From contig OZ076418.1 of NCBI GenBank assembly GCA_964187785.1, positions 27,094,001 through 27,158,000 of the forward strand: a stretch of DNA of 64,000 nucleotides. Reading direction: 5' to 3'. Positions 1-64,000 of this stretch are shown here, one piece after another. Each line of letters starts with the position of its first letter. Positions within the stretch are counted from its first letter, which is position 1. The translations under genes were made by a program, and so were the position numbers. The notes below the pieces were generated by a model that was not told the origin of the DNA, did no database searches, and worked only from the letters and a program-made list of their open reading frames with translations. This DNA is from Amphiscolops sp. MND2022. Lineage: Eukaryota.

Positions 1-3000
1 TGGTCCACCAGAAATATATAAAGATTTTGCCGAAAACCGCCAAGTTACACATATTTCTAGCTCTTCCCGCTTGAAATTTTCATTCTTTTTCATTCTCTTG
101 TCACTATGGTTGACTCTTAAGATAATACTCTTGAAGAAATTAAAAAGGCAAGAACTTTCACTTGAAATTGACACTTTTCCGGACACATTTCAGCAGAACG
201 CTTCTATTGAGAAAACTCCACCCAATCTCCACAATTGCAGGCTGTAGAACCGATTAACAGATCCAAACCTCAATTGAAAAAATTTTGTTCCTTTCGTCGC
301 AAAAATAATCATTCAGTATGTACTTGTTACCGAAGACTCAATATGCTCAAAGAATCCAAACCTCAATCAAAATCACCTACTTTCTTTTTTTATCAACAAT
401 TAAAAACTCCGAAACTAAATCAAATACCCAGACTCCTGGTTCTCGTTACCCTGGTCGAAGTAACAGTAACCCCTATCGAAAATTTTTTCGAGAACCTCGA
501 TATACATCCCGTTCACGTTCTCGTTCCAATTCTCGTCCAAGAAATTTTGGCAGGCAATCACCTCATAATCTCCTCATTATCTTACCTCTGATCATAACCG
601 ACCTCGATATGATCAATTTTATAGAAAATCCCTCTCAACAAAGTATTACACTTAACCCTCCAAACCACGCACTGATCGTTATCACATTCTTTGTACAATC
701 TATTTATACGTACAAGCCCACAATTAACTAATCTCAACGGTCTTCATCTACTCATAATCAATCCTCTACTGAACCTAACTTAGAAATCAGTATGTATCAC
801 CCAACTACTTCTCTTAAATCACCTTCCACTTCAACAAGCAATCATGCTAACACTATTAATCTTCCTACTTGCTTTGTCAATTTATAAAACGTCAAACCTC
901 CTTAAGACTTCTCCTTACCCTCTAAGCTAGAACTTTTGTTTTTGTTAGATTTTGGTGCCTCTATATGTCCAAATCTACCCCTTCCAAAAGTGACTTTAAA
1001 ACTATAAATGTTGACGTTGAAGTACTTATAATGTTCATTGGACTTCTTACATTATATTCTCGCACGCTTGTCGCATCCGTGGAAGTGCTAGCGCTCACAT
1101 TAACCCATTCACAGTAGCAAAAACTAATTGTATTTTTTTTGGTCTACCTTTTTTTGAAAAACATTTTACACTTATTCTTGAACGTAAGTCACGTATATTT
1201 AAGCACCAAATGAATCTCACGTTAACACTCATTCTTTTACCGCTCAAAAAAAGGAAAAGGCTACCCGTTCGTTTTTTTACATATATACAATTAGGGTAAA
1301 AACAAACATCTCTTAAACCCAATGCTTCACAGATCATCCATTTCCCATTTCAATCTACCCTTTCTTTATCCTTCAGAACTTCCGAAAACGAAGTCATATT
1401 TCCTTAAAGACCTCACCCATCTTTAACACCCGCTGCAACTCTTCATTCAGCTTTCTCCAAGTCTATCAAAATGTCAAATCTGAACCTAACAGTTTCTCCG
1501 TTTCAATCCAAATACTTATTCATACTTCTGCAAATCTCTCGCCAGGAACGTTTGGCTATTTTGAAGTTCCTGCTACAAAAATTAAACCACACACTCTAAA
1601 GATATTGATGCTAACACAATTCACACTATATTCGAACTATATAACCATATTCACACTATCTTTCGTTCATTCTACCCAGAACTCTCAGAACCCAAACCTG
1701 CTGTTCGTCGTTTCTCACTCCCATAAACTAATATTGAAATCAGTAACCTACAACCTTCCCAAATTATAGATGGACCTCTTCCTCCATCACCGTTTTCACC
1801 TGAAATTCAACAACTCCCTTACGAATTCAAACATTAATGACCTGACGCCAGCGATTCCGAATATTTAAAACTTTGCTCCATTCTGGTTAAATATCAATAT
1901 TGTTATGTCACTCACCGTAATGATTGCTGTTGGTATAACATCTACGCCTTTCAGAATTCGCCTCGAACCCAATGATAAACTTCAAATTCAAAAAGTAACT
2001 AAAATTCAAATCCAAAATAGAGAAAAACTCGATAAATTACATGATGAATTAGGACGACACAACAATTTTAGACAAAATGGCTCCACCCCTTCAGATACAT
2101 CTTTTTTGGAGGTACATTTTTATATCCACTCAATATAGTCCCTAAAAGAGATACTATTAAAGTGGTTTTCGACGCAAGACACTTAAACTCTAACACTGAT
2201 CAATCATTTGAATCTTTCCCTATTGAACCTCTAGCTCAATTAGCAAGAGATAACAAACACTTTATATCTGCAATTGATATCTCATGTATTGATCTCATCC
2301 ACAAGCTCCTTTAGACGAAGAAACTATTGAACCTTCAAGTTTTTAGTGTCTTAGAGGACTCCCATTTTTTTCACCAAACAATTGTACTACTTTTTTCGGA
2401 TACCAGTTGACAAAGTTTCGCGCCACAACGGTGCGACGAGCCCGTGGCGCCACCGTGATGAAAAAGAACTGCAGTCGAAATCTCTCAACAAACATTTTGA
2501 ATTTTGTTAACACTCGATTTGTATATATTTTTCAACTATTTTATGCAAATTGTTTGTCTTTTTTCTGTGATTGAATCATTTTCAACCATTTCTAGGTCAC
2601 CTATTTGGGTTCTTCCTCAACCAGCAGTTGCCTTAAGATATGACTCATAGCAAATGATGACATAAGACTACTCATTTTGTGAATAGATGATTTCATGATA
2701 TGAATTTCATGTTTTCATCTTTTTTGAATCCTGGGTACAAAGAGAAAAAAATTTAAATACCTCTTGATACTCGATTGTTTCTTTTAATATTGCGATTTTG
2801 CTAAGACTTTCGAATCTTTTTCGTATGAAACAACAATTTCACGTGCGAAAGATGGGATATAGAAGAAACAGACAATCTAGAAATCGAAAAGACTAGAGAT
2901 TCCTTCCACAGAAAGAGAGACAACGGAAGTACATGTAGATACGCCAAACTCAGGTAATATGACTTTAACTAATGTAAATGTTGCAAATCAAGAAAATTTA

Positions 3001-6000
3001 GGTGAAAACAGCTTGATTTGTTAGTTGACTGAACCTAGTGAGATAGACAATGAGATACAAGTATATACTCAAATCTTTGAGAGAAAAACAATGATAGGAT
3101 CATGAAAATGACAGAAGAAATGAAGAACAAACTTTTTGCTATTTTAAAAGAGAGAAAAAACCAACAAAAGTGTATCTACAGTGACAAATCCAAGGTCTGA
3201 AACAAATGATACCCAAGATGTAATGTGCAACACCCGAGATCCAACTTGATAAGTCAAAAGGAGTGCACGACTCAAAGTAACAAAAAGTCAGACTCAGAAA
3301 ACGAAGATTGACTTCTCATAGCCTCTGGAATGAAAGATCTAAGGCAACCAGCTATACCATGAAACTGAAACAAAATAAACTTAGACGCAACATTAGTTTT
3401 CAGAGGACTGAGAGGAGGAGTATTATCACACCAATGCTTTGCACCCGTATATTGGTGATATCATCAATGTGGCTCACACTAAACCTCGTATGATAGAACT
3501 CATTGAACAATTACACCAAATTTGTAGCTCTAATAATCCTGAGTTTGCTCATGAAAAATATTTTTATATCTTCCTCACTGTGAACTTTCTTGGACAAGAT
3601 ATTGGCAATAATACAATTGAACCCATCTCCTCACGAAGTCGAAATAATGCAATTTTTTGGATCAATGAAATTTTACTCCCAAACTATAAACAAACTCTTT
3701 TATTTAACAAAAATAAACTTTTGCAGTTCCTAATACCACTCTTCCTTTCTACATGACGGTGGACGCTTCTTTTATTGATTTAGGTGGAAGTTTATTTCAA
3801 CCCAATTCAGATAACAAAAGGCAATTTATTGTTTACAACTCTCGTATAATAACAATTCAAGAGCAAAAGCCGCCTTCTACTCATATCAGAGAACTCTGTG
3901 CTATAACTTTTGCTTTTTCGCAATAAGAGTTCATTGATATGGGCTCAAAATTTACAAACATTGTTTTTATTGATCACAATCATTGTTTGTATCCTTTCAC
4001 CCGCAAAGGAAACTTCACCCGCACTATGAAGCCCTAATACTCGAATCTTCAAATCATTCATACTGCAGGTACTAAATTAACTGTGACTGACTTGCTCAGC
4101 CGAGATATTTCAATTGTAACAAAAACTGTCAAGTACAACACACAACACTACCACAACATATTAAATTTGTTCAACTCAAACAAAATAAACTCTTTAAAAC
4201 AAACTCATTATTTGGTTGAACACGATGTTTTACCCACGCATAAAAATGATTACCACCCATTTCTTGCTGATTGTGTTGATGATCAATATACACTCCGTAT
4301 TGAAGAAAAAGTTATTAGTCTGTTACTTACACCCCACTTAGTTCTTTTCCATTTCATATCGTATCATTTTTCTTTAAAAAAATATATAAAAACACTAGTG
4401 CAAACAAAGTTAACACATGACTTCAACGAAACCCACACTTAAATGAAACTGAGATATATGAAGATGATGTCCCCGTTACTAAAAGAATTCCATCACAGAA
4501 ATTTATACAAACTCAAAGTCCACCTACTATTAATAAAATCTTTTTTGAATTACAACACCAAAATAACCATGACTGACATCTTTCTCATGAATTTTTTTTA
4601 CAAATATTACAAATTTTTCGATACTAAACTCTATACATATTTTCTTCCTTCCGGGTAAGACCTTTTTAACGATACGTATTCTCCTATAGGCCCAAAAAGA
4701 TGATCCCGTTCTCTGAATTACACATTTTAACACATGGTTATAACAAATACAAAAATCTTTCACCTTTACTCCATTTATTAAAGCTAACTCTTTCCAATAG
4801 ACTTTTCAAAAAAGAATTTCAACAATTTTACTTAGGCCCTAATCCATATTTAATCAAATACTATACACCCAATTCTCGTATATTAGAAGAACTTTTCACT
4901 AAATCTCAACCATCTTTTAACCAAATTCGAATTTGTTTACCATTCAAACTTTTCTACGCTGCTTTTGATGAAACGCATTCACATGATTGTTCAGAAGAAA
5001 AACTTTTCATCAAAACTTCTAGTCAATTTTGTTGTATTCCAAACTCGCCACTATCTTTTTTTGTATTTTCGTTCATGATTGTATTGAATGTCAAACAAAC
5101 AAACACTGCCCTATTGAACCTTCCTCAAAATCTGGTAACTGATCGAAGTACTGAATATATTGTTCAAGATATGACACATTTTGCCCTCGCTTTATTATTA
5201 AACACACTCCACGTACTCCATATTCTCCTTGGACAAATGGTTCAGCTGAAGTTCAAAATCATAATCTTGGAACCTATTTTCGTCTTTTTTCTACAAAACC
5301 ACAATTACCAACTGGTCATTTCAATCTCAAATAGTATGCCCACACTCACAACACTACTCCTCTTTCTCAGCTTAAACTTTCTCTAAACCTAATTCTTTTT
5401 CACACATCCTCTTATTCCGTAAACCTTTTCTCTCAATCTAATATGCAACTCCTTCGAAGACTGGGTCGCCACCTATTGCGATTCACATCACCTCACACAC
5501 ATTATAGTGATCAAGATCTGAACCCTTTCTTCCTTTCTCTCATTATTAAACCTATTTCTTCGTGGCTTCTATCGGCAGAACTTGCATTGTTACAATTATA
5601 CTGACACTCAAATACTTCTATTAAAACTATCGCACAATAACAAAAAGTTTTGACCTCACCTCATAGTCATTAAAACATATCTGATCCTGATATTACCAAA
5701 GACACCTTAGATATTACCTATGACTCAGTTGATTCTGATTTTGAAGTGGTCCGAAATTCTTTATATCATTCTACCACTTCTAGTTCACCACCTTTTAATT
5801 CTTCTGAGTATCCTTTCTCGTTGTACCCACGTTTCGCTGCCCTAGACTTCACTTTTGATTTTCTACTTGAAAATCAAACACAACCTACTCACATTAGAGC
5901 TCCTCATTCACTTTATAAAATACTTCCACTTTCATCAAAAACACATAACGACCCACCTTACTTTAAATATCTTACTATAGTTTCTTTACAATTTCCGACA

Positions 6001-6050
6001 TCAAATAACCTTCTGTCTAGGCACCTTCGCTTTTTGAATTAAAAATATCA
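1..6050 (+). mobile_element. Decayed Ty3/Gypsy LTR retrotransposon (gag-PR-RT-RNaseH-IN remnants, many stops and frameshifts; 5' end outside window)
   Basis: RS-rich gag tail (318-731); protease-like LLDFGASIC at ~942-968; RT segments (VVFDARHLNSNTD ~2160, SAIDIS ~2270, degenerate YIGD ~3450); integrase HHCC (ETHSH ... DCIECQT) and core LVTDRSTEY in 4700-5400. Domain order PR-RT-RH-IN is Gypsy-type. No LTR pair identified. Confidence 0.85.
2383..3430 (+). mobile_element. ~1.05-kb insertion interrupting the RT of the decayed Gypsy; probable solo LTR of another family
   Basis: Begins TGTA, ends CACA; flanks ACAAT/CCAAT (4 of 5 match); RT-like reading stops before it and resumes after it; base composition shifts to purine-rich. 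Confidence 0.45.
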
Positions 6051-6421
6051 GAAAACGGTTCAATGATCAACCGAAATGCCTTTTTTCCTCTATTTCGCCT
6101 TTGCTCAGAATTTTGTTGGACAGTTATTGCCATCTTCTTCAAACTATGCTAGGCATATAGCTTAGATTTTATGTACAAAGGCATGGGTAGATAAATACAC
6201 GGACCAAATTCAAACAGCTGTATGAAGAATATCATATGCAAATAAGTTTAATAATTTGAAGATATAAAAGAACTTCGTACACTTGGCTTATATGCATTTT
6301 TTTCCAAAAAATTATTTGCGAAATAACTGTGTAACAAAAGCAAGCAGTAGCCGTCGCTTCCGTCGTCAATGAAGGTGCAGGAACTCATGACATGGGTATT
6401 TCCCCAGATTGGCGGCCATGG

Positions 6422-6867
6422 TCACACGTCCATTTTGCCTCCTGAGAAAAAACTTGCCCCGTCAGGAGATGATTTTGCCTCTAACTCTAAGGAGTACTTA
6501 CGGTATGCATTTTTAACGGGAAGAAAAACTGATTTCAGGCAATTATAACAGTAGCACTCTGCTAAAGAATGCACAAATTTTAGTTTGAGTTCTGTCTTTG
6601 CGTAATTAGTATTCAGATAATTAAGTAAGTATTTTTTTCGCAAAAACTTGGCGCTATCTCGGTCCAATTTTTGGGTTCTCCGCTTTGGCTATAATGATTT
6701 TGTGTTTTGCAGTTCTCGGGACAAGTCTTTGAGCCGACACGGACACCATTTGCAGAATATGACTGAAAATTGTAGTCCCGTTGGATGTCTTCGAATTTTT
6801 CCGACATTTCACAAATGTTGATATGACAGGGGATCGTTACAAGCTCCTCGGGGTCTATGCTTGGCAT
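6422..6867 (-). CDS. Putative small Cys-rich protein of unknown function (one homopolymer frameshift, possible 60-nt intron)
   Basis: ORFs 6613-6888 and 6422-6667 join if one base is added to the T5 run at 6668-6672 (..GEPKKLDRDSAKF..); ATG at 6867; GTAAGT...TTTTTTCTCAG at 6501-6442. Confidence 0.35.
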
Positions 6868-7336
6868 CTCCGTCAATTGTGAAGTCAAATGGCAGCAACG
6901 ATGACGTCATCTAGGTTGTGGCGCCCATCATGCGTCCCGAAATATCAATGTCACAGAGCGTCGTCTTTGGAGTCACGTATGATTCAAAATGATTCAATGT
7001 TTTACTGCAGTTTGCTATTTGAAAACTCATACTGCAAAGTTCTAATACTTTTTCGTGAGCAGAGTTGTTCGGGTAAAGTTTTTATTCGGTGTATCTGTGG
7101 TTTTTTTGACAGTATAAAGATACAATTTGTTGGCCGTGACCATGTAACATCAAATAGTTTACTTGTTTTCGAAGCTCGGAAGCTTCATACTACTTTTCGT
7201 AAGCTTTGTTTTTGAGTGGCTGTAATAAAAGCACGTCTTTGCTACTCAAAATGTTTTTCCTCGCAGGGCTTGTTCTCAACTTTGGCTTGCGATCGAAATA
7301 AAAATTTTGTTGAATCTGTTTTCATTTTCTTTTTTC

Positions 7337-8151
7337 AGGAGTCGGAAAAAATTTTCGACTACTTATGCAATCGTGTTGTTTTTTTTGTTTTCTTTTCTCC
7401 CGACCTTTTCATGAAAATTTCAAATTTCTCAAAAACTGTCCATACGATTTTCACGAAATTTTGCACAGTCATTCTACACCCAAAGGGGCCCCTGCATGTG
7501 CAAAGGCATCAAAATCGTATGGCTGTGATGTGAGAAACATAGCCAAAATTAGCCCAAAAATGGCCAAAAAACAGCCATTTTTCGACTTTTTTCGATTTTC
7601 TCAAAAACTGTCCATACGATTCGAACGAAATTTTCTACAGTTATTCTACACCATATTAGAGTCCTATATGTGCAATGGCATCAAAATCGTATGGCTGGGA
7701 TGTGAGAAACATAGCCAAAATTAGCCCAAAAATGGCCAAAAACAGCCATTTTTCGACTTTTTTTGATTTTCTCAAAAACTGTCCATACGATTCGAACGAA
7801 TTTTTCTACAGATATTCTACACCATATTAGAGTCCTATATGTGCAATGGCATCAAAATCGTATGGCTGGGATGTGAGAAACATAGCCAAAATTAGCCCAA
7901 AAATGGCCAAAAAAACAGCCATTTTTCGACTTTTTTCGATTTTCTCAAAAACTGTCCATACGATTCGAACGAAATTTTTTACAGATATTCTACACCATAT
8001 TAGAGTCCTATATGTGCAATGGCATCAAAATCGTATGGCTGGGATGTGAGAAACATAGCCAAAATTAGCCCAAAAATGGTCAAAAAAGGCCCATTTTTCG
8101 ACTTCAGAAAAAAACTTAAGCCGACTCCTTTACCGCACATGCAGCTCTGGT
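7337..8151 (+). mobile_element. Non-autonomous Helentron/DINE-1-like element (family A) with ~4 internal 173-bp tandem units
   Basis: Subterminal inverted repeat AGGAGTCGG (7337) / CCGACTCCT (8121), 3' stem-loop, T-rich flanks; units recur at about 7431, 7603, 7776, 7949. Confidence 0.7.
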
Positions 8152-8423
8152 TTCTTATTTGTTCGAATCTTATAACTATAGCTAATAACAAATCAAAAAG
8201 CGATTGAAGCACAAAAAAGGTGAAGTAACCGTAACTGGAATAGCAAACGTTTTGCTAGCTAACGTGTAATAGGATTAAAGAGAACTAACATTTTCAAAGT
8301 TGATTGTGTAAAAACTGCCCAAAAGTCAGGCGTGGAGTCCTTGTGCTCCACTGCTCATCATAGTTCAAGGTTTTAGTAGTGTGGTTTGCTAGTTTGGAAA
8401 CCTTCATTCAACGCACAGCATTA

Positions 8424-8638
8424 GAGTGCATAGGCAAGCTAAATTTGCTCAAAGCACAATTTTGTGCTTTCAATACCTCGGATTCCACGACCATACCTTT
8501 AACCGTGCAAAATTGGCAAATTACGGCATAGTCCCGGATTCCACGGATTCCAGTAACAAATGCTTAGCTGTACGCACTCTCTCAGTTTTCGTGTCCCGGA
8601 TTCCACGACAAGCAGCAAAATAGCTTGCCTATGCACGG
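8424..8638. mobile_element. Tc1/mariner-type MITE
   Basis: Inverted repeats GTGCATAGGCAAGCTA...TAGCTTGCCTATGCAC; TA dinucleotide on both sides (8422-23, 8639-40). Confidence 0.7.
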
Positions 8639-8768
8639 TAATGAGCAGAGTTTGGCATGACTTCTCGGCCGCTTGGAGCTTCTTGTTTTCCAATATTGAT
8701 ATTTAAAACATTGATAATGACACTCTACGTTCAGGGCTTCGACGAGGCGTTTTACGGAATTCATCAGG

Positions 8769-8868
8769 ACTTATATCTCTACTTTTAAGATGAGTATTTA
8801 TGGCTGGCGGCTGGATGCAGGAATGGAGAGCAGTCAAGTCTTCGGAACATGGATCACAATCCTCAGAT
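8769..8868 (-). repeat. 3' LTR
   Basis: Base-for-base identical (by eye) to 22677-22776; preceded on the minus strand by a purine tract. Confidence 0.92.
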
Positions 8869-8870
8869 TA

Positions 8871-8885
8871 GTTCTCTCTTTTCTT
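8871..8885 (-). promoter_or_regulatory. Polypurine tract
   Basis: Minus strand AAGAAAAGAGAGAAC directly upstream of the 3' LTR. Confidence 0.8.
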
Positions 8886-9435
8886 ATTGAAAACACAACC
8901 ATGCAATTCTCTAGTTATTGTCAGCACTGATGTTTTTGTATTAATAAGTGTTATTATAATTATTTGTTTAAAGATGGTGATCAAATAGTTAAAAGGTTAA
9001 AGTTCTGTCATAGGTAAAATAGTGTTAAGGTCAAATATTTAAGAGTTCTTTCAATCAGTTCTTTTGTCCTCAACAACGGAATGTTTCAGCTATGTTACAC
9101 TTCCTCTCATCGAAAAACTTCCGGCGTCTGAAAAAGAGCCATCATACAGTCTGAGGAGTAGTGTAGTGATGATTAGAAGCTGAAATTGCCATGTTGAGTA
9201 GTCTACTTCCAATAATTCCATTGAAAGAGCCCAAAGAGAAGAGTTTTGGAGAGCAGCACAAGTCCCAGTTTCATGTTGTGATAAAGTTGTATATTTCATC
9301 CAGTCCAGTTGAATATTGTAGAGCCAAAGATTACTACATTTATAATTTACATATACTGCAGAAGAAAATATATGAAAGGATTTGTTTTGATCAATCTCAA
9401 TGATGAATGAATGATTTAACCGAAGGTTCGTGAAG

Positions 9436-11843
9436 TCAAGCAATGGTGTCGGCTTGGTCTGCTTCAAAGTCTCCGGTATCGGGAACCTTTTGGTTAATTG
9501 TAACTTGACAGTTACTTGGGTGTTTTTTGATTGATGATTGAAGATTTTTAATGGGATGGCATTGTTTGAATGCAGTCGTCTCGTATTCAAACATTGAACT
9601 GGCCATTCTGGGGTCTAGTGGACTTTGCATGAGCACTTGATCGCAATTAGCAGATGTAGATGGTTCGTTTAGATTTCTTTTCGATTGTGAACGTGAAAGA
9701 TGATATATTCGTCCAAATTTTTTGTGAAATTTATCCTCAGCATGAGAATCAGTTGTTTCCAATTTCATCATGGGTTTAGCTCGCACTCTTTTTTTGTTTT
9801 TATCAAGTAGGGATGGAAACAATTTCGATGCCAGATTGTAGCGATGATAAATGTACATAAAGATCAAGTGCAAAGCTGTCGATACAATGAACACAGTTAA
9901 TGTCAGCATGAATGAAATTCGGAACGGAACATATTGATTAAATTCTTTCGTTAAGGCTGGTTTCAAGAGTTTCATTTCTGATGCATATGGTCTGGCAATG
10001 TCGATCATGTGTTTGACTTCACGATTCTTTGGTCCTTTTGCTAACTGTAGCTTTACCTCCCTCAATAACTTCACTCCTGCTTCAGCTTTCGATGTGTAGA
10101 ACGGTAATTCGTCCAAAGGGGGGACTTCCATAACCAATGAAGCGATAGGATTAGGCAGAGAAACTTGCAATTTTATCGGTGGAATGTGAGCGCAACTTGA
10201 TAGATCAGATCGGATCTTGATGTTGTCAGTCATGATTTGCATTCCACATGCTAAAGTGATGAGACATATGCGGCATCCGCAAAAAGAAGAGCCCTGAACA
10301 GAGGAAGATGAAACTTCACGAAGGGTAACTGCGTGAGCGGATTGAATTAACCAAATGCCATAGCCTAAGTTTGTTGCTTGTTCTATGGCAGGCAGTTGTA
10401 CAATGGTAGTATCACATACTGCAAGAGCCTCCGATGCTGTACTGGAATACAAGGTGGCTAAACAAGACGAGTGTCCCATCTCTGTTGGAACAGACTCTGA
10501 ACAGATTCGGTAACGAGATGAGCCGAGACAATGCTCAAACTGTTCAGCAGAGAGGACAGATGACTCCATGTGATCCTCCGACAAAGCTAAATATGGAGCT
10601 TCGATGTTCCATGTAAGAGCCGACTGGGGATCGTCTGGATACGGCATCGGAATTAATTTTGCTTCATAGACAGTAAAAACGGTTTGCTTAGATGCTAGCG
10701 GGATGTTCAGGGTCATCAAAAGACCTTCATTAACCGTAATAGCATCTGCTAAGAGCTTGGAATCGAAGTAAGATAGCAGATCTGACATTGGGATAGCTAA
10801 AGACAGCCTATCCTCAGCCGTCGCCTGCTTCATTGCAACACTTCGTAGAATAGCCAATAACGATTCCGTTGGTACCAAAGACATAGGTAAATGACCTCTA
10901 AGTATAACCGGAATCGAATTTAAGATGTTCATGCGGAATGCAAATAAGGCCGCGCGATAGCTCTTAACACTTGCATGTATCATTGCTAGTAGCGAAGATA
11001 AGGTATCGAAATTGAAGTTTAGTTGTTGATTCGAAAAAAGCATTTGGTTGCAGTCGCGGAGTACATGAAAATTATGCTCAAAAACATCAAACTGTTGTTG
11101 AATAAGTGCCCAGTTTTTGTTCTGCGTATCAACAAGTTCCCTTTGGATGTCGTGAAGGGCCGCCAATTCATTTTCTACCATAAAAATTTTTTGTCCGTAG
11201 ATGTTGTAAATTCAGTTACATACTGGGTTAAAATGTCCTGGAAGTCTGATAGTTTGCGTATGTTCTCGGCATTTGCCTTCGCAGCGTCTTGACAGGAACC
11301 AAAAATGCCTTGTAGTCCACAAGAGTCGGAACTACCGAGAGCCACTCCTCCTCCAAAAAGGCCGACTGCAGCAAGAGCCGCTAGTCCCACTTGGGATCCA
11401 CGTCGGTGGCGAGTATTCCGCTGCTGTTGAGGAGGGGAGAGAAACATTGCTGTTTCATTACGTAGGAAGGCAACATCGAGTTCCGCAGTGTGGATTTCAG
11501 TTTCTATTTGTTGTAACATCCAGGTGACATTGAACGGCGTTGAATTTGTTGAAAAGTGACTTGAAAAGTCCAAGGGACAAAAAACAGATGGAAGTTCCCA
11601 CATCGACGCAAATTTGGCCATTAAGGCCACAATATCTGGTTTAAGTGCGAAGTCATAAGTCGGAAAGGGGACTAAAAATTCAGTTTTTATAAATTTCTCC
11701 GCGATCAAGATTTTACTGCGTTCATGGAACAGAACGCCCTTTTCTTGGATTTCGTTCGGGTTATTGGAGGCTTCTAAATTAGAAAGCCACTCACTTCGAA
11801 CTGAAGCAGGGGTGAAGAAAACCAGGAGGAACAAAACTAACAT
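9436..11843 (-). CDS. env: Envelope fusion glycoprotein, class I / baculovirus-F-like (~802 aa after correcting a 1-nt frameshift)
   Basis: Signal peptide MLVLFLLVFFTPASVRS; furin site RHRR (11400-11411) followed by fusion peptide GSQVGLAALAAVGLFGGGVALG; heptad-like helices; Cys-rich core; TM ISFMLTLTVFIVSTALHLIFMYIY; ~135-aa tail. The two ORFs join by adding one base to the run at 11182-11186 (DKKFFMVEN). Confidence 0.88.
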
Positions 11844-12222
11844 GGATCCGTTTTTCTTCGTGTTTTTCCCCCTTTTTTTATAATGGATAAAATCGAATAA
11901 TTTTCGAATGAATACTGTAGCAACTAGTTCGATCGATCTCAAATGCAAGAATGGCACTTTAGGTATTTTTGGGCGGGGTTTGTGGATATTTGAAAGATCA
12001 CAAGAAATGTGATTCCATTTGTTTTCAATATCCGGTGCCCTTTTGATGTTGACAAAATTCGAGTTGTGAAAGTTTGTTTTGACAAGTCATGTTTACGGTA
12101 CTAGTGATATTGGCGTTGTTTAGTTGCACGTAGGTAAGTAATGTGACATCCTGTATTTAAGTGGACATAGGACAGCAAAATGTCATCCAAGTCGAAAAAA
12201 GATTTTCGAGTATTTCAGCTAA

Positions 12223-12633
12223 ATGAAAGTCCTGTACTTGGTTTCGGCATTCTGCCTTTATGCCATTGTTGAAACATGTGTGCAAAGGGAGTGGCGAGGC
12301 CACAAAATACTGTGTTGTCCCAACGGGACTGCTATGGAAGTCTCGCCTGGTCAGAATGTCTGGGTGACACAAAAGACAAGTGTATGTGGCGCATCGAGCA
12401 TCGAAGAAAAACCTGACTCTAAATCGAAAAAAGTGATGAAATGGCTAATCGCCCTACTTGTATTAGGAATAGTTGCGTGCTGTTGCTGGCGGAAATTTCC
12501 TATCCAAAGAATTACTGCAATGATAACAAAATGTTGTCCAACCAAAGCTGACGTGGTCGAAAACCCAAAACTGGAAGTAAAAGTCATCAAAACTGAAGCA
12601 GTTGCGAAACTTCCACGCAGCCAGTCGTTTTAA
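12223..12633 (+). CDS. Small type-I membrane protein (136 aa), antisense accessory ORF
   Basis: ATG start; signal peptide MKVLYLVSAFCLYAIVETC; ~50-aa Cys-containing ectodomain; TM WLIALLVLGIVACCCW; basic cytoplasmic tail; possible leader intron GTAAGT 12134 to TTTCAG 12218. Confidence 0.7.
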   Translation: MKVLYLVSAFCLYAIVETCVQREWRGHKILCCPNGTAMEVSPGQNVWVTQKTSVCGASSIEEKPDSKSKKVMKWLIALLVLGIVACCCWRKFPIQRITAMITKCCPTKADVVENPKLEVKVIKTEAVAKLPRSQSF

Positions 12634-12805
12634 GTGACAAAAAACTAGGTTTTTGTTTTACGTTATGTGTGAGAATAATTTAGTTAGTGTGATAACTGAA
12701 CAATCTGAATTTGACAGCATACTTTTACGTTTACAGCATACGTTTACAGCATACTTTGAAACTTGAAAGGATTTAATGCTACTTGTTTTGATAAAAAACT
12801 TGGCT

Positions 12806-12814
12806 TATAAAAAG
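12806..12814 (+). promoter_or_regulatory. Possible TATA box for the antisense HHCC-OTU transcript
   Basis: TATAAAAAG upstream of the spliced gene; motif only. Confidence 0.3.
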
Positions 12815-13368
12815 ACCGGAGCCAAATCTGCTAGTTTACAAGAAAAAAAGTGGATATTATCAAGGTTAGAAGATTCAAGAGTTTAAATGAACAAAGAACA
12901 GAATGAATTGGTCATAAAAATTGATAGGCATTAAACAAAGCCATCCGCAGTTGGCGGAATTTGATGAAAGTCCGTAAGCCGCCAAATTTCGGGACAGGAA
13001 AATCCTGTCTTTGAAACAGAAGAACCAGCTCGATCCATTGAGGAGAACCGTAGGCAAGCTGTCGTAAGGTGCCATCTGATAGGATCAGCGAAATGCCCAT
13101 CGTTTCATCAGTTTGAATGCGTATAATTGGGAAAGCCGTGCCATTGTGGTACACTCCCAATTGTAGTGAAAGGCAAAAGCCATGTTTTGTAACATTACGT
13201 GAAAAGATCGAGTGGAAAGTAGGTAAAATGATGTGCCGAAGCTTAGCTTAAATTCAAAAGTAAAGAATCGAAAGAAAGAGACAAACTAGACAAAACGCTG
13301 TACAAGAAGAACTCGTCGATGAATGATATTGACTATTTTGTTTTGTCGGTAAACAGGAGTTAAATGTC

Positions 13369-14755
13369 ATGACAAAGGAACTTGAGTCAAGTGTAACTAA
13401 CGCAACATGTGTTTGTTTTAAATCTCGAGAATGCAGCGAAAAGATTCATTATGAATATTTGCTAGATAGAATGGAACGTACATTATACAATGCGATCTCT
13501 GAAATGAAAAGAAACAACGAAGTGAACAAATTAGTCTGCCAAACAAAGGGGCAAAAGGATTTATGGGGGAAACGGCTCAAGCGGTTCACTCTCAACGAAA
13601 TGGGGGCTTTATGCTGGAACGGTCAAAGGGTGCCAACAGTCGAAGAGTTAACCACTATCTTATGGCCTTTTCATGAAACTGAGAAAAGGCACATACAAGA
13701 CGAAGAATCATTGCGAAAAGTATTATCCGACAAAGGGTACGTTTTGCCAACATTCATTGGAGGTCTCGAACGGGCTGTAAAAACGTAAGTAAACGGATTA
13801 GAGAAAACAAAATTAGAAAAGACAATAACGAAGTAACCATTTTCATAGATTCCTGCACGATTGTCCAGAATGCTTCTGGACGCGACAAGAAGGCTATCGT
13901 TGGCAGAGAGCAACAAGTGTGGCTCGAAGGGAGCGACAAAAGGCCTGTGAAAAATTAGGTCTAGTCTGGCAAAAACTGACGGACGAGCCAGAAAATGGAG
14001 CAGTAATTGGGCTAGGTGAGCCGCCGATGGCAACTTGTAAATCGATTCTTGCCCAAGGTGGTGGAAAATGTTGGGCGTCAAGTGTATATTACTTGCTGAC
14101 GGGGAAAAAAAGTGGTAAGTGTATGATGGAAAACCATCATGACGACTGCAACTGGAAACGGAAAGCAAGAGAGTGATGGTGTTTCAGATAAAAAAAAGGA
14201 CAGCGCTGCATTGAAGCGGATCCGGGATACAATCGGGAACCACATGAAAACCCCTGAACTTCAGAAGTCAAGTGTAGAATGCCTGGAGTACGCTCCAAAT
14301 GAATTCGAACTCGATGCCGTGCTGCGGTCAAATGCCGACATCAGTGAGCCTTGGGTAAGACCAAATTATTCAACGAAAAGTTTAAACAGGAATTTCAGAA
14401 AAATGCACAGCTTTCAGATGTTAGGCACGGCCCAGGTATTAGGCTGGGACATGCTAGTCTTCTGGAGATACGCAAAAAGAAAGGGATGGATTCGCTATCC
14501 TGCAAAAGCGAGGAGTCCAGCACCAAGGGCCGCCTTTCTCTTCCATGTCATTCACTCAGAGAGAGAAAGAAAATTTCATTGTGAACCACTAGTTGAGTGG
14601 CCAATAGAAAGGTTAGTAGGGACGTAAGTGATAAATATAATTTAAAAAACATCGAAAATGATTGAAAAAGTATTTACAGCAACGACGTAACCTTTGATGG
14701 GAGTGGGGAGGCCGAAAAGTCGCCCTCTAAAAAGGCCCGAAAATACTGGGAGTAA
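13369..14755 (+). CDS. Four-exon antisense gene: integrase-type HHCC zinc domain fused to OTU-like cysteine protease (397 aa); exons 13369-13784, 13849-14114, 14188-14623, 14680-14755
   Basis: Three GTAAGT...YAG introns (64, 73, 56 nt) whose removal gives one continuous 1194-nt ORF. Intron 1 removal completes H-x5-H...AVKTFLHDCPEC. OTU-like motifs: ILAQGGGKCWASSVYYLLTG...IRDTIGNHM, MLGTAQVLGWDMLVF...WIRYP, FHCEPLV. C-terminal basic KSPSKKARK. Confidence 0.8.
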
Positions 14756-15220
14756 TCATTTCATCAAATGATCTCATTTCAAAATTCATAAAGAAATGCC
14801 CAACTCAGGAAATCTAAATCTTTGTCGATTAAAGTGGTTTTAAGCGAGTATAAGGCAAGCTTACCGCTGGCGGGCGGTTGTGAAACAAGTTTTATAGTGT
14901 TTTTTTTCTAGAAAAAACGTCGAATTGTGGAAATTATTGTAGGGAGACATGGAATCTCGAAGTGCGCCGTACGACCAGAAAAATTTTTTTTTGATTTGCA
15001 ATGCGACCAATGGGTGTGCCAATCGAAAGAGCGAGGCAAAAAAGGGCGGGACGCCGAAAATCCAAGTCTGCTGCGAAAATTTAACACTGAAAAAACTTCG
15101 GTTGAAAAGGTCGATTTTCATGTTTGTTGCGTTTTTGGTAATACGTTTAACGGAAAGAAGAGTAAAGAGCGACGTCTCGTGACTAAGAAGCGATTGCATG
15201 ACCCCAAGAAAGAGCGATCA

Positions 15221-15660
15221 TTAACGTGGGGGCTGAATGATTGTAATAGTAACCGGCGACTGTGAAAAAATACGATATAAGATTGAGAAAACAGTTGGCC
15301 AATGTAATCGGTCAAGACCGCTTCCGAGTCGCGGGATGCTAAGTGCCCGAATGTTATGGCGCTCTAAATGCTGACGAAGGGCCATCAAGCTCAACTGAAG
15401 CGTTTCGTATGTAGGTTTATGATAAAATCGTTGTTTGGTCACTAAATTGTGGATATAACGTTGATTTTTTTTTGTCAAAATAAGAGACCAATGAGCCTGA
15501 AGGTAAACTGTTTTTTGCATTGAATCCGAACTGACGGAGCTCTGGATAGCGGTATGCGATTGCGGAAGCAAGGCCGCGTTTCATTTGAAAATCGGCTGAA
15601 ACACAGTGAGCTATAGACTCTGTAGAGTCTAGGATATTCGAAGAAGAAAAGCAAAAGTTT
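15221..15660 (-). CDS. TARG1/OARD1-like macrodomain at the Pol C-terminus
   Basis: ESIAHCVSADFQMKRGLA ... HNLVTKQRFYHKPTYETLQLSL ... LSIPRLGSGLDRLHWPTV closely parallels the TARG1 pattern LAHCISED.MGAGIA...LITK.....KPTY..L..SL...MPRIGCGLDRLQW. Confidence 0.88.
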
Positions 15661-18600
15661 GGATGATTGTCGGAAGAAATAGAATTTAAAACATTGGATG
15701 CGGACAGTCTTTTCTTCAAATTACGGAAATTGTAGCGTGCTTTTACTTCCGTTTGGTGCTGGAGATACGCCTGAGGAGATTGCGGTGTCAGCTGGTGCGT
15801 TGGAGATTGTTGTACCCGTGGGCTTTGACTAGAATGAGGCCGAGTGCGTTGACAAGATTCAAGTAAGATCGTGCGCTTATCTGCTTTTGGTAAGCTTGTG
15901 CCTGGGACCTGAGTCAACTGTGTTCTATGTGGAGGTTGTCCGTAAGTTTTTGGTCCACGTCCAATAAAGACTGGTACTGTTTCACGATTCTCATCGAAAT
16001 TCAAAGTGCGATTAGTGCGAGATGAGGTAGTCGGAAGTTTCGGACGGACGGTACGTGATGCTTGCTCGGCCGGGGTGGGTGTAAATGCACCTGCGTGGCG
16101 TGCCTGGTCATCATCTGAAGTCGCTGGTGGAGAGGACGGAGAATCTGTGGATTCATCGTCAAGATATGGCACAAGCGCTGGTTGTTGTTCTTCGTCATGG
16201 GCTGGCAGTGCGGGAATTGCTGGAGCTGCTGCTGCAGCTGGTAGGGGTGGAACTGCTGGCCCTGGAGCTGGTCCCATCGGGATAACAGCTGGTGCAATAG
16301 GAAAACTAAGCGAAACCGTAACCGGTGGAGGCTTTTCTTCGTTGTGAGCGACACTAGTTTCCTCTGAGGGAGGTAATAGAAGAGTTGGAATGCTTTCATC
16401 GAAAATAGCTGGTTCTCCACGGAATCGCCCGAGCATAGGGTCGCGTTGAAATTTATCCGGGTCAATTTGCGGTAACTCGTCAACTTGATATTGCGGTACA
16501 ACCGGTCGGAGACGAATGCGATGTACGCATTGAGTGTAGTTTGTACCTACCTTGCGAATTATGTAATTTGAATTTGTTAAAACTTGCTCGACGCGATACA
16601 ATGGTAGCCAGATAGGAAGGAACTTACTGGAAAAATCAGACTGCGTCATTAGTTTTGGATTCAAAAGAAGACAAAACGAGATATGTTTTAGAGGTTGCGC
16701 TTCAGCTTTGTAATCATAATATGCGCGGTATCTATTATACATTTCAGTCAATTTACTTTTCGATTCGGAAAATTTTTGTAGCATGGCATCCTGCAATGCA
16801 AGCACATATTCCGTAGTCGGTTGCGCACGTTCAAGCGAAGTGTTATTAAACCTGAGATCCAATGGTTTCAAAGGTTCACGACCGTGGAACAATGCGGTCG
16901 GGCATGTCCCTATTGCAAAATGATAAGAAGTATTATGAATAAATGCAGCAAGTTGCACGTATTTGTACCAGTCATTCCACTGCTCTGTGGTGTTCAACTT
17001 CAGAATTCGTTTGAGGGCGCTATGCGAGCGCTCCACACTACCTACCGTTTGAGGGTGTTTTAGACTGGCATGTTCCAATTTTATTTCCAAAAGTTTAGTC
17101 AATTCGTGCATCAATTCACTCACAAAAGTAGTACCCAAGTCGGATAAAATCGTTTTTGGAAGATAACTATGACGGAAAAATATCGACGCAAGTTCTCGTG
17201 CAACAGTTTCGGATCTCCCATTAGGAAGTGGGACTGCAAAAAGATATTTTGTAAAAACATCAATACCCGTAAGAACATAACGGTAGAGCGGAGACTGTAA
17301 CCGACCGACAAGGTCAATTTGTAACATTTCGACCGGGTAAGATTTCAACGAGGAGACCGGTTGCAACGAAGTTTTCAGATTTTTGCTTGGTACACGTTTC
17401 AGTTGCAAGCATTGTAGACAGTTTTGGATAGTTGACGTTAAGTATTCTGTAAAATTCGGAAAATAAAAGCGTTTTCTAAATTCTTCAACCGTCTTTTGAT
17501 TCCCATATGGCCTGCTGTCGGCGAGTTATGCAAGCGGTAAATTACTTCGCGCCAAAGGGATTTCGGAACGCAGTACTGTTTGTGTTGAACCTTTCCTTGG
17601 TCGTCATAAAAAAGTCGGTAGAGGACATTTTCGTCGATTATGAGACGTGGAAATTGTTTCCGATACTTTGGTAAAGCGATCGGTAAATTTGGCGACATGT
17701 CCGGTGAACCTCGGTCTTTCCATTGCATTACCTCACGAATGGTCTGGTCTTGATTTTGTACTAGAGCGAGGTCTATTGGCTCTGACCGGTTGGGCAAATC
17801 ATCAAGAATGTCGCTGAATTCTTCTGACGAGACTAAGTTTATTTGATTTATTTGACAGAAAGAGTAAAAGCCAGTGATGTCAAGAGACGGGGTAGTCTGC
17901 GCTTCGGTTGTTTTCTGTAAAAACTGTTCGTAGAGACCAAATTCTTTCAATTGTGAAATTAGGCGTTCGTCAGCCTGATCGTCAACAGATTCCGGAAAAG
18001 GTGATCTATCCAAAATATTTGATAAAGCGACATCAGGAGATTTCGCTTCGGTTGCTATTTCGATATCTTTAATAGGTATACGATCAGTTAATTTGAGAGA
18101 CAGGGTTAGAGTAGGGTCTGTTTGCATTCGTGATAAAAAATCTGCGGCCGAATTCGCTTTACCAGGAATATGAGCAAGGAGAATGTTGAAAGACAAAACT
18201 CTATCCAAACAGTTCCATAACGATGGATGAATACTTTTAGATTGGAAAAATTGCGTGAGACTACGGTTATCGGTTAAGACTAGCACAGGTTTAGTTGCGC
18301 CCCATATAAAATGTGCAAAATGATATAAGGCGAAATAGAGAGCAAGAAATCCTTTATAGTAAACCGAAAATTTCAATTGCGTGGGACCAAACAATCGAGA
18401 TCCAAAGGAGACCGGCGCGTATACTTTTTTCTCTTTTCCTTGTTGATCTAACAAGTAGTCCTCAATCATGAGGACAAAGCCTGTGCCATGGTAACTAGCT
18501 TCACAAAGGAGTACGTATTGGAGACCAGGTTTTGCCAATCGCAAAGTAGAGTTGGTAGCATTTCGTAAATCAGTTTTTAATACATCTAGTGCTTCGCTAT

Positions 18601-20728
18601 GTTCTTTCGTGGTTTTAAATTCTACATCTTTTCGCAAAAGTTTGTAAAATGGTAGCAATTTTTGACCCAAATTGGGCATAAATGAACGGAAAAATTGGAC
18701 AAATCCAATCAATCTCTTCACTTGTTTAACTGTTTCTGGCTTCCTGATTTTTTCAAGGAATTTGTTTATTTTGTCTGCTTCAGGTGAGATGCCTTTAGGA
18801 GTTATAGTGCTTCCCAAATAATCAATTTTGGTTGTCCCAAATTCGCAATTGTGAGCAGACAATTTTAATCCCGATGCTCGCAGGCAATCAAATATTTTCG
18901 TTAAAGCGGGAATCATTTCATCAAAGTTGTTTACTCCCCTGGCAATGTCGTCCATGAATTGAGTACAAACATTGGCAGCAAGACATTTATCTAGATAATG
19001 TTTGACGAACGAACTAAATCCAGTGACGGATTTGTTCAGGCCTTGGGCTAAACAATTATAGGCAAATGTACGTGAAGCGAAATTAAATGGCAGCAATTGT
19101 ACCGAAAGGTCATCCGCCATTTGAACGCAATGGTATGCTTGCGAACAATCAAGTTTACAAAATAGCTTCTTCCCCGCAAAATGGTTTGTCGCATCGGTCA
19201 TATTTGAAATCGGGAAATTGCTATTTAAGTAATCATGGCGTAGGAGGTGGTTGACTCTTCTGAGATCGATAAGTATGCGAAGCTTGCCAGATGGTTTGCG
19301 ATGTACAAATATCGGACTAGAATATTTGGAATGTGACAACGTAGTTATGATGTTAAAATATTGTAATAACGCCAATTCAACTAAGATTTCGTCACGCAAA
19401 TGAATCGGTGCTGGTGGACCTTGAACGTATACCGGAAGTTGATGAGCAGGCGTTAATTTGATCTTCAATTCTGTATTATACCCAACATCGAAGCGATGTT
19501 TTGCAAACACGTCATGATATTCAACAAGAAAGTCCTCCAATTTTGATTTTTCATCAGCGCTCAAAACACATGTATCCCACGTAAATTTTTGCAAAAATTC
19601 TCGTCTATCGTGTGAATTAGATTTTGGATTTATTTTTTCAAAACGTTGAAGTTGCAAAATTTGGTCGTAAATTTCGCGTTGCAACGGTGACAAATTTGAA
19701 AGATCTGTACATGTTTCGGGAGTCGGAAACCAAAGTTTTGAGTAATTTGGGGGCGGTCGACCATTGTCAGTGTCAATTTTTTGAAAGTGTATATCTTGAA
19801 TTAGCTGATTGAGTTCATTTTCAAAATCGTCAGGTTTTCTCATTTTTGCGAGTGCCAATAATTGTGGATCTATTTCAAGGAGATAATCAGCTTGTGACTC
19901 GCTCAAAATTTCGAAATGTGCAATTTGTTTTTTGCTATTTAGCGTAATCTGGGAATCGGACAAATTGATCGCTGATATGTATATTTTATTGTCATTATCC
20001 ATCTTGCTCAGAGACGAAGTTAATGCAATATTGGCTTTTTCCTCCAGATTCTTGTTTGGAATGACTAGTCCTGTGTAATTAGCGAACTGGTCAGTATATT
20101 CATCTAAATAGCATTCAAGGAGGACTTGTTGCTGCGGTCCAATATTGACTTTTTTGCCCAATAGGATAGGTATATTTTTCATTTTTTTCACAAATTGGCG
20201 TTTTTTTCCAGCGTCCGGTTTCATTTCATTGAGTTGAACCGTAAAGTCGGGCAGTTTCAGTAAATTGTTTTTGGGGTCTATCGTGATATTCTGTTTTTTA
20301 AAGAAAGAGTTTCCCAAAATTACACTATTCATTTTTGGTAGTACAAGGAAACTGTCTGTAAATGAATGAATTCCAATACAGAATGTGAGATTCACCTGAT
20401 TATCAACTAACACTCGTTGTCCTGAAGCCATACGGACAGACGTAAAGTTTGGAGTTTCATTTTTAATTAAGTCGGGATGACTCAAACGTAATTCGTTGTA
20501 TAAATTTTGAGGCATTACATTAGCGCAGGCGCCTGTATCAATGAGGGCTCTCCGGCGAATGTTCGGAGAAAATTTCAATTTAACGTAGGAAAGATTTTCA
20601 CCTTCAAGAGGCAAAACAGCGCATATATCTGGCTCTTTTAATTCTATGTTACATGTGTGTGGCTCATTAGACTGGTTTTCATGTAGAGAATTAGGCGGTG
20701 GAGTCTTGTGCTGCGTTTTTAGTTTTTT
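15221..20728 (-). CDS. pol: Pol polyprotein PR-RT-RNaseH-integrase-Pro-rich linker-macrodomain (~1835 aa; two compensating homopolymer frameshifts)
   Basis: PR ALIDTGA; RT YSSPIFVHRKPSGKLRILIDLRRVN, KLDCSQAY, QFMDD; RH LCEAS..TDNRSL..HIPGKANSAADFLSR; IN HNSPTAGH..CLQC, QIDLVG, SDLG, VERSH. Apparent frameshifts at 17494-17497 and 15465-15473. Confidence 0.95.
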
Positions 20729-21973
20729 GGATTTTGATTGAACGGCATTTGAGCTCCTCGTTGTGGCGGGTTACCTTGCGCAGTACAATCTTTTGCTAGA
20801 TGATTCGGATATCCGCAATTATAGCAAGTATGTGTTGATTGTTGTGTATAAGGCATGTAATGCGGGTCCGGAGTAAAACTTCAAATGTAGTTTGCGATGA
20901 ACCTTGATTGGAATTTCCTTGTTGAAAGTTTTCCTGATTATGATTTGACCATTGTTGCTGACTATTTTGATTCTGATTAAAATTTGAATTTTGGTAATTT
21001 TGATTTGACTGATTGTAATTTCTGCCGTAATTGTTCTGCCAAGGTCGTCCTCGACCTTGGTAACCTCGACCTCGGTTTCCACGGTTATTGCCGCGATACC
21101 GACCACGATAATTTCCTCGATTTCCGCGATAGCCTTTTGAGAGCCGCGTTGCGAATTGTTTTGGTTTTGCTGATTTTGTAACTGAGTGGTAAAATTCGTA
21201 GCTTGCTCTTCTAGTTTTTTGGACATTTCGTTCAGTCGATTGTCCATAGTTTCTTGACTATGGCTCAATTTTGTAAGAGCTGTAACTAAAGTATCAGATA
21301 CTGAAGGGCGCACTTCACTGAAGGCATCCATAACCGAATCTTCAACCTTACAAAGGTTATAGATCGAAAGTTGTTTCCGAGCGAATATACACAAATCTTC
21401 AACCGTTGTATTTTCCGGTTGTTCCAAAAGTTTCGTTCGAAGCCAGCCCGGCATATTTTTTATAAATTGACTCCGAATCTGAGTGGAGCGCGCTTGTTGC
21501 GCTGAATGAATTATTTCGGCTCTTCTGGCGGTTTCAGAATCAAATCGTGTTTGTTCGACTGCTGCGTCCGGCGCGGCACCGTCAATTGGTGCTACTGCGG
21601 GTGGATTTGGGTCGGGATAAGCTTTAAGTGCTTTCGTTTGTAACGTGACTAAAAAATTCTCTGGATTGTCTGTTTTGGGATCGAATTTTAAGTTTTCCAA
21701 TTTAAGAACATGCAATTCCTGAAGTCTTGGATTACAAAAGTGATCACGAAGAGCTGTCAAGGAGTGGTCTAAGTCCGCACGTGTTGCTACCGGTAGTGTT
21801 TGAAAATAGCGGAGCGCAGCGTCTCTAAGATGAAGTTGTAAAAAGTTGGCCTGTTGCGCCTGCGGTACCGCAGCTACTGCTAAGATACTTCGTAACAAAT
21901 GTTCAAATTCACGAAAGTTTTCCTTTTCTAAACCCGAGTACGGTGTTAGCGAGAGTTGAGGTAAAGCAGCCAT
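20719..21973 (-). CDS. gag: Gag (~418 aa after correcting two 1-nt frameshifts) with RG/NQ-rich region and CCHC zinc knuckle
   Basis: ATG 21973 MAALPQLSLTPYSG..; capsid-like region; RGYRGNRG repeats in the shifted frame; CYNCGYPNHLAKDC at ~20785-20826; stop at 20719-20721. Confidence 0.88.
20722..20728 (-). promoter_or_regulatory. -1 programmed ribosomal frameshift heptamer A AAA AAC (gag to pol)
   Basis: Gag ends CCA AAA AAC TAA; the -1 frame is open directly into the protease. Confidence 0.75.
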
Positions 21974-22662
21974 GATTTTAAAGTTAAGTGTAAAATAGAG
22001 AGTGACGAATAAACAAACTAAGATTGTAGTGAAGAAAAAATTAAAAATTTGTCGATTAAAGTTTGTAAAATGCAGTCGAACACTGATGTGTAGTTTGTAC
22101 TTCGAAAACTGAACAACGAATATGATACTTTCAAGTCGAAACAAGAAAGATTTGAGATCAAATTTATAGCGTTTTTGCAACAATTACAATTTGCAGTGAA
22201 AGGAGGAAATTTGCAAGTGGAAAAAAGTAAAAAGTTTGCAGAAATTCACAGTTGAGTTTCAAAAAGAGTAACAGCTGTGAGACACAGTTCAGTTGAAAAT
22301 GATAACATTTTAAGCACTCATGAAATTCGAAATCCACACTATATCACTTTAATGCTTCAGAATTGAATCAAACTCACCGACTGTATTCGTACTGGCACTT
22401 TGAAGTCTTCATGAAATTGAATACAGATATCGTAGCATCAAAGTTCGCCCAATTTGAGAAAGTCACCAAAAGTCATCGTTGATTGCTGTAGTTTCCAGTT
22501 TCTGCCGTGCCTTGTTTGTTTCAGTTATTACAGCCTCGTGGATCTGGTGCTGGTCGTGGATGATGTGACTGGAACACCGCGGGTGGTTGGTCGGGGGTCT
22601 CGTGTGAGCTTTTCAACACAAAAGGGAGAGTTCTTCTCTGTATTGCATAGTGAGGATTGTTT

Positions 22663-22676
22663 CGCTCCTGTCACCA
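22663..22676 (-). promoter_or_regulatory. Primer binding site, probably tRNA-Leu
   Basis: TGGTGACAGGAGCG immediately after the 5' LTR; resembles the Leu-type PBS TGGTGTCAGGAG. Confidence 0.75.
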
Positions 22677-22776
22677 ACTTATATCTCTACTTTTAAGATG
22701 AGTATTTATGGCTGGCGGCTGGATGCAGGAATGGAGAGCAGTCAAGTCTTCGGAACATGGATCACAATCCTCAGAT
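22677..22776 (-). repeat. 5' LTR
   Basis: Identical to 8769-8868; followed by the PBS. Confidence 0.92.
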
Positions 22777-23020
22777 GGCGACGTATAACCAGGTCGAAAA
22801 AGTTTGGTCGAAAAAACTGAGGTCGAAACTGGTCGAAAAATAATTGGGTCGAAATTGAATATGTAGCATTTTTTGATCGAACGATTAAGGTCGAACTGCT
22901 TTTCAAGATAGAATTTAGTCGAAAAAATTAACCAACAATCTTATTTAATCTAATTTCAGGTTTGGTTATGGGTGACCGCGGTCGTGAACACATCAAATGG
23001 CAGAGACTTTTAGTTTATAT

Positions 23021-23847
23021 AATGTGGGGCATATGCGATGTATGCACGCTCGCCCTCACCGTCGCAAAGACCAGCTCCCACTACGATCGCTTCGCGATCT
23101 CCGTTCCCGCTAGGTCTTTGCTCCTGTTCGACCTCGCTTAGCAAGATGGGAATATAAGCGGCCCCAAGGGGCCGCGGGGCACTAGAGGAAATGGGGACAT
23201 ATCCGAGGCACGTTTTGTACTAAAAAAAACCGCGTTAAAGTTCGTCCATTCTGCAAAAAATCGCATTTCTGAACGTTTTGACATTTTTTGAGCAATTCTG
23301 ACCACTTTCTAGTTGTTCGACGCTTTTCCTATTTTTCTATTCGGTATAGGTCCGTTTTTTGCAAACTTTCGACCATTTTCTTCGATCATTTTACTTCGAT
23401 CAATTTCGTTCGATCACAGTTTCGCCCTTGCAATTCGACCGGATTATTTCGGGAAATGGTCATTTCGCCTAATGCCATTTCGCCTAAAGTCATTTCGCCT
23501 AACGTGTTTGGTCACTTCGCCTAATTTTTTTAGGCGAAACGTCTTTTACTTTGGTCACTTCGCCTAATTTTTTTTCAGAAACGTGAAAAACACATGAAAT
23601 TGGAAAACAAATAAATCGTTTAAGATCTAAAACTAAAAAGTGATATAAAATAGAAAACGTGCCTCGGATATGTCCCATTCCTTCTAGTGCCCCGCGGCCC
23701 CTTGGGGCCGCTTATGTTCCATCTTGCTAAGCGAGGTCGAACAGGAGCAAAGACCTAGCGGGAACGGAGATCGCGGAGCGATCGTAGTGGGAGCTGGTCT
23801 TTGCGACGGTGAGGGCGAGTGTGCATACACCGCATATGCCCCACATT
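23021..23847. repeat. Foldback structure with ~195-bp inverted arms and internal micro-repeats
   Basis: 23021-23216 is the near-exact reverse complement of 23654-23847; each arm has a GCGGCCCC-AA-GGGGCCGC hairpin; interior has TTTCGCCTAA and TTCGA repeats. Confidence 0.85.
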
Positions 23848-24342
23848 TTGATATTTTCGCTTTCAGAAAGCCTTTTTCGAAACATGATTATTTAGACGTT
23901 ATTCCCGTTTGGTCATTTCGCCTAATTTTCTTAGGCCACAGGCCGCAGGCTCGGAATCAACGTTCTTTGTTATCTTTTTAAATCCGTTTTCTTGTCTTCC
24001 TATTCAGGAGCTGGAAGGACACCAAAATGTTCGGTGTTACTATATATTAATTTTAATTGCAAATTCTAGCAATCAATTAATTTCTAGCAATTAATTGCAA
24101 TTAATTTTCAATCAATTAATTTTTGGGCAGCCCTGATATGGACCCCAATGACATATCACTTCCTTAGTAATTCTCGGTTGAGGATTCCAAATTTTTCGTA
24201 ACTGTTGAGGTGATATTTTACCGTGTACACGTCCTTGTCTGTCTTATAGTGTTCGCGCCATCGATTTATTCAGTTTGTAATTATCTTTATAGCTGTACTG
24301 CTCCCGCAACCCACGTTCAAAAAAACAATGGGTTTTGCGAGC

Positions 24343-25260
24343 CTATACTCGATTGGAGCCCGCCAATACTCTGTTAGAATGTGAATGCTTTTCATTCATG
24401 ATTGGAGTTAATGTGACCAAACATATGGTCTCAGTAGCATTCTTCTTGAATGCGGATAAATTCCACGGAAACCTGACAGGAAAGCCAGTGGGATCTCGGG
24501 GCGTGCCATTCCAGTTGACTTGCCCATGCTCTAGTGGCATTGGACATGCTTTCTTTGTTCTGGTTTTCAATACAGCCACTAGATTCTCTTCTTGTTGCAA
24601 TTCGAAATTTATTGTGGTGTATTTGCACGGCACACAAGTACCAGTCCTTGTTTGATTACTTCTTGATAGTCCAGAGGATTTTGATACTTGGGGTAGGTGA
24701 TAATTGACACCACAAGCGTTTTGCAATATGAAATGCAGCTTCGAAAGGTACTGAAGGATTCCGTTAGCACCAAATATCGGCGTTAGCACGGGTTCCAACG
24801 CTGGAAACCATCAATCAAGTCTTCTAACTCCGCTAGTCTGACGTCTGCAAGATAATTTGGGGTGAGGAACCCTGCCAGTTTGCGAGTCAGTTGTGAACTG
24901 CCTGAGAGAGGTTGTGTGTTATCGACAGCCACAAACAGACCAGAGGATGACACTAGACTGCTAATTATCCAGTGCCACAAAGAATTTGCATCATTTCAAA
25001 CTTTTCAGCATAATCGTTTTAGCTAGCATTCCTCCGAATACCGATAAGTTGTTCACATCTACTCTTCTAGTTAAGCAATTGAGAGCTGTCTAAAACGTTG
25101 GATGCTTTTCGACAACCTTAGCTCCTTTTCCAAGGGGCGAGGGTGCCAGTGCAGCACAACCAATCGATGAACCAATCGTGAAGATGGAAATGAATCCGAG
25201 ATGATAGATAAACAAGATCGCTGCTATCGTCATTGTCCGGACCGGACTTCACTTGTTTCA
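24343..25260 (-). pseudogene. Possible decayed secreted-protein gene
   Basis: Signal-like MTIAAILFIYHLGFISIFTIG near 25240; fragmented downstream ORFs including a CPMPLEHGQV segment reminiscent of a sushi/CCP start; several frameshifts and stops. Confidence 0.25.
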
Positions 25261-26627
25261 GAGGGGGAAGTTCTTAATGTCCAATTTATCCTCCTTTCTG
25301 CAAGATCTCTTCGGCGTTCGGCATTCTCCTCTGTAATTTTCTTGCTATCCTCATGCCGAGAAAAGAGCACAATGACTAAGGCCCAGGGAGTCTACTGAGG
25401 ACTCAAAAGCCCCAGCGGAGGATAGAAATGCCCCTATGTTCCCCAAATCAACGCCCAGAAGATATTGCTACTTCTCGTAACACACTTGGCCTGAGCGACG
25501 CCCCTTTCAAGCAGTTGTTTCTAAAAATTGACGTCGAAACGTAACTTGTAGGCGTATAAATGTTGTCACATTTTGTTTCTTTGCATCTCCGAGAAGTCTG
25601 AATAACAATATTTCAGCGAAACACAGTTCGTAACTCTACATACATCGCTAGCTACAAATTTCATCGTGCTGTTTTTTTCTCAATTTTTCCAACTTTTCCC
25701 TGAACGTTTTCAATTTTAATGGCGAAGATTAGAGAGCGATATAGCCTAAGAGAACGTGATAGCCTAAGAGATACCCTAAGAGCTCATCAAGACTGTTAAA
25801 AACTCGCGAAAGATACTTTTTTGGTGCTTACACCCCGTTTTTATTGATTTTGAGCACTATTCTACCCAAGTGGCGAGAACCCAGAAAGTTAGTCTTTTTG
25901 CTTGGATATCCTTGTTTAGTGCTTGGAGCTCCTGCTCCCCAGCTCCTTCTTTACTTCAGTGCTAACTCTCACCAGAAGCAGATCATATTTTGATTTTGAT
26001 GCGCTTCTGACAGATGCTAATGAACTCATACAAGTATGGAGCTGTACATCACTGCGAATTGGCCAAACAAAACCGAACCCCAACTGTGAACAAAGAAGTA
26101 TCATGAACAGATTGTTTTCTTTTGAAAAAGATGTGCTTCCGCTGAAAAGAAGTCTTTACGAAAAGTACGTTAACCGTGCTACAAACTGAACTTTTACCGG
26201 CGTGAAAAAAAACCTTTTGATAAAAACATCGTGCGTTAGAACCGTAAAAGAAATTTTAAACGTCCAAAAGCAATGCTAGCAAATCGAGATACATATTTGG
26301 TGCAGAAAACTAGTGCTAACTAAATGGTCCTCTTAGCTTGATGTATGGATCAGTTTCAAGGTTGTATTTTTGAATGCAGGGCAGAGAGTTGGCTGTGTTG
26401 CTGACAAACATGGACGTAGAAGGCGCTGCGAAAGGCAGAAGCAAGACCTCACTGTTGCCCAATCAGCGAAAGATGACAGTGCCACTGTATCCGTGCAACA
26501 TCAACAGTTTGAACTCCCATTGGATTGCAAAAATGATGTAGATGCATCCAATGCCAGCCACTCCGCATGACTGACAAAGATTTCATGCCTGAGACCGAGT
26601 TTTTTTAACGGCATCCTTTGGAACAGG

Positions 26628-27745
26628 TACAGTCGATTTGAGAAATGTGACATGTTGCGAAGCTTTTTTGAAAAATTCAAGTTTGACGTGGCACTAGGCA
26701 TGTGATTGCGCTTTTCGCTGTTTCCGCCATTTCAAATACGAAACGAGAATGAGAGCAGACCGAGCAAAAACACAGAGAACGAGATAGCGTGAGAGCTCAT
26801 CAAGACAGTTAAAATCTCGAGAAAAACTCTTTTGGTGGTAACAGTCTGTTTAAATTGATGTTGAGCACTATTCTACCCAAGTGTCGAGAACCGAAAAAGT
26901 GAGTCTTTTGCTTAAATATCAGTTTTTTACAAGTTTGTCTTTGTTGTTACTGGTCTACTGGGATAGTGACTGGTATGGGGTTTTCTCCTTTCGTTGCAGA
27001 CCACGGGTGTGTGTCTGCTCCCCCCAACATGATGACATACATGGCACTTAATTGATGACGAAGATCCATGTTATCTGATAGAGGAAAGACAAAACAATGT
27101 TAACTTTCAATGAAATAGGTTTTGTTTCGTTTCAGATGACATGTCAATTGACGTAATGTACCCATTGGGTTGTCAGAACGCCGAGGCTTCGTCTAATAGT
27201 CATTTTGATAAAAGATCTGAAAGTTAGTTAAGTCCATCCTTTCAAATTTCAAGTAACATGAGAGCTCCATGATTATTTTCCGCCCATATATAATGGGGGA
27301 GAAAAATCATGATGTGTGTTGCATTTTTTTACAAAATCTGGCAAAACTCCATCCACGTGACGGGTGGATCTCCATCCACTTGACTATTTAGTTACTTAAC
27401 TATTTTTGTTATAGCGGAATATATCCCGGTGCTTAGCGGGCGTCTTGTTTGAAACTGCTCGTCATTTTTTTCACTCTCTACATTCATAATTAAATGGAAA
27501 GGGTGGATTCACAACTGCCATAAGTGCAACTAATTGAAACATTAGTTTCACGGATAATGTTTATCAACGCAAACGAATCTGAACGGCTAAGGACTTTCAT
27601 TGTGTTTGGTAAAGTTACTCGACAACTACGATTAGTCACTTCCTCTTTTCGGCAGACTTGCCTGTTAGCTACTGCGGTATTGGCTGAAATCTCAAATTTT
27701 GACCTGAAAACTGCAAAGCGCCCCGGAAGGAACAAACCTTATTCA
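26628..27745 (+). pseudogene. Duplicated 5' end of PDS5 (leader exons, coding exon 1 with 2-nt deletion, part of intron 1)
   Basis: Colinear similarity to 31182-32270; exon-1 copy 27141-27222 reads MSIDVMYPLGCQ.. and is 82 nt versus 84 nt. A third partial copy lies at ~25704-25915. Confidence 0.85.
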
Positions 27746-29185
27746 CCCCAACAAACCACGTCACCCCGTCATCACAGCTGGTGGAAACCTTCACAATGCG
27801 TCCTCGCGGTCCCGGTACATTGCCAACATGCTAATATAAAGCTAGTGAACCCTTTAAAACCAATTCCGGATACCCCGGATTAACTTTTTCAACAGGTCTA
27901 ATAAATGCAAAAGGATACACTGTCTGCAACCGGTTATTTCTCGTTTCAGACCTCGGAAACATGCAGGAAACGCAGGAATTCTATTGGAAAAAAGCCTACC
28001 AGGCTTGACAAAGGCAATAAAAATAATCTAGGACTCTCCCAAAAGTTTTCCTAGATATGGACGCTCCGGGGCCGGAATGCAGGAAAACCTTTTAGTACGA
28101 CACAGAAATGAAAAAAGGGTCCCTTGTGGGGCGCCATACAAACTATTCTAGATGTAACGTCCACCTAGCAGCGTACGTCATAGAAGTGAGATAATGCCTG
28201 GGGTACTTAAACAGGGACCGTAGTCTTACTACAGCCCTAGACTTTAGTTCTTCATCCCGAAATTGTCTCCTAAAAGTGAATTTTTTAGACGTCAAAGCAG
28301 GCTCCTCAGTTAGAGCTCCGTGGCAACGTGCCGGCGCACTCAAAGTGCCGGCGACGTCCCACAAGCCTCTAAAAACGTACCTAAAGGTTCCTGCGACTTC
28401 CCACAAACTTCCGAGGTCCAAAACAGGTGTTTAGCCAAAGTTCATTTAATTAGCCGTTTAACGTCTAAAATGAGTGAATTATCACCTGAAATGAGGGGGT
28501 CAAACATCACCTAACATCTACAAAAACCACAAATACGATACAATTGACTGAAGAAACATCAGGCGTCAGTGTCAGTGAGCCTTGGTCTTGGACTTGCTAG
28601 GTGGCACATGCAAATTATGCAAACTTCTGAGTTTCTTCATCTCTTGGGCAGTTCTTCGGGTTCTGCTGGTAGCTGGGACGTCTTCCGGGGAGATGGCACC
28701 ACGCGGCGATTTCGGGGATACTTCTATGGCGGGGTGTTCTCTCTCAGGCAGGGCGGGGTCTGTTACCTGCGTTTTTTCGCTTCTACGGTTTTTGTAACTA
28801 CCGGGTCGGCCATCTTGATTCTGTGCATATTTTGATATCGCACGTTTCGAATTTTTGATCGAAGTTTTGTGACGTTTTTTGCTGGACGTTACAATGAGAA
28901 TTCAATGCCAGGACGAAGCTTCAAATTCGACGATAGGACTTCGACCGTAATGTGGTCCCCTGAAATTTTAAACTTCCAAAAAGACCCAGACCCAGGTAGT
29001 TGTGTAACGTTGGGTGGGGTATCTTTGGATCGAATTTTTGTGGGAACGAAAAGCGAGATCGAAAATGGATCGAAAGTTTTGAGATCGAATTGTTCCGTTT
29101 TTGCTTGGTTTTTTGCTCCTGCTGCAAAGCGTTCAAAATATTTTAGGTACTTTTCCCCGGGTGGCTGTAAATAGGTCGAATTTTT

Positions 29186-31100
29186 TTGGTCGAAAGGACA
29201 GAAGTCGAACCTTTTGATCGAATTGCAGGGATCGAATGGAGTGCTGTCGAATTTGATCGTATTTGTTGAATGGCTCGGTCGCTTCGCTCCCTTTGCCAAG
29301 TAGCAACACTGAGGCATGACCATATGGCACGTCGCTCCGCTTCGCTTCGCTACTGCATTCAGGGCACTAGGGGTATGTGAACATATCTGACTACGATATA
29401 AAAATTTCGATCCGAGTTGTTTCGATCACATTCGAAAATTTGGTATGTCGACCTGAGGACTAACTCTGATTTTCGATCCCGTTCCTTCGACCTATTTCCG
29501 CCCACCCCTGTTCCCCACCTAATATGGGATCATATACGATGCATGCACGCTCGCCCTCACCGTCGCAAAGACCAGCTCTCACTACGATCACTTCGCGATC
29601 TCCGTTCCCGCTAGGTCTTTGCTCCTGTTCGACCTCGCTTAGCAAGATGGGAACATAAGCGGCTCCAAGGGGCCGCGGGTCACTAGAGGAAATGGTGGTA
29701 TATCCGGAGTGTACGCCTTTGATCTAATTGCTTGGGTCTAATGGAATTAGATCTAACTGTTAGGTCTAACTTTCAGATCTAATTTTATCTAAAATAATTA
29801 GGTCTAACATCTTTATGATCTAATATGTGTTCTGGAAGCGAAAATATAATGTGGGGCATATGCGATGTATGCACGCTCGCTCTCACCGTCGCAAAGACCA
29901 GCTCCTACTACGATCGCTTCGCTATCTCCGTTCTCGCTAGGTCTTTGCTCCTGTTCGACCTCGCTTAGCAAGATGGGAATTTAAGCGGCCCCAAGGGGCC
30001 GCGGGGCACTAGAGGAAATGGGGACATATCCGAGGCACGTTTTATACTTCATATCACTCTTTAGTTTTAGATCCTAATTGACTTGTTTTTCTCTCAAATT
30101 AGATCAAATTAGACGAGATTTTTAGACCTGATTATTTAGATCAATTTATTTAGATCTCAGTTTTGCCCCCTCTCTTAGATCTATTTCATTAGACCTGATT
30201 CCACGTAGCCGTATATCCGACGTCCAAAAACATTGTTATTTGAAAACGCTAAGTGTTTGAAAACCTTGATTCGATCTCATTTACTTTGACCATTTTACTT
30301 CGATCTTGGTCGAATTTTTCTGGTCGAAAGGACAGAAGTCGAATTGCAGGAATCGAATGGAGTGCGGTCGAATTTGATCGTATTTGTTGAATGGCTCGAT
30401 CGCTTCGCTCCCTTCGCCAAGTAGCAACACTGAGGCATGACCATATGGCACGTCGCTCTGCTTCGCTTCGCTCCTGCATTCAGGGCACTACGGGTATGTG
30501 AACATATCTGACTACGATATAAAAATTTCGATCCGAGTTGTTTCGATCCCATTCAAAAATTTGGTGTGTCGACCTGAGGACTAACTCTGATTTTCGATCC
30601 CGTTCCTTCGACCTATTTCCGCCCACCCCTTTTTCCCCACCTAATATGGGATCATATACGATGTATGCACGCTCGCCCTCACCGTCGCAAAGACCAGCGC
30701 CCACTACGATCGCTTCGCGATCTCCGTTCCCGCTAGGTCTTTGCTCCTGTTCGACCTCGCTTAGCAAGATGGGAATATAAGCGGCTCCAAGGGGCCGCGG
30801 GGCACTAGAGGAAATGGGGACATATCCCTGGCACGTTTTATACTTTATATCACTTTTTAGTTTTAGATCCTAATTGACTTATTTTTTTTCTCAAATTAGA
30901 TCAAATTAGAAGAGATTTTTAGACCTGATTATTCAGATCAATTTATTTAGATCTCAGTTCTGCCCCCTCTCTTAGATCTATTTCATTAGACTTGATACCA
31001 CGTAGCCGTATATCCGACGTCCGAAAACATTGTTATTTGAAAATGCTAAGTGTTTGAAAACCTTGATTCGATCTCATTTACTTTGACCATTTTACTTCGA
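29186..31100 (+). repeat. Mosaic of direct repeats (29186-29700 ~ 30318-30830; 29848-30310 ~ 30655-31100) containing three more copies of the 200-bp foldback-arm module
   Basis: Direct sequence similarity seen by eye. Confidence 0.75.
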
Positions 31101-31665
31101 TCTCAGTGACAGATTGCATATTCGCGCAAATTCATTCTTTCCAAACGCCCACCGCCGTGTAACGAAATCCTTTGGTGCCGATACAGTCGATTTGAAAAAT
31201 GTGACATGTTGCGAAGTGTTTTTTTGAAAAATTCAAAATTGACGTGTCATTGGGCATTGATTGCGCTTTTCACAGTTTCCGCCATTTTCAATGCGAAACG
31301 AGAATGAGAGCAGACCGAGCAAAACACAGAGAACGAGATAGCCTGAGAGCTCATCAAGACAGTTAAAACCTCGAGGAAAAACTCTTTTGGTGGTAACAGT
31401 CTGTTTAAAATGATGTTGAGCACTATTCTACCCAAGTGTCGAGTTCCGGAAAAGTTAGTCTTTTGCTTGAATTTCCTTGTTTTTTTAGTAGTTTGTTTTT
31501 GTTGTTACTGGTATAGTGGCTGGTATGGGGTTTTCTCCTTTCGTTGCAGACCACGGGTGTGTGTCTGCTCCCCCCAACATGATGACGAAGATCCATGTTA
31601 TCTGATAGAGGAAAGAAAAAAATGTTACCTTTCAATGAATTAAGTTTTGTTTCATTTCAGATGAT

Positions 31666-31749
31666 ATGTCAAGTGACGTAATGTACCCATCGGGTTGTCA
31701 GCACGTCGAGCCTTCGTCTAATACAGTCCTTTTAATAAAAGATCTGAAA
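31666..31749 (+). CDS. PDS5: PDS5 coding exon 1 (MSSDVMYPSGCQHVEPSSNTVLLIKDLK)
   Basis: Matches the PDS5 N-terminal YPPGC motif; TTTCAG upstream, GTTAGT donor, phase 0. Confidence 0.8.
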
Positions 31750-34700
31750 GTTAGTCGAGTCCATCCTTTCAAATTTCAAGTAACATAAGAGCTCCATTAT
31801 CATTTCCGCCCATATAAAATGGGGGAGAAAAATCATGATGTGTGTTGCGTTTTTTTACAAAGTCTGCCAAAACTCCATCCTCGTGACGAGTGGATCTCCA
31901 TCCACTTGACTATTTAGTTACTTAACTATTTTTTTTATAGCGGAATATATCCCGGTGCTTAGCGGGCGTCTTGTTTGAAACTGCTCGTCATTTTTTTCAC
32001 TCTCTACATTCATAATTAAATGGAAAGGGTGGATTCACAACTGCCATAAGTGCAACTAATTGAAACATTAGTTTCACGGATAATGTTTATCAACGCAAAC
32101 GAATCTGAACGGCTAAGGACTTTCATTGTGTTTGGTAAAGTTACTTGACAACTACGAATAGTCACTTCCTTTATCGGTAAACTTGCCTGTTAGCTACTGC
32201 GGTATTGACTGAAATCTCAAATGTTGACCTGAAAACTGCAAAGCGCCCCGGAAGGAGCAAACCTTATTCATACTTTCGTTTATGCTGTGAGAATCTTGAA
32301 GTTTCGACGATGGAACTAATTTTAACTTCGAATGTTTTTACGCTTTCATTCATCTCATTTAGGTGCTTGCGGACAAATTGCAATGCTTGGAGCCGGAAGG
32401 AGCCAATTACCCTTCTTTAGCCAGCCACCTTCTACAGTCTGCTTTCATTCGACACAATGCAAAGGATGTGAAAGTATTGGTTGCATGTTGCCTCGCTGAT
32501 GTTTTACGTCTCAGTGCCCCCAATAACTGCGTCGACTCTGACAACGATCTGAAGGTTTGAATATCAAACGTTTTTAAGTTTTTAATTTTTAGGAGTCGGA
32601 AAAAATTTTCGACTACTTATGCAATCGTGTTGTTTTTTTTTCTCCCGACCTTTTCATGAAAAATTCAAATTTCTCAAAAACTGTCCATACGATTTTTATA
32701 AAATTTTGCACAGTCATTCTACACCCAAAGGGGCCCCTGCGTGCGCAATGGCATCAAAATCGTATGATTGGGTTGTGAGAAACATAGCCAAAATTAGCCC
32801 AAAAATGGCCGAAAAACAGCCATTTTTCGACTTTTTTCGATTTTCTCAAAAACTGTCCATACGATTCGAACAAAATTTTCTACAGTTATTCTACACCATA
32901 TTAGAGTCCTATATGTGCAATGGCATCAAAATCGTATGGCTGGGATGTGAGAAACATAGCCAAAATTAGCCCAAAAATGGCTAAAAAACAGCCATTTTTC
33001 CACTTTTTTCGATTTTCTCAGAAACTGCCCATACGATTCGAACGAAATTTTCTACAGTTGTTCTACACCATATTAGAGTCCTATATGTGCAATGGTATCA
33101 AAATCGTATGGATGGAATGTGAGAAACATAGCCAAAATTAGCTCAAAAATGGCCAAAAAACCGCCATTTTTCGACTTTTTTCGATTTTCTCAAAAACTGT
33201 CCATATGATTCGAACGAAATTTTCTACAGTTATTCTACACCATATTAGAGTCCTATATGTGCGATGGCATCAAAATCGTATGGCTGGGATGTGAGAAACA
33301 TAGCCAAAGTTAGCCCAAAAATGGTAAAAAAAGGCCATTTTTCGACTTCAGAAGGAAAAAGACCTAAGCCGACTCCTTTACCGCACATGCGGCTCTGGTT
33401 TCACTTGCTTTTCATCTGATATTATTGAAATCTCAAAATGTCTACTTTTTTTCAGTACAATTCTTCGCACGATACTGAATAATTCAGATATTTGTTCGGC
33501 AGTGACTGCAAGCGTGAGAATTAAATTTCTCAAGCTGCCGACGACATTTCAATACTCGTGCGATGGAACGAGCGAGTGGTAATTATGCATTCGTACGCTG
33601 ACGTCATTGAGATGAAGCGAATGAGTGTTAATTATTCGTTCTCGGAGAGCTTTGCCTGCATGCAAATGCGAAACTTTGTCTACGCTTAGTAGTTTTATTT
33701 TCTTTAGTCCGAGGAGAATTCAAGGAGGTGTAAACTTGTACAGTGATTAATTGTGCGCTAAACGATGATTAAACAGTGATATCAACGCCTCGACAGTCCG
33801 AAAAACAGCCATGGTAACGCAAGGTAGCCACGGACCATCCGGCGTCGACGCCAACGACTGGCGCAGGTGGCTTTCACATTTCGGTCAACCATCCTGGAAC
33901 CTCTGCAAGGCTCTTGCGGCATTTGCCCGGAGACTCGCAACAGATCAAATGCATGATCTAACTCCCTACAACGCATGTCGTCTCATACCGCTTGACAAAA
34001 ACCCAGGTGTCAGACCAATCGGAGTGGGCAAAGTCATCAGACGCATAATTGGGAGGAACATTCTTCGATGCATCGGGAACGATCTCAAGATCTTGGGCCA
34101 GAATAGGCAACTCTGCCTTGGTCAAAAATGTGGCATCGAACACGCCATTCACAGTCTACGTGAGACGTTCGAGCTGCCAGAGACAGAAGGGCTTCTCCTG
34201 ATTGACGCCAAAAACGCGTTCAATAGTCTAAATAGGGATCTGGCCCTGAAAAATATACAGAAAACCTGTCCATCCATCATAACAGCGCTCCGAAACTCAT
34301 ATGGTTTACCTTCAAACCTTTACGTGAATGGGAAAACTCTCTTGTCGCAAGAAGGAACTACTCAAGGCGACCCTTTGGCTATGTCCATGTATGGCATTGC
34401 GCTTCTACCGTTAATGGACTTCGTGAACGAAGAAGGAGTGCTTCAAAAATGGTATGCTGACGATGGCAATGTAGCCGGTAGCATCGAATCGCTCCGAAAT
34501 CTCTTCGAAAAACTGAAGCTCCACGGTCCCGCATTTGGATACAACATCACTAAATGTCATCTCATCACGAAAGATTCCTCCATTGACAAAGCAAAAGAAC
34601 TCTTTAAAGACGAGGATGTTGAACTAGTGGGAGGACACCGTGTACTGGGGTCCGTTATTGGATCGTCCGAGGCCTGTCACGCTTTCCAGTCCTCCAAACT

Positions 34701-37700
34701 CACTGAGTACACGAACATTGTAAACAAACTTGCGTCACATGCGAAAAAGTCACCACAGAATGTCTATCATGCATTTACAAAAGGTGTTCAACACAAACTC
34801 ACCTTCCTTTCAAGAACAACACCTGACATGGAAAACACACTGCAAAACACCGAATCTCTCTTAACGACGAAACTGATCCCTAACATCACCGGCCGTGGTC
34901 AGTTATCTATAGCATAACGTTCTCTTTTCTCCCTACCGCTCAGCAAAGGTGGGCTGAATATCCTTTCACCCGAAGACAGAAGAAACGATCTGCAGTGGTC
35001 AAAGGATGTTACTTCTCATCTAGATGAAGAGGATTTAACCACCGCTGAAGCGAAGCAACACTCAACAGTAAACATGATAAAGAAACAGAAGCAAGAAATT
35101 CAAAAAACTAAGCTTGAAGAAGTCAAATGCAACTTGAATGACGAATAACGACACGCAGTTACACTTGTTTCGGAAGAAGGAGCATCCAGCTGGCTAGCAG
35201 CCCTCCCACTGAAACGCTATGGTTTCACTCTTACGGAGTCTGAATTTCGGGACGGTCTTGCGCTGCGCTACGGTTGGGAGCCAAAGAACTTACCTGCAAA
35301 ATGCCCATGTGGTGAACCCTTCACTGTTGCCCATTCCCTACACTGCGGAAAAGGAGGCTACACTCACATGAGACATGACGAAATACGCGATACGTTCGCA
35401 AAGATAATGAAAGACGTTTGCTTCGACGTCGAGGTGGAGCCGAAACTTCAGAGGTTAGAAGGGGAATCCTTCGAATATAAATCAACTTGCACTGAAGATG
35501 AAGCTCGTCTCGATATCAGAGCAAATGGACTCTGGGATTCACGATTCTCGAGAACGTATTTTGACGTCAATATTTTTAACCCGCTGGCCAAGTCCTGTCC
35601 GAAAGAAGTAAAGGAAGCGTATAAATATCATGAAACTTTGAAAAGACTGATGTACGAACAGAGAATCCTTGATGTGGAAAACAGCTCATTCAATCCTCTT
35701 GTCTTCGCGTGTTCAGGAGGCGCAGGTCCTTCAGCCTCGAAAGTTATTTCCCGACTTGCTCTGAAGATCAGCGAAAAAGGACATGACAGCTACTCGGACG
35801 CCATAGGATACAGCAGGACGCAAATTAGCTTCGCTTTGCTACGCAGTTCCGTGCTATGCCTCAGAGGATCTCGATCTACTCGCCGTCAAACTGAGGAATC
35901 ATCTATCTCTGCAATGGTTGAAGAGGGAAGGTTGTCGTGACTTACCTCGACGATCCTAATCTGGTGATTCCTGCGATATATTTACAGCCGATGTTTTTTA
36001 AAATTATGATACGATGCCCTAATCTATAAATCTCTCCTCCACTTGATGTTCTTGGTGCTTGTTTCATTCAGGGGACCGTTTTTGACACTGTATGGAGGCT
36101 CTGCAGCTTGCAGTGATCTGGCACCTTGCCTATCTTTTTCTGACTGCCCATGCTTCAACTCGGGCTAATTCCATTTCATAAAGACCTTTTTAAAATGGTT
36201 CCAGTTCGCACGGTCCTTATTTTAATATTTTATTAAACAGTGTATTGGTATTCCAGATATGATTCTATTATTTAAACAAACACTGAATTATACCTTTATT
36301 AAAAACAAAATCATCTTGGTTTTAAAAACAAAGCAGTGTAATATTAATGAAGGATTAAAGCAGAAATAGTACTGTGCCCCGGAGAGGCCTATTTGTATGA
36401 ATGAGAGTCTTGAAATCAATTTTTTCTTTTGAAAGTCACTGAGGTAGCATCCTTTGTTAGGGAAGGGGCGGTGTCTTTTTGGTACGAAATACGATTTGGA
36501 AAAGCTTCAGTCTTGAAGGCCTTTGATAGATGATAAAAACCGTATTTCGCCTGATTTCTCTAAAATGAAAGTTTCAAAAAATGCTAAAATCGCTTCAAGA
36601 AAAGAATTGTATGTGTTATTAACAATATTCGCCCCATATTCAGTGATTGAACTACCATGCAAAATTTAACAAGCCGGGAACGGCCCAAGTCGGCGCCATA
36701 TCCAAGGCTCAAAAATAGCAAAAGGAATTGAAAGTATCAAGTATCCTCTTCTAAAGTACCCGCATGAGGAAAAAATTGAAAAAAAAACGTTTTTCAAAAT
36801 TTTTTTGGTCCGGTAAGTCGCATAGCGCCGAAAAATGTAAAAGGGGACCTCAAAAAAGCTTAATTAACCTCTATCTCAAGTGCCAGTAGAAGTAGTGTGG
36901 CATTTAGTGTTAGTTCAAGTCAGCTTATAAAGCTTATAAAATCTGTCACTTCGTTGGTCTTAAAAAAAAGTCACTGCTATAGTCTGCGTTTTTCTACGAA
37001 AAGCGCCGACTAAAAATTGGCAAAATCATATCTTGGACATTTAACAAACATGTATCAAAAACTGGTGAAAGCTAACAACATAGCCATATAGAGAATCTCT
37101 GTTGAACACGCCATTCACAGTCTACGTGAGACGTTCGAGCTGCCAGAGACAGAAGGGCTTCTCCTGATTGACGCCAAAAACGCGTTCAATGGTCTAAATA
37201 GGGATCTGGCCCTGAAAAATATACAGAAAACCTGTCCATCCATCATAACAGCGCTCCGAAACTCATATGGTTTACCTTCAAACCTTTACGTGAATGGGAA
37301 AACTCTCTTGTCGCAAGAAGGAACTACTCAAGGCGACCCTTTGGCTATGTCCATGTATGGCATTGCGCTTCTACCGTTAATGGACTTCGTGAACGAAGAA
37401 GGAGTGCTTCAAAAATGGTATGCTGACGATGGCAATGTAGCCGGTAGCATCGAATCGCTCCGAAATCTCTTCGAAAAACTGAAGCTCCACGGTCCCGCAT
37501 TTGGATACAACATCACTAAATGTCATCTCATCACGAAAGATTCCTCCATTGACAAAGCAAAAGAACTCTTTAAAGACGAGGATGTTGAACTAGTGGGAGG
37601 ACACCGTGTACTGGGGTCCGTTATTGGATCGTCCGAGGCCTGTCACGCTTTCCAGTCCTCCAAACTCACTGAGTACACGAACATTGTAAACAAACTTGCG

Positions 37701-40700
37701 TCACATGCGAAAAAGTCACCACAGAATGTCTATCATGCATTTACAAAAGGTGTTCAACACAAACTCACCTTCCTTTCAAGAACAACACCTGACATGGAAA
37801 ACACACTGCAAAACACCGAATCTCTCTTAACGACGAAACTGATCCCTAACATCACCGGCCGTGGTCAGTTATCTATAGCATAACGTTCTCTTTTCTCCCT
37901 ACCGCTCAGCAAAGGTGGGCTGAATATCCTTTCACCCGAAGACAGAAGAAACGATCTGCAGTGGTCAAAGGATGTTACTTCTCATCTAGATGAAGAGGAT
38001 TTAACCACCGCTGAAGCGAAGCAACACTCAACAGTAAACATGATAAAGAAACAGAAGCAAGAAATTCAAAAAACTAAGCTTGAAGAAGTCAAATGCAACT
38101 TGAATGACGAATAACGACACGCAGTTACACTTGTTTCGGAAGAAGGAGCATCCAGCTGGCTAGCAGCCCTCCCACTGAAACGCTATGGTTTCACTCTTAC
38201 GGAGTCTGAATTTCGGGACGGTCTTGCGCTGCGCTACGGTTGGGAGCCAAAGAACTTACCTGCAAAATGCCCATGTGGTGAACCCTTCACTGTTGCCCAT
38301 TCCCTACACTGCGGAAAAGGAGGCTACACTCACATGAGACATGACGAAATACGCGATACGTTCGCAAAGATAATGAAAGACGTTTGCTTCGACGTCGAGG
38401 TGGAGCCGAAACTTCAGAGGTTAGAAGGGGAATCCTTCGAATATAAATCAACTTGCACTGAAGATGAAGCTCGTCTCGATATCAGAGCAAATGGACTCTG
38501 GGATTCACGATTCTCGAGAACGTATTTTGACGTCAATATTTTTAACCCGCTGGCCAAGTCCTGTCCGAAAGAAGTAAAGGAAGCGTATAAATATCATGAA
38601 ACTTTGAAAAGACTGATGTACGAACAGAGAATCCTTGATGTGGAAAACAGCTCATTCAATCCTCTTGTCTTCGCGTGTTCAGGAGGCGCAGGTCCTTCAG
38701 CCTCGAAAGTTATTTCCCGACTTGCTCTGAAGATCAGCGAAAAAGGACATGACAGCTACTCGGACGCCATAGGATACAGCAGGACGCAAATTAGCTTCGC
38801 TTTGCTACGCAGTTCCGTGCTATGCCTCAGAGGATCTCGATCTACTCGCCGTCAAACTGAGGAATCATCTATCTCTGCAATGGTTGAAGAGGGAAGGTTG
38901 TCGTGACTTACCTCGACGATCCTAATCTGGTGATTCCTGCGATATATTTACAGCCGATGTTTTTTAAAATTATGATACGATGCCCTAATCTATAAATCTC
39001 TCCTCCACTTGATGTTCTTGGTGCTTGTTTCATTCAGGGGACCGTTTTTGACACTGTATGGAGGCTCTGCAGCTTGCAGTGATCTGGCACCTTGCCTATC
39101 TTTTTCTGACTGCCCATGCTTCAACTCGGGCTAATTCCATTTCATAAAGACCTTTTTAAAATGGTTCCAGTTCGCACGGTCCTTATTTTAATATTTTATT
39201 AAACAGTGTATTGGTATTCCAGATATGATTCTATTATTTAAACAAACACTGAATTATACCTTTATTAAAAACAAAATCATCTTGGTTTTAAAAACAAAGC
39301 AGTGTAATATTAATGAAGGATTAAAGCAGAAATAGTACTGTGCCCCGGAGAGGCCTATTTGTATGAATGAGAGTCTTGAAATCAATTTTTTCTTTTGAAA
39401 GTCACTGAGGTAGCATCCTTTGTTAGGGAAGGGGCGGTGTCTTTTTGGTACGAAATACGATTTGGAAAAGCTTCAGTCTTGAAGGCCTTTGATAGATGAT
39501 AAAAACCGTATTTCGCCTGATTTCTCTAAAATGAAAGTTTCAAAAAATGCTAAAATCGCTTCAAGAAAAGAATTGTATGTGTTATTAACAATATTCGCCC
39601 CATATTCAGTGATTGAACTACCATGCAAAATTTAACAAGCCGGGAACGGCCCAAGTCGGCGCCATATCCAAGGCTCAAAAATAGCAAAAGGAATTGAAAG
39701 TATCAAGTATCCTCTTCTAAAGTACCCGCATGAAGAAAAAATTGAAAAAAAAACGTTTTTCAAAATTTTTTTGGTCCGGTAAGTCGCATAGCGCCGAAAA
39801 ATGTAAAAGGGGACCTCAAAAAAGCTTAATTAACCTCTATCTCAAGTGCCAGTAGAAGTAGTGTGGCATTTAGTGTTAGTTCAAGTCAGCTTATAAAGCT
39901 TATAAAATCTGTCACTTCGTTGGTCTTAAAAAAAAGTCACTGCTATAGTCTGCGTTTTTCTACGAAAAGCGCCGACTAAAAATTGGCAAAATCATATCTT
40001 GGACATTTAACAAACATGTATCAAAAACTGGTGAAAGCTAACAACATAGCCATATAGAGAATCTCTGTTGAACAAAATGGTGTCTCACTGCCAATCGACA
40101 TTATCTACCAGACTCAACGTATATTGCACGAAAACAGTAGAATCAACAGACGAGATAGTCTTCAACCGATGAAGTTCCATTTTCTCAAGTTGAGTTGGAC
40201 CCCATGTTGAAAGTAAAAATGCCCAGAAGCTCACGCGAATAATTGCAATAAAATCGCATGTATTGGTCTTAAAGCAGCAAAGGAAAGCATTTCATTTCGA
40301 TTGATTTTTCATGTGGAATATTTCGAAGTCGAAAATTTTCTGTGTCGTTATTTTCGTCAGTTTAGCGCGACCTTTTTTGTCCAGTGCACTTTTACCATGA
40401 GTACTTAGTACTAAATTTTGAACACATTCAAACCCTCTTACATGAAATACAAAACCATTCCAGAACAGAATTTCCCCCTTTCGATTTTTTTCGACAATCT
40501 TCGATTTCCCCCTTTGTGAGACTTTTTTAATGAGAAATTTTTGAATGTATTTTTCAGAAACACTCTTTTTAGATTTTTCAGTACTATGAGACTGTTCAAA
40601 ATTCTCATTTTTCGTCGGATATTATGTTTTTTCAATATATATCCACCAATTATTTTTTCAATACTATCCGAATTGTTGACGTAGAATGTAAAGCACTATT

Positions 40701-43700
40701 ACCGAATTTTTGACGTTATATCTTAACTATATTGCGATTTACTAACGAGGAGGCGGAGGTTCTGAAACAAGGGCTCCCATTTGTCCCAGCACGCTCTATC
40801 CGAACTTCTGAAACGTTTCTCGAGCACGAAAGGCGCCCTTTGGGTGTTTCGGTACTTTTTGTGACTTTTCCATAAAAAAACGCCCTGAGCTTTTTTTAAA
40901 ACTTTTTGCTTTTTGAGCCCTAGGTGTAGCGCCGACGTGAGACGTTCCCGTCATTAAAGACCCAGCACCAACTAAAGTTTCGTAGTAGCTCAAAGTACTC
41001 GTTTCAGGAGTTGTTTTCCTTCTTCACTCGGGTCTTGCGAAGTATTGAAGATGTGAACAATTCAAACTACAAGCGATACTTTTATCTACTCGAGGTAAGC
41101 TGAATTTGACTTGCTTATGAATCGCCAAAACTCATTAGCTAGTGGTAGCATTGTAACTTTTCTGCTTTTCAGTGTCTGGGTTCGTCGAATTCATTTCTGT
41201 CTCTGACCAGATTGAAATGCTCAGAAACTGTCATCACGCTGACTGGGAAACTGTTTAATATGTTCTTTCACGTTGTAAAGTTAGTTCTAGTCTGTGATAG
41301 AAGAAAACTTCTCAAGAACGATACTTTAAAATGACTCGTCTATAAAACTCTCGCATTATCAAATGTGGAAATTGTGAGTTTCTCGCTATTAAATTTACCA
41401 CTGTCAATAACTATAAAGGCAATCGATGTCCTGTCCTTGTCCGCCAGGCTGATAATCGGAATTGGCCTGCGAAGTCTGATTTATACACTTCTGCAATACA
41501 GTGGAGGCCGCTTATATGGGACGCCTCGGGACCGGGTATTCTTGTCTGCTATATCCGTTGTCTCTTATTCCAGTAGTACAATATATTTGCTTTATTTCAG
41601 CGGGGACCAATTAAACGTTGTCTCATACTCGCGTCCCATTCAAGTGGAAGTCCCCTTCCACTGTTTGTTAATTTTCTCTGAAAATACTCTTGTTCGTACG
41701 TAAAAGTGTCTCAAAACTCACTGTGGTCTAAACAGGGATTGGGAATAATGTAATGCATTAACAATGAACCCTAGGCATTCATTAAATGTTAATTGACACC
41801 ACGCCCCATTTATTAAATGCAAGTAATGCATTAAATGAATATATTAATTTTTACTAAATCATTTAATGAAAACTTTAAAACAACGCGCCTGACTGTTCCT
41901 CCTTAAATGCTTGTCGAAAACTGTTAAGTTATCTGAAGCTTAATTAATGCAAGATCATTAACTTACCAATTACACAAAACTAAGTAAATCTATGTCTGCA
42001 GTTTTAATCATCTGATGATCACTGAGCTCTGCCAAGATGTTTTGAATCGTCTCCGGTCCCCAGAATTGACGATTGAAGTGAAGAAACAGCTGAGAATCTA
42101 AATTTTTAAAGTAAGGTAGCCTGTTCTTCACTCAATCCTTTTCCAGCTATTGAAGCAACAATGACATTTTCGAAGTCGGGTGATTGCACAACGGCGGCAT
42201 TATTTTGCAGGTAGTGAGAAATTTCAGGATATTTCGCTGAAAATGATAACAGACAATCAAACAATATTCGCGTCTGCAAGAGTAGTATTAGTTGCTGGGA
42301 GTTTTTTGCAAACTGAATCGAACGCGGTTAAATCAGAAATTAACTCACGCAAGCAGTTTTCTTGTCTAGGACTTGGGAGGAGAAGAATTAGATCACTGCA
42401 ACTGTGGTCGAGATATTCTTTTAATCGAAAGTACCGCTTCAACATTGCTAACGTTGAGGACCATCGTGTGACATTTCTTGTTTGAGGGCGCAAAGACGTT
42501 TTTGACCTTAACTTTCCTGACCGCTTGAGTGACTGCAATTTGACCATAAGTTTGTTGATAAGATCTATTTCTGTTTCAAATCCTGCGAACATTTGCTTCA
42601 ATGCCAAATTCAGTCTGTGACTGGCGCATCCAATCAGAGGTAAACCAAGCTTTTTCGAAATAGCTCGATTCAAATTTTCATTATCAGAAACCGTGAAACA
42701 ATTTTTTGTAGATACCAAGCACCCATGTAAGAGAATCTGACGATAAATGTGAATTTGACTTCATAACTGTGTGGTTATCGGGATGACACCTGCAGACAGG
42801 GCTTGTAGTTTCAGAATATTACGTAACGCACATATCCTAGATGTTCCCTCTGTTTTTACCACCGACCCTGTGTACAACAACCAGTACACGTATGGTGTCA
42901 CGGTATCCTCTTTGTCAACTCATGAAGAACAGCTTGACGTGTTTCGTTTCTCAAATACCAAAACGGCTATGTCTAGAAAGCATAACTAGAAAGCATCAGC
43001 AAACGTGACATTTATTTTTCAATAAATAATTATTTTACAAGCCCTGCCTGTGAATATGTTCTATCAGGTTTCCTTGTCCCCGTTTTGAATTTTCTTTTCG
43101 TTTAATTCCACATTTACATACGTAATCGTCAGTTGAATCGGCTTTGCCTTTGAAATAGAAATTTACTATATCTTTGTTAGATAACGGCATCCTTAACAAA
43201 CTGGCTATTTAATAACTGTGCTGTAATCCAATAATTCACATCCGGGAGCTGTAGACAGACTAGCTGCAGGCTCGCCTTAAACTATTCTAATTATGAAAAC
43301 CGCGGCGAGTTCATTCATCGTAAAAATGTTCGCATTTATTGAACTATTTGCATTTATTAAATGTTAATGAAAAGACGCCGTCATTCATCAAATGCAATTA
43401 ATATAATGACATTAAATGCAAACACATTAAATATTTCCCTATCCCTGGGTCTAAACAGAAAGCTTCCTTGTTTAAACTGACAGGATCGAACAGAGTTGCA
43501 GAGATTGATTTTTTATTAAAAAAATGACCGCAGTCAGTCTCGTGATTTAAAAATGCAACATTCATATAAGCATCGTGTTTGGCAAATGGTGTATGGTAAA
43601 CTTTCGAAAGGTTCCTGTCCTCAAAATGATTTTGACATTACTGGTGTGATATTTGTGAACAAGCGTATAGTGAATGTTTCCTGTACGTACGAATAGGGAA

Positions 43701-46700
43701 GAACACGCTGGTAAAGTGCGCAGTCTAATGTTGGACGTGATGACGTGTCTGTTGAACGAGCCAGTTTGTGTGAACAACGAGATCCTGGAACTCATTTACC
43801 AGCAGATGTTGCCGCCCTTCAAACACCAGAGACCCTGTGCCTACTCTCTGGCATCCGAACTGCTAAGGCTGTCTGCCAACAACATCGAGAACCACGTTCT
43901 TGCCGTTAGTATCCTCCTGTCACAATCCAGGCTTTTTTTTAATCTCCGTCACCTCAGCGTTTCGATGCATAGTAACTTCACATTTTTCAACCCATCTCAA
44001 ACCGTGTTTTGTTTTTTTTGTTAACAAAACGATGATTGTCATTTAAAATGACTTTAATTTTTGTAGTGTACGTTTTCAAACTCTGGCTCAGTCGACTACA
44101 TTTTCGAAATTTATTCTTGCTCCAAATGAGTCAGGCTAAAGTTCTGGACCCTGGCTATTGTTTTTTTTGTCTGGAAGTTTAGCCGTATTTATTATTTGAA
44201 TGCTTATTTCGTGCATGTTCATTCATCTCGTTATCTCGATGTTACGTCCATGCTGAGAAAAAGACATCATAAAGTTCTGGGAAGATGATTGCTGGTCACG
44301 ACTGGGGAGTGAATTTTTTTCATAGGAGTCCGGGATCTCAGTTACTTGGAAATAACTTTCAGTGTCTAAATGTAGTTACGGCTCACTTATATCGCTTCGC
44401 TACTGAAATTTGGGTCCTACCGATATCGCAGCTGATCAAGATTACGCTAGTATAATTTCTTGGAAGATCTAGATACATCTGATTGGGTTCAAACTAAACT
44501 AAATTGGTATTAAAGTTATCAACATTCGGTTTTCGGAATCATAGAAAAACACTGCCCTCAGTAATTTGTTAGTTAATTGAATATAATGCTTCCGAATCTC
44601 TAAATTCACCATTGTTGGAATTTGAGCAAGTCCTTCATCCCTATCTTAGTGGCATTGCCTTGTTCAATGACAAAAAAGAGCATTTGGCGGAGAAAGCAAA
44701 ACAAAAAAGAGTAGCGGTCAGTAGTCAGACCTTTGTGACCTTGAGCAAGTCCTTGAAACCACAGCTTCAATCCACTATTGCTTGACCATTTGGCTGCAAA
44801 TATGGTATCAAAGTATCCGAAAGGGTGCCGACTTAGAAAAACAACTGCTTATTTGGCGTCCACCCCGTGGAATTAGGAAAATAACCTCTCTTCTCCAGAT
44901 TATTTCGAAAATGAAGAAATGATTTTGTCGCCGCTATGTTCGTTCAGTTTTGATTATCCAATACTGAACTAACCTTCAAGGACAAAACCGTATCTCATAT
45001 TTCAAGTTTCTGCCATTATCTGGAATAGGGTATCAGACCACATTGTTGTTTTAGTTTTTCAACGAGGTTTTCACCAAAAACGAAGACATGCAGTTGTTGA
45101 ATGCCAAGTCTGGCTCCTCATCTAGCAATGGACACAAGCTGACTCTGCACAGAATATACGAACTGCTGGCCGAAGTATACAACAGTGCCCCCAGCACAAT
45201 ACTCTCTGTTTTGCCTCAACTGGAGATTCGGCTAAAGGTATTAATTTGATACAATAATAATACCTTCAGAAATACAAAAATGATAACCCTTTAACTTCAA
45301 AGCAAAAATGTTATACATTGCCGTATTTCTCTGAATACAATCCGCGTCTTTGTCTTTCTTTTAAGCTTAAGCCTTATATTCGATGACGTTTTTTCGGGTT
45401 ATAATATAACTTTAGTCGGTCGAAGTGACAAATATTTGTTGGAATCAAAGACTAGCTGACAGTGGTTATATAATCCTGAGCCTAAACAAGCCGTGAACTA
45501 CTTAACTCGGCGCCACATGTAAGGCTCAAAAATAGCAAAAGGACTTCAGTTCCAGTTAGGGCGTATCAAGCAGTCACTGCCCATTGCCCGCCTCTTGCAC
45601 GTCACGAATGATTGCGTTCCACTGGCGCCTGTTTCTTGCCGCGTCGCTGGCGACCGAGAACCATTCCGCGTCCCAGACTCCTTTATTCATTTTCACGGAT
45701 TTGAGGATGGAGCTAAGATCCGCTTTGAGTAGGTCTCGCCAGGTCCACTTCATGCCGCCCCTAGGGCGTTTCCAGTCGGGTCCCTTTACAAACTCTAGGG
45801 CGGAGTTTGGGAGAGTAGTGGGGTCATGGCGGAGTACATGACCAAGTCTTTTCAGTCTGCACTTCTGGATGGTCCTGGAGACGCTGCTATCGAGTTTAAA
45901 AATCCCACGGATGTCAGAAGACTTGGTAGGGCGACTTGGGCGGAGAATGGATCTGGCGCATGGATCTGGCGCAAAGCTGTCCAGTTTCTTAAAATCAGAT
46001 GTCTTGAGTGGCCACGTTTCACAGCAATACAGAAGGGAGCTCCGGATGCAAGCGTGGTAAACTTTTGATTTGATCGTGGTTGAAATATCGCGACTACGCC
46101 AGAATTTTATCAACTTTATCGCGCCGAGAGACTTCGCGCAACGGAGTTTATTTTCTCCTGTGATGTCGCCATTAAGATGTATCGATGAGCCAAGGTAGGT
46201 GTTTTTTTCTAGTCTTTCCAGTTGTTCGCCTGAGCAGGTGATATTGATATTGTGGTCAATGGAGCAGAATTTGGTCTTTGACGCGTTGATCTTCAAGCCG
46301 ACATTTTCGGCCGCATGGACAACACTATCGAGTAAGTGTTGAGCATCTTCGGTGTTGTTTTCCACAAGACAGATATCATGGGCGAAGTCAAGGTCCGGCA
46401 CGTACGTATCATCTAGACTAATACCATGCAATCCCTGACAAAGGGCGTTTTGCATGATCCAATCAAGCGCCAGGTTGAAAAAGAAATGGGGCAATTATTG
46501 AGCCCTGACGTACTCCGTTCGCTATTTCGAACTCGCGTGAGAGGGTGTTGTTTACGCGAACTTTGCTGGTTGTTTTAGCGTGCATGGTTCTTAGGATGTT
46601 ACTGATGATGGGGTCAAGACCGAGGTTCGACAGTATGGTCCAGATAGCTTCTCGGTTAATGCTGTTGAACGCCGCCTTGAAATCGATAAAGATAACGGTC

Positions 46701-49700
46701 CATCGACTGAACTGATATCGCTGTTCCAGTTTTTGGCGCAAGGTAAAGACCTGATCCCGGCAGCCGACACCCTTCTTAAAGCCGGCTTGGTTTATCCGGG
46801 CAGCTTTCGTGTAGGCCGGTTCCAAACGGTTTTTGATGACCGCTTCAAGAACCTTCAGGGCAATGGCGATCAAGTTGATTCCACGGTAGTTGGAACATTT
46901 CGCTTTGCCTCCCTTTTTATAGCACGAAATGATGACAGCTATGTTCCAATCATCTGGGATTTTCTGGTGTAACCAAATTAGGGCAAAGAGCTCTTGCAGC
47001 GGTTGGCATACTGATGGGGCACCACGGCGAAACAGCTCGCTGGGAAGGCCGTCAATACCTCCCGCTTTGTTGTTCTTGAGCTTGTTGAGAGCAAGTAGGA
47101 TTTCGTCGTAGAATGGGGGGTCCGAAGAAACACAGGATAATGGCCCTGCAGTTGGGGCTATGGGGACGCCATTGGCTGAGGGGATATTCAGCAAGTTCTG
47201 GAAATGATTTGCCCAAGTTTCGATTTTTTTTCGTCGGTGATATTGTGTCCACGTTCGTCTTTGAGTATATCGGTGGAAGTCGGACCGATGCCTGAGAGCT
47301 TCTTGACGAGAGAGTACATTTTGCGAGTGTCCCACTTTCATCCGCGGCGATGACTTCGTCTGCGAGCTCGGAGTAGTACCGTGTTTCTTCCGCGCGCCAT
47401 ACTTTATCTCCCGGCGAAGCTTAGCTTTACTCAATTTGGCTCTGGCTCTGCTGCGTTTGTCGATTAGTGCAAAAGTTTCGTGACCGATCCAAGGTTTATT
47501 TTGCTTTTTGGGCTCACCAAGTATCTTCTCAGCTGCAGTCTGCAGAGAACTCTTGATGTTGTTCCAGTGCTTATTGATGTCATCGGAACCATCTAGATCT
47601 CTAGACAAGTGAGTTCATTGTTGAAGCGCTGGGCGGTCTCAGCAGAATGCAGCGCTTGCACGTTATATCTAGTGGCACGCGTGGTGTTTGTGTATTTTTT
47701 GAGTTTGAGCCGTAAACTAGCAGTGACCATGCGATGATCGCTGTCGAGTACTGTGTTGAGAGGTGGCACGAGCATTCAGGACAGGGACCTCCAACGTCTG
47801 GAGATCATAATGAAGTCAGTTTGGTTGCGGGTGCGACCGTCAATGGATCTCCAAGTGTGAAGAAAATGGCGCTTCGTACAGAAGGTCGTATTAGCAAGGA
47901 TGAGGTCGTTTATGGTAGTGAAGCCGACAAGGAGATCACCGTTGGTGTTTCGCTCACCTACAGTATAGGTACCGACATGTTGTTTTTCAGAGGATTGTGG
48001 AGGGCCCATTTTTGCATTGAAATCATATAGTATCAATTACTATGGCAACCCCGTGCAGGCCGCGATTGTCTGGATAACCTGAATTGAAAAGTTTGTGGCT
48101 TGGCTTGGCGTTGGTGTTGCAGATGATTTCAGATGGGTCACCTTGAATCCTGGTTTCTTGGATACATGCAATACTGATGTTGTGGTTACTGAGACTGTCC
48201 ACTAGTAGTTTTCTGGACTCCGGTTGAATGAGAGTGCGGACATTCCACGTGGCAAAGATGAAGGGTGATTTTGGTAAAATGAGTGGGGAGTTTGTCGGCT
48301 TCGTTTTGGCATCGGGTGCGACATGGTCCGATGTCCCAGTTCCCGCTGGGCGCGTAGCTTCTTTGTAATCTTTATTTCGTGTGCGCATAGAGGTTTCTTG
48401 GCTGATATTTACAGGGCTCGTCACACTCCAACACTCCTCCTTTACCCGGTCTTGTGACCGGCAGGTAGCTCCGGTGAAACCTAAAAAGGTATCGTTGGAG
48501 TTTCCCTGGCGGATTTAGTTTCCCTGGCGGATTTAGTTTCCCTGGCGGAGTTAATTTCCCTGGCGGAGTTTGTTTCCCTGGCGGAGTTGGGAACCCAAAA
48601 GTTGGACCGAATTGACGCGCTAAAGCGGGCTAAAATCCTTTCGGATTTTTCAACATCCATTCTGTTGCAAGACATCAAAAAATTAAGGGGGCCCTTTGAG
48701 GGAAAAGTAATTTTCGAAAAAAAGTTAGGGTGCCTTAAATTGAAAGGGGTCCTTTTAGTCTCGACCGGTATTGTATCTTACGCTAAAAAAGGAAGCACTT
48801 TCATATTTTAGTTCCTTGTGCCAAATGATCCAGTTTGGCACTTTAAAGTTTCGTAGAACTTTGTAGAACTATTTGGTCAGTTCGTGTGGATTGAAAAAAG
48901 TCACTAGTATAGACGCGTTTCACTTCATAAAGCTCCGACTAAAAGGGGCGTTGTTGCGCCGATATCCGATATATGCTGTTCGCGTCGTGTTTCAATTAAT
49001 TCAGCGTCTTTTATTCAAACACCAGCAAAAACTACCAAGAAAGCACAGCACGTTCATCCCAAAGAGATTTACCTGGCGGTGTATTGTATAAAGGGATAGG
49101 GATATGCGGCGGAAATGCGGAACAAATAAATACCGTAACGATGTTAACAGCAGTTTTTAGTCGGCGCATTTTCCTTTAAGGAAAAAAACCCGACTATTAC
49201 AGTTGCTAGTTTTTTTTCTTTTTTTTCGTCAGACCACAGAGCTCATCGCGTATGTACCACTTTTTACAGAAACTGATAAGTTCACTCAGGCCAGTTCGAC
49301 CAATGCAAACTTACTGCAAAGGGTCCCCCCTTTCGTTTTTTACCTTTTTAACGTAACCTACAAAACCGGAAGACTCCAAAGGGTCCCCCCTTTCAATTTT
49401 TTTTCGGCACTGTGCGAATTTTTTTTTCGAAAATTTTTAATTTTTCAAAAGAGTCCCCCCTTCGGATTTTCTGATATTTTGCAACAAAAAGTGTGTTAAT
49501 GAATCCCAAAGGGTCCCCCTTTTCATTTTTCGGCACTATGCGACGTTTTCGAAGTTTTTTCAAAAAAAAATTTCAAAAAAATTTTTTTCAAAAAATTTTT
49601 CAATTTTTTTTGTTCCCAGTCGAGTCGGGAAAAGTGATTATCCAGTCATATCGAGCATGAAAGGCACACTTTGGGTGTCTCGAAAGTGTTTTCAAAGCTT

Positions 49701-52700
49701 TTCATGAATACATCCTGGGCATATTTAGAAAACTCTGAGCTTTTTGAGCCTTAGATATAGCGCCGACTTTAGACGTTCCCGTCTTGTTGTTAAATTCAAT
49801 AATACAAAAATGTGGGTACTTCCAGGGGTTCGTACCCTCGACTTTGTTGAAAACGTCGTCTTTTGTGCCTGAATTTACATTAAGTAGAAATTCTGCTAAT
49901 ACTATGTTGGTCTTTACGAAAGTTTTGAAAAAGGACTAAAAACAACCACCATTTCCGGTTTATATTTCGCTACAATTGTTGAATAAACATGCAAAAATGG
50001 TTTGTTTCAAGAGCCCGGACGTGGAAGAAAGAGTGTTGGCCGTGCAGTGTGCTGGCAAGATGTTTGGCCACGAAGACATCACCTTCATCATCAATCTCTG
50101 GCCCAAGTTCGTGTCTCGTGCTCGTGACGTCAGCGCCAAAGTCAGAATCGTCTTCCTCGAATCAGTGCCAGACATCATGACTCATCATCAGGAATGTTGA
50201 AAAAGTTGATCATGTGAAAAACAGTGGAACTTTCTTTTTTCCGAAACTTTTAATGTACTTGTTTTTTCAACGCGTTTCTTGTAGTTTTTCGCACAGTTCA
50301 AGGCTTTTTTTGTAAAACAAGAAATCGCACAATCAGCTTGGGGACACCCCGAGGGCTTTTGTCAAAACGTGTTAAACGAAGTCAAATTCTGTTCTCTTTG
50401 CTGAGAATATGGCAATAGAAAACAATTCCGCGTCGTTAAACTATCAAACCTGAATTTGACATCCATATCTTCAAACTGTAAAAATCATTTTCGGACTAAA
50501 ATTCTTGAAGTGTGAAATATAATTTCAACATCGCCGGTCTTAACCAGGAGCAACTGGGTTTCGACATCCGAGCCAGTGTGTTCAGCCTGTCACGTGACTT
50601 GGATGAGAAGGTTCGGTCCAAAGTTGTTTCAGTGATAGACCAGTTGAGTCACAAGTGCTTCTCTTCCGTTGACGAGGAGATTCTGGAAGCTATCAAAGGG
50701 AGAATGAGAGATACAAGTGTTAGTTTGTTTTGACTGTTTAGAAGTCGGAAAAAAATTTCGACTACTTATGCGCTCGTGCCTTTTTTCTCTCGCCCTTTCA
50801 ACTAAATTTTCAAATTTCTCAAAAACTCCGAGATTTTTATAAAATTTAGCACCGTCATTCTCACTGGGATCTGAGAAACAGCCACAATTAGTCCAAGAAT
50901 GACCAAATGATAAAGTACGTAATTTGTTTTTCAATATTCTAATTCGTTTCCGACTCCTTTACCGCACATGCGGCTCTGGTTGTTTTATTATCAGTTACAA
51001 CTCGTAAAAACTGGCGAGGTGTTGCAAAAATGCACATTTCCATTGGTGTTAAATTGAGCAAGTTTCAGTGGGCAGTGAGAAGCGCAGCAATGAAGTGTGC
51101 AGCCACCATGTATAACATGCACTGCAACAAAGACTCATTTGAGTTGGGTTCCAAACTCTGGTCCAAAAGTGCCGCTTTCGTCAAACTGTCTTGGGTTCCA
51201 GACCGGGTCCTCCAAAACTACGTCTCCACCACAGGGGACGAGAAACTTCTGGTGGAAAAACTTCTCTGTACAAAACTCATCACTTGTGCTTCAGATCCAA
51301 ACCCGGGTTAGACTTTTCTACTCGTCACTGTTTCTTTGGTCAGAATGGTAATTAGTCCACGGTACTGCAATGAAGAAATCATCCTCTAGACAAATTTTAG
51401 ACTTTGAAGTCTCGGAGCGAGTTGAAAGTTCGAAAAACATCCGATGTAGAAATTTGAAACTTCATCTTATTTACTAATTTTTTATTTTCGAAAATTCTAT
51501 GGCGAAATTGAACACAGACGTTTTTAAGTTGTCCCCTTTTACATCGGTTCATATACAATTTTTTCGGAAGTTTTTTGAGTCATCTCTGTCCACTAAAGCC
51601 ATCTTAATTCTGAGCTGTTATCTGCGTGTGCTGAAATATTATACAAGTCAGCCGCGCTTTTCCAGGCTTCTATCGACCAATTTTCGTTGCCAATTATGAT
51701 AGCAGCGAGGCTTCGCCATGCTTTTCAAATACCGGTTGTACTCATAGCTGAAGCTTCATTGAAAAAACTTCTACTCACTGTTACTGATAGCGTTTTCAAT
51801 AGTGGCTCACTGTTACTAGATTGTCGATAAGGCAAATTTTTGTTTTATGTTTTTTGTGTTTCGTACTTTTTTATTGATTATGAAAAAATCGCTGTCCTCA
51901 TTTGAGGACAAAATCACTGTCGAGGCAAATGTTTATATCTTCGTGGCTATTTGCGATGCAGATGATGTATATCCTGAGTTTATTTGTTAAACCAGTATTA
52001 TTCGCAAGCCTCGTCCTAAGCACCTTAGCGCCTATGTTTTATTATTGAACTTTGAAGTTAATGGTTGTTGTGGCCTGAAGCACAAATTTTTCTGAGTTGA
52101 GCGTCACCCGTTTTTTGAATTCAGACAGAAGAATGCGCTGTAACAACGTCAAGTAAAAACTGACTATACATCTGTTGTGTTCGTTCTACTCTCAGGATGC
52201 TCCAGTTGAAATCGAAAGCGTGAACAAGTTTTTCATTTGGCTGATAACTGCGCTCAGCTCGAAAGAGCGAGTTTTTAATCACTCTGCTGTACTCCGATAG
52301 AGAGGATTTTGGGAATAGACTATTTGGCAATGTTTGGTTCTTGTTTGTTTCAGAATCCGATTCAAATTCCGAAACAGAATCAAAAATATCAACTTCAAAG
52401 CTCATACACGTTTTCTGTCAGATCGAAGACAACAGTGTAAGAATCATGCAAGAAATATTCAAGACAGGGGTCCTTTCTCAGAAGTACAGTTTTGGTGCAC
52501 AAGACGTGAAGACGTTGATTGAGAATGTGGTTACGTTTGTTAAAAGACCCACAGAGAGTTCTTTGAACAACAATTTGTATTCATTTGACAAGGTTGTCAA
52601 TTCAGACGAATCAGATGTAGAATCATCGAATGAGGATTCAAACAACCCCCAGTTGGCTTTCTTGAGTGGTACGCAAAGTGAAAAAGTTCGGGCTGTGGTG

Positions 52701-55700
52701 TTGATAGAAACCGTGGCTTTTTGTTACCCCAAACTTTTCAACAGCAAATCCCATTTTGAAGCTCTGTTCAAGCTACTAAATGCTTCGGTAATATCAGAAA
52801 ACCTTCGTCTTATTGTTCTTAAAGTATTCGCAGCCGTATCGAAAAATGAGCCTTTCACTGAAATTTCAGAAGACTTGTCAAACAAATGTGAACGTATATG
52901 TTTAAAAACTGACAACTCGAAAGTCGGAAAATATTGTGCCATTTTACTCAATATTATCTGGAAGGAAAGAGATGAACATAAACCATTGTTTGCGAGTTTA
53001 TTCAAAAAACTTACATCTGATCTTGACCCGAAGAACTCAAGAAATTTATTGGGCGCTCTAGGGACTTTGGCCCAAATCGGCTTCATAGCAGCCTGTGATC
53101 TCTACAAGGAGTTCCAAAATTTTGTTTATGACTTTGTGTTCAAACTTCTCGCTTTCCGCGAAGAAAACAACCACGACGAATTACTACCTTCAAGCTTGAA
53201 AGATGTGGAGAAAGAAGAGTTTAAAAGTAGCTGTAGAATAATTTTAGCCAAAGTTGCCGCTTTAAAACTGGTCAACCGTTGGCTTCTGGGTTTGAATGGA
53301 GTTAGCGCCAAAGTGACTGAGTCTAAATTCAAAATGCTCCGTTCAATCATAGCCAACAATGGTGACGTAGCTTATGATGACGATGTCGAAATATCGGAAC
53401 TCGAAAAAAGCATGATGAAGCTAACTTCGTTTAAAATGATGTTGAAACTTAACTATGTGCCTTCGTACCGCAACTTGATGACCGAAGAACAGTTTCACAC
53501 CATGGCTTCGGTTATTCTGGATCCAAATAAGGAAATACGAGAACGGGTAGCTGCCAAATTGGAGAAGAATTTATCTCACAATCGAGTGCCTCTGAAGTTT
53601 TTAGCCATTTTGTCCTTCTCTGCTCGAGATCCCGATGAGTCCCTGAGATTGAAACATCAAGGCTTCATCAAAAAAATTGTACAAAAATGGAGACAGTTGT
53701 TGAAGGAAAAGCTAAAAGCAACCCCTGATAAATCAAATGCAGCTGTTGCGTCGAAGTTTTGGGAACTGAATGCCGACAATGTTATGCCTTACGTCATTCA
53801 CTTGCTAGCCCATTTCCACGAGTTTGACTCAATTGAAAATCTGAGGATTCTGCAAGCTCTCAAAGAGTGTTTATGGTACGTTATGGAAGTTTTGATGTCG
53901 GACAGTGAACACTTTCTGTACACGTATCATAAGTGCATTTTGGATGCTTTGAAACGGAGTAAAGACGCTCTTGACCCTGATAATGAAGAAGCCACCCATA
54001 AGTTATATGCTGTATGTGACCTTGCTCTGACCTTGTTAAACTCAAGGGTCAAAGTGTTTGACACGACGCCCGTGAACGAGGTCAAGCTGATTTTGCCCCT
54101 TAAGCTTTTCGTGCAGCCCGACCTATCAAAGGGACCGAACAACAAGGTGTATATTGATGCCAGTCTTCTGGAGAAACCGAAAACTATGATTGATTCGTCA
54201 GGAAGCAGGAAGAACAAGAGGAAAGACAATCAGGTATCCTTGAAAGAAGTGGTTAGTTAGTCAGAATTGGGTCTATTGTAACGGCTCTCATGTTCCTCAA
54301 TAAGCTTTAAAAAGAGCTCACAAATTGAGTTTTGAAACCAAGAAGCGAACCACTGTGAATCATTTTAGCTCAATAGTGAATTAACCCTAAATGGACCAGG
54401 AAATTTCCTGATCCGTCTAAAAATCTTGTGCCTAAACTTTAACCCGCATTATCTTCTAAAATATTCGAGTCCGAAAAACGATTCACAGCTCGTTGGAAAC
54501 AAGACAATCAGGGCTTTCAATTTGATTTCTGAACTGCTGAGCTGGTGGCATGCTTCTTGGCGTGGAAGCTTTCTTGTGCAAAGTCTTCCGCTTTTGTGCG
54601 GCTTTGCCGCACTGACTCCGGACTTGAGCAAAACCTTGCACTCCTCGTTTCTCTAATCGCAATTCAGTATGTTTCAAAACATGCTAAGGTCGTTGCGACC
54701 CAATCTTGTACACGAGTTTTTGTTTCCATACGTTCAGCTAATGCCTTCAGAAGTTTGTCGAAGCTAACTTGTACGAAATCGTACCATGGTCAATTTAGGG
54801 TTGAATCTTCATTTGAGCATGCTTTATTATTTTCCGCCCCCACAAATTCATTTGTGAATCTGGGAGGAAAATCATAATCTGTGTTGCGTTTTTTTATTCC
54901 CGCCCCCACATATTTGTGAATGGGGGAGGAATATTCATAATCTGTGTTTTTTAAACCAATTCTGCCAAATCTCCATCCACTTCAGCTAGTGCCTAATTTA
55001 ATTACTTTGGCTTAGTTGGTAGTGCGCTTGTCTGGCAGACACCAGGTCGTGGGTTCGAACCCGTGCTGTTGCGTTATATTTTTAGCGGAAAATATCCCGG
55101 TGCTTATCGGGCGTCTTGTTGAGGATATGCTATGAGAATAGGTAGTTTAATGTCATATTTGTATGAAATTTTCAGCAATGTAACACTACGCGGATCTGAG
55201 TGTAATAATTTACTTTCGGGGACATTTTTCTCGTGGTTGGTTTTTTAGTTCCAAAAATCTAGATTTCTCTTCTAAATGATCGTATATGTTTCAGACGAAT
55301 AAACTGACAAAAGCGAAGAAAGCCAAAATATCTGCTCCCAAATCCCAGTCTAAAATCAGCGACCATGTTGTCACATCCTTTTCATCGGCGTCGAAAAAGC
55401 GCAGATTCGTGGAACCAGATGACAATGATGACACCTCAGCCAGTTTTTCACCTTCCATTCGCCGTGATTCCCCGGATCTGAAACCACAGAAAACATATCC
55501 GTCCAGACGGAGCTCGGCTGCCGCAACTGCAAAGATAAGCATGCAGCAAAAAAGTCAAGTCGAAGATGACGAGGAAGATGAAGGTGAAAACGACGGAGAT
55601 TCAAGTGACGATGAAAACAGATTCGTCATTACCAGAAAAGCTGAAGATGTCGTGTTAGATAGTGATTGTTCTCTCAGCCTAGGTTCACCTAAACTCTCCT

Positions 55701-56923
55701 CAACTGGGAAGAACGAAAGTCCGTATATTCCCTTAAAAAAGACAAACATCGTAAGTAATACGCCCTTAGCCCAATTATCTTCCAAAAAAGGAAGTGATTC
55801 CGGTAATCAAGGTTCTATTTCGTCATTGGCAACCGCGGTGGTGGAATCCAGTAAAGCTAAAAAACGACTGGTTATGAAGTCTCCCGTGCTCAAAGTAAAC
55901 CAAATCAGCCAGAAAAGTTCTGTCTTGACGAAAATACCAAGTAATGTAACTTCCGGGCAAGAAAATACAGTTGTGCAGTCAAATTCGCCGAAACTATCCA
56001 AGCCTATTGAACTTTCCAGCAGCCACAGTCCCAGTGTTTCCACGCCCAGAAAATGGAACCTTAGAACATCTGGAGTTGCTCCTGAAGTAGCTGAAAATTG
56101 TTACCTGGTAGAAAGATCCCGTGCAACGTCTTCCAATACCAAGCAAACTACTCTAAATGTTGCAAACCAACGTCGGATTCAGAACAGCAAAGAACCACAA
56201 CCTCTGAGCAAGTCTGAAACCACAGGTGCCAAAAGATCAGTTGTGAGAATTAGTAGTTCTGGGTCTTCTCGTCTTTCAGCTGGACAGTTCAATGAAAAAT
56301 TTCAAATTTTAATGCGGCGAACAGATGCACCTGAATCGGACAAGAAGAAAGATTCTCAGTCTCAAGCTAAAAGTCTTACTCCTCGCAGACCAATGAGAAA
56401 TGCCAAAAACTCGGAAGTTGTCGAGAATGATTGCATTGTTTTGTCTAGTGCCAGTAGTACCGGGAGCTCATTTGGAATGAAGAAAAACAACAAAAAACCT
56501 GTCAAGGGCAAGAAGCGGATTTCCGAGACTGAAACTATTTCGGAAACAAGTTCCAAATCTGCAACGAACACAAGCCAGAGATCCACCAGATCAAGACCTG
56601 GAACTGCTTCTGAAGACAGCGAAAGAGGCAGTGCTAAAGATGAGGCATCTGATCGAAGCTCAGTGCGAAGTGTTAAAGCCGACCCGACGAGGTCAAAGGT
56701 CGCGGTCGCCTCAAGAAAAGCACCTCCAAGTTCCAAAACAGTTTCCGGAAATGCAAGGGATGAAGTAAACGTTACTCCTAAGAGAGAAAAGTTGACAAGA
56801 GGTCGTCATGCGAAGATTTTAGACACCCCCAGTTTGCATTCTTCACCCTCAGTTCGCTCCACCAATTCTACAGGAGGTACCCCTTGTTCAAGAACACGGA
56901 GCAGAATCACAGGTGTCAAATGA
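31666..56923 (+). CDS. PDS5: PDS5 (cohesin-associated HEAT-repeat protein), about 12 coding exons
   Basis: In-phase exons 31666-31749, 32363-32554, 41008-41094, 41173-41279, 43697-43904, 45055-45237, 50012-50191, 50548-50718, 51069-51306, unresolved ~52125-52353, 52354-54233, 55295-56923. Motifs YPSGC, KDVKVLVACCLAD, RYFYLLE, SVLPQLEIRLK, MPYVIHLLAH, KLYAVCDLA match PDS5. Confidence 0.9.
32363..32554 (+). CDS. PDS5: PDS5 exon 2
   Basis: LASHLLQSAFIRHNAKDVKVLVACCLADVLRLSAP; AG/GT boundaries. Confidence 0.9.
32591..33399 (+). mobile_element. Helentron/DINE-like family A copy with 173-bp units
   Basis: Same subTIRs and ACCGCACATGCGGCTCTGGT 3' hairpin as 7337-8151. Confidence 0.7.
33780..36010 (+). 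mobile_element. 5'-truncated CRE-like non-LTR retrotransposon (RT, CCHC, restriction-like endonuclease); two in-frame stops
   Basis: RPIGVG, LIDAKNAFNS, TTQGDPL, WYADD; CPCGEPFTVAHSLHC; RHDEIRD..RLDI..FDV. One reading frame with TAA at 34915-17 and 35146-48. Confidence 0.85.
34138..40074 (+). repeat. 2966-bp tandem duplication (34138-37103, 37104-40069)
   Basis: GAACA at 34138, 37104 and 40070; copies near-identical, two substitutions spotted by eye. Confidence 0.92.
37104..38976 (+). mobile_element. Second, more truncated copy of the CRE-like element created by the duplication
   Basis: ORFs 37290-37883 and 38334-38906 translate identically to the first copy. Confidence 0.85.
41008..41279 (+). 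CDS. PDS5: PDS5 exons 3 (41008-41094) and 4 (41173-41279)
   Basis: ELFSFFTRVLRSIEDVNNSNYKRYFYLLE and CLGSSNSFL...MFFHVV; canonical splice sites; phases fit exon 5. Confidence 0.88.
41499..41663. mobile_element. pogo/Tigger-type MITE
   Basis: CAGTGGAG.. / ..TTCCACTG imperfect TIRs with inner ATGGGACGC / GCGTCCCAT; TA on the left only. Confidence 0.45.
41733..43447 (-). mobile_element. hAT DNA transposon with decayed transposase
   Basis: TIRs CAGGGAT(T/A)GGGAA; perfect 8-bp TSD GGTCTAAA (41725-32, 43448-55); GCASHRLNLAL and TRWSSTLAML motifs in 42257-42718. Confidence 0.92.
43697..43904 (+). CDS. PDS5: PDS5 exon 5
   Basis: EEHAGKVRSLMLDVM...AYSLASELLR; AG / GTTAGT. Confidence 0.9.
45055..45237 (+). 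CDS. PDS5: PDS5 exon 6
   Basis: FFNEVF...ILSVLPQLEIRLK; TAG / GTATTA. Confidence 0.9.
45558..48490 (-). mobile_element. RTE-like non-LTR retrotransposon (APE endonuclease and RT), frameshifted, nested in a Helentron-like repeat
   Basis: ATWNVRTL, IQETR, DFNAK, DSDHRMV (APE); NYRGINL, QAGFKKG, FIDFKAAF, GVRQG, FAHD in place of YADD (RT). Confidence 0.88.
48499..48590. repeat. 18-bp tandem repeat x5 (TTTCCCTGGCGGA core)
   Basis: Visible directly; translates as SARETN repeats on the minus strand. Confidence 0.9.
49155..49792 (-). mobile_element. Helentron/DINE-like family B copy; others at ~36668-37015, ~39634-39981, 45485-48945 (split by the RTE) and ~59680-60140
   Basis: Subterminal inverted AGTCGGCGC / GCGCCGACT, CAAG(A/C)CG start, internal AAGGGTCCCCCC repeats, T-rich insertion sites. 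Confidence 0.6.
50012..51306 (+). CDS. PDS5: PDS5 exons 7 (50012-50191), 8 (50548-50718) and 9 (51069-51306)
   Basis: SPDVEERVLAV..KMFG, SRDLDEKVRSKVV, GRMRD, WAVRSAAM..SWVPDRVLQNY..KLLVEK. Exon 7 has no GT donor (see findings). Confidence 0.85.
50740..50980 (+). mobile_element. Short family A Helentron-like copy without tandem units
   Basis: Same ends and 3' hairpin as 7337-8151. Confidence 0.65.
52354..54233 (+). CDS. PDS5: PDS5 large HEAT-repeat exon
   Basis: Long ORF with ALGTLAQI, LAKVAALKLVNRWLLG, VRERVAAKL-like, MPYVIHLLAH, ECLWYVME, KLYAVCDLA; donor CAG|GTATCC. Confidence 0.92.
55008..55065 (+). other. tRNA-derived segment with Pol III A and B boxes inside a Helentron-like repeat
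   Basis: TGGCTTAGTTGG (A box, 55008) and GGTTCGAACCC (B box, 55052); acceptor and T stems not intact. Confidence 0.6.
55295..56923 (+). CDS. PDS5: PDS5 terminal exon, S/K/R-rich disordered tail
   Basis: TTTCAG acceptor in phase with the previous exon; 542-codon open frame; AATAAA at 57133 and 57196. Confidence 0.8.
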   Translation, partial: TNKLTKAKKAKISAPKSQSKISDHVVTSFSSASKKRRFVEPDDNDDTSASFSPSIRRDSPDLKPQKTYPSRRSSAAATAKISMQQKSQVEDDEEDEGENDGDSSDDENRFVITRKAEDVVLDSDCSLSLGSPKLSSTGKNESPYIPLKKTNIVSNTPLAQLSSKKGSDSGNQGSISSLATAVVESSKAKKRLVMKSPVLKVNQISQKSSVLTKIPSNVTSGQENTVVQSNSPKLSKPIELSSSHSPSVSTPRKWNLRTSGVAPEVAENCYLVERSRATSSNTKQTTLNVANQRRIQNSKEPQPLSKSETTGAKRSVVRISSSGSSRLSAGQFNEKFQILMRRTDAPESDKKKDSQSQAKSLTPRRPMRNAKNSEVVENDCIVLSSASSTGSSFGMKKNNKKPVKGKKRISETETISETSSKSATNTSQRSTRSRPGTASEDSERGSAKDEASDRSSVRSVKADPTRSKVAVASRKAPPSSKTVSGNARDEVNVTPKREKLTRGRHAKILDTPSLHSSPSVRSTNSTGGTPCSRTRSRITGVK

Positions 56924-59900
56924 AATGAAATGAAATGAGTAGCAACTGTCAAAAATGAAAAACTGTCATCCAATATTTTTGCTTCATTTAAAACTCGTCA
57001 TTATCTGAGAAGATCAAACGTATCTGACTCTTTATGCTGTTTTTCCCGTGTTGTCATAATATCAATCGAGTGATTGTGCTGAAAAAGTGCCGCAAATGAA
57101 ATTTGTTTTGAGCTTCTCCAATTCCGAATCTTAATAAATGATTTGAAATTTGTTAGTGTATTTTGTTGTCCATAGTTATCGTTTGTTACTCATTCAATAA
57201 AGACTTCAAATCATATCTACTTTTCAAATTTAAGAGCTTCCTCCATATACTACAATCAATACCTGTGAGTGGGTAGAATCGCTGGTATAACAAGACGCCC
57301 GCTGACCAGCGGGATATTTTCCTCCAATCTGTTCTAGCAATGACATATTTTTGAGGCTCAAGAGTAGCCGTTGCACTATTTTATAAAACATGGAAGTTTG
57401 ATGAAAAAAGTTCTGACACTTTGAAAAATGTCATCCCATTTCAGTAGGAAACATTTCAAGAACACACTAACCACCTATTTGTTTTTTGTCTGCTTGTACG
57501 GATACCAACTATTTTTATTTTAATAGTAACCTAACCAACTATTTTTATTTATAATTTTGCGCGAAGTCGCCAAAAACATCAACATTTGGAACCTTTGCTT
57601 TTTCGACAACTTTGCAGTCATTTGATGAACTTTTCTAAGGAATTGCATATGCCTTTTAAAAATTGCCCATTTGATACCGGATCGAGTCGATCTTGAATTA
57701 CAAAATTGCTCGAAAGGTTGACAACGAATTATATGAACACTTCAAAAAAATTCGTCATTCTGACGAACGTTTTACAAAGTTGTAAATTTCTTTTCTTAAA
57801 CATTCTGCATGCCTTATTCAAAAATACAGAGTTTTCGAATACTACGAAATTTTGGTAACTTATATAAAAAAATTCCCTCATTTGTCGAACTGCCAAAAAG
57901 TTTTTTTCGACTATTTTGGGGTCATTTTGAGGCTCTTTTGGAACATATAACAGCAATTGATTTTCAAAAATTCTACTGTTTAGGGTTTGCTTGCTGTTAA
58001 CGGTTTTCATTCTTCTGATTCCCGAAAATTTTGGTAAAAAATGGTTAAAAACGTCAAAAATTTTGAAAACTTTTTGGTTGTTCTGGGGTCATTCTGACGC
58101 TCTTTTCGAACATGAAACTGCAATTGATTTTCAAAAGGTCTACTATTTTTATCGTTTGTTTGCTGTTGAGTGTTTTCATTCTTGTACAAATTCGGCGAAA
58201 TTTCCAAGAAAATTCAATTTTCGAAAAAGTTTTGGACTTTCGACTCATTTTGGTCATTGTGAGATAATATTCTACTTAGAAAACTACATGCAAAGTTTTC
58301 TTTCAAAAGGCATACTGCATAGCTTGGTAAATAGTCTGGGGCTTTGGGACCATCTAGGTCACGAAAAATTTCTGAAATTGTCAAAAAAATTTTCGATAAT
58401 TTATACATTTTTCGGTTCAAATTGACTTTTTTGATACACAAATCTGCAAATACCTCCCATAAAATTAAACTGGATATCAACTGCAAATGTTGTTGAAGCA
58501 TTCTATTATTTTAACACTCGAAACGTTTCGAAAGATTCACAGACTTTGCACAGAACCTTTCAATTCAATTTTTCTACTTTATGACTCACTTGTGTCGTTT
58601 TGAAGTAGTTTTGATGCGAAACAAGGTAATTTTCTCACCAAAGAAGGACACTACGTACCTGTTTATTTCGCCTTTGATTGTTTTTAACCTAACTCATAAA
58701 AAATCTAACATTGTACTCAAATAACGAAGCTAAAGAAACTGAAATTTTTTGGACATTTCGACAATTTTCGTGTCAAAATAAAGCACGTTTTTATCAGAAA
58801 CCGGCATTTATCCCTTCAAAAAGCCTGCTGGACAACGCATTCAGTTGTTGTTGCACAGTTTCAGAGTTCCTTTTCAATTACTAAAATTGCGTTGGAAAAT
58901 CATAAATTGTAGAAAAAAGGATTTCGACTATTTTGGGGTCATTGTGGCAATATTTTTCTTTCAAAACTGCATATAACAACCCTTTTGGACTACGAACTCA
59001 TTCGTTGTTGGTTGAACGTTTTCAGCGTTCTGATCCATGAAATATCTTGAAAATTTGACGAAAATTGCAAAAACCGTTAAAAATGTTACATATTGGTCGA
59101 AATTTGAGCTTTTTCTTTGGGAAACTGTTTATTTCTTAACAAAAACCTCCCGGACAATGAATTCTTTCCTTGTTGAACGTCTTTAACATTCTAAGCGACC
59201 AAGTTTCTCGAAAAATAGACAAAAACTGCATGACAACTTTTAAAAATCTGATTTTTCAAAAGTTTTATCTATTTCGGTCTGAATTCGAGGCATTTTCTCA
59301 AAACCAATTGCCATTATCTCTTCGAAGAAGCCTTGTGGGCAATGAATTTTTTCCTTTTTGATTTTTTTTAAACTTTCTAAGCTAGCAAGTTTGTCACATA
59401 TTTCACAAAAATTGCATGAAAACGTTAAAAATGTGAACTTTTTGGAATTTCTTTCAATTTCGCTCTCAATTTGAGGCCATTTTTCATTTGAAAATTGCCA
59501 TTATTTCTTCGGAAAAGCCTCTTGAATAACAAAATTTGTCAGTTGTGAACGTTTTCAACATTCTAAGCCACGACATCTATCGAAAATTTGACAAAAACTG
59601 CATAAAACATAGAAATCATTTTAACATAATCAAAAAATTTTGGACTTTTTGTGATGTTTGGGTCATTCGCGGTCTTTTTAGTCGGCGCTTCATGAAGTGA
59701 AACGCGACTATTATAGTGACTCTTTTTTCTATCCACACGAACTGACCAAAATAGTTCTTAAAAGTTCTACCAAGTATTGTGTCAAATTGCAACATTTGGC
59801 CTAGCGAACTGGACTAAAAAGTTTTCCCTGTTTTTCCGCGTAACTTACCATACCGGGCAACACCAAAGGGTCCCCCCTTTCAATTTTTTTCGGCACTGCG

Positions 59901-62160
59901 AGACATTTTTTTCGGAATTTTTTTCTCCAAAGGGTCCCCCCTTCAACTGCGACAAAAATGTTGACAATTTCGGAAGTGTCCCCCGTTTAGCGCGCCAGGG
60001 GCTCGCGCTAGCGGGCCCCGGCGCGCCACTGGGTCCATTCTTTTGCTTTTTCGATTTTCGAGTACTGTAAATTGACACTTGGAAGTCCTTTTGCTATTTT
60101 TGGGCCTTGGATATGGCGCCGACTTGAGCCGGTCCCTGGTTAATCTCTTCAAAAACCGCATTTATCTCATCATAAACGACTACTGGACAACGAGTGCTTG
60201 CCGTGTTGAATGTTTTCAACATTTTAATCCACGATGTCTATCAAAAATTTGACAAAAATTGCATAAAAACGTTAAAAATTGTAAATTTCGCAGTTTTTAC
60301 TATTTTTGGGGTCATTCGGGGGTCTTTGGGGTCAACCAAGAAAGCCTAAAAATCTCTACAAATACATACCGCGTGATACTAGTTGTCCGTCAGTTGAATT
60401 CTATGGGTGATACCCTTTAGCTTGGATATAAATTTGGTGCTTGTCAAGTTTTGTAAAAAATAAACGTTTGATTTAAATATTTTCCTTTTCCATATGAAAT
60501 ATGGACGGAAAATAAAAATGGTCTAAAATAATTCTTGTTTATTAATGGGTATGATTTTCAGACAAACGAGATCCCCAGTTTTTGATATTTCTGCGTATGC
60601 TGAAATGTTAAAACAGTAAACAGATTTTTCTCACCAAAATTTCGTGACACTTTGATCACCCTTAGCATCTAGTCAAACCCTGTTGGCGGCAAGGGGGCGC
60701 TTGAAATTGAGCGAACGAGTGGTAACTAAGTAATCGTTTTATGAGAGCTTCGTCTGCATTCAAATGAGACTCCCAAAGGTCATTGCCGTTTACAAATTTT
60801 ATTTTCTTCTATTCAAGTAACGAAGCTTATAGTTCTAGATTTGGATTCTGAGTATTGGGGTGAAATGAACGCACACCTTCAGTCAAATCTCCAAGCTTGC
60901 ACCTTCGCAAAATTCGAAAATGTTTTTGAGAAGTCTATGAAATTGGAAGATTGACTTACAGAATGTTGAAAATCCCATGAATCATTTTTTACAAATCATT
61001 TTATCCCGCTACCTTATTTGGCAATGATAAATGAACTTTCTGAAATTTATCTATCAAGAATATAAAGCCAATCTCAAATCTGATGGACGACGAAATAGCA
61101 AACCTCAATTAGCACCTTTGCTTTCAGTTTACTCTGACCGGTTGCAAAGCTACATAGTTTCATCATTCAAAGCGAACGGAGCGACCGATCACAATTAAGA
61201 ATTCGGTTCCGTTCTGCTATGAATTTATCCTGCATTATTACCGTTCGGCTATACAACCTACCACCGTTGTCGCGTTTTAACAATGAAAAGATTTCTGGCT
61301 CGCTCAACAGATTAAGTTCGAAATTTTTGCTGTTCATATCCCTCGAGGCCGGATATTTTTGAATAAACACCAGCCGCTCAAGAGCCAGGGTATCAGTTTT
61401 AAGCCCACGTAAGCATGGGCATGCTATTAGTGTGTCAGGACATTTCATCCTATGCAATCTCAACAGTTCACTACTTCAACCTATTGTTAAAAGTTCTGTG
61501 GTTTTTGAAACTTTACCACATATAGTAATGCAATGCAGTAAACTCTGGCCATGGTAACTTCACTAGTCTTTTGACCCTCCTAATGAACAGTTTACAACAT
61601 ATCAGTTTCTTTATTGGCAATTTTTTTCTGATATTTTCAAATGAACTCATATGGAAAAATTGAACGTATCCGGGTATTAATCAGATTTCTTTTCTAATAT
61701 TAGCAACAAATTTCATTGATCAGATTTTGATCTGCAGTAGATGAAATGAATTTTCATCAAGGAATTTTTGGAAGATACCCTTCTTCAAAAGGGAAATTTT
61801 TAATTTTGAGTCCCCCATTCTCCGCTATTTCGATTTTTACAACCAAAGAAAACAGTTTCGGATTGATTAGTAGGTTTCGTCCAGTTGTTTTTCTTCAAGT
61901 GTCGCGATTTTCGTTAAATGGTTTTCGAGATTTCTTGTTAGGAAGTTCGAAAACTCGAGAATACAACGTTTCAGATGGAATACAACTGCAATTCAGACCA
62001 AAGTTTGCGTCAGTTTTGCTCTTGAAGCTTCCTTTAAAAATGCAAGCGAAATTGCTAGCATTTTAGAACCAGTGTTTTTTTCGGAAGTGTGCGCTATGAG
62101 TCGGTTACCGACTGTCGGTACAAAATCGAGTAACCTTTCAGATCCTTTTCCGAATGAACT

Positions 62161-62845
62161 ATGGCGAGCGGGTTTTCCGAAGACGACTTACTCGATGCCG
62201 AGTTGATGGAGGCTTTTTCATGTTACGATGACGATGACGTCACTGACGATTCTTCTATCTTAGCCAATCAGAACCGCGAAAACTTACCGCCTAATCTGAG
62301 CAATATAAACAGTCAGCTTTCTTCGGCCTTTGAAAAGAGTCGTCCAAAAACTTCTGAAAAACCAGTGACATCTGAATCTAGTTCAAAAAACACTATCACA
62401 GAAACTGGCAAAGGTGATGAATTATCTGAAAATCTGAAGCTGTTGAAATCGCTGGATGAAAAACGAAGCCGAGTTCTTGAAAATTTAAAAAAGAGCGGAA
62501 TGGCAATTGGAACTACAAGTTCTTCAGACTTTAGTGGTCCGAAATATTTTGACAATCAGTCTGGATTCACAATAGGAAACCCGATAATATCGAAAGAAGA
62601 GCTGAACAAAAAAATGGAAGGCAAGAAAAACTTCAGACTTTCGACGTTGAAAGACAAAATGCGAATGCATACTCTTTCAGAGGTCAATTTTGTTGTGTTC
62701 GGGGTTGTTTCCAGACGATACGAGCCCAAAAATGCTGTAAATGGCAAGAAGTTCTGTTCTTTTCTGTTGTCGGATTTGGAACATACCAGTTTGAGACTTT
62801 CAGTTTTTCACGAAGACTACAAAAACTTGTACAAGGAGGGTGAAG
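62161..62845 (+). CDS. MCM10: MCM10 first coding exon (N-terminus and start of OB-fold)
   Basis: SGFTIGNPIISKEELNKKMEGKKNFRLS..FVVFGVV..NGKKFCSFLLSDL matches the MCM10 internal domain; donor G|GTTTGA. Confidence 0.85.
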
Positions 62846-63192
62846 GTTTGAATGCCATTAACTAATTAACTATTGACAATTTTCATTTCCTAAAAGAATT
62901 TTTCGAGGAAAGTGGAAATTACTCATTCGTTTGGTTAAAAAATAGCAGAACTTATAGCATTTGTGACATTAATAGTTTGTCAGAAGATCATGATGTTTTA
63001 TGTAATATTTTCAGTGTTATCGTTATATGCTTTTCGGAGTTCATCATTTAGTTTTTATGGAGTTTTTTTTCAAAATGTTGAAACTGTTGTATATTGAAAC
63101 GCGCATTAAAAGGGGTGGGTTCTTATGCTAAAGTAAACTTGAAATCTACAGATTTACTAAAAATGTACTTGTTAGTTCAAGATATTTTAGTA

Positions 63193-64000
63193 CAGTGGAG
63201 TTCGCTTATTAGCAATTGCTCTAATAGCAAGATTCATATATTAGCAAGTAAAAAATCCTCCCGAGCGGTATACGGTGTGAGATTGTTTGCCTATTAGCAA
63301 TTTTCTTAATAGCAAGATTTTTTATTAGCAAGGATTTTTCATGTCCCGGGAGTCACTTTTCTCAGAAATATTCGCTTAATAGCGAGATGGAAGGTGAAAT
63401 TCTGTGACATTTCTGAGAAATAGGCACAATGCGTTTACATGCACATGCAAAGGAGTCTTGTTATTTTATTCAATAATTGAATCTGTTGATATCTTCAGAT
63501 TGGTTAATATGTCTACCAAACGTCCACGCACGGAACTTTCATTGTGTAAGAAATATGATATTGTTAAAGAGCTGAACGGGGGCGCGAAGCAGGCCGATGT
63601 GGCCAAAAAATATGGGATCAATGAGTCAACCGTTTCTAGAATTAAAAAAGAGCGCCAATCCATTTCAAAAAAATTTGAAACGGGTGAGAAAAACCCAAAG
63701 CAAAAAAGAAACCGCAATATTGGCTTTGCAGATGTTGATCAGGCACTTTATAATTGGGTTGTTAGTACGGCTTCTGGATTGCCTGGGCTCAGTGGGCAAA
63801 TGTTATTGGAAAAAGCTCGTAAACTTGCTCGTGATTTACATTACGATGACGATGACAAAATTGACCTGAACTGGATTAATAGATTTAAAAGTCGACATAT
63901 GGTTTATGCAGCAAAAAATTATGGTTTAAAGGGCAGAAATTTTCAGGCGGAAAACGTTCAAAAGAGCGAATTTCCGTTTTGGTTGGAGCATCTGCGGGCG
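63193..64000 (+). mobile_element. Tigger/pogo DNA transposon, 5' part; transposase ORF 63509 to beyond 64000 is open
   Basis: TA|CAGTGGAG terminus, subterminal TAGCAA repeats; MSTKRPRTELSLCKK..ADVAKKYGINESTVSRI (psq-type HTH) and DVDQALYNW..LLEKA..WINRFKSRH (CENP-B HTH). Confidence 0.88.

Follow-up and report, generated by a model that had tools for sequence, protein, structure and literature searches.

What are an OTU-like gene, a macrodomain and a small membrane-protein gene doing inside an LTR retroelement? The element lies in the genome of Amphiscolops sp. MND2022 (assembly GCA_964187785.1, contig OZ076418.1, positions 27,094,001-27,158,000 of the forward strand); this whole stretch of 64,000 nt is called the window here, and element coordinates are window positions (Table 1). 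Nairo-, arteri-, corona- and alphaviruses reverse host ubiquitin and PARP marks by means of OTU or papain-like deubiquitinases and macrodomains. An initial sequence-only reading of the window had proposed that the element has assembled the same two enzymes for counter-defence, and we have examined this proposal by comparing the element with its siblings, with protein families and with structural models.

Results

Table 1. Features of the element in the window
Feature	Position	Strand	Description
3' LTR	8769..9099	-	331 bp, starts TGT, ends AGT; purine-rich tract immediately upstream
env-like gene	9436..12086	-	two frames, frameshift near 11200
Membrane-protein gene	12223..12633	+	type I, 136 aa, antisense
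Optional fourth ORF	12912..13247	-	sense strand; one-base gap in the window copy
HHCC-OTU gene	13471-14627	+	four exons, 318 aa, antisense between pol and env
Exon A	13471..13784	+	integrase-like N-terminal extension, two His of the putative zinc finger
Exon B	13849..14114	+	zinc finger CxxC, linker, candidate catalytic Cys179 (GGGKC)
Exon C	14188..14354	+	helical portion of the OTU-like domain
Exon D	14418..14627	+	strands, candidate catalytic His303/Glu305 (FHCEP), stop codon
GT-AG introns of HHCC-OTU gene	13785-13848, 14115-14187, 14355-14417	+	
Macrodomain, Pol C-terminus	15221..15690	-	predicted TARG1 class; split by a frameshift near 15465-15480 in the window copy
pol	15417..20770	-	protease, weak dUTPase-like stretch, RT, Gypsy-type RNase H, integrase (H2C2, core), Pro/Ser-rich linker; frameshift near 17440-17525 in the window copy
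gag-like gene	20796..21973	-	frameshifted; named from its position
5' LTR, last 100 bp	22677..22776	-	followed by a primer-binding-site-like TGG stretch; remainder of the LTR outside the window

A Gypsy-type element with env

The domain order of Pol (protease-RT-RNase H-integrase), in which Pfam recognizes a Gypsy-type RNase H and an H2C2/rve integrase, places the element in all probability in Ty3/Gypsy (Metaviridae). Target duplications of 5 bp, read by eye in most siblings, lie within the 4-6 bp of this group. A single RNase H was detected by Pfam, and it is Gypsy-type. Odin, lokiretrovirus and Retroviridae elements are defined by a tether domain and a second RNase H. Frameshifts interrupt gag, pol, env and the macrodomain of the window copy. 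Pfam yielded no gag match for the gag-like gene. The env-like product has a signal peptide, a furin-like RxRR site, a hydrophobic stretch and a C-terminal membrane anchor, and forms a single 805-aa frame in sibling L037; it has no family match in Pfam or PDB, and we take it to resemble class I fusion proteins.

LTR pairs of about 331 bp were found in 18 of 20 siblings and are 97.6-100% identical. Identical LTRs of 100 bp had been proposed for the window copy; the identity holds, the 100 bp of the 5' LTR matching the end of the 3' LTR letter for letter, but the length does not, as the LTR measures about 331 bp and its 5' copy is partial. The termini are TGT...AGT and not TG...CA, which most, though not all, LTR elements have (PMC12440569). 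A Troyka assignment was rejected, since Troyka elements, unlike this one, have CG...CG termini, a 3-bp target duplication and no env (PMC12440569). An ORF at 14912-15265 was likewise dismissed as a gene because its protein is not conserved in most alleles.

The macrodomain that closes Pol

The C-terminal half of the macrodomain (15221-15580, minus strand) matches human TARG1/OARD1 with an E of 1.6e-19. Sibling L037 has an uninterrupted frame that runs from integrase through the linker into the macrodomain. With this query TARG1 is matched at E 1.3e-22 and the next macrodomain at 9e-8, which confirms that a TARG1-like macrodomain ends Pol. The Lys and Asp aligned with the catalytic pair of TARG1, presumably K84 and D125, are retained in the element. 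By best similarity and this pair, the domain is a predicted macrodomain of the TARG1/OARD1 class; viral macrodomains are generally of the MacroD type. The Pfam Macro model, suggested earlier as a check, gave 13.3-13.7 bits and so stayed below its cut-off of 22. A homolog search with integrase plus macrodomain as the query retrieved nine proteins. In the deep lineage L129 the OTU and membrane genes are present and no macrodomain was detected.

The antisense HHCC-OTU gene

Both antisense genes announced by the sequence-only reading are borne out in the interval between pol and env, one as a four-exon OTU-like gene and the other as a 136-aa membrane gene. Among siblings, the splice sites of the former are conserved (introns 1-3: GT donors in 34/35, 32/32 and 32/32, AG acceptors in 35/35, 31/32 and 32/32), whereas the intron interiors, of 55-105 nt, are unrelated. 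Of 35 modelled loci, 20 have an open spliced frame of 270 aa or more, and 15 do not. An alignment of 16 copies (44-99% identity), which omits these 15 loci and four with shifted splice choice or a short frame (L011, L013, L017, L018), contains 81 invariant columns, among them H68, H74, C110, C113, C179 and E305, with H303 in 15 of 16. The candidate catalytic His is substituted in L028, and the Cys is absent from the stand-alone L128. Homolog searches with the gene retrieved five and four proteins.

Purifying selection, raised earlier as a dN/dS question, agrees with changes counted by hand in three pairs. Synonymous changes outnumber nonsynonymous ones by 12 to 2 in exon B against L015, by about 18 to 12 in another exon B pair, and by 9 to 7 in the membrane gene (L024 against L040).

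Profile comparison matched the OTU-like domain to OTU with a probability of 96.4 (E 1.4e-9), against 0.08 for the reversed profile and 7.5 for the best of 20 column shuffles. In a fold search the best 12 rows were all OTU domains, nairovirus OTUs among the matches, at middling Z values of 4.7-6.6 (rmsd 4-5 Å, 99-116 residues aligned) from a model with pLDDT 63.6. On these profiles and models, the gene is predicted to have an OTU fold. Positions for a Cys-His-Asp/Asn/Glu triad are present, with C179 and E305 in 16/16 copies and H303 in 15/16, and no model spans both Cys and His. Where OTU proteases canonically have GDGNC, the gene has GGGKC, and their W-G motif is not kept either; ubiquitin may therefore not be the substrate. 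The proposed HMM check failed for this gene too, as Pfam OTU (PF02338) and H2C2 remained below detection for every Gypsy-family exon or fragment, scanned piecewise. Foldseek against PDB and viral models returned no match at E<=0.001, and exon or exon C-D profiles gave nothing significant against the sequences of solved structures.

A family-wide, hypervariable cassette

Exons A, B and D occur in 34 of 36 macrodomain-anchored sibling loci, and the cassette is thus not a one-off nested insertion, the outcome that would have undone the sequence-only reading. When 20 divergent loci were selected through exon A, 19 had integrase and/or env in the same layout, and the cassette extends to lineages with as little as 54% integrase identity. 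The cassette is family-wide, and its genes are under purifying selection.

Divergence is unequal along the element. DNA identity is 80-99% for the macrodomain against 55-77% for exon A in most siblings (15 of 20 for exon A), with 85-99% for env and LTR; values of 54-60% are the noise floor of the aligner, which absent regions of L023 and L040 score alike, and are read as saturated. Many deeply diverged cassette alleles therefore sit on near-identical gag-RT-env-LTR backbones. These identity tables suggest that cassettes may be swapped and may be under diversifying selection.

The membrane protein has a signal peptide, a short Cys-rich ectodomain, a membrane helix with a Cys cluster and a tail ending in SQSF. 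Its gene is conserved in 10 of 10 aligned copies, with C19, C31, C32, G35, T36 and C55 invariant and indels in multiples of three; protein identity is 36-50% for eight alleles and 15% for L129. The optional ORF is present in some cassette alleles only and appears to swap independently. Neither product has a family in Pfam or Atlas.

A homolog in a second, probably Bel/Pao-type family

An intronless homolog, collinear with the HHCC-OTU gene, lies antisense just after pol in a second, unrelated family of the same genome. From its integrase motifs we take this family to be Bel/Pao-type; its integrase is only 23-27% like those of the Gypsy family, and neither macrodomain nor env was seen in the stretches read. 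Its member L070 passes the Pfam OTU cut-off with 27.5 bits and keeps GDGNC. A model of the homolog, with its last strands folded as a helix, resembles OTU domains, with Z values of at most 5.9, and integrase N-termini (foamy virus Z 6.1, Ty3 5.9, MLV 4.7). Among the proteins found with the Bel/Pao-type profile are some that combine H2C2, rve and OTU as Ginger1 does (P0041, P0063, P0104) and others of 286-318 aa that are DDE-less, and the candidate catalytic His is kept in 9 of 9 members of this wider DDE-less family. P0028 passes Pfam OTU with 31.9 bits, and since its best match in the Amphiscolops genome is 29% identical, it originates elsewhere; by such comparisons, the wider DDE-less family is the only group that appears to occur beyond this genome.

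The Ginger1 combination of a YPYY-like stretch, N-terminal H2C2 and C-terminal OTU is clear in the Bel/Pao-type family and its database relatives. For the window gene we accept it through the exon A profile, which matches the DDE-less H2C2-OTU family with a probability of 94. Directly against Ginger1, exon A gave a non-significant 0.4 with a single Ginger1-type protein, and exons C-D gave 36; because these comparisons are weak, the link to Ginger1 is transitive, via the Bel/Pao-type family. The DDE core and GPY/F region of Ginger1 are lacking, with about 65 residues between CxxC and the OTU Cys and no rve match. The HHCC-OTU gene is thus probably a Ginger1 derivative that lacks the DDE core, and not a Ginger1 element. 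A search of the Amphiscolops genome for an intact Ginger1 donor was dominated by Gypsy integrases, and an OTU-only query gave 16 matches. As to a possible origin by duplication from the element's own integrase, single-sequence comparison, an insensitive method, found no similarity between the N-terminus of the gene and that of the integrase. Scans of viral and metagenome contigs found no relative.

Discussion

The layout of the gene, introns included, has been described for Ginger1 DNA transposases (Bao et al. 2010, PMC2836005), which share the YPYY-like N-terminal stretch, the H2C2 finger, the C-terminal OTU and GT-AG introns. Unlike Ginger1 proteins of 500-800 aa, its product has about 300 aa without DDE core or GPY/F region, and it is a fixed antisense gene within LTR elements. 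Imagin, a domesticated Ginger1 gene of crustaceans (PMC12863088), is also a multi-exon derivative with YPYY and H2C2 kept and no DDE activity; it differs as a single-copy host gene that mostly retains the integrase core fold, whereas here the taker is another mobile element, and the Imagin paper does not mention OTU. Gypsy elements of plants and fungi (Grande gene23, RIRE2, Retand, Boty; PMC7264820) also have antisense ORFs that are conserved and lie between pol and the 3' LTR, in some cases under a promoter of their own. That review gives their origin as unknown and their database similarity as not clear, and does not use the word intron; the HHCC-OTU gene, by contrast, is spliced and enzyme-like, and its layout can be traced. 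Macro-domain ORFs occur in fish epsilon-like endogenous retroviruses (Basta et al. 2009, cited in PMC4977317), likewise env-bearing LTR retroelements, but the present macrodomain appears to be TARG1-class and lies at the integrase end of a Gypsy-type element beside an OTU cassette. Single features thus have precedents (Ginger1 and Helitron transposons for OTU, fish ERVs for the macrodomain, plant Gypsy elements for antisense ORFs), and the combination of OTU, macrodomain and antisense cassette was not found in the literature searched.

The proposal of the same two-enzyme kit as in RNA viruses is too simple. With nairovirus OTUs and the macrodomains of corona- and alphaviruses the element would share the two predicted folds and possibly the reversal of host marks; its sequences, however, are closer to transposon OTUs and to TARG1, on separate genes of opposite strands. 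OTU and macrodomain are separable, as L129 and the Bel/Pao-type family show, and hence do not form one kit. The counter-defence idea itself stands as a reasonable inference that the hypervariability strengthens, and the host ubiquitin- or ADP-ribose-based defence that it implies is hypothetical. Counter-defence is our best guess, unproven, and the homolog in a second, unrelated family hints at a long host conflict.

Our best explanation, to which as a whole we give a probability of about 0.45, is that the window holds a defective member of a Gypsy-type LTR family with env that was active recently and has a heritable accessory cassette, and that the Ginger1-derived protease and the macrodomain both act against host marks. 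The HHCC-OTU gene would be a Ginger1-type transposase minus its DDE core that retained the integrase N-terminal module and the OTU protease, and its introns would have survived because it is antisense to the genomic RNA. It would be transcribed from integrated DNA by its own promoter. The N-terminal module most likely holds the protease at integration complexes or on the DNA of the element, and there the protease may strip ubiquitin or ubiquitin-like marks that the host uses for degradation or silencing of the element, and the integrase-fused macrodomain may strip ADP-ribose from the integration complex. Cassettes could be swapped by template switching between co-packaged genomes, with rare alleles favoured in host conflict. 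Targeting, substrate and selective cause are all things we infer.

Somewhat improbable, yet next to be weighed, is a cofactor role in replication, in which the two domains adjust signalling by ubiquitin and ADP-ribose while the integration gap is repaired, or stabilise integrase, and the alleles reflect old neutral divergence, locked in by the inability of diverged cassettes to recombine internally. In favour, the macrodomain forms part of the integrase polypeptide and is as conserved as the backbone, selection in the hand counts is purifying and not positive, a part in transposition and repair has been proposed for the OTU/Ulp1 domains of Ginger1 (PMC2836005), and TARG1 is tied to DNA repair (PMC4695847). 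LTR integration can also be promoted by deubiquitinases and ubiquitin factors of the host (PMC5741268), which is compatible with such a housekeeping role. The cofactor role does not account for the persistence of many alleles when backbones and LTRs are 85-99% identical, nor for the membrane gene and optional ORF.

We consider it unlikely that the cassette acts between elements, its membrane protein blocking entry or fusion of related particles, its empty integrase module poisoning rival integration complexes and its alleles marking self and non-self. An allele-diverse type I membrane protein next to env would fit, and a coreless integrase N-terminal module may be a natural dominant-negative design; an Env near-invariant across alleles (85-99%), however, gives allele-specific exclusion hardly any difference to act on, and in the Bel/Pao-type family the OTU gene is present although neither env nor macrodomain was seen in the stretches read. 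No more probable is an OTU-like domain that is real and selected and yet serves as a protease for other substrates or a binding module: GGGKC and EPW are atypical, Pfam fails on exons and fragments, and L028 and L128 have lost His and Cys, respectively, but the Cys in 16/16 copies, the His in 9/9 wider-family members and the GDGNC of L070 speak for a deubiquitinase. That the cassette is a nested transposon remnant carried neutrally by chance is highly improbable and already largely refuted; the Ginger1-like layout and introns do point to an origin by DNA insertion (PMC2836005), but splice sites conserved around saturated introns, the invariant columns, the synonymous excess, the spread to 54% integrase identity and a parallel case in what is probably another superfamily oppose it.

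Why transposons repeatedly capture deubiquitinases is a question that goes back to the Ginger1 paper (PMC2836005). Here an OTU-like domain, apparently freed of its transposase core, is maintained in what are probably two LTR superfamilies as many natural alleles, so that isolated domains can be used to examine substrate and allele specificity directly. A broader proposal, possible but doubtful, is that the two superfamilies share an undescribed class of accessory gene, a DDE-less Ginger1 derivative serving as a deubiquitinase, tethered by its integrase module, against silencing or degradation by the host, with the cassette of the env family multi-allelic, frequency-dependent and swapped between backbones. 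Should its targets prove to be factors of silencing or degradation, a layer of host defence would be exposed, together with virus-like accessory-gene evolution in endogenous elements. If the tethered-deubiquitinase reading is true, the host would have a ubiquitin-based, allele-specific defence against retroelements, and the cassette of the env family would resemble the variable accessory regions of exogenous viruses.

The element and its conserved antisense gene

The domain order of Pol in the window element is that of Gypsy (protease, RT, Gypsy-type RNase H and integrase, by Pfam), and the env-like gene downstream of pol matched no family in Pfam or PDB. This copy is broken, with gag, pol, the macrodomain and env in two frames apiece. 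The 100-bp LTR described in the sequence-only reading is actually a remnant of a 331-bp LTR. Complete LTR pairs in 18 of 20 siblings (other genomic copies) are 97.6-100% identical, which indicates that the Gypsy-type family has moved recently. LTRs of the window and siblings have the termini TGT...AGT, not CA, with 5-bp target duplications, and a primer-binding-like TGG directly adjoins the LTR. Membership in Troyka was considered and is excluded by these termini and duplications, judged against the accessible part of PMC12440569. Cassette or env segments are internally tandem-duplicated or deleted in siblings L013, L020, L031, L034 and L113.

Features of the window (bare coordinates) and related loci
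Feature	Position	Strand	Remark
LTR element	8769-22776	minus	encloses macrodomain and antisense cassette
3' LTR	8769-9099	minus	sibling LTRs alike in termini
Optional fourth ORF	12912-13247	minus (sense)	in some cassette alleles only
dUTPase-like match	~19900-20150	minus	between protease and RT; weak (Pfam E 0.0065, below cut-off)
172-bp repeat, two arrays	7382-8200, 32627-33353
Tandem-duplicated element	33769-38906		period 2966; presumably non-LTR RT, by motifs
Broken ORF	45574-47614		presumably non-LTR RT, by motifs
Long host-like ORFs	52248-56923, 62158-62865		may resemble PDS5 and MCM10
Bel/Pao-type loci	L052-L055, L058, L070-L089; e.g. G000:C1:86421565-86425545
Exon A-B-D homolog	L128:4375-5580 (oriented), G000:C6:23845102-23855101		lacks candidate catalytic Cys

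A DNA search of the 1.07-Gb assembly with the window region gave at least 77 matches, with 40 of 107 candidates scored, and 36 sibling loci were fetched, the majority selected solely on their macrodomain. Exons A, B and D of the antisense HHCC-OTU gene are present in 34 of the 36, so the cassette between pol and env belongs to most siblings and is not a one-off insertion. Its three introns keep their positions and phases, with GT at 34/35, 32/32 and 32/32 donors and AG at 35/35, 31/32 and 32/32 acceptors (introns 1-3), and the intron interiors, 55-105 nt long, are unrelated among copies. The spliced frame is open over at least 270 aa in 20 of 35 modelled loci, including the window (318 aa), and in none of the other 15. 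Sixteen aligned copies (four more, with shifted or short models, were dropped) are 44-99% identical with 81 invariant columns; H68, H74, C110, C113, C179 and E305 are invariant in all 16 and H303 is kept in 15. Hand counts over 88 codons of exon B gave 12 synonymous to 2 nonsynonymous differences between the window and L015, and about 18 to 12 between siblings L037 and L038. The antisense gene claimed by the sequence-only reading is thus real, as its distribution, kept splice sites and invariant residues attest. Around the homolog at L128, neither integrase nor env was found within 10 kb; it is possibly a solo or host-adopted copy.

Pfam OTU was undetected in any exon or fragment of the window gene. 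Profile comparison of residues 150-314 with 11 aligned OTU domains of this genome gave a probability of 96.4 and E 1.4e-9 (reversed control 0.08, best of 20 shuffles 7.5). A structure model of the natural fragment of exon C, intron and exon D (pLDDT 63.6) had OTU domains as its top 12 fold matches, at middling Z scores of 4.7-6.6 and rmsd 4-5 Å, and Foldseek with this model returned no match at E<=0.001. The domain, which carries the atypical GGGKC instead of GDGNC, is a likely deubiquitinase.

A homolog in a second LTR family

A second LTR family, whose integrase motifs we take to be Bel/Pao-type, emerged when the genome was searched with Pfam OTU. It carries an intronless HHCC-OTU ORF of about 295 aa (131 genome matches), antisense and directly after pol in all 16 loci inspected of 20 fetched; the L070 copy exceeds the Pfam OTU cut-off. 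The window gene is collinear with this ORF in profile comparison (halves at probability 47 and 83; reversed controls below 1), and an independent alignment gives the same register. A model of the ORF, its last strands poorly modelled, matched the N-terminal parts of foamy-virus, Ty3 and MLV integrases, then OTU domains; Foldseek with it found nothing significant.

The Bel/Pao-type profile retrieves 251 proteins at E<=0.001. Among the 38 scanned, P0041, P0063 and P0104 combine H2C2, rve and OTU, which is the Ginger1 layout; two others, P0028 (from outside this genome) and P0061, lack rve, their H2C2 and OTU domains reaching or exceeding the cut-off. An alignment of five DDE-less proteins (286-318 aa) shows His, CxxC, Cys and His to be invariant, and exon A matches this DDE-less family at probability 94. 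In the portion of PMC2836005 available, the layout given for Ginger1 transposases is YPYY-H2C2-DDE-GPY/F with an added OTU or Ulp1 domain, and their genes contain 0-4 introns. The simplest reading of these comparisons is that the HHCC-OTU gene would be a core-less Ginger1 derivative; against it, the window gene matches one Ginger1-type protein only weakly when compared directly, and no intact Ginger1 donor was confirmed in searches of this genome.

At L078, a Gypsy-family env fragment adjoins a Bel/Pao-type HHCC-OTU gene by nesting, which shows that the two families meet physically. OTU domains also lie within ORFs of 2200-2800 aa at L050, L056, L057 and L064, which we take to be probably Helitron-type.

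A variable cassette on a uniform backbone

In all 20 siblings the C-terminal part of env and the LTR are 91-99% and 92-99% identical to the window, as is RT (93-99%) in 18, the region being absent from two; the macrodomain tracks this backbone at 80-99%. Exon A shows 55-77% DNA identity in 15 of the 20, and since 54-60% is the aligner's noise floor, exon DNA is saturated, despite which protein homology is clear. Exon A has 145 genome matches. Of 20 divergent loci fetched from these, 19 have integrase, env or both in that same arrangement; a macrodomain match and a membrane-gene match occur in 16 each. From the identity tables we infer that cassettes have been swapped between backbones.

The C-terminal half of the window macrodomain matches TARG1 (E 1.6e-19). 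In L037 a single frame holds integrase, linker and macrodomain, the last matching TARG1 at E 1.3e-22 (next-best macrodomain, E 9e-8), which upholds the proposed TARG1-like C-terminus of Pol; the Pfam Macro score stays under cut-off. The Lys and Asp that align with the catalytic pair of TARG1 persist in the window, in L037 and in the divergent L123.

The antisense membrane ORF (136 aa) has a signal peptide, a membrane helix, a conserved tail and an ectodomain in which six residues are invariant, and matched no family in Pfam or other family searches. Eight alleles are 36-50% identical, against 15% for L129; indels preserve the frame, and one pair differs by 9 synonymous to 7 nonsynonymous changes (hand count). 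The optional ORF, for which family searches found none, is nearly identical in L024, L035, L037 and L040 despite otherwise divergent cassettes; the first three of these loci have OTU alleles that are only 58-61% alike.

Discussion

The sequence-only reading saw a two-enzyme counter-defence kit in this element. Both domains and a family-wide cassette are there; a single kit is not, because L129 (integrase identity 54%) retains both antisense genes and no macrodomain was detected in its unbroken Pol, so the OTU gene and macrodomain are separable.

We give counter-defence as a whole, rare-allele advantage included, a probability of about 0.45. Antisense orientation would shield the introns from loss during reverse transcription, and the gene would be transcribed from integrated DNA, antisense promoters having a precedent in the part of PMC7264820 available. 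The retained N-terminal module may target the protein to element DNA or integration complexes, where the OTU domain would remove ubiquitin-type marks, and the macrodomain, travelling with integrase, would remove ADP-ribose. That many old alleles sit on young backbones points to an advantage of rare alleles. Defence is not the sole reading, since ubiquitin-system factors promote Tf1, Ty1 and Ty3 activity (PMC5741268, as far as accessible), and a housekeeping role for the cassette enzymes, although we consider it unlikely, is the foremost alternative. The atypical motifs make deubiquitinase activity only likely; some other function of the OTU-like domain is improbable, and we rate exclusion of one element by another just as low. 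That the cassette is a neutral passenger seems barely credible.

In the accessible parts of the sources, Macro-domain ORFs are reported from fish endogenous retroviruses (PMC4977317), OTU domains from Ginger1 and Helitrons (PMC2836005), internal promoters from invertebrate env-bearing LTR elements (PMC4402516) and host domestication from one Ginger1 gene (PMC12863088); those of PMC4695847 and bioRxiv 10.1101/2021.11.30.470311 do not describe the OTU-cassette arrangement. Our literature search listed no paper on an OTU gene carried by Gypsy or Bel/Pao elements; its scope excluded Repbase as well as supplements and most subscription journals, and prior annotation is possible. The strongest new points are a DDE-less, Ginger1-like gene common to two LTR families, probably of different superfamilies, and a cassette that is multi-allelic.

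What the first reader, a model, noticed from the sequence alone, without database searches (positions are those of the whole stretch)
13369..14755. Hidden four-exon antisense gene fusing an integrase HHCC zinc domain to an OTU-like protease
Seen: three short ORFs become a single 397-aa ORF when three GTAAGT...YAG introns (13785-13848, 14115-14187, 14624-14679) are removed. The first splice completes H(13672)-x5-H(13690)...C(13862)-x2-C(13871). Candidate catalytic Cys (14069-71, GGGKC for the usual GDGNC) and His-x-Glu (14577, FHCE) are present. No DDE core. A fourth in-frame 63-nt intron (14355-14417) and extra upstream exons (e.g. donor 13219, acceptor 13356) are possible. Recalled, unverified: Ginger1 transposases have an HHCC domain, introns and sometimes a C-terminal OTU, so this may be a captured, core-deleted Ginger gene. 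Inference: the HHCC domain could dock the protease onto the element's own integrase and protect it from proteasomal turnover.
Basis: partly seen in the sequence, partly recalled or inferred. Interest (0 to 1): 0.88.

Follow-up and report, generated by a model that had tools for sequence, protein, structure and literature searches.

The report
Antisense spliced OTU-protease gene in retroelement
An envelope-carrying Ty3/gypsy retrovirus-like element, probably in a coral genome, carries on its opposite strand a real intron-containing gene for a zinc-motif plus OTU-fold (deubiquitinase-like) protein, which has apparently not been described for LTR retroelements.

Summary

Related copies refine the model to five exons and 338 aa: 13471-13784, 13849-14114, 14188-14354, 14418-14611 and 14680-14755. 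The conserved start is the ATG at 13471.

Across 10 further insertions or fragments the intron positions are conserved. Exons diverge mostly at synonymous sites (dN/dS 0.07), while introns diverge freely with indels.

The gene always lies antisense, just 3' of pol, in an env-bearing Ty3/gypsy element (window 8769-22776, minus strand).

A structure model of the C-terminal two thirds matches only OTU deubiquitinases in its top 50 PDB hits. Cys179 and His303-x-Glu305 are conserved. No sequence profile detects OTU.

The H-H-C-C motif is conserved in all intact copies, but homology to the integrase zinc domain is only weakly supported (P about 0.01-0.03). A Ginger1 origin and docking onto integrase remain untested.

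Each copy with DNA at that position also encodes a TARG1-like macrodomain convergent with this gene. The 2.85-kb accessory cassette is far more diverged than the element backbone, which indicates modular recombination.

The parts
13471..13784 (+). Exon 1. It holds the conserved ATG, the N-terminal region and the two His of the zinc motif (H68, H74 of the 338-aa product). An in-frame ATG at 13369 extends this copy by 34 non-conserved codons.
   Evidence: start conserved in L001, L002, L006 and L008
13785..13848 (+). Intron 1 (64 nt, GTAAGT...ATAG, phase 2). It splits the HH half from the CC half of the motif.
   Evidence: position conserved in L001, L002, L003, L004, L005, L006 (x2) and L008; length varies 61-85 nt
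13849..14114 (+). Exon 2. It holds C110-x2-C113, a conserved W..EG..WQR..V..R..CEKLG block, a linker, and the Cys box ILAQGGGKC(179)W.
14115..14187 (+). Intron 2 (73 nt, GTAAGT...TTTCAG, phase 1).
   Evidence: 63-86 nt in other copies
14188..14354 (+). Exon 3. Helical part of the OTU-like domain (DKKKD..ALKRIR...ISEPW).
14355..14417 (+). Intron 3 (63 nt, GTAAGA...TTTCAG, phase 0). It is in frame and stop-free in this copy only.
   Evidence: conserved GT..AG; 67-103 nt in other copies, where it is out of frame or carries a stop; family ORF fragments end at SEPWV
14418..14611 (+). Exon 4. Beta-sheet part of the OTU-like domain, with GWIRY and the His box F-H303-C-E305-P.
14612..14679 (+). Intron 4 (68 nt, GTTAGT...TTACAG).
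14680..14755 (+). Exon 5. Acidic then basic C-terminal tail ending in the conserved (S/A)K.AR.YW, then the stop codon.
13455..13470 (+). Splice-acceptor-like YAG 4-9 nt upstream of the ATG. This implies an unmapped 5' leader exon or trans-splicing.
   Evidence: TTTCAG or TAG lies just upstream of the ATG in all 7 copies inspected. The upstream antisense TM gene has the same feature.
12103..14953 (.). Divergent accessory cassette. Against L001 it is only about 77% identical or unalignable, whereas the flanking backbone is 94-96% identical.
   Evidence: backbone dS 0.19-0.40; gene dS about 1.5 or saturated; same ts/tv
8769..22776 (-). Host element: an env-bearing Ty3/gypsy LTR element.
- 3' LTR 8769-9100
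- env-like 9436-11957 (frameshifted)
- pol 15417-20614 (one stop at 17408-17438)
- gag-like 20819-22183
- 5' LTR truncated to 22677-22776
15224..16004 (-). Sense ORF3: a TARG1/OARD1-like macrodomain convergent with the antisense gene. It is frameshifted near 15465 in this copy.
   Evidence: the intact L001 copy matches PDB 2eee/4j5r at E 4e-24; conserved in 7 other loci
12223..12633 (+). Second antisense gene: a 136-aa protein with a signal peptide and one transmembrane segment.
   Evidence: conserved in L001, L002, L005, L006, L008 and L011

Best explanation
The locus is a functional accessory gene of a family of envelope-carrying Ty3/gypsy endogenous retrovirus-like elements. It is encoded on the strand opposite to gag-pol-env, between pol/ORF3 and env.

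Because the element's genomic RNA is the complement of this gene, its four spliceosomal introns are never removed from the replicating template. They are therefore inherited through retrotransposition. This is shown by intron-bearing copies at independent insertion sites, one of them with identical LTRs and a 5-bp target duplication.

The 338-aa product has two parts. The first is an N-terminal domain built on a conserved His2-Cys2 motif. It probably binds zinc and is possibly a remote relative of the integrase N-terminal domain. The second is a C-terminal OTU-fold cysteine protease with Cys179, His303 and Glu305.

Inferred mechanism: the mRNA is made from an antisense promoter, with a 5' leader spliced or trans-spliced to an acceptor just upstream of the ATG. 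The protein then removes ubiquitin or a ubiquitin-like modifier from element or host proteins. This would act in trans to favour replication or blunt host restriction.

The convergent neighbouring gene is a TARG1-like macrodomain (a de-ADP-ribosylase). The pair resembles the macro plus papain-like/OTU deubiquitinase pairing seen in RNA viruses.

Shown: gene structure, purifying selection, element association, OTU-like fold of the C-terminal two thirds, and motif conservation.
Inferred: zinc binding, deubiquitinase activity, expression route and biological role.
For: - The ORF and splice sites are as described.
- Intron positions are conserved while introns diverge with indels.
- dN/dS is 0.06-0.07.
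- The representative library holds 29 family fragments that break at the intron sites.
- The gene lies antisense immediately 3' of the integrase-encoding pol in L001, L002, L006, L007, L008 and L011.
- L011 is a separate insertion of the same lineage with 100% identical 331-bp LTRs and a TATAG duplication, and it carries all four introns.
- The AlphaFold model of exons 3-4 has pLDDT 64.5. All of its top 50 Foldseek PDB hits are OTU domains, including OTUD3, OTUD1, nairovirus vOTU, DUBA, A20, Cezanne and OTULIN. The best has E 0.04 and probability 0.93.
- A low-confidence control fragment gave only scattered noise.
- The Cys of GGG.C and the H.E motif are conserved across diverged intact copies.
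- His303 lies in the last predicted beta-strand.
- H-x5/6-H-x35-C-x2-C is conserved in all intact copies.
- The neighbouring macrodomain matches at E 4e-24.
- OTU domains are already known in other transposons: Ginger1 and Helitrons (PMC2836005, PMC6431247).
Against: - No sequence profile recognises OTU or Integrase_H2C2 in any exon piece or family profile.
- The fold match is to a partial domain lacking the Cys helix, with modest scores (TM 0.38-0.41, E no better than 0.04).
- The piece carrying the Cys box folded poorly, at pLDDT 52.
- The whole spliced protein could not be folded or scanned because it has no contiguous reference.
- No expression data exist.
- The closest sister copies L001, L002 and L011 carry a stop or 1-2-nt frameshifts in this gene. 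The window copy has an intact gene but a damaged pol, env and 5' LTR. The gene is therefore not needed in cis in every copy.
- The Gly-Gly-x-Cys loop departs from the usual Asp-Gly-Asn-Cys.
Confidence: 0.6

Rival explanations
1. Origin rival. The gene is a captured Ginger1 DNA-transposase gene that lost its DDE core and kept the H2C2 finger, the introns and the C-terminal OTU.
For: Ginger1 transposases do combine H2C2, DDE, GPY/F and a C-terminal OTU or Ulp1, with 0-4 introns, and are abundant in a cnidarian (Hydra) (PMC2836005). One family member comes from a coral metagenome. The domain order zinc motif then OTU is the same.
Against: - There is no DDE, GPY/F or YPYY, and only about 65 residues lie between the zinc motif and the Cys box.
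- No TIRs or CCGG/CCGT duplication surround the gene or cassette.
- Pfam OTU, which per that paper recognises Ginger1 OTU domains, does not hit the pieces here.
- The zinc-motif similarity to Ty3/Ginger-type HHCC is marginal.
- No Ginger1 sequence was available for a direct comparison.
Confidence: 0.2
2. The OTU-like domain is not a deubiquitinase. It could be a self- or polyprotein-processing protease, or an inactive scaffold whose role is binding. One example would be a regulator or repressor of the element acting through the zinc domain.
For: The Cys loop is atypical (GGG.C). No OTU profile hit was obtained. Some viral OTU or papain-like domains also process polyproteins.
Against: The protein is a free-standing product with no polyprotein context. 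Cys, His and the acidic residue at +2 are conserved under strong purifying selection, which is the pattern expected of an active triad.
Confidence: 0.15
3. The element is irrelevant to the gene. On this view it is a host gene, or an unrelated nested transposon, that lies inside this element by accident.
For: The cassette is much more diverged than the backbone, so it has its own history.
Against: The same gene sits at the same place and in the same orientation in every related element examined, across pol identities from about 97% down to about 50%, and in three or more assemblies. There are no TIRs or TSD. It moves with the element (L011).
Confidence: 0.03
4. There is no protein. The plus-strand ORFs are chance, or only an antisense regulatory RNA matters.
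For: No expression data. Several copies carry disruptions.
Against: dN/dS is 0.07, with differences at codon positions 1, 2 and 3 of 0.16, 0.09 and 0.40. Splice sites and phases are conserved. Diverged copies keep open frames.
Confidence: 0.02

Closest known systems
OTU-family deubiquitinases (cellular OTUD1/OTUD3/OTUD5; nairovirus and arterivirus vOTU)
   Same: The predicted fold of the C-terminal two thirds matches. The catalytic order is Cys then His, 124 residues apart. An acidic residue lies two positions after the His, and the His sits in a C-terminal beta-strand.
   Different: No detectable sequence-profile similarity. The loop is GGG.C instead of DGNC. The domain is fused to an N-terminal His2Cys2 domain and is encoded by an LTR retroelement.
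Ginger1 DNA-transposon transposases and Helitron/Helentron proteins with OTU domains
   Same: A mobile-element protein carrying an OTU domain. In Ginger1 it also has an H2C2 finger and introns (PMC2836005, PMC6431247).
   Different: Here the OTU gene is a separate antisense gene of a retroelement. It has no DDE, GPY/F or Rep/Hel part, and no TIRs.
Antisense additional ORFs of LTR retrotransposons (maize Grande gene23, rice RIRE2, Silene Retand, Botrytis Boty brtn)
   Same: Located between pol and the 3' LTR, antisense, and conserved in most copies of a family (PMC7264820).
   Different: According to that review, no clear similarity to other proteins has been found for those ORFs, apart from an SMC domain in PvRetro13. 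This one is in an animal-type env-bearing element, has four conserved introns and has a recognisable enzymatic fold.
Antisense genes of complex retroviruses (HTLV-1 HBZ)
   Same: An antisense, spliced accessory gene of a retroviral-type genome. An acceptor lies just before the ATG, which suggests a distant leader exon (PMC7264820, PMC8622228).
   Different: HBZ is a bZIP regulator, not an enzyme. The promoter location here is unknown.
Macrodomain plus papain-like/OTU protease pairs of RNA viruses
   Same: A de-ADP-ribosylase-type macrodomain and a deubiquitinase-like protease are encoded side by side in one genome. The statement that RNA viruses carry such pairs is from general knowledge.
   Different: Here they are two separate, convergently transcribed genes in a retroelement. 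Their functions are untested.

Membership tests
OTU cysteine protease superfamily (Pfam PF02338 and relatives) | Significant match to an OTU sequence profile | tested here: not met
   Pfam gave no OTU hit at E up to 10 on the exon pieces or on natural read-through ORFs that include the Cys box. PDB sequence and profile searches gave nothing. Caveat: only pieces could be scanned, never the spliced domain.
OTU cysteine protease superfamily (Pfam PF02338 and relatives) | OTU fold | tested here: met
   All top 50 Foldseek PDB matches of the exon 3-4 model are OTU domains. The best has E 0.04, probability 0.93 and TM 0.38-0.41. The match covers a partial domain from a model of moderate confidence.
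OTU cysteine protease superfamily (Pfam PF02338 and relatives) | Catalytic Cys upstream of a His that is followed by an acidic or amide residue at +2, conserved in the family | tested here: met
   Cys179 in GGG.C is conserved in all intact exon-2 sequences. H303-x-E305 (FH[CVA][ED]P) is conserved in nearly all exon-4 fragments.
OTU cysteine protease superfamily (Pfam PF02338 and relatives) | Ubiquitin/Ubl isopeptidase activity | not testable with these tools
   Needs biochemistry.
Retroviral/Ty3 integrase N-terminal HHCC zinc domain (PF17921/PF02022) | H-x3-7-H-x23-32-C-x2-C motif | tested here: inconclusive
   H-x5/6-H and C-x2-C are conserved in all intact copies, but the H-to-C spacer is 35-36 residues, slightly longer than the canonical range. 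The element's own integrase has a 29-residue spacer.
Retroviral/Ty3 integrase N-terminal HHCC zinc domain (PF17921/PF02022) | Significant profile similarity | tested here: inconclusive
   - No Pfam hit on exon 1.
- BLASTP against the element's own pol found nothing.
- An HMM built from 117 Ty3/gypsy HHCC regions scores 6.6 bits or less.
- hhalign aligns H, H, C, C and the upstream VP in register, with P 0.01-0.02 but probability only 2-4%. 4 of 150 column shuffles score as high.
Retroviral/Ty3 integrase N-terminal HHCC zinc domain (PF17921/PF02022) | Helical zinc-binding fold | not tested
   Intron 1 splits the motif, so no contiguous reference could be folded.
Ginger1 transposase | DDE (rve) catalytic core, GPY/F and YPYY motifs | tested here: not met
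   No rve hit. None of the motifs occurs in the 338-aa product.
Ginger1 transposase | Terminal inverted repeats with CCGG/CCGT target duplication | tested here: not met
   Only two weak chance-like inverted pairs are found in 11900-15400.
Antisense additional ORF (aORF-3R) of LTR retrotransposons | Conserved ORF antisense to gag-pol, between pol and the 3' LTR, in most copies of a family | tested here: met
   This is a positional class, not a homology family.

The most novel reading that the evidence does not exclude
An invertebrate (probably coral) endogenous retrovirus carries a bidirectional accessory cassette. It holds a sense TARG1-like macrodomain, an intron-bearing antisense OTU deubiquitinase with an integrase-like zinc domain, and an antisense small membrane protein. 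On this reading the cassette works as a host-defence countermeasure module, analogous to the macro plus deubiquitinase pair of RNA viruses, and is exchanged between element lineages by recombination.
Probability: 0.35. Interest if true: 0.85.

Novelty: new variant of a known kind. Interest (0 to 1): 0.72.

Why it matters
LTR retroelements of animals are usually described as gag-pol, with or without env. Antisense extra ORFs are known mainly from plants and have no assigned function.

Here an antisense gene has conserved introns, strong purifying selection and a recognisable enzymatic fold. It sits beside a macrodomain gene. This suggests that some invertebrate endogenous retroviruses are 'complex' in the retroviral sense and manipulate ubiquitin and ADP-ribose signalling.

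It also gives a clean natural example of how antisense orientation lets a retroelement keep spliceosomal introns.

It links the OTU domains of DNA transposons (Ginger1, Helitrons) and RNA viruses to retroelements.

The gene is invisible to ORF-based annotation and to Pfam, so such genes are probably under-counted.

Tried and rejected
- Pfam on all exon pieces and on natural read-through ORFs gave no OTU or H2C2 hit.
- PDB sequence and profile searches with pieces and with alignments A3 and A5 gave only noise, such as GDF5.
- BLASTP of the N-terminal part against the element's own pol gave no hit.
- The structure model of the exon 2 to exon 3 read-through piece (L001) had pLDDT 52, and its Foldseek hits were meaningless. 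It was used only as a negative control.
- The BFVD viral fold search gave mixed multi-domain hits. Some are OTU-bearing viral proteins. The result is not decisive.
- The metagenome scan found only one further locus. The first attempt failed for lack of conserved columns.
- Host identification through the 545-aa host ORF returned no named relatives. No tRNA or Rfam hits were found in the window.
- The idea that the cassette's high divergence reflects RNA-editing hypermutation was rejected. The transition/transversion ratio is the same as in the backbone, 1.28 against 1.31.
A minus-strand small ORF occupies 12870-13160.
- The whole spliced protein was not submitted to Pfam, the structure tools or profile tools, because it has no contiguous reference.

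Full report
**Observation.** The window is eukaryotic DNA with no gaps. The donors are GTAAGT and the acceptors are YAG.

**Context.** The gene lies inside a minus-strand Ty3/gypsy-type LTR element.
- Pfam finds protease, reverse transcriptase, RNase H, the start of Integrase_H2C2 and a weak dUTPase in ORF 17438-20614. It finds rve in ORF 15417-17408.
- Upstream is a gag-like ORF. Its relatives carry a CCHC knuckle.
- Downstream are two overlapping ORFs, 11957-9436. They carry a signal peptide, an RHRR site followed by a hydrophobic Gly/Ala-rich stretch, and no Pfam match. I read this as an env-like fusion protein. It is one intact 801-aa ORF in locus L002.
- Related copies show that the LTR is about 332 bp. 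The window has a full 3' LTR (8769-9100), but its 5' LTR is cut down to 100 bp (22677-22776).
- This copy is damaged in the 5' LTR, in pol (one stop), in ORF3 and in env. I did not repair any of these.

**Source.** The window is identical to ENA assembly ERZ25074608, contig ctg185710. One family member comes from a JGI metagenome of the coral Cyphastrea. Host genes in the window include PDS5 and MCM10. A stony-coral host is therefore likely but not shown.

**Is the gene real?** A word-based protein search and an exhaustive representative search found only unannotated ORF fragments, 29 in the latter. These fall into groups that stop and start exactly at the proposed intron sites.

I fetched the DNA of ten further insertions or fragments: L001-L009 and L011.
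- In a three-way DNA alignment, exons are 64-83% identical with essentially no indels. Introns are 41-63% identical with length changes.
- Differences at codon positions 1, 2 and 3 are 0.16, 0.09 and 0.40. dN/dS is 0.06-0.07, with synonymous sites near saturation.
- A simple spliced-alignment script placed GT..AG introns at the same four positions and phases in L001, L002, L004, L005, L006 (two tandem copies), L008, L003 and L007.

This corrects the model in three ways.
- The 63-nt stretch 14355-14417 is a true intron. It is in frame only in this copy.
- The conserved last donor is 14612.
- The conserved start is 13471.
- The product is therefore 338 aa.

A YAG acceptor lies 4-9 nt upstream of the ATG in every copy. 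This points to an unmapped 5' leader exon or to trans-splicing.

**Association with the element.** In every locus with enough flank, the gene is antisense and immediately 3' of the integrase-encoding pol.
- L011 is a separate insertion of the window's own sub-lineage. It is 96.5% identical over 14 kb, has 100% identical 331-bp LTRs and a TATAG target duplication, and carries all four introns.
- The intron-bearing gene is therefore copied by retrotransposition. This is expected because the genomic RNA is its complement.
- No inverted repeats or duplications bracket the gene or the cassette.

**What does it encode?** No sequence profile recognises anything in the pieces.

*C-terminal domain.*
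- An AlphaFold model of the contiguous exon 3, intron 3, exon 4 read-through, built with 36 homologous fragments, reached pLDDT 64.5. It shows four helices followed by four strands.
- Its 50 best Foldseek matches in the PDB are all OTU domains. They include OTUD3, OTUD1, nairovirus vOTUs, DUBA, A20, Cezanne, an OTUB-like protein, the TYMV protease/deubiquitinase and OTULIN. The best has E 0.04 and probability 0.93, and the best TM-scores are 0.38-0.41.
- Individually these are weak. Collectively they are specific. A poorly folded control fragment gave unrelated noise.
- In the family alignment the Cys of GGG.C (Cys179) and the motif F-H-x-E-P (His303, Glu305) are conserved.
- His303 lies in the last predicted strand. 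The Cys-to-His order and spacing, and the acidic residue at +2, fit OTU enzymes. The statement about OTU triads is from general knowledge.

*N-terminal domain.*
- The motif H-x5/6-H-x35-C-x2-C is conserved in all intact copies. So is a following W..EG..WQR block.
- Similarity to the integrase zinc domain is marginal. There is no BLASTP hit to the element's own integrase. An HMM of 117 Ty3/gypsy HHCC regions scores 6.6 bits or less.
- hhalign gives a correct-register alignment at P 0.01-0.02, but with probability only 2-4%. 4 of 150 column-shuffled controls match or beat it.
- I treat the zinc motif as real and the integrase homology as unproven.

**Ginger1.** Ginger1 transposases have YPYY, H2C2, DDE, GPY/F and a C-terminal OTU or Ulp1, with 0-4 introns, and are abundant in Hydra.
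- The present protein lacks DDE, GPY/F and YPYY, and the locus lacks TIRs. It is not a Ginger1 member.
- Descent from one remains possible but could not be tested.

**Neighbouring genes, found in passing.**
- The sense ORF right after pol (L001 11744-12526) matches human OARD1/TARG1 macrodomain structures at E 4e-24.
- It is conserved in L002, L003, L004, L006, L008, L009 and the window. In the window it occupies 16004-15224 and is frameshifted.
- It is convergent with the OTU gene at every one of these loci.
- Further along are a minus-strand ORF of about 95 aa (12870-13160) and a second antisense gene for a 136-aa signal-peptide and transmembrane protein (12223-12633).

**Mosaic structure.** Against L001, the window's backbone is 94-96% identical, with dS 0.19-0.27. 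The region 12103-14953 is about 77% identical or unalignable, with gene dS about 1.5. The transition/transversion ratio is unchanged. The accessory cassette therefore has a much older divergence than the backbone. This indicates recombination between lineages.

**Caveats.**
- There is no expression evidence.
- The sister copies L001 (a stop and a 2-nt deletion), L002 (a 1-nt insertion) and L011 (a 1-nt deletion in an A-run) are disrupted. The gene is therefore dispensable in cis and may act in trans.
- The complete spliced protein was never scanned or folded, because only contiguous references could be submitted.

**Literature.** Searches found OTU domains in Ginger1 and Helitron elements, and antisense ORFs of unknown function in plant and fungal LTR elements. 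They found no report of an OTU gene in an LTR retroelement. That includes a 2026 survey of env-carrying metazoan Ty3/gypsy elements.

**Verdict.** The finding is real and refined. The OTU call is supported at the fold and motif level. The integrase-HHCC and Ginger1 readings are unproven. The proposed integrase-protection mechanism is speculative. I rate it a new variant of known kinds, with interest about 0.7.

Noticed in passing
window 15224-16004 (minus); L001:11744-12526 (minus): The sense ORF3 directly after pol encodes a TARG1/OARD1-like macrodomain. It matches PDB 2eee/4j5r at E 4e-24, while Pfam Macro scores only 17 bits. It is conserved in 8 loci, convergent with the antisense OTU gene, and frameshifted near 15465 in the window.
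   Followed up: partly
window 12223-12633 (plus): A second antisense gene encodes a 136-aa protein with an N-terminal signal peptide, a Cys-rich ectodomain, one transmembrane segment and a short tail. It is conserved in L001, L002, L005, L006, L008 and L011, and a TTTCAG acceptor lies 4 nt before its ATG.
   Followed up: partly
window 12870-13160 (minus): A small sense-strand ORF of about 95 aa lies between the two antisense genes. It is open in L002, L006, L008 and L011. The window copy lacks the ATG seen in L002. No family match was sought.
   Followed up: no
window 12103-14953 compared with 8769-12102 and 14954-22776: The accessory cassette is about 77% identical or unalignable to L001, whereas the backbone is 94-96% identical. 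This indicates a recombinant, mosaic element.
   Followed up: yes
window 9436-11957 (minus); L002:5905-8313: An env-like gene with a signal peptide, an RHRR site and a fusion-peptide-like stretch. It is frameshifted at 11175-11181 in the window and is an intact 801 aa in L002. It has no Pfam or PDB sequence match.
   Followed up: partly
L006:5385-9934: A 2.28-kb tandem duplication (97% identical) inside one element gives two copies of the antisense TM gene, ORFx and the 5' part of the OTU gene.
   Followed up: no
window 7325-8154 and 32580-33402: Arrays of a 172-bp satellite, 94% identical to each other and 24.7 kb apart, bracket the element and other repeats.
   Followed up: no
window 34138-37108 and 37104-40074: A 2.97-kb tandem duplication, 99.9% identical, carrying reverse-transcriptase ORFs of another retroelement.
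   Followed up: no
window 52341-54260 and 62161-62865 (plus): Host gene exons: the PDS5 cohesin-associated protein (Pfam E 6e-68) and the MCM10 OB-fold.
   Followed up: no
L007:1-426: An ORF with a double-jelly-roll capsid-like domain (PF21738) lies about 9 kb from another family member. It may belong to a Maverick/Polinton-like or viral insertion.
   Followed up: no
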